Below are positions 1-24,072 of a DNA stretch of 24,072 nucleotides, piece after piece. Source of the stretch: Amoeboradix gromovi X-113 (taxonomy: Eukaryota; Fungi; Sanchytriomycota); contig JADGIF010000062.1 of the NCBI GenBank assembly GCA_018985225.1, positions 1 through 24,072 of the forward strand, in the 5' to 3' direction. Below the pieces are notes generated by a model. It was not told where the DNA came from, made no database searches, and was given only the letters and a program-made list of their open reading frames with translations. Numbering within the stretch: the first letter of the stretch is position 1; the number at the start of each line of letters is the position of its first letter. The position numbers and the translations under genes were made by a program.

Positions 1-184
1 TGAGATGATCAAAGACCTCATACATTTGAACGAGATGCAGGGTCTTCTAGTTTTATTTTGAAGAGGGGATTGAAAGTAATGAAAGAAAACTGATATAATA
101 GAAGATCTTTTATTAATGATAGCATTTCCTCTGTATGGTGCACCTTTAAAAACGAGTTAGTCTAGTTTTTATATTTGGTGTCCC
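1..184. mobile_element. End of a TIR DNA-transposon-derived element, truncated by the window start; inverted copy of the element at 13418-13855
   Basis: 1-184 matches the reverse complement of 13418-13559 apart from two indels (23-45 and 131-153) and scattered substitutions. The reverse complement of 155-184 (GGGACACCAAATATAAAAACTAGACTAACT) matches the TIR at 13418-13447 at 29/30 positions. Confidence 0.85.
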
Positions 185-294
185 AATTGAATAAAACGCT
201 GTCTTGACTAAATGTTAGTTTATCTGTCGTAATTCTCGGTTTTTAAAGAATCAGGGCTTTTATTGAAAGCTGAAGTCGCAGTTTATATCATTTA

Positions 295-2040
295 CTAATC
301 GGATATCTTAAAATACGCAAATTGCAAAAGCCTGGATTCCTTTCTTATTGTTTCATTAATCGTAAGTTCATCAATTGACTGCAAGAACTGGATCAAATCT
401 ATAACCAATTCGGGCATAATTTGGACAGTTGCAATCTTGTATAGATGCGATAGAAAAATTCTCTTTATATAGAACCAGTTGTCAATTGTCAATTTATCAA
501 TCGGTTCAACGCTCTCCATAATCTTGTCGAGCCCAAATTGATAATTATCATTCACACAGTACAATGTTCCAATCATTAGATTTATATAGCAGCGCTGAAC
601 CGAATCCTCTATTTTTGTTAGTAATATTTCAGCTTTTTCATTTAAATGACTAGAAATATAGCATACACATAGGTTGCCTGAAACCACTGCCTGGTTAGAG
701 TTTGCACTCTCATACAGTGGAATAGCATCCGAATACTTCTCTTGTATAAAGTACACATTGGCCAAATTGATTTTCCAAACATCGCTGTCTGACAGATAAT
801 CAGCGTGCTGCCTTAAAAGTTGCTCCAAGACTTTGTATTTCTTATCATCCCACAAAAGCTTACCTTGTGCCATAATAAACTGATTTAATCTTGTGCAATG
901 CTCCATCAATGACTCTAGGACTTCTGAAGATTTAGACTTTGTTTCCTTTTTCATATTCAAAAAAAATTTAACCTTTTCTCGTTCGCTCTTAACTAACTTT
1001 TCTAGGATCTCAAAAGAGTGAGTAGAGCTGCCTAATTGCAGTAATACAGCATCAATATATTCTTTGGATGATTGATCTAGCAAATCTTTGGCCAGCTTCT
1101 CATGTTGGGCTAGTAAGTCTGCCGCAAGTGCTATTTGTCCTAATTGTATGTATAGCAAAATCAGGTTTTTAAATGCATCATCGACTTCTATATGAGGTTG
1201 ACTGAGAATATGCTTTAGTTTGTCACACGATTCAATAGGGCTGTCTTGGGACTGAGTGATAGCCAAGTTGTGTAGTGTGATCGCATCAATTTGAGATTCG
1301 TGGCGGCGAGGCATCTCTAACAAAGTTGTGGAAACTAAGTTGTCTTGCTTTGTGCTCTGCAAGATACACGCTTTTAGATTGTGAGCCTCAATTAAACAGG
1401 ATTTTGTTAAAGCATCTGAATTATGAAGATAAATATCCCTTTCTTTCGTTTTTTGAAAATCGGGATAATCCTGAAATCCTTTTAAGATAACCTCATTGAT
1501 GGTCTTAAGAGCTTCTTCAAAGTTCTTTTGATTGTACTGCGCAAGAGATATAACATACGCGACGTCTGCTTTGAATCCGTACTTTTTTTTATAATCCAGC
1601 AGTAATTCCAATCCTTCTTTATTTTTGTTCTGTCTAATTAAGAGGCATGATTTATTATACAGCACATCCATACTATTCTTGCATTTATCTAAGAGCTGCA
1701 GGCACATATCAATCTCACCTTGTTCATATTTAATAGCTGCCAGTACTTGGGGCTCATTTAAAGATACACATGCTTGATAAGCTGCTTCATATTCGCCCAA
1801 ATTATATAAACACATTGCGTAGTAGAGTTTATAATTGTATTTGAATTCTACAGCTAAGCAATTTGCATATTGCTCTTGGGCCTTGTGATATTCACCTAGA
1901 TTATAGTAGCAATAAGCCATAAGGGAATATTTTGCTAAACAGTTCTTCAGGTTCATTAAATTTTCGATGGCTATTTCTAAATCTCCGTTCTGAATCCAAG
2001 TATAGATTTTAGTAGTCAAGGAAGATGGTGATGAGTTCAT
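295..2040 (-). CDS. IFT70: Intraflagellar transport protein IFT70/TTC30/DYF-1/fleer (TPR protein), divergent, 581 aa
   Basis: TPR repeats plus family motifs LIEAHNLKA (cf. EAFNLKA), EMPRRHESQIDAITLHNLA (cf. DMPPRxEEELDPVTLHNQA), WKINLANVYFIQEKYSDAIPLYE, VSGNLCVCYI and CYINLMIGTLYCVNDNYQFGLDKIMESVEP...DNWFYIKRIFLS (cf. CIVNLVIGTLYCAKGNYDFGISRVIKSLEP...DTWYYAKRCFLS). Confidence 0.93.
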   Translation of the reverse strand: MNSSPSSLTTKIYTWIQNGDLEIAIENLMNLKNCLAKYSLMAYCYYNLGEYHKAQEQYANCLAVEFKYNYKLYYAMCLYNLGEYEAAYQACVSLNEPQVLAAIKYEQGEIDMCLQLLDKCKNSMDVLYNKSCLLIRQNKNKEGLELLLDYKKKYGFKADVAYVISLAQYNQKNFEEALKTINEVILKGFQDYPDFQKTKERDIYLHNSDALTKSCLIEAHNLKACILQSTKQDNLVSTTLLEMPRRHESQIDAITLHNLAITQSQDSPIESCDKLKHILSQPHIEVDDAFKNLILLYIQLGQIALAADLLAQHEKLAKDLLDQSSKEYIDAVLLQLGSSTHSFEILEKLVKSEREKVKFFLNMKKETKSKSSEVLESLMEHCTRLNQFIMAQGKLLWDDKKYKVLEQLLRQHADYLSDSDVWKINLANVYFIQEKYSDAIPLYESANSNQAVVSGNLCVCYISSHLNEKAEILLTKIEDSVQRCYINLMIGTLYCVNDNYQFGLDKIMESVEPIDKLTIDNWFYIKRIFLSHLYKIATVQIMPELVIDLIQFLQSIDELTINETIRKESRLLQFAYFKISD

Positions 2041-2282
2041 TGTTTCAAATCTAACAATTTTCCATGAGTCATTTAAAAAGACAAAGCCGTGATAATACAG
2101 CCTGAATGTTATATCTCCTCATAGAAGTCCTAATTTACGAAAAAATCAAGAATTTCACAAAGAAACAGTCGCTTAGTTACGGTAGTTGTTGACGCTTCGA
2201 CAGCCTTGAAGCGAGGTTAGAGAGGGATTCAAATCGACATCAGTCTTAAAGATTTCGAAAAATGAGTTGATACACGGGTGTT

Positions 2283-4475
2283 ATGCTCTCTACATTTACT
2301 TTTAATCTTGAATATTTAAAAAGCAACGCATTTGTTAGATACTTTATCGAAGAGAACCATGGAAACATATCTTCTAATGGCTGGCTACTCGTGGATAAGG
2401 ACAAGTCATCCATTGATGTTAACGATCAATTTAGAAGCAGGTATTTAAATATTCAGTTTTTGGCAGATGCAGCGCACCTAAAGCGCATTTTCAATGTTGA
2501 AAGGTATTTGGTGTTTGATCCTCTGGAAAGTCACGACACTTTGCAAGATGTTTGCTTCAGCGAACCATTAGAATTCAACTTCGAAGATATCGTAAACAAA
2601 AAGATATATCTTTCGTCCGGAATTGGAAGTAAACTAGCTGGAATTGACAAATTTTCTTCCATACTGCGACAAGGTGGTGCAAATGTCTTTACTTCGGTTT
2701 CTGATTTAAAGCAATTATCTGATATGGATTATTGTATATTCAACACCATAAGCAGCGAAGAATTCATCTATGCATATGAGCATAATATCACAATTGGCAA
2801 CACCTATTGGCTAATGACTCTATTGAGTCATGGATTCAGAAAACCGACTTCAATGCAATTTTGGATGCCATTTCCCCATAAAGATGCCAATTTTTCTAAT
2901 TTGGTGATATCAATCACCAACATTGAAGGCAAAGCTAGGGAGTATATCCAGAAGATTGTGAAACTACTTGGTGCTCAGTTTACCGGCCAACTCTCGAAAA
3001 ATTGTACACATCTCATTTGCGGTCAGCTGCAAGGTAACAAATATAATAAGGCATTACAGTGGGGAAATATACAACTCGTGAATTCATTATGGATTGAAGA
3101 TTGCTTTACTAACTGGGACTATTTGGATCCAAACTTGACTGCTTATCAGCATATTTCAAAAGTTATTAAACCTAACGAAAAGTTGGGTATTACTTCTTGC
3201 AATTTAAAAGTGATTAAAGAATCTTTAGAATTAGAGAAATCGAGACTAAGCAGATCTTTGAAATCCCAGAATAAATCTTTTGACAAATCCGTCAACAACG
3301 AGAATATAAACTCAGACTTGATCCCGGGCAAGCCGAATAGCCATGAACTGCCTGAAGCTACTCTATTAGGTTCCAGCTATTCAGTTCCAAAAAAAGCAAC
3401 ACCGGTCGAAGATAACCAGAAATCTGGAATCTGTAGAGATGAGCCAACAGGTGAAAACAAACCGCTGCCTGGCAAGCATTCGGAGCAGAAGATAGATCAT
3501 CCGGGAATTACTGCCCAGTCAATCACAAATGCTCTTGAAGATACCAGTAATTACTTCAACACTTGTGAAAAACCTGAAAGGATTAAAATTAAAGATAAAT
3601 TTACCACAAATCAGGACTTTAAAGCTAAATTAAACATTAAAAGTACCCAGTTGTTTCTAGAAAAGCCAAACTCTCAAACTCCAACAAGTTCTAAAATACT
3701 GGAGAAGGATATTTTAGACTTTAATAAAACTCTTGAAATATTGTCGCCAGAAGGGCTGAGATCTGTATTAGGTGAGTCTATGGCTCACAGCTCTGTTATA
3801 GCGGAGGTCGATGTCTACGATGATAAACAAAATAGTAAACCGGAGCCCATAATACCTATTGAAAGAAAAAGAACTGCATCTCAAAACTCGATGTCCAAGA
3901 AAAAGAGGTCCACAAGTAACAAATCTGTTTATCTGATGTTTACAAAAGGTGAGGCAACAAAATCACAATCAAAAACTATAAGCTCACTTGGATTTAGCAA
4001 ATGCAAGGATTTTAAGCAATGTACGCATCTGATTGCAGATTCAGTTAAAACTACTGAGAAGTTTTTATGTGCCGTAGGAAAAGGAAAACAAATAGTTACG
4101 CCCTTATGGATAAGTGCTAGCGGAAAGATAAATGATGTGGAGGATTGTGACAATTACAGGCCCAAATCTAATGTGTTCAAGGATTTGTGTCTATCGCAAT
4201 CTATTAGTCGAGCATTGGAACAGCCATTGTTTGAAAAAACCAAGTTTGTAATATCAAAATCAAAGAATTTACCACCAGCTGATGCTTTAACAAACATGAT
4301 AACTAGCAGTGGTGGCAAAGTTGTAAAGATGATTAAAGCAAATGAGATACTAAACAGCGTTTATGTTTGTGCAGATGAGAAGGAATCAGTGGCGATTAAA
4401 GAGCAATACAACGGAATAAAAGTTCTAACAAAAGAGGAGTTGTTCAGATGCATTCTTTTCCAAGAACTTCAATAA
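2283..4475 (+). CDS. Multi-BRCT DNA-damage scaffold, Rtt107/Brc1/PTIP-like, 730 aa
   Basis: N-terminal BRCTs including LVISITNIEGKAREYIQKIVKLLGAQFTGQLSKNCTHLIC...GNKYNKALQWG..LVNSLWIEDCF; a low-complexity middle with a basic patch (RKR...SKKKRS); a C-terminal tandem BRCT with CTHLIADSVKTTEKFLCAV...IVTPLWI and MITSSGGKV, typical of phospho-H2A-binding BRCT pairs. Confidence 0.8.
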   Translation: MLSTFTFNLEYLKSNAFVRYFIEENHGNISSNGWLLVDKDKSSIDVNDQFRSRYLNIQFLADAAHLKRIFNVERYLVFDPLESHDTLQDVCFSEPLEFNFEDIVNKKIYLSSGIGSKLAGIDKFSSILRQGGANVFTSVSDLKQLSDMDYCIFNTISSEEFIYAYEHNITIGNTYWLMTLLSHGFRKPTSMQFWMPFPHKDANFSNLVISITNIEGKAREYIQKIVKLLGAQFTGQLSKNCTHLICGQLQGNKYNKALQWGNIQLVNSLWIEDCFTNWDYLDPNLTAYQHISKVIKPNEKLGITSCNLKVIKESLELEKSRLSRSLKSQNKSFDKSVNNENINSDLIPGKPNSHELPEATLLGSSYSVPKKATPVEDNQKSGICRDEPTGENKPLPGKHSEQKIDHPGITAQSITNALEDTSNYFNTCEKPERIKIKDKFTTNQDFKAKLNIKSTQLFLEKPNSQTPTSSKILEKDILDFNKTLEILSPEGLRSVLGESMAHSSVIAEVDVYDDKQNSKPEPIIPIERKRTASQNSMSKKKRSTSNKSVYLMFTKGEATKSQSKTISSLGFSKCKDFKQCTHLIADSVKTTEKFLCAVGKGKQIVTPLWISASGKINDVEDCDNYRPKSNVFKDLCLSQSISRALEQPLFEKTKFVISKSKNLPPADALTNMITSSGGKVVKMIKANEILNSVYVCADEKESVAIKEQYNGIKVLTKEELFRCILFQELQ

Positions 4476-4476
4476 A
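4471..4476 (+). terminator. AATAAA polyadenylation signal overlapping the BRCT gene stop codon (representative of a recurring pattern)
   Basis: CAATAAAC contains the TAA stop at 4473-4475. The same overlap occurs at 9592-9597 (-) and 13350-13355 (+); close downstream copies occur at 259-264 (-), 4718-4723, 8189-8194, 13857-13862 (-) and 23844-23849. Confidence 0.6.
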
Positions 4477-4535
4477 CTCGCTTTAATAATTTTATTTTTC
4501 ATTTTTACAAAAATCCCCATTGAAACAGATAAGAA

Positions 4536-4712
4536 ATGTTTAAATCATTTTTGTCAATGAAAGTATATTCAAATGACGTGATTACACCTGTAAAGCCATT
4601 TCTAGTATCAGCAGTTGCTACCTGGCTTATTGCATATAAAGTGAGAGAAATGGGAATGGCTGCAGACTCAAAATCAGTTGAGCATACTGAGGATAATGTA
4701 GTAGGACATTGA
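4536..4712 (+). CDS. ATP18: Mitochondrial F1Fo ATP synthase subunit j (i/j, Atp18), 58 aa; absent from the supplied ORF track
   Basis: Hand translation: MFKSFLSMKVYSNDVITPVKPFLVSAVATWLIAYKVREMGMAADSKSVEHTEDNVVGH*. One TM segment; the pattern SFxxxKxYSxxVxxPxxPF-hydrophobic-KxRxxxM matches fungal Atp18 as I recall it (S. pombe SFFGLKRYSTPILKPMLPFF...KLRDAMM). AATAAA follows at 4718-4723. Confidence 0.78.
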   Translation: MFKSFLSMKVYSNDVITPVKPFLVSAVATWLIAYKVREMGMAADSKSVEHTEDNVVGH

Positions 4713-4809
4713 GAATCAATAAATATATGCTGTTTATTTCAGCGAAATGCCTTTATCTTGTTCAAGTTTTTAGCAAGACAATCTCCATAAAACAACTATC
4801 GTGCCAAGA

Positions 4810-7800
4810 ATGTCAGTATACTCAAAAGGTATGACGGCTAAGGTGAAAGATTCCTTGTATACAATAGTCGAGATTGAAAGCGAGTCTATTTCTTCTGTAG
4901 TGTACAAAGTGTCGTGCAACAATACAACTTATGCTTTGAAAAGCTGGAAAAACAAGGAAAAGTTTGTTTATAATGAAATACAAGCGTCAAAAAATGCTAG
5001 TAACAATCCCCATGTTGTAGAGTATGTGAATTCTACGATTATTCCTGTTAAATCTGACGTTCAAGGTTTACTCATTTTGGAGTATCTACCGGGAGGTACA
5101 CTCAAGTCATTCATTGAGAATCAAGAGTCTTATCTAAATGATCTATTAGTTTTGCAAACATTCACAAATCTTACTAGTGCCATCTCTTTTCTGCATTCCA
5201 TCAATCCTCCTATCTATCACCTAAATATCAATACTTCCAACATCATGCTAATTGACCCCAATGATCCCAAATCATTGAAATTGATTGATTTTGCTTTGTC
5301 TTCTACTTCTCCAATATACGTCGATAAATTAAAACCCACCCAAATCAAGAACTACATTCAGTATTTCACTAAAAACATGATCGTACAATTTTCTAGTCCT
5401 GAGATTCTAAACTTCAGATTTAATATCACTTATGCCTGTGATATTTGGTCATTGGGTTGCATCTTGTATAACTTACTCTTTTTGAAACATTGCTTTAACA
5501 CTGCCAATGAAGTCCTCTCTTCAGAATTTAGAATGTGCAATGATGTCAAGTATCCTCCGTTTTTCGATATTCTCCTTTCAAAGTTGCTTCTGAAAGACCC
5601 AAAATTAAGATTAAAAGCTGGACATGTTTTAAATGAGTGTTCTGATTATCTGAGTTCTCTTGTTGATGGTGGTTCTCATACACACAATGAAAATGATGCT
5701 AGCGATGTTGTTATCGCTGGCAAGGTAAAGCTACATGCCACCCATCTACTAGATATTCCTAACTTCAAATCAGTCAAGAAACCATTGCGCCATATCAACT
5801 TCCAGTTTCCATTAGAATGCTGTATATGTAACAACTCCGTTGTTTATACTATACCCATGGATGCTTCATTGCTTTGCAAGCACAACATTAAGGCTGATTT
5901 GGCTATTTATAATCCCGCGTCACATCTATTGATTACAACCGATGGTAGTGTAGTAGACGTTTACAATGTTAATTTAAAGCAACGTATATTGTCTCAATCG
6001 TTATCCAACGTTCAATTCATGTCCTGGCTAGATGATGACCTGATTGCCATCTTGACTATGGAAGTTGTATATCATTTCAATATTACTACAAACGAACTTA
6101 CAGAAATGGCTGGCATATTCTCTAGTGTTATGGAGCATCAAATCGTCTATTATGATGTTGATGACATCCACGATCCTAGTTGGTTGTTACTAACGTCACC
6201 TAATCCTGCAGATCCTCAGTTCGGTCAAATTCAACTACATTCTATGCTCAAGAGTGGCTCTCAAATTATTCCTGGTGAATTGGCTCGGTTAACTAATTCC
6301 AATAGTGACGTTTTGTTAATGTTGATTAACCGTGGCCAAACTCATTCTTATCTTCATATAGTTGCTGTAGTTCCTGGAAAACAACCCAGCAGTATCAAAC
6401 TGCCTATAAAGAATGAATCCATTATGACGCTGGATGTGCATGCAGATGATTGTTATATGAGCACAAATACTGGTCGTATCATAATTTACAATTTTATTGC
6501 AAAATCATTTCGATACAACTCAACTGTATTGAAATACGGTTTAATCAAGTCATTTATCAATGATGATGCTTACTACGGTATTACTGTCAATGGCAAGATT
6601 TTTAGTATAACAGAGAGTACAAGTGTAGAAAGCAGTGTAGCTAGTACATCTAGTACGGTAGCCGATACAGCCTCTAATACTTTGGATAGAACTGCAAGTG
6701 CACCAGACAGTTCGGTTAGAGGCGCAGCACAACGCAAATCAATTACTCCCGATCCGCGTAACAAGACCAAAGAGGGCGAAAAAGCCACAAGTATTCGTAG
6801 CAAATTAAACTCAAGTAGCACTCGTAACAGCCTTAAAAGCGTTCCAAGTAAATTGGAAGACACAGATGTCACAAAGTTTAATTCTTTGTTAACTAGAATA
6901 TCTGCTAATCAGGCGGTAGACGCGAATGAATCTGTTCTGTTTTGTAAATACGGCAACACATTAGGGCTTAGCCAACTAGTGTTTAGTTACATTAGTGAAA
7001 ACAAGTTGACTATTAGCGAGGAATTGGGTGATGAATTGATTAGAGTTGACAACAAGCCATTGGCATTAGAATGTTATCAGAAGTCTAATTCGCATGACAA
7101 AGTATGCAGGCTGATGGCTGATGACTCTAAATATTCGGAATTAATTGAGTATTTGGATCAAGTTGAATACAAACCAGTAGATGAATCTATATTACAAGAG
7201 TTGGTATTCGTTGATGAGGAATTGGCGTTCAAATACGGCCTCAAGTATTATAGCACAGAGCTAGAGGTAATAGAGAATATAAGTAGAATTATGATGGAGT
7301 CCAACGAGAATACGCTGGCTACATCCTTTCTTGTAAAGCATATCATAGATGCTGAAGAATACGGCTCACTGCAGACTAAACTGATCAAGTTAATCATGAA
7401 CGAAAATGTAAGCAAGGCCAATGAATTGCTGAAGAGTGAAAAGTACACAAAGTATGATAAATGGTCAACTAGCGTAGCTTGCATAGACGCTCAGTTGTAT
7501 GATACTGCTATATCTCTCTATCATAGCAGGGAGTTGATGTTCAATAAGAATGACATTCTCAGTAGTAATCCTATTTACCATGAGCTGGCCAATCATCTGT
7601 TTAACAAGGCCAATGCTGAGTACTGGCAAAAGGCTATAGATTTACTAGACACAAATCGATCTACAGAAACTAGAGACTACGCATTAGTAGACATTAGCGA
7701 AGACTCCAAATTCGGATGTTTAATGAGGTCTTTGCTGGACGGAAACAGCTTAAACAGCCAAGAATCTTTATTTAGCTTGTTAGAATCATTAATAAGCAAT

Positions 7801-8184
7801 AAAAAATTGTACTGGTTGTACCATCTACTAGATTTTGTTATGCAAGGTGAACTAAAGAAAAACAAAAGCATACAGACACTATACGCGTTATGTTTATTAT
7901 TAGCAGATCATAATGTTGAAGAAATAGAGAACCTAACGGAACTGGACTACTTGACTACGAGTATGGTAGCACAAAAAATGGGAAACAATGAGCTAGGATT
8001 TGACATATTGAATAGGTTTAAAGAGTATGCCAAGGCAACAGAATTGTTGATGGAGCTAGATATGACTCGAGCGCTGGATTATGCTAATGAAATAAACAAT
8101 GCAGAAGTCTGGGAGATGGTAGGAAAGAAGATTGTTATGGAAATGAGAAGTAATAAAGACCTGTATAGGATATTGAAAAGCTAG
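4810..8184 (+). CDS. Fusion protein: N-terminal NAK (Ark1/Prk1/AAK1)-like pseudokinase plus truncated, internally deleted clathrin heavy chain (first ATG at 4810; the ORF track starts at GTG 4801)
   Basis: Kinase (~4850-5650): YALK, NEI, LLILEYLPGGTL, LHSINPPIYHLNINTSNIML, KLIDFA, QFSSPEI, CDIWSLGCILYNLLF. Clathrin propeller (~5720-6618): IKADLAIYNPAS, VQFMSWLDDDLIAILTMEVVYHF, QIVYYD..WLLLT, GQIQLHS..SQIIPG, GITVNGKIFSI. Clathrin leg (~6870-8140): KLTISEELGD, LALECYQKSNSHDKV, GSLQTKLI, YTKYDK, RALDYANEINNAEVW. Confidence 0.88.
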   Translation: MSVYSKGMTAKVKDSLYTIVEIESESISSVVYKVSCNNTTYALKSWKNKEKFVYNEIQASKNASNNPHVVEYVNSTIIPVKSDVQGLLILEYLPGGTLKSFIENQESYLNDLLVLQTFTNLTSAISFLHSINPPIYHLNINTSNIMLIDPNDPKSLKLIDFALSSTSPIYVDKLKPTQIKNYIQYFTKNMIVQFSSPEILNFRFNITYACDIWSLGCILYNLLFLKHCFNTANEVLSSEFRMCNDVKYPPFFDILLSKLLLKDPKLRLKAGHVLNECSDYLSSLVDGGSHTHNENDASDVVIAGKVKLHATHLLDIPNFKSVKKPLRHINFQFPLECCICNNSVVYTIPMDASLLCKHNIKADLAIYNPASHLLITTDGSVVDVYNVNLKQRILSQSLSNVQFMSWLDDDLIAILTMEVVYHFNITTNELTEMAGIFSSVMEHQIVYYDVDDIHDPSWLLLTSPNPADPQFGQIQLHSMLKSGSQIIPGELARLTNSNSDVLLMLINRGQTHSYLHIVAVVPGKQPSSIKLPIKNESIMTLDVHADDCYMSTNTGRIIIYNFIAKSFRYNSTVLKYGLIKSFINDDAYYGITVNGKIFSITESTSVESSVASTSSTVADTASNTLDRTASAPDSSVRGAAQRKSITPDPRNKTKEGEKATSIRSKLNSSSTRNSLKSVPSKLEDTDVTKFNSLLTRISANQAVDANESVLFCKYGNTLGLSQLVFSYISENKLTISEELGDELIRVDNKPLALECYQKSNSHDKVCRLMADDSKYSELIEYLDQVEYKPVDESILQELVFVDEELAFKYGLKYYSTELEVIENISRIMMESNENTLATSFLVKHIIDAEEYGSLQTKLIKLIMNENVSKANELLKSEKYTKYDKWSTSVACIDAQLYDTAISLYHSRELMFNKNDILSSNPIYHELANHLFNKANAEYWQKAIDLLDTNRSTETRDYALVDISEDSKFGCLMRSLLDGNSLNSQESLFSLLESLISNKKLYWLYHLLDFVMQGELKKNKSIQTLYALCLLLADHNVEEIENLTELDYLTTSMVAQKMGNNELGFDILNRFKEYAKATELLMELDMTRALDYANEINNAEVWEMVGKKIVMEMRSNKDLYRILKS

Positions 8185-8231
8185 CATAAATAAAACAGAT
8201 TTACTGCATTCCTGGTGCTTTGATTTTCATA

Positions 8232-9464
8232 TTACTCGCAATCGAGGAAGCCAACAACTGACTGCTCAGCTAAAAGTTTTAGTTGCGATTCAGGATCACG
8301 ATGCAAAACAAACTCATCTTCATCACTGCTATTGTCGATTAAAAGATGGTTGGTCCACTCTCTAATTGACAACTGAACCATCGAGGAATCGGAACTTAAA
8401 AGTTGGTTGTCGAAATGATGCTTGGCCATGATAGCCTGCTGATGGTCTGTGTAGTTTATCGGAAGATTAAGAAGACGAAAAGCAGGGAAAAGTGGGGTGA
8501 ATCCAAGCAAATAATAGTCGGATTTTAGGAACGTTGTGGGAGTGTTCGTGCTGGAATTAGAAACGTATTTACATAGACCAGGTGGTACAGCTTCCAAGTG
8601 TTTGTTATGCAAAAGCATCAAAATTAAACGAGTAGCAACAAGATGATCTATCTGACTCGTTAGATTCAACAGCTGGATTAAAAGAGTATGATTATCTGGT
8701 AACACAGAGCAAATTAGGACAATCCAAGTTGACTCCTCTGGTGCTAACTGTTTAAAATTAGATTTAAAGATGTTAAGAAAGAATTCAGTATAAACAGATT
8801 TTAAATTTGTTTGATTCATATTGACTTTAATTAAATAAAGCAATGATTTTTCAATAGTGGATTGCTCAGGTGGAGTATCTTGAACATTTGCTCCTATCCT
8901 CTTTTCAAGAAACTTCTTTAAGTTGTTTCCAGCCATATCTGGAGCACGAATCCCATATAAACTACGAATATAGCGGTATAATGCTTCCAAGTCTTGATCT
9001 TGTAGAGTAGCAATCACTGCAATTTGGTGATGTACTAGCCCATTCTGGGGCCACAGTTCTTCAGCTTGTTGATAAGATTCTCTAGCCATAGTCATGTTTT
9101 CACTGATACACTGATCCCTATATCTAGCTAGGTCACCCATGTATACATAGCAATGAAATATAACTGGGAAGGTTATTTCATTCATTGGAAGTCTAGTAAG
9201 TACCAAGCTGAACCAGCCTACAATATAATTTATAAAGTTAGTGAACATATGCACTTGCAACTTGTTATCTTTTACCATTTTTCTTTTCTGCTGCACCGCT
9301 TTGTAGATTACCTGTTTCCATAATTTCTGCATCAACTGGTATTTGACATAGCTAGAAGTGTGCTGAATTGCAGCAAAATGAGCGTCTAGTGTGTCATCTA
9401 ATGATACTGAGCTTTTTAAATGCATCTGAAGAACAATCTGAATTTCTTGGGGATCGTTTTGCAT
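8232..9464 (-). CDS. Est1/Ebs1/SMG7-family 14-3-3-like TPR protein (telomerase or NMD factor), no PIN domain, 410 aa
   Basis: LWKQVIYKAV, CYVYMGDLARYR, ARESYQQAEELWPQNGLVHHQIAVIA (cf. A..YY..A..L.P..G.PYNQLAVL), EALYRYIRSL, AGNNLKKF and the DYYLLGFTPL motif. Confidence 0.88.
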   Translation of the reverse strand: MQNDPQEIQIVLQMHLKSSVSLDDTLDAHFAAIQHTSSYVKYQLMQKLWKQVIYKAVQQKRKMVKDNKLQVHMFTNFINYIVGWFSLVLTRLPMNEITFPVIFHCYVYMGDLARYRDQCISENMTMARESYQQAEELWPQNGLVHHQIAVIATLQDQDLEALYRYIRSLYGIRAPDMAGNNLKKFLEKRIGANVQDTPPEQSTIEKSLLYLIKVNMNQTNLKSVYTEFFLNIFKSNFKQLAPEESTWIVLICSVLPDNHTLLIQLLNLTSQIDHLVATRLILMLLHNKHLEAVPPGLCKYVSNSSTNTPTTFLKSDYYLLGFTPLFPAFRLLNLPINYTDHQQAIMAKHHFDNQLLSSDSSMVQLSIREWTNHLLIDNSSDEDEFVLHRDPESQLKLLAEQSVVGFLDCE

Positions 9465-9592
9465 CTCTAGAAGTGAATTTTAAAAGAGTTTAAAAAATGT
9501 CGCAAGGGATGGACAAAAAGGAATGCATCAAATTAACGCAACAACAAAAGTTTGACTGGAGTTTAAATGAAGCCCTTTTACTAACGTGTAGT

Positions 9593-10174
9593 TTATTTAA
9601 ATAAATGATGCCTCTCCACCATCTTTGATAACATATCAACTTCTAAGTTTACAATCTCTCCAACATTCTTGTAGTACAACGCTACATTCTCTTGTGTATG
9701 GGGAATCATCATTATTGAGAATTCGTTTATCCCCACTCGACAGGCTGTCAAGCTAACCCCATCTAAACATACAAACCCTTTCTCAATTATATATTTTGAT
9801 TTCTGTGTGTCTACTCTAAATTTATACCAAATCGAATTTTCTTCTATTTCTTTGTTTATTATTTCCACGGTGCAATCTACATGACCCTGCACGAAGTGTC
9901 CTCCCATTCTAGTAGTTGGTAACACAGATTTCTCCAAATTCACTTTATCATTAACCTTTAAACTTCCAAGGCAAGTGCATTTCATAGTTTCTGGAGTTGT
10001 ATTGATTTTAAATTTTTCATTTTGTTTCTCAACTACAGTCAAACATGTACCATTTACAGCTATACTGTCTCCGATTTTCACGTCTTCTAAATATTCATTA
10101 GTCGCAGCTATGGTATAAGAAAATCGTTCGATTTCAACTACAATACCCAAAAAATCCACTAACCCTGTAAACAT
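9593..10174 (-). CDS. RIB5: Riboflavin synthase (alpha chain), 193 aa
   Basis: N-terminal MFTG, GDSIAVNGTCLTV, VNLEKS, RMGGHFVQGHVD, KGFVCLDGVSLT, IPHTQE, VNLEVD: two lumazine-binding repeats. Confidence 0.97.
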   Translation of the reverse strand: MFTGLVDFLGIVVEIERFSYTIAATNEYLEDVKIGDSIAVNGTCLTVVEKQNEKFKINTTPETMKCTCLGSLKVNDKVNLEKSVLPTTRMGGHFVQGHVDCTVEIINKEIEENSIWYKFRVDTQKSKYIIEKGFVCLDGVSLTACRVGINEFSIMMIPHTQENVALYYKNVGEIVNLEVDMLSKMVERHHLFK

Positions 10175-10186
10175 CCCTGTTTAGAG

Positions 10187-13100
10187 ATGGATCTTTTTCA
10201 TCGGGAATCTGTTCTCTTGTTAGATGGTATCATGAATGAGTCACAGCTGAATCTTGCATACTTTGCGACCTTGTTTAAACTTGAATGGAATCCATTGCTG
10301 CGAGATACTCTAATGTCATTAAAAGGCATACTTGGTAAGGAGTTCACAGCCATGGAGGTAGTCAAAAAGAGTCAAAAAATGACAGTCTACACACTGTACA
10401 AGGTATTGCAAGTTATAGGTGAGCAGCACAACCATAGATTGCCTAACACTATCAGTGCGCATGATGAAAGTTTAATTTCTCATCTGGTCAGCGCTATGCT
10501 GATATCTACCAACGATGCGTTGTATGATGAATACTCAAATCCCATGCTGGTTGCTCTCTGTGCCCTCTTTCACGATGTAGGAAAACTTGGTACAATTCAA
10601 AGTGTTGGTCATCCTAAACACCAAATGACTGCTTTTTATTTCCACGCCGAAATGGGTTGTGGTATCATGAGTCTCTGTTATGTAGACAATGAATGGATTA
10701 CTCAGAATGAATGGAAATCTATGTGTTTAGCTATCAACTATCATATGTGTACTTACCATAGCTGTAAAGACGGATTAATGCAGTTGCATCAGAGGGCTGT
10801 TGTTGAAATACTCTCTACTCAGGCTAGGCAGCTGCTTTATCATTTATCTATAGGTGATATGTTTGGCAGATTTCCTGCTCAGGATTTGATTATGTGGAAG
10901 TCAACTCGCTCAAGTTTACTTTCAGATCATTCTGTTGAATCTGCAGAGTATTTTAGCAAGCACAGCAACAAAGGGATACTGATCCAAGTTATGGGCATGT
11001 CTGGTAGCGGCAAATCAACAATTTCCACTTTTATTAAACAAAACTTAATTGGAATGGATATATCTGACGATGACATAGTGTATATTCAGCGTGATTATTA
11101 TTTATGCCAAGTAGCTGCCGGTGTTGGTCAGCTAGAGATTTCTGATAATCCCTCCAGAGAGGAATATCACAAATTGCACGAAATATATAAATCCAATAAA
11201 TTGGCGGATGTAGTCAATAAGAGAATGAAGAACGACATACAAGTAGCGCTAATGCAGAACAAGATCGTTATTCTTGATACTGTAGCTATTTTGTTTCAAG
11301 CTGCTCAGTATATATTGCCAGATATAGCTGCTATAGCATTCAAGATTAATGTCTATGTTATTCGAAACAGTTTGCTGACTACTAGCGATGGAGACAGACT
11401 GGGACTACCCTTGAGCGAACAGATCAACATCCATGGAGAAAAATCACTGTTGTTTTGGATGCCCTCTGATTTCAAAAAGAGATACTCACAGGGACTATTT
11501 AGGCAACGACAAATGGTGGGCAACTTTTATAATGATGCTGGGATGGCTAAGGCGCTGATGAATAAAGATAGTCCAATGTTATCATTTGTAATTAAATGGG
11601 GATTTGAGTCAAATTTGGAGCCAATGTTTAAAGTAATCAAGCAGTTGATAAATAACCAAAGCGCTAACGGTTCTTTATATGGCTTTGATATAGATCTAGT
11701 TGAGCTTGTAAATCGATTGTATTCTAAATTTAATTTCAAGTTTATCATTGAATTCTTCCAAGGTTTGAATATCATGGCCAGTCAGCCATTGAAGGACACA
11801 GAATACGGCGAGAAGGTGATTGTAATAAAGTATAAAGAAAATTGTAGATTTTGGAAGGCCAAATGGGCACGGCAGGCTAGAGGGGCCGTGTTAATACTAC
11901 ATGGCAACAGGTGGTACTGCATCAAGTCCCTGCTGCAAAGAGGTGCTGAAGTTTTAACAGGTATTCATCAAGTCCATGGGGTGTCTGATAGCCAGGATTA
12001 TCATATTGGTAAATATGATCATTTAGATTCTAATCAGCAGGATACAATAGTTAAGTTCATGAATAAACAACCTATACAAGGTATATTATCCTGCAAAATA
12101 GATGGTAGCTTACTGGGTGTCACAATTATTCCTAAAAGTCATTTTCTATTTGATACTGCAGCTGCTGTAATTAGAAGAGCAAACATTCCAAGTCATTTGC
12201 GTATTCTGAAATATGCTATATCAAATTGTAGCTTCATTCCTATATTCAGTTCCCAGGGTACTGTAGTTTTTGGTACTTTTATGGAGGATTGGTACTTTAG
12301 TGCATTCTTAGTCGGGGTTTGTAATTTTCAGCCGCAATACTTAAAATCTCTGTTTTTACAGGATAAAACCATTGAAGAAGTAGTAGATATGCATTCAAAA
12401 GACATTTGTAATGAGTTGCAAGCGTTTCTTGATTTAAATGCGAGTTTAACTAAAAACAAGATATCCTGCCTAAGTTTTGAATCCTGCTGTCCCAATCGAC
12501 AAAGCGAATGGGGAGATGTACATACTGAACTAGCTTTGAGCTACAAAACATATATATGCAAGTTCCTTGGATGCTCCTTCGATCTGGGAGAAACCACTGG
12601 TAACTTTGTACCTCACATAAATATTAAACTGCCAAGTAGTTGGAAACAACCTACTGTATGGGATATTCAGCATACGGACCAAGTATCTAACATGGTATTA
12701 GATGTAGAACAAGTCATTTATGATAAAATGTCAATTAAGCAGTTTTATATAAAATATCCACCAAAGCACCAATCTGATGATTTTCTGGATTTTGAAGGAT
12801 TCGTGTTCTACAAACTGTTGGATAAAACTGTAGATTATGCTAAAATCAAGACGCTAGTTTATTATCATGCTCATAACCCAAACAAGAGGACAATAGATGG
12901 ATTATTGCACATTAGCGACGAAATGGCATCACACATCCCTAGTGTAGTACTAGTCAAATCATATTTTAGTACACTGCATCCTAGTTTAACAAGGGTACGA
13001 AATGATTTGTACACGGAAGTGACCGACAAATACTCCTTGTACATTGTTGAAATGAACTCCAAGGCCCAGTCTTCGTACTTGGGTCAACCGGTAGACACCA

Positions 13101-13354
13101 AAATCAAAATGATTATTCAAAACTCACCCTCTTTCTTATCCAAAATCAAGCAAACCTTTTCTGCACACTTTGAACACATGGAGCATGTCAATCCTTTATT
13201 TTTTAAACGACTGGTCATGAAGATGGCTATTTGGGAGCCTGATTTACTCAGTTTAAATGAATTAATTAGCACAAAAAATCAGATATTGTTTGACCTGTTT
13301 ATTGAAATATTGGACTCTCAGCAGTACTCTAAAGAAACGAATGATCAGCAATAA
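10187..13354 (+). CDS. Putative trifunctional RNA end-healing/sealing enzyme: HD phosphoesterase + P-loop polynucleotide kinase + T4 Rnl1-type ATP-dependent RNA ligase, 1055 aa
   Basis: HD: HDESLISH, ALFHDVGK (H129-D130), FYFHAEMG, AINYHM, GDMFGR. Kinase: GMSGSGKST (aa 270-278), YIQRD, IVILDTV. Ligase: IKY...WARQARG (R565), motif I KIDGSL (K637), LSFE (E765), KFLG, motif IV EGFVF (E870), motif V AKIKT..Y (K886/K888). Confidence 0.85.
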   Translation: MDLFHRESVLLLDGIMNESQLNLAYFATLFKLEWNPLLRDTLMSLKGILGKEFTAMEVVKKSQKMTVYTLYKVLQVIGEQHNHRLPNTISAHDESLISHLVSAMLISTNDALYDEYSNPMLVALCALFHDVGKLGTIQSVGHPKHQMTAFYFHAEMGCGIMSLCYVDNEWITQNEWKSMCLAINYHMCTYHSCKDGLMQLHQRAVVEILSTQARQLLYHLSIGDMFGRFPAQDLIMWKSTRSSLLSDHSVESAEYFSKHSNKGILIQVMGMSGSGKSTISTFIKQNLIGMDISDDDIVYIQRDYYLCQVAAGVGQLEISDNPSREEYHKLHEIYKSNKLADVVNKRMKNDIQVALMQNKIVILDTVAILFQAAQYILPDIAAIAFKINVYVIRNSLLTTSDGDRLGLPLSEQINIHGEKSLLFWMPSDFKKRYSQGLFRQRQMVGNFYNDAGMAKALMNKDSPMLSFVIKWGFESNLEPMFKVIKQLINNQSANGSLYGFDIDLVELVNRLYSKFNFKFIIEFFQGLNIMASQPLKDTEYGEKVIVIKYKENCRFWKAKWARQARGAVLILHGNRWYCIKSLLQRGAEVLTGIHQVHGVSDSQDYHIGKYDHLDSNQQDTIVKFMNKQPIQGILSCKIDGSLLGVTIIPKSHFLFDTAAAVIRRANIPSHLRILKYAISNCSFIPIFSSQGTVVFGTFMEDWYFSAFLVGVCNFQPQYLKSLFLQDKTIEEVVDMHSKDICNELQAFLDLNASLTKNKISCLSFESCCPNRQSEWGDVHTELALSYKTYICKFLGCSFDLGETTGNFVPHINIKLPSSWKQPTVWDIQHTDQVSNMVLDVEQVIYDKMSIKQFYIKYPPKHQSDDFLDFEGFVFYKLLDKTVDYAKIKTLVYYHAHNPNKRTIDGLLHISDEMASHIPSVVLVKSYFSTLHPSLTRVRNDLYTEVTDKYSLYIVEMNSKAQSSYLGQPVDTKIKMIIQNSPSFLSKIKQTFSAHFEHMEHVNPLFFKRLVMKMAIWEPDLLSLNELISTKNQILFDLFIEILDSQQYSKETNDQQ

Positions 13355-13417
13355 ATGTATACATACTATTTTAGCCTGCTTCTCAGTGCTTACTTTCTTA
13401 AATTGTAACAAACACAT

Positions 13418-13855
13418 GGGACACCAAATGTAAAAACTAGACTAACTCACTAAGAAAATGCTATCATTAATAAAAGATCTTCTATTATACCAATTTTCTT
13501 TCATTACTTTCAATCCCCTTTTCAAAATAAAACTAGATATGAGGTCTTTGAGCATCTAAGCAAAAGGTGCATTTTCTTAGACGGTACTCTTTTCTAGAAC
13601 CATTTTGTAATGTTATACTAGCATCATTACTCTTATCTACTTCTTTGAAGTGTAATAGTGATATTTTATTTGAGATAAAGATTAAATGAAAGAGTAAGAG
13701 AATAGCTGTACAGAATATTTATTTTCCTTGTACACTCGTCAACTCTGCAACTAGCTGAATGTCCACTCGTCTCTTAAATCCATAAAATTAATAAAGCTAA
13801 AATAATGTTCCAAGTTGTTACTGAAAGTTGGTCCAGTTTTTATATTTGATGTCCC
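13418..13855. mobile_element. 438-bp non-autonomous TIR element (MITE-like deletion derivative); superfamily uncertain, possibly Merlin/IS1595-like
   Basis: 30-bp terminal inverted repeats: 13418-13447 GGGACACCAAATGTAAAAACTAGACTAACT versus reverse complement of 13826-13855 GGGACATCAAATATAAAAACTGGACCAACT (26/30, all four differences are transitions). A second copy lies at 1-184. No intact ORF and no clear TSD. Confidence 0.85.
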
Positions 13856-13872
13856 GTTTATTGAATTGACTT

Positions 13873-16800
13873 TTAAAAATATGGCACGTATTCCATTCCC
13901 AGCTCTGCTAACAGTATGGGGTTTGTGCTTGTAGATATCATCTCATCATTTTTTAGCTTCCCTAGCACACCAAACCTCTTGTCTATTTCTTTTGATTTTG
14001 ATTCTGGATCTTCAAAAGGCAAGTACAGTCTTAGATACTCCGCCTTGTCCATAAGTCCTCTTCCCATTATTATCATCATTTGTCTGTAATAACCCTGTAT
14101 CCCAATTGTAGTTATATACTCCTGTATAATTGGTGTTAACCTCATGTATATCGGAGAACTTATAGTTCTCTTGTTTTTAAATATGCTTGTTATACTAAAA
14201 ACTTTACCATTCACCACGCTCAGTTTAAAGTCATTAAGTTTTAATACATTCAAATCTAGCCCATACACCATGCTGTTAAGCATGCTATAGCTGTACGCAA
14301 ACACTCTTCTATACTCGTAGTATGCGCTAGCAACCAGTCTATTCATCAAATAGTCGCGAAGTGTATTTTGGTATTTGTTCACCAGAGTATTAAACTCACC
14401 CGCATCCTTGTATTCAGACAGCTGCCGCCCTTCAAGCAGGTCGCTCAAATATATGCTAGTAGGTATGTTACTCAATATTATACCGTCTTTTAGATACTCG
14501 CTATTAACTATTGGCATGTTGACCCTTCTCTTCTTGAACTGCAATGATTTGTTGACATGATAATTGGACCATGTAAACGTGCCTTGGCTAGTTCTAAATA
14601 TAGGGTACTCTACTTTCTGATTAACTATGTTGTAAACATAGGTTAAACCATCATCTGCCAATATTTTGATGTTTACAGACACGGTGCTGTTACTACTCAT
14701 TGTGCAGCCAATGAACTTTGATATTGTGCCATCACTGCTGTCGCATGGTAGCCTCATTGTGCTAAATGGAATGTAGTGTTCAAGAGATGGTGGAAGCGGG
14801 ATAGAAACTGGGGCACCGTCTAAATGCGTTGCATCGCTATCCACGTGCATCGCATCAATCTCGCCAAGTTCGACCAGTTTTTCATACACCATGCCCATTG
14901 TTTGAAACAATATTGGATGTATTGCTTTAAATTGTGGCAGTAATGCATTATCTTTTTGCTGTATTAAATGTACAAAAACAGTATTTGGATACAAATTGAA
15001 GAGCTTCAACAACAATTTAGACGCAAATTCGTTCAACGGACCATTGCATAAATAAAACAACTCAGCAATGTTACATTTGAAATGGCTTAGTTGTATAAAT
15101 TGAGGATTCAATAATTCACTTAGGCCTGATACAAACTGGTTAGTCGTTAACAACCATGTCAGACTAACTGCCTGTTTGTAAAGCACTTTGTTAGTAGTAC
15201 AGCTAAGAGCGTTAACTAGACATACAATACAGTTCTTTAGCACAGCATTATCCAGCAAATCAAGATGTCTGATATGATAATTAGCCCAACTTGACCAAGC
15301 TTTGTAGTAATCTTTATCAGTTTGGGTTGCATTCATATATGCCTCGTTTGCTTCATCCAATCTGTTATAATTGCATAAATAATGCCCCTTGTACACTAGG
15401 AATTCTGATTTATTTACACTTGTGAAATAGTGGGTGTTTGTAGTTTTGATCAACTCTAAACCATTTCCACTTGTAGTGTTACCATCTGCATTGTAGAGTT
15501 TAGCTTGCTCTCTTAGTTTTACAAATGCCTCACTTATTTCTATGTTTGGTAAACTGTAAACCATGTTGAGAGTATTTACACAATGCTCACTTAGTCCGTT
15601 TACTCTGTATATCTTCGCTAGCTTGTTAAACGACCAGGCTAGCTCATGGAATCCCTTAAATGCTAAACTGTTCTGACCATTAGGTCCGCTGTTTAACATT
15701 GATTGCATGTTTGGAATGTAGGTGCTGAATTTGCTGTTTATCAAGTCAAATGAATATTTGCGCAGTTTGATGAACTCACTCCACTCATCAACACTGTCAT
15801 GGTCATTTGGTATGAACTGCCTGAAATAGTGGCACTGTTGATTCAACACGCTAGATTGTTCTATAGCAGTGTTGACATCCACTATTTTGTTCAGTATACT
15901 GGTTATAGTATCAAATAGCAGACATTCTAAATATATTCTGCAATCATAGACTGACAATGCATTCCTATTAATACTGGATACGATGCTGGACTGTAAATTA
16001 GATGTCACATTATCCACAACAGATGCATTGACCGTGTTACCCATATAAGAGTGAATCAATTTAAATGCTGATATGATGCTGCCATCTTGAATCCCCAATG
16101 CGTTGCGCTGGTTAATTATGGTTTGCATTTGTTCATGCTGGCCTGCGCTATTGAAGTCTAGCAAATGGCAATTGCTGATATAATACAAATCGTGCCATTG
16201 CTCATGTTTACTAATCTCCTGTATCAAATCCCATTGCTGTAACTGCCTGCTGCACTCTAACCATGACTCCCTAATAAAAACTGATTCGTTATTACTCAGT
16301 GAATTAACATTCAACTGCTCTATTTGCAGTTGGGCATTAGTGTAATCTGACTGCTGCAATGAATGTATTATATTGATGTACGGCTTATTTAGTGGTTTGT
16401 GATACTGTAGCCCCAGCAGCAAATCGTAGTCCTTGTTCATCAGTAGTGCGTTGGAAAGTGCCAAGTGGTAGGTACTGCTGCTACTACCATAACCAACTAC
16501 AGGTAGCGCACGGTTAACTAGAAATGGTGGTAGCTCTATAGACGTATTACTTAAAGTATTAATCATATTAACACAGGTAGGATTGTTTGTTAAACAACTG
16601 GTAAATGCGTATTGCAACTGTATTTGCTGGCTTGAACTAAACTGATTCCATAGCGTAGGGAACATTATCTGAAATGTACCAGCAAAAGCTGTAATTATAT
16701 CTAGAATGCTATTAGTGTCTGATGCAATACTTTGTTTATTGTCCAAATGTATAGTATAGTCCCCTATAAAGTACAAATATATTATGAAGCCACTGGCTCT

Positions 16801-19800
16801 GTCCGCAACCACTCCGTCCCACGATTGCTTACCAATTAAGTAGTACATTCGACTAAATGAATTGTTAATTAGGTGCGACTCATAATAATTTATAAATTTG
16901 GATTTAATGTCAAAATTGCAATGACCAAAAGCACTCATAAAAACAGGTTCTAGCAACATGGTTAGTTCGGTATTCTTGTAGGTAGGATTGTTATAAATAT
17001 CAAAGACAGCATTATAATAAATAAATGAGAATGAATCTTCTGGAGTTGCTGCGTTTGCACTCGTATTAGCATTGCTTGCTTCCAAAAATAATTTAATCAA
17101 GTATCCCATTTCTTTAACTGACATTATACTTGTTTTACTAATTATAGCCTTAAAAAGCAAAGTGGATTCGCTGTTAGACTTGCTGAGTCTAATCAATCTG
17201 GTTAATGAATCGACAAACTTAAACCTAAGGGTACCAAGCATAGAGATCATTTTAAACAATAGCTCGGTAATAATCAACGTTTGATCAAACGAATACAAAT
17301 CACTGCTATACCATCCTGTTATAACATCATTATAGCAAGTGATTGTGAATTCAACAAAACCCTCGCACAGCTCTTTTTTAAATTGCAGTAACACATCAAT
17401 GCTGATAATAGCCATATATCTGTTATTCCTGGACAACTCAATAGCGATGTTAGCAACATGCTTGCAGAGTACGTCCCCAGCTTCTTCTCCTTCATTGCTG
17501 AAGTGCTGTGTTGACTTTAATACAGATTGCAGCAAGGTATGAATGTCATTATAACACGTAAAATCAGATTTGAGAACTAGTTCCAGTAGAGAACTAATAG
17601 TATTATGAGATTGTAGAGTCCAATGGTTATTCATGTGCAGTACATCTACTGATGTAATGACTAGCAAGTATTCAATAAACAACTTGTACGATACCATTGC
17701 TATTGGCATAATGTTAGTTGCATCTAGCAACACAACAATATCATTTAGCTGCAATAAAGGAGCATTTATGGTATTAATCAAAGAATTTAATCTATCGTTT
17801 AGCTTATTTAACCAATAAAATCTCTTAACCGCTGTACTGGTAGCGATGGCATGCATAAAACGGATCATCGCATTGACCATCACTCCTGTTGTAGGGATGC
17901 TTGTAGAGCTAGTGTAACAATCTGATAAAAATACAAACAGGTCCACAACAATACTTCTTAGTTCAATTCCTACCAGAGTAATCATCTTGTACAATGGGTT
18001 AACCAACAACTCATACAAACAGGTACCATCACTGTTAACAGTATTTAAATGCTGCAGAAACATTGGAGAATGCTGGATTATTAATTTATAAATGTTGACC
18101 ACAACGTGAGGAGTTAGTTCGTCTTTCAACAAACTAGATATTATGGCAATATATTCTGGAGGATTAGAAATGGCCGGGATATTCGGATTACTATTCGCAA
18201 CGCCTGTATCCATATGATTGGCAATGGCACCACCTGGACTTGAGGTTGCTGAATTACCAATGTCTACTTTGTTGTAATACTCCATCATTATAGCCATTGC
18301 TTGGTGTAGAACATCTACACACTCCATGATATTAAATGATTTCAGCATCAACGTAAATATAGAGGAGATGTATTGCCTAGGAATGTCATATTGCTTTAAG
18401 CAAAGAGCACATGTTAATGCTAATTCCCCTTTGAGCTTGTACAGCGATTCTTCTTTTTTAAACAATTGGAAGGCAAATTTAATGATCAACCTGCTGGTCC
18501 CCATCTTGCTTAACAATAAGGGAGACTTTATGACAAAATATTGAGTTATTTTCAACCAGCAGTACAGCACGTCCATATTGATATCAGTAGTACTGGTGTC
18601 CCAGATAACAGATTTGGCAGTATTTACCAGTTGAGTGGTTGGATTGTTTAAATGGTCCAGCAAAGGAATTAAAAAAAGGTCAAAGTATACTCTGTTTAAC
18701 GGCGATGTCAAAAATTTGATGATTGTGTTGGATATCAATATATCAGCTGCTGTACAAAGTGAATCGCTTGATAAGTTGGAGTCCGCCGGTACAGGTGAGT
18801 TCTGAGTTGTTACCATGTCTTTTAACATCAACTCAATGTATTCGTTTACGTTTATCAAGTATTCATAATAATCAGCACAGTCGTCATTGAAAAGCACATG
18901 TGCTGTAGTGGGAAGTTTATTAAACATCTTCTTGATTATTTCTAGCGTGAATGAGCCGTATAAATGAATAATTTCACTATAGTAGCATAAATAGTTGATA
19001 GGTTTAACTGTGTTCTTTAATAAGCAGCCGATGCTCTGCAATGAGCATACAGTAAACAAGTTACTGTTCAGACCCAGTATGTGAGCGGAGTATAGTATTC
19101 TAGTATAGTTGTACATTTTAAGAGAGTTGAAGTCATTAATTATTTCTTTCAATCCTATTGTTTTACTACTCAAAAACTCATTCAACACCAAAGTGTTTTT
19201 AAAATATCTAACGCAATACAAGATAACATCTACATGTCCAATATTATCTATGTGCTCACACAAAACATCACTTACTACTACGTAGTACTTCGTAAACATT
19301 AAATCTAAACAGGGCAATATCGGTAAATGCTGTATGTTACTACGCTGCGATAGAGTGCAGTAATATTGTACCATCAAGAATATACATTGCTTCGGGTCTT
19401 CTAAAGGGCATCTGTATAGAGCATCGAAAGAAGCATCCATTATGCCCAATTCTCTGTTGATGCTAAGACTAGTAGTGCTATTAAAAACTCTGTCTAAAAC
19501 AGTGTAGATGGTACTAGAGTAATCTGATTTTGTCATGTTTTGAGGGAACAATTCAATGATCCGAGCAATTCCGCCACTAGAACTATGCGATGCATTTTTA
19601 GACTGAAATGTTAACTGAGGTTTAAGTGCTTCTTTAATATGCGGTCTAGTCAGGTTGTCATGCTGTAAAACATATGGCCTAATCAGTTTTAATTGTTCGA
19701 ATGCCATCGTGGCTATCGAGTGGTCATGGCTGAATATAAGATTTATAGAGCATATCAATATAGGCTTATTAATTAGCAATGGATAATACTTTGGATATTT

Positions 19801-22797
19801 GCTGATGGAGTGTATACAATTTATAGCTGCTTTGTTGATGTCATGGTTACTAGTGCTAAAGAGAACAGATTGTATCCCGTTTAATAGCAGTGCCATGGTA
19901 TCATCAGGGATAACCATGAATGTAATGTACCATCTGATGTTAATTAGCCAAGCAGCTTGTAGAGATGTTTCCAATGCTGTTATTGGTATTTCTAACAAGG
20001 ATTGAACAAATGGACACTCTAATACGTTTGTAGTAAAATCGGGTAGTCTGCTACAGAGCCGAGATATGTTAGCGATGTAAACATCAATTATGTAGTAGTG
20101 ACGATTGAACGCATGTCTCACCATAAAGTTAGATATTTCTTTGTTGATGCCTGTCTTCAATAAGATTACTTCTAACAGTCTAGTAGATTGACTTATCAGG
20201 TCATTGCATATATACCTTGTAGAACATTTAATCAATTGCTTAGATATACCTAAAAGTGCATCAGAGTCATTGGTATTCGAGTTACTGTAATACTCCATCA
20301 GCAGGTTTAGCGCATTTCTAGTAGATGAGTAGCATAGATTAGAAATATTTATGTTGGTACAAATGTAATTAAAATGGATAGATTTCTTAATTATATCGAT
20401 AGAGGATCCAGCATTTAATGAAGTAATGTATGCTTTAGAGATTACTCTAGAATCGATGGCATCCAACTGGGATATGGTAGATTGGTCCAGGATACCAAAA
20501 TGAAATCCATACATAATTAGAGTATGCACTATGGAACTATCGGATTTCGTCAACAAAGAACACGATAGGATAGCCTGCCTTAAAGCGCTAGGTACAGCAA
20601 AAGACGGGTTGATCTCAAAGTTGTTGAATAACGCACACTGTTTAATAAAGGGGTTTAAACACATATTATAGTTGATAGAAGCAGATATCTTGCTGGAATT
20701 AGAAATAGTAAGTGAACAGGGACTAAAGCTGTCAGTAGAATAGTCCAAAAGTATGTTGCTACTAACATGCAGGTCATTAACAAAAGAATCACAGCGTGCC
20801 ATGATTTTGCATAGTATCTTCAGTGAAAGCAGATGAAGGTCATGGTTAATAATGTCAGTGTCATTGCATGTAGTAATAGACTTGAGAGTATCAACCAAGT
20901 CGTTTAAACAGCAGCTAAGCATGGTTTCTAAATTTTCATGCTGTAAGTGATCTAAGCAAGTGTCTAATGTCTTCAGAGCTTGTATTGCAACACTTGAGAT
21001 AGATTCATCATAATCAACATTAATAATATTGGTAAATGGTGCATTTAGCGCTAGTAGTATTGGTTTGACCATGTTTGGCAACAGCGGGATTAGAAATGAT
21101 AATTTGGCAGGAAGTGTTAGAAGAATCTCACTACACAATAAAGAGTGTTGAGGAATGTCAAGTCCACAGTTGATAACAGCAAACAAATCGTTGATACAAG
21201 GTTCTAGGATAGAATAATTGTCATCACGAGGTGAGTTACCGATACTTCTAAATAAATGCTTCATTAACAACAAATATAATGAGCTTCCTGTTTTTATATA
21301 GTGGTCCACTAAATTCCTGACAAATTCGATCATCTCGTGATTTAGAGTCAATACATGCGTTGGGTTGGTGGCGAAAGTCATAAAAGTTAGTTTGGCTATT
21401 CTCATATGTATCTTTAATGTCATGGAATCAAATAGTGTGAATTCGGACAATGATTTGTGGAAATAGCTAAAGAAATGCAATGCCAAAGGACCAGACAATG
21501 TCGGATTACTCAACAAAGATTGGATGAATCCAATCCTTATAGAATGAAATTTGCAGCTAGCAAAAAGTAGTGCAGGTTGGGGCAGAACCGTGGATATCAT
21601 TGTCGCTGGAATTGATGTAAATGTCGTGATTAAAGTTTCAACAACTTCTTGTTCAATCTGGACAGAGATGGTCTTCCAATCAGTTATTAACGTATCTGGC
21701 ACATCCAACGGAGTTCTCTTTAGTCCATTCTGTGTAATTTTGGCTATCCACTCATCTTTTTTGTTAAAATTAACTCCAAACCTTTCTTGATAATGAGCAA
21801 TAGCGGACATCTTAAGAAGAAACTCAGCACTCTGTTTGATCCAGTCATACAACTCAACTGTTATAGGGTCCGGTGCACGCTGCTGATTTTGAACAATAAG
21901 GGACGCTGTAGTTTGTTTTATTCCCATGCTGACTATTCTAAAGGCAATAATTAACTCATCAAAATCTAATTTATCATCGCATACATATAACTTGCCAACT
22001 AGCGGATCAACTATATAATCTAATTCGATGTTTTTTGATTGAAAAGCAGATTTAACATCATCAGTGATCTGAATCTCCTTGACGGCGTAAATCTTAAACA
22101 ATGAATGCAATTTCATGGTGAAGAACACATGAAGTTGTTGCACCATTTTGACATCCGATGCTTTGTCAAGGGTATGCAAAATAGTTTTTAAAAGCATGCA
22201 TAACGTTGATCTTTTCCCTTGAAATTGCGCAGTATACTTCATGTAGATTTGTAATACAACAGACATTTGATCCAATGGAATTTCATTCTTTTTAGTTAGC
22301 ACTAAATCGCCGTATTGTGAATAATAAATTGGATCCATCTTAACAAATATATCTTTAAAATGCATTTGAAGTGCACCATTAGCCAGCAATTGCTTGATAG
22401 GCATTAAAAGCTCACGTGTATGGCTTGGCAGCCATTTATCAATGTAAGGATAGACGTCAGGAATAACCCTGCCCTTGCTTTTGAACCCTAAGTACCCAAG
22501 AGATTTGGAAAGAATTTGAATATTAGTAGTCGTACTCGCCCAATGAACCATGAGCTGAATGCATCCGTTGACATGTTCATCATTGCAGGACATTAAAGTA
22601 GCAGGGATTTCTTTGTAAGGATGATTTTGCAAGACGCTTAGAATTTGAGGCGTGAACTGCGGGTTTTGGCTAAAGATGCTTTGGATACCTTTGCAGTAAC
22701 TAGAAATATCAAAATTACTGCTATTCGAGGCAATGCTGTCTATAAATAGTGGGATTTGTTGAAGAGTAAGTTGCTGATTCTGATTGGGTTGCTGCAT
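13873..22797 (-). CDS. TRA1: Tra1/TRRAP, PIKK-family pseudokinase scaffold of SAGA/NuA4, about 2974 aa (first ATG at 22797; the ORF track starts at TTG 22842)
   Basis: YLLLMKHLFRSIG, EILLTLPAKLSFLIPLLPNMVKPILLAL, QALKTLDTCLDHL, TELTMLLEPVFMSAF, WLECSRQLQQWD; FAT region GFHELAWSFNKLAKIYR...VYSLPNIEISEAFVKLREQAK; YMRLTPIIQEYITTIGIQG; FATC-like end STNPILLAELGMEYVPYF*. Confidence 0.93.
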   Translation of the reverse strand: MQQPNQNQQLTLQQIPLFIDSIASNSSNFDISSYCKGIQSIFSQNPQFTPQILSVLQNHPYKEIPATLMSCNDEHVNGCIQLMVHWASTTTNIQILSKSLGYLGFKSKGRVIPDVYPYIDKWLPSHTRELLMPIKQLLANGALQMHFKDIFVKMDPIYYSQYGDLVLTKKNEIPLDQMSVVLQIYMKYTAQFQGKRSTLCMLLKTILHTLDKASDVKMVQQLHVFFTMKLHSLFKIYAVKEIQITDDVKSAFQSKNIELDYIVDPLVGKLYVCDDKLDFDELIIAFRIVSMGIKQTTASLIVQNQQRAPDPITVELYDWIKQSAEFLLKMSAIAHYQERFGVNFNKKDEWIAKITQNGLKRTPLDVPDTLITDWKTISVQIEQEVVETLITTFTSIPATMISTVLPQPALLFASCKFHSIRIGFIQSLLSNPTLSGPLALHFFSYFHKSLSEFTLFDSMTLKIHMRIAKLTFMTFATNPTHVLTLNHEMIEFVRNLVDHYIKTGSSLYLLLMKHLFRSIGNSPRDDNYSILEPCINDLFAVINCGLDIPQHSLLCSEILLTLPAKLSFLIPLLPNMVKPILLALNAPFTNIINVDYDESISSVAIQALKTLDTCLDHLQHENLETMLSCCLNDLVDTLKSITTCNDTDIINHDLHLLSLKILCKIMARCDSFVNDLHVSSNILLDYSTDSFSPCSLTISNSSKISASINYNMCLNPFIKQCALFNNFEINPSFAVPSALRQAILSCSLLTKSDSSIVHTLIMYGFHFGILDQSTISQLDAIDSRVISKAYITSLNAGSSIDIIKKSIHFNYICTNINISNLCYSSTRNALNLLMEYYSNSNTNDSDALLGISKQLIKCSTRYICNDLISQSTRLLEVILLKTGINKEISNFMVRHAFNRHYYIIDVYIANISRLCSRLPDFTTNVLECPFVQSLLEIPITALETSLQAAWLINIRWYITFMVIPDDTMALLLNGIQSVLFSTSNHDINKAAINCIHSISKYPKYYPLLINKPILICSINLIFSHDHSIATMAFEQLKLIRPYVLQHDNLTRPHIKEALKPQLTFQSKNASHSSSGGIARIIELFPQNMTKSDYSSTIYTVLDRVFNSTTSLSINRELGIMDASFDALYRCPLEDPKQCIFLMVQYYCTLSQRSNIQHLPILPCLDLMFTKYYVVVSDVLCEHIDNIGHVDVILYCVRYFKNTLVLNEFLSSKTIGLKEIINDFNSLKMYNYTRILYSAHILGLNSNLFTVCSLQSIGCLLKNTVKPINYLCYYSEIIHLYGSFTLEIIKKMFNKLPTTAHVLFNDDCADYYEYLINVNEYIELMLKDMVTTQNSPVPADSNLSSDSLCTAADILISNTIIKFLTSPLNRVYFDLFLIPLLDHLNNPTTQLVNTAKSVIWDTSTTDINMDVLYCWLKITQYFVIKSPLLLSKMGTSRLIIKFAFQLFKKEESLYKLKGELALTCALCLKQYDIPRQYISSIFTLMLKSFNIMECVDVLHQAMAIMMEYYNKVDIGNSATSSPGGAIANHMDTGVANSNPNIPAISNPPEYIAIISSLLKDELTPHVVVNIYKLIIQHSPMFLQHLNTVNSDGTCLYELLVNPLYKMITLVGIELRSIVVDLFVFLSDCYTSSTSIPTTGVMVNAMIRFMHAIATSTAVKRFYWLNKLNDRLNSLINTINAPLLQLNDIVVLLDATNIMPIAMVSYKLFIEYLLVITSVDVLHMNNHWTLQSHNTISSLLELVLKSDFTCYNDIHTLLQSVLKSTQHFSNEGEEAGDVLCKHVANIAIELSRNNRYMAIISIDVLLQFKKELCEGFVEFTITCYNDVITGWYSSDLYSFDQTLIITELLFKMISMLGTLRFKFVDSLTRLIRLSKSNSESTLLFKAIISKTSIMSVKEMGYLIKLFLEASNANTSANAATPEDSFSFIYYNAVFDIYNNPTYKNTELTMLLEPVFMSAFGHCNFDIKSKFINYYESHLINNSFSRMYYLIGKQSWDGVVADRASGFIIYLYFIGDYTIHLDNKQSIASDTNSILDIITAFAGTFQIMFPTLWNQFSSSQQIQLQYAFTSCLTNNPTCVNMINTLSNTSIELPPFLVNRALPVVGYGSSSSTYHLALSNALLMNKDYDLLLGLQYHKPLNKPYINIIHSLQQSDYTNAQLQIEQLNVNSLSNNESVFIRESWLECSRQLQQWDLIQEISKHEQWHDLYYISNCHLLDFNSAGQHEQMQTIINQRNALGIQDGSIISAFKLIHSYMGNTVNASVVDNVTSNLQSSIVSSINRNALSVYDCRIYLECLLFDTITSILNKIVDVNTAIEQSSVLNQQCHYFRQFIPNDHDSVDEWSEFIKLRKYSFDLINSKFSTYIPNMQSMLNSGPNGQNSLAFKGFHELAWSFNKLAKIYRVNGLSEHCVNTLNMVYSLPNIEISEAFVKLREQAKLYNADGNTTSGNGLELIKTTNTHYFTSVNKSEFLVYKGHYLCNYNRLDEANEAYMNATQTDKDYYKAWSSWANYHIRHLDLLDNAVLKNCIVCLVNALSCTTNKVLYKQAVSLTWLLTTNQFVSGLSELLNPQFIQLSHFKCNIAELFYLCNGPLNEFASKLLLKLFNLYPNTVFVHLIQQKDNALLPQFKAIHPILFQTMGMVYEKLVELGEIDAMHVDSDATHLDGAPVSIPLPPSLEHYIPFSTMRLPCDSSDGTISKFIGCTMSSNSTVSVNIKILADDGLTYVYNIVNQKVEYPIFRTSQGTFTWSNYHVNKSLQFKKRRVNMPIVNSEYLKDGIILSNIPTSIYLSDLLEGRQLSEYKDAGEFNTLVNKYQNTLRDYLMNRLVASAYYEYRRVFAYSYSMLNSMVYGLDLNVLKLNDFKLSVVNGKVFSITSIFKNKRTISSPIYMRLTPIIQEYITTIGIQGYYRQMMIIMGRGLMDKAEYLRLYLPFEDPESKSKEIDKRFGVLGKLKNDEMISTSTNPILLAELGMEYVPYF

Positions 22798-22948
22798 TGA
22801 AACGAGTTTTAAACCCCAGACAACTTGAAGATGCAAAAACAATTGTTTCGATTTTACACTAGGTCAAATAACACTAGTTGAACTTTGATTCGCAATTCTA
22901 TGTTTTAAATGTAGTTGTTCCCAAGATTGTCGACTTTGAGGAGGAAAC

Positions 22949-23842
22949 ATGAAAACTGTTCAGTTGTATTATGCAACTTGGTCAAAGCCATCAATGAATC
23001 TTTTAAAGGTAGTTGACATTTGGAAAAAAAAATATGAAAACATATCATTTGAATGCATCGATGTCGATGATGAGGATATTGACGTTGCGGGAGTACCTAC
23101 ATTAAAGATGACGGACGCTAAACAAACCAAAGAATATGTTGGCGCCAATGCTCACCTAATTACCAAAATGTTGGACCAACTTGACCTGTCAGAAGACTCT
23201 ATTCCTACAAATAAAGATGAGCCATATAATGAGGCTGTACTGAAGGAACTGGTAAATTCAGCGCCTATCATGATATTTATCAAAGGCACTCCTGCGCAGC
23301 CTAAATGTAAGTTTACTCGAGAGCTGTTGGATATATTTATTAATATAAATGTGCGATTTTCATATTTCAACATATTGTCAAATGAATATGTAAGATTACA
23401 CATGAAGGAATATGCGCAGTGGCCAACTTTTCCACAGGTATGGCTCCATTCGGAGTTTATCGGTGGTCTCGAAATCATCAAAGAGCTTAGAGAATCGAAC
23501 GAATTGTTGTCACTACTCAAGGAACACATATCAGAAACTACGGAAGACAAATGCAACAGGCTAATAAATCAAACAAAGGTCATGATATTTATTAAGGGTT
23601 CGCCTACAGAACCACAATGTGGATTTTCAAGAACTTTGGTTAACTTGTTAAATAGCAACAACATAGACTTTGGATATTTTGATATTTTGAAAGACGAAAA
23701 TGTGCGCCAAACGTTGAAGAATATTCAAGACTGGCCGACTTATCCAATGCTTTTTGTAAGAGGCGAACTAATGGGAGGACTGGATATTGTGAAGGAAATG
23801 CTAGATGGAGAGCTCCAAGACATAATTAGGCAAGAGGTATGA
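22949..23842 (+). CDS. GRX4: Multidomain monothiol glutaredoxin (Grx3/Grx4/GLRX3-PICOT type): Trx-like domain plus two Grx domains, 297 aa
   Basis: Trx-like YYATWSKPS...VAGVPTL; Grx1 PIMIFIKGTPAQPKCKFTR...WPTFPQVWLHSEFIGGLEII; Grx2 VMIFIKGSPTEPQCGFSR...DWPTYPMLFVRGELMGGLDIVKEM. Confidence 0.93.
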   Translation: MKTVQLYYATWSKPSMNLLKVVDIWKKKYENISFECIDVDDEDIDVAGVPTLKMTDAKQTKEYVGANAHLITKMLDQLDLSEDSIPTNKDEPYNEAVLKELVNSAPIMIFIKGTPAQPKCKFTRELLDIFININVRFSYFNILSNEYVRLHMKEYAQWPTFPQVWLHSEFIGGLEIIKELRESNELLSLLKEHISETTEDKCNRLINQTKVMIFIKGSPTEPQCGFSRTLVNLLNSNNIDFGYFDILKDENVRQTLKNIQDWPTYPMLFVRGELMGGLDIVKEMLDGELQDIIRQEV

Positions 23843-23975
23843 TAATAAACAGTTTTTACTATTTTGCAAATATCTTTTGAGGAACAGGACATTTCATTTC
23901 GGACTATGCATGAGCCACTGAACATAATGTCCAAGGGCAGTAGCAGGAACATGACGCGGGACCGAGAGAACTTTC

Positions 23976-24072
23976 AGCTACGGCCATACACACCTGGAAA
24001 TACCTGATCCTGTCAAATTTCAGAAGTCAAGCAGGTGCTGGCATGGTTAGTACTGCCATCGGAGACGGGGTG
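23976..24072 (+). rRNA. 5S rRNA gene (or recent pseudogene), 3' end cut by the window edge
   Basis: AGCTACGGCCATAC start; helix II CACACCTG/CAGGTG-C-TG with the canonical single bulge; helix III ACCTGA/TCAG-AA-GT with the AA bulge; box A AGTCAAGCAGG; loop E/box C TGGTTAGTACT...GGAGAC. Colinear with the eukaryotic 5S consensus. Confidence 0.93.

Follow-up and report, generated by a model that had tools for sequence, protein, structure and literature searches.

The clathrin heavy chain (CHC) is among the most structurally invariant of eukaryotic proteins, and AAK1, a kinase of the NAK family, is normally recruited and stimulated by the clathrin lattice. NAKs such as AAK1, BIKE, GAK, and Ark1/Prk1 carry a clathrin-binding-motif tail or PTEN/J domains. 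A clathrin-derived fragment outside the triskelion is known in CLHC1, which has no propeller and no kinase, and clathrin joined to a kinase is known in CLTC-ALK, a tumor fusion that arises by somatic rearrangement and has its tyrosine kinase at the C terminus. In HOPS/CORVET, the subunits VPS11, VPS16, VPS18, and VPS41 combine a propeller with a short helical solenoid and form no triskelion, and trypanosomes have AAK1L1, a NAK-derived putative pseudokinase that matters for cargo uptake (PMC10952953).

Here, we describe a locus in which a NAK-type kinase domain is joined to clathrin itself, in a window of 24,072 nucleotides (the whole stretch of DNA analyzed) from Amoeboradix gromovi X-113 (contig JADGIF010000062.1). 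The protein resembles CHC17/Chc1 and CHC22 in its N-terminal seven-bladed propeller, homologous to the CHC terminal domain, its ankle zigzag, one distal-leg repeat, and the arrestin-box groove. Unlike them, it has an added N-terminal kinase, and CHC ~633-935/990 and all residues beyond ~1120 are missing; in addition, the CHC linker helices are replaced in sanchytrids by a disordered segment, no W box remains, and the clathrin box has changed. Neither CLHC1 nor CLTC-ALK is homologous to the fusion as an architecture, and the likeness to the HOPS/CORVET subunits is one of features, the fusion being plainly CHC-derived by sequence and not VPS-derived. It falls outside the CHCs on three defining features and outside active kinases on one, and it is clearly derived from both.

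A single reading frame for kinase and clathrin

The frame runs unbroken from the ATG at 4810 to the TAG at 8184 (1124 aa, + strand), and Pfam, a PDB sequence search, AlphaFold, and Foldseek all confirmed that one uninterrupted ORF holds both a kinase and clathrin, as the original prediction had stated (Table 1). In Pfam, Pkinase matched aa 29-275 (E = 1.6e-23) and the Clathrin repeat (PF00637; E = 1.4e-17) matched two to three times, versus seven in the organism's own CHC; Clathrin_propel gave no Pfam match in the fusion protein. The best matches among solved structures were CHC (E = 1.6e-30) and next GAK, AAK1, and BIKE as the top kinases. The AlphaFold model, made from an input alignment of 57 sequences that included NAKs, reached a mean pLDDT of 86 and comprised a kinase (1-286), a linker (287-303), a propeller (305-603), a disordered segment (607-679), and a helical zigzag (684-1123), with the placement of the domains relative to one another uncertain (pTM 0.53). 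Foldseek aligned this model to AAK1 at ~2 Å rmsd and to the clathrin terminal domain at ~3.4 Å.

As a check on misassembly, positions 4300-8800 were recovered in one contig of a Logan reassembly with zero differences and zero joints; this was the one run found to contain the DNA, no RNA run having the locus, and it is probably the source of the window, so this DNA is not independent. The adjoining gene lies on the opposite strand and ends 47 nt downstream of the fusion ORF. A hidden 3' extension of the fusion gene was ruled out, as all orthologs end alike and this neighbor is convergent. The GC content of the window is ~36%.

TABLE 1 Features of the kinase-clathrin gene, in window positions
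Feature	Position	Strand	Evidence
Single ORF, 1124 aa: NAK-type predicted pseudokinase plus mini clathrin heavy chain	4810..8184	+	Pfam, PDB search, AlphaFold, reassembly
NAK-family kinase domain, aa 1-286	4810..5667	+	Pfam, PDB search, family profile, AlphaFold, Foldseek
Degenerate catalytic loop without the HRD Asp (predicted pseudokinase)	5218..5241	+	Alignment
Kinase-propeller linker, short and flexible (pLDDT <50 at aa 287-303), longer in orthologs	5668..5721	+	AlphaFold, alignment
Clathrin terminal-domain beta-propeller, complete, aa 305-603 (about CHC 8-330)	5722..6618	+	Profiles, AlphaFold, Foldseek
Clathrin-box groove, altered: Q89 equivalent Asp, K96 kept, K98 replaced by Arg	5950..5988	+	Alignment
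Arrestin-box residues, conserved: equivalents of CHC W164, L183, S185, R/K188, S191, Q192, I194	6181..6270	+	Alignment
Ser/Thr-rich (36%) disordered segment replacing the CHC linker helices, poorly conserved	6628..6846	+	AlphaFold, comparison
Ankle helical zigzag, aa 684-906, to about CHC 632	6859..7527	+	Profile, AlphaFold
C-terminal zigzag, CHC ~935/990-1118, ending in family-specific capping helices	7561..8181	+	Profile, AlphaFold

Orthologs, descent, and selection

Relatives were sought with a profile search over 1.84 billion representatives, plus follow-ups, and the best 150 matches were examined. The architecture proved to be shared by single-chain orthologs in two metagenomic sanchytrid-like genomes and in Paraphysoderma. 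The former, P0014 (1146 aa) and P0163 (1150 aa), both come from one metagenome, are encoded as single ORFs without introns, and share 40-43% identity with the window protein; the latter, P0017 of Paraphysoderma sedebokerense (KAI9140412.1; 1268 aa), is about 27% identical, with short GT-AG introns and one exon that spans the kinase C-lobe and the first propeller strand. The nearest named relative, Sanchytrium tribonematis, has its version in two ORFs on one contig, P0015 (kinase and propeller joined) and P0016. The same mini-clathrin is found in Blastocladiella emersonii (P0019; KAI9184543.1) and Sorochytrium milnesiophthora (P0085; KAL7746292.1), where no kinase match was found at either locus. 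Because these two blastoclads have the clathrin part without the kinase, the mini-clathrin is the conserved core of the family, and the kinase is dispensable in Blastocladiella and Sorochytrium, having been lost there. Gene neighborhood differs from locus to locus among the family members. A second metagenomic copy of P0163 (L026) is split by a 1-nt deletion relative to a 99.97% identical intact contig, and an intron was ruled out as the cause of this break.

Among the best 150 matches, no member was found outside Blastocladiomycota and the sanchytrid-like genomes. Two word-based searches, one using the family alignment and one the Blastocladiella propeller, gave no new members; the first also missed known ones, so copies in Allomyces, Catenaria, or chytrids may have gone unnoticed. 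A scan of JGI metagenomes gave no related loci, and the ESM Atlas, which covers clusters of at least 50, held no cluster with the fusion architecture. Database labels of the relatives read "hypothetical protein" or "clathrin heavy chain." That the architecture was undescribed, as originally supposed, held up, since no kinase-clathrin fusion of this layout is described in Pfam, the PDB, the ESM Atlas, or the literature searched, a body of work that excludes most subscription journals. We regard it as a distinct, undescribed family built of known parts. An Iris pallida protein (P0021), a CHC fragment with a C-terminal kinase, was set aside as a precedent; its order is the opposite one and it is probably a merged gene model.

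In a tree of the clathrin part, the six family members form one clade (100/100) with a species-like topology, sanchytrids on one side and Paraphysoderma with Blastocladiella and Sorochytrium, the last two paired, on the other. The tree does not fix where this clade branches among CHCs, and a grouping with the organism's own CHC was not rejected (AU p 0.46). In the kinase tree, the sanchytrid domains fall within the NAKs and the long Paraphysoderma branch drifts towards the outgroup; when the outgroup is removed, Paraphysoderma joins the sanchytrid domains with support of 97/96, a case of long branches meeting. Monophyly of the family kinases was not rejected (AU p 0.445). Taken alone, the Paraphysoderma kinase domain has a weaker NAK affinity, and its N-terminal 720 aa folded with a pLDDT of 51, too low for judging a NAK fold. 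Because the kinase is present in both sanchytrids and Paraphysoderma, one fusion followed by one kinase loss would be the simplest history, and a single origin of the fusion is plausible, not proven.

The comparison of substitution types that had been proposed as a check gave pN values of 0.23-0.45 versus saturated pS values of 0.72-0.84 in the kinase, propeller, ankle, and C-terminal unit of the three intronless orthologs, with little constraint in their disordered loop. All folded domains are thus under purifying selection. Its evolution is faster than that of CPSF1, which is 61-74% identical across these genomes, yet the fusion is clearly maintained.

What the kinase and clathrin parts retain

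The proposed identity of the kinase as an Ark1/Prk1/AAK1-like NAK was supported: a profile of the fusion-family kinases scored 124-108 bits with AAK1/GAK/BIKE and at most 72.5 bits with all other kinases. The top-scoring library kinases have the NAK activation segment, the DFG-to-APE spacing in the window copy is long, and a helix is modeled at aa 176-189, where the C-terminal helix of the activation segment is a NAK feature (PMC4780864). The catalytic loop of the window copy reads HLNINTSN, with the catalytic Asp replaced by Asn139 and the Lys by Asn141; beta3 Lys44 and alphaC Glu56 are retained, DFG is DFA, and the glycine-rich loop is degenerate, with zero glycines. Unlike AAK1/BIKE/GAK and Ark1/Prk1, it therefore lacks the catalytic Asp, the HRD Arg, the loop Lys, and the DFG Gly, and it does not have the residue set of an active kinase (Asp, loop Lys, DFG, Gly loop, Lys-Glu pair). 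The label "pseudokinase" given in the original prediction is, on these residues, correct for the window gene, and it extends to P0014, a second predicted pseudokinase in which the alphaC Glu is gone too. It would be too firm for the family as a whole, as Sanchytrium, P0163, and Paraphysoderma all retain the catalytic Asp, beta3 Lys, alphaC Glu, and DFG. Even these Asp-retaining kinases may be inactive, because the HRD Arg and catalytic-loop Lys are missing in every family kinase and the Gly loop is degenerate in the sanchytrid ones.

On the clathrin side, a profile built from 24 canonical CHCs matched all family members over CHC ~15-632 and again over ~935/990-1118; past ~1120 nothing aligned. 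The reverse comparison, the family profile against the PDB, returned CHC 46-628 and 953-1116 (E = 2.6e-98). The chain had been expected simply to stop early, after a repeat near CHC ~1110. The end point was placed well, since aa 1087-1101, the last repeat motif, correspond to CHC ~1094-1112, and the C-terminal loss is real, but an internal deletion of 300-350 residues (CHC ~633 to ~935-990), common to every family member, had been missed. The expected absence of the proximal leg, light-chain site, and trimerization domain was borne out; the knee, the proximal leg, the light-chain region (CHC 1267-1522; PMC8712872), and the C-terminal trimerization domain are missing from all complete members. 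Such a protein would be unable to form triskelia, to trimerize as clathrin does, or to make a normal lattice edge, and the absent trimerization domain suggests a monomer.

Adaptor sites on the propeller were compared using the residue lists of PMC5182127. The arrestin box of the family matched the canonical consensus at 0.67, against 0.68 for canonical CHCs and 0.27 for conservation-matched sites, although its residues adjoin one another on two strands and have a partly structural role, which makes the resampling test overstate significance. The V190 equivalent is Gly in all family members. At the clathrin box, the match is at background level: the Q89 equivalent is mostly Asp, L82 is mostly Thr (as in the window copy, just upstream of 5950..5988), and K96/K98 are still basic. 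The W box is lost (match of 0.03), and the Royle box is poorly conserved in an uncertain alignment. The arrestin box would therefore be the sole conserved adaptor site on the family propeller, a pointer rather than proof of binding; yeast epsin Ent2 prefers this site (PMC11543927). The earlier suggestion of an adaptor decoy is thereby narrowed from a general one to this single site.

The same genome (10.55 Mb in 1319 contigs) was searched for other clathrin-pathway genes, and the separate full-length CHC and intact NAK that had been sought were both found. The CHC, on contig C218, has seven PF00637 matches and is only 21% identical to the fusion; reading frames indicate a likely 19-nt intron near its end. 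One intact Ark1/Prk1-type kinase lies on contig C389. Since a full CHC and an intact NAK are also encoded, the fusion is an extra and not a replacement. The mu2 subunit has the NAK target motif ITIQATG, versus human ITSQVTG, and one epsin was found. A light-chain search of the genome gave no match, a negative that says little about whether the gene is there.

Candidate functions and biological meaning

The best explanation, to which we give a probability of about 45% as a whole, is that the fusion is a functional, lineage-specific CHC paralogue: a cage-incompetent, adaptor-docking protein that ancestrally brought a NAK domain to coat adaptors. Of this, the architecture, the orthology, the purifying selection, and the loss of the known trimerization and light-chain regions are established. 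The proposed function could be attained as follows: (i) duplication, internal deletion, and C-terminal truncation of a CHC would have taken place in the ancestor that Blastocladiomycota and Sanchytriomycota share, with a NAK kinase domain probably fused in that same ancestor; (ii) the propeller's one conserved groove would bind a peptide of the clathrin-box-like or arrestin-box kind from a coat adaptor, candidates being epsin, the AP-2/AP-1 beta hinge, and the AP180 type; and (iii) the N-terminal NAK domain would thereby be docked on adaptor complexes without a clathrin lattice. The ancestral kinase may have phosphorylated adaptor targets, e.g., mu2; in A. gromovi, the domain, predicted to be catalytically dead, would bind or shield its substrate, and in Blastocladiella and Sorochytrium the domain would have been dropped. 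The outcome would be control of where and when adaptors pass to true clathrin, instead of cage building. That clathrin stimulates AAK1 (PMC4780864) and that a NAK pseudokinase contributes to cargo uptake in trypanosomes (PMC10952953) are in keeping with such a role. The cargo-uptake function is that of AAK1L1, which is not clathrin-fused; its host cells lack AP-2, whereas A. gromovi does have mu2.

It is rather unlikely that the protein instead helps to build a new coat or tether specific to this lineage, as a structural subunit with a propeller and short alpha-solenoid of HOPS/CORVET- or COPI-like size and plan. Such a subunit would pair through the conserved C-terminal end of its solenoid and would serve a compartment peculiar to this group of fungi, and its kinase would be an added-on scaffold. 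The C-terminal unit is the best conserved part between P0014 and P0163 (67% identity), family-specific terminal helices are present in all members, the clathrin part survives without the kinase, and feature matches in the ESM Atlas were, after clathrin, VPS11/18/16/41. However, no partner subunit was identified, and the selective keeping of an adaptor-peptide groove speaks for the clathrin-adaptor system. A lattice cap or terminator, one of the original suggestions, would join the edges of a normal clathrin lattice via ankle and distal-leg contacts and halt growth. The ankle and a repeat matching CHC ~990-1118 are indeed kept, and normal CHC is available as a partner, but the idea is weakened to the point of being improbable by the internal deletion, which breaks the leg register from propeller to distal leg, by the absence of the proximal leg and tripod, which hold the main clathrin assembly contacts, and by the low identity to the cell's own CHC.

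A microtubule, spindle, or kinetosome role via propeller and ankle, as in the TACC3-ch-TOG-clathrin complex, has a still lower probability. The TACC3-binding propeller-ankle fragment (PMC5897774) lies within the retained N-terminal block, which reaches CHC ~632, and sanchytrid kinetosomes are very long (PMC8371127); against this, the family has not kept six TACC3-contact residues (D455, S477, L480, R481, L503, K507), only L476 and Y504 being conserved across it, and the organism's own CHC retains 8/8 of those tested. An artifact (misassembly, chance read-through, or a pseudogene in decay), suggested by the single-cell origin of the genome, the frameshifted L026, and the two-ORF Sanchytrium record, has a negligible chance given the 1-nt deletion behind the L026 break, the same junction in five taxa, the purifying selection, and the identical reassembly.

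The fusion could be placed in a wider setting, which we consider doubtful: it may be the first natural, evolutionarily stable clathrin derivative wholly outside the triskelion, and the core of a coat or adaptor-gating system, hitherto undescribed, in Blastocladiomycota and Sanchytriomycota. It would have a NAK domain of its own, dead in certain species and active in others, and may be linked to the life of the kinase-keeping lineages as algal parasites with amoeboid zoospores. The kinase-keeping species have amoeboid zoospores (PMC8371127); with two lineages, the association between kinase retention and such zoospores is only a lead.

A paralogue that kept propeller and ankle, dropped cage assembly, and persisted across two fungal phyla indicates that clathrin can be repurposed. 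It offers a natural construct for the study of the arrestin box alone, of clathrin without trimerizing, and of the stimulation of AAK1-type kinases by clathrin, together with a graded kinase series across species, from possibly active to dead to lost. Blastocladiella and Paraphysoderma grow in culture, which makes these ideas testable. For these fungi, the fusion is also a candidate shared molecular character of a Blastocladiomycota-Sanchytriomycota clade.

Genes surrounding the kinase-clathrin fusion

Among the TPR, BRCT, Est1/SMG-like and riboflavin synthase neighbours of the fusion in the window, no functional tie to it was found, and these neighbours do not keep synteny in relatives. The small ORF directly upstream of the fusion weakly resembles ATP synthase subunit j (PF04911), with an E-value of 0.0055 that does not pass the cut-off.

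Genes of the window other than the fusion
Position	Strand	Feature	Basis or location
295-2040	-	TPR protein, IFT70/TTC30-like by eye	Pfam; comparison by eye
2283-4475	+	BRCT protein, Rtt107/PTIP-like	
4536-4712	+	58-aa ORF	between BRCT gene and fusion
8232-9464	-	Est1/SMG-like protein	
9593-10174	-	riboflavin synthase	
10187-13354	+	1055-aa intronless protein, HD-like and P-loop kinase-like regions	Pfam matches sub-threshold only, for both regions
13873-22842	-	Tra1/TRRAP-like protein, 2989 aa	
22949-23842	+	monothiol glutaredoxin, thioredoxin domain and two glutaredoxin domains	Pfam

The HD/P-loop protein is matched by a phage family (PHROG 6931, E 3e-17), and its C-terminal 650 aa received no assignment. 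It is possibly an enzyme akin to polynucleotide kinases or RNA-repair proteins that came from a virus or a bacterium. The Tra1/TRRAP-like protein is shorter than the usual ~3700-3800 aa. The glutaredoxin has the domain layout of animal GLRX3, in contrast to the single Grx domain of yeasts.

Clathrin genes outside the window

The normal, full-length clathrin heavy chain of this genome (locus L003, G000:C218) seems to contain a 19-nt GT-AG intron at about 7134-7152, directly 5' of its last helix; the frame 3' of this putative intron gives the expected clathrin end followed by a Gln/Gly/Tyr repeat tail. Separately, an Iris pallida gene model (KAJ6850541.1) places a kinase C-terminal to a clathrin heavy-chain fragment, and is probably an unrelated, merged annotation.

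Sanchytrid-like genomes in metagenomes

The ENA metagenomes ERZ27314334 (L027 and L031) and ERZ28573637 (L026) contain, on contigs of 19-54 kb, two or more additional sanchytrid-like genomes that are densely packed with genes. Both metagenomes are of use for sampling the sanchytrid phylum.
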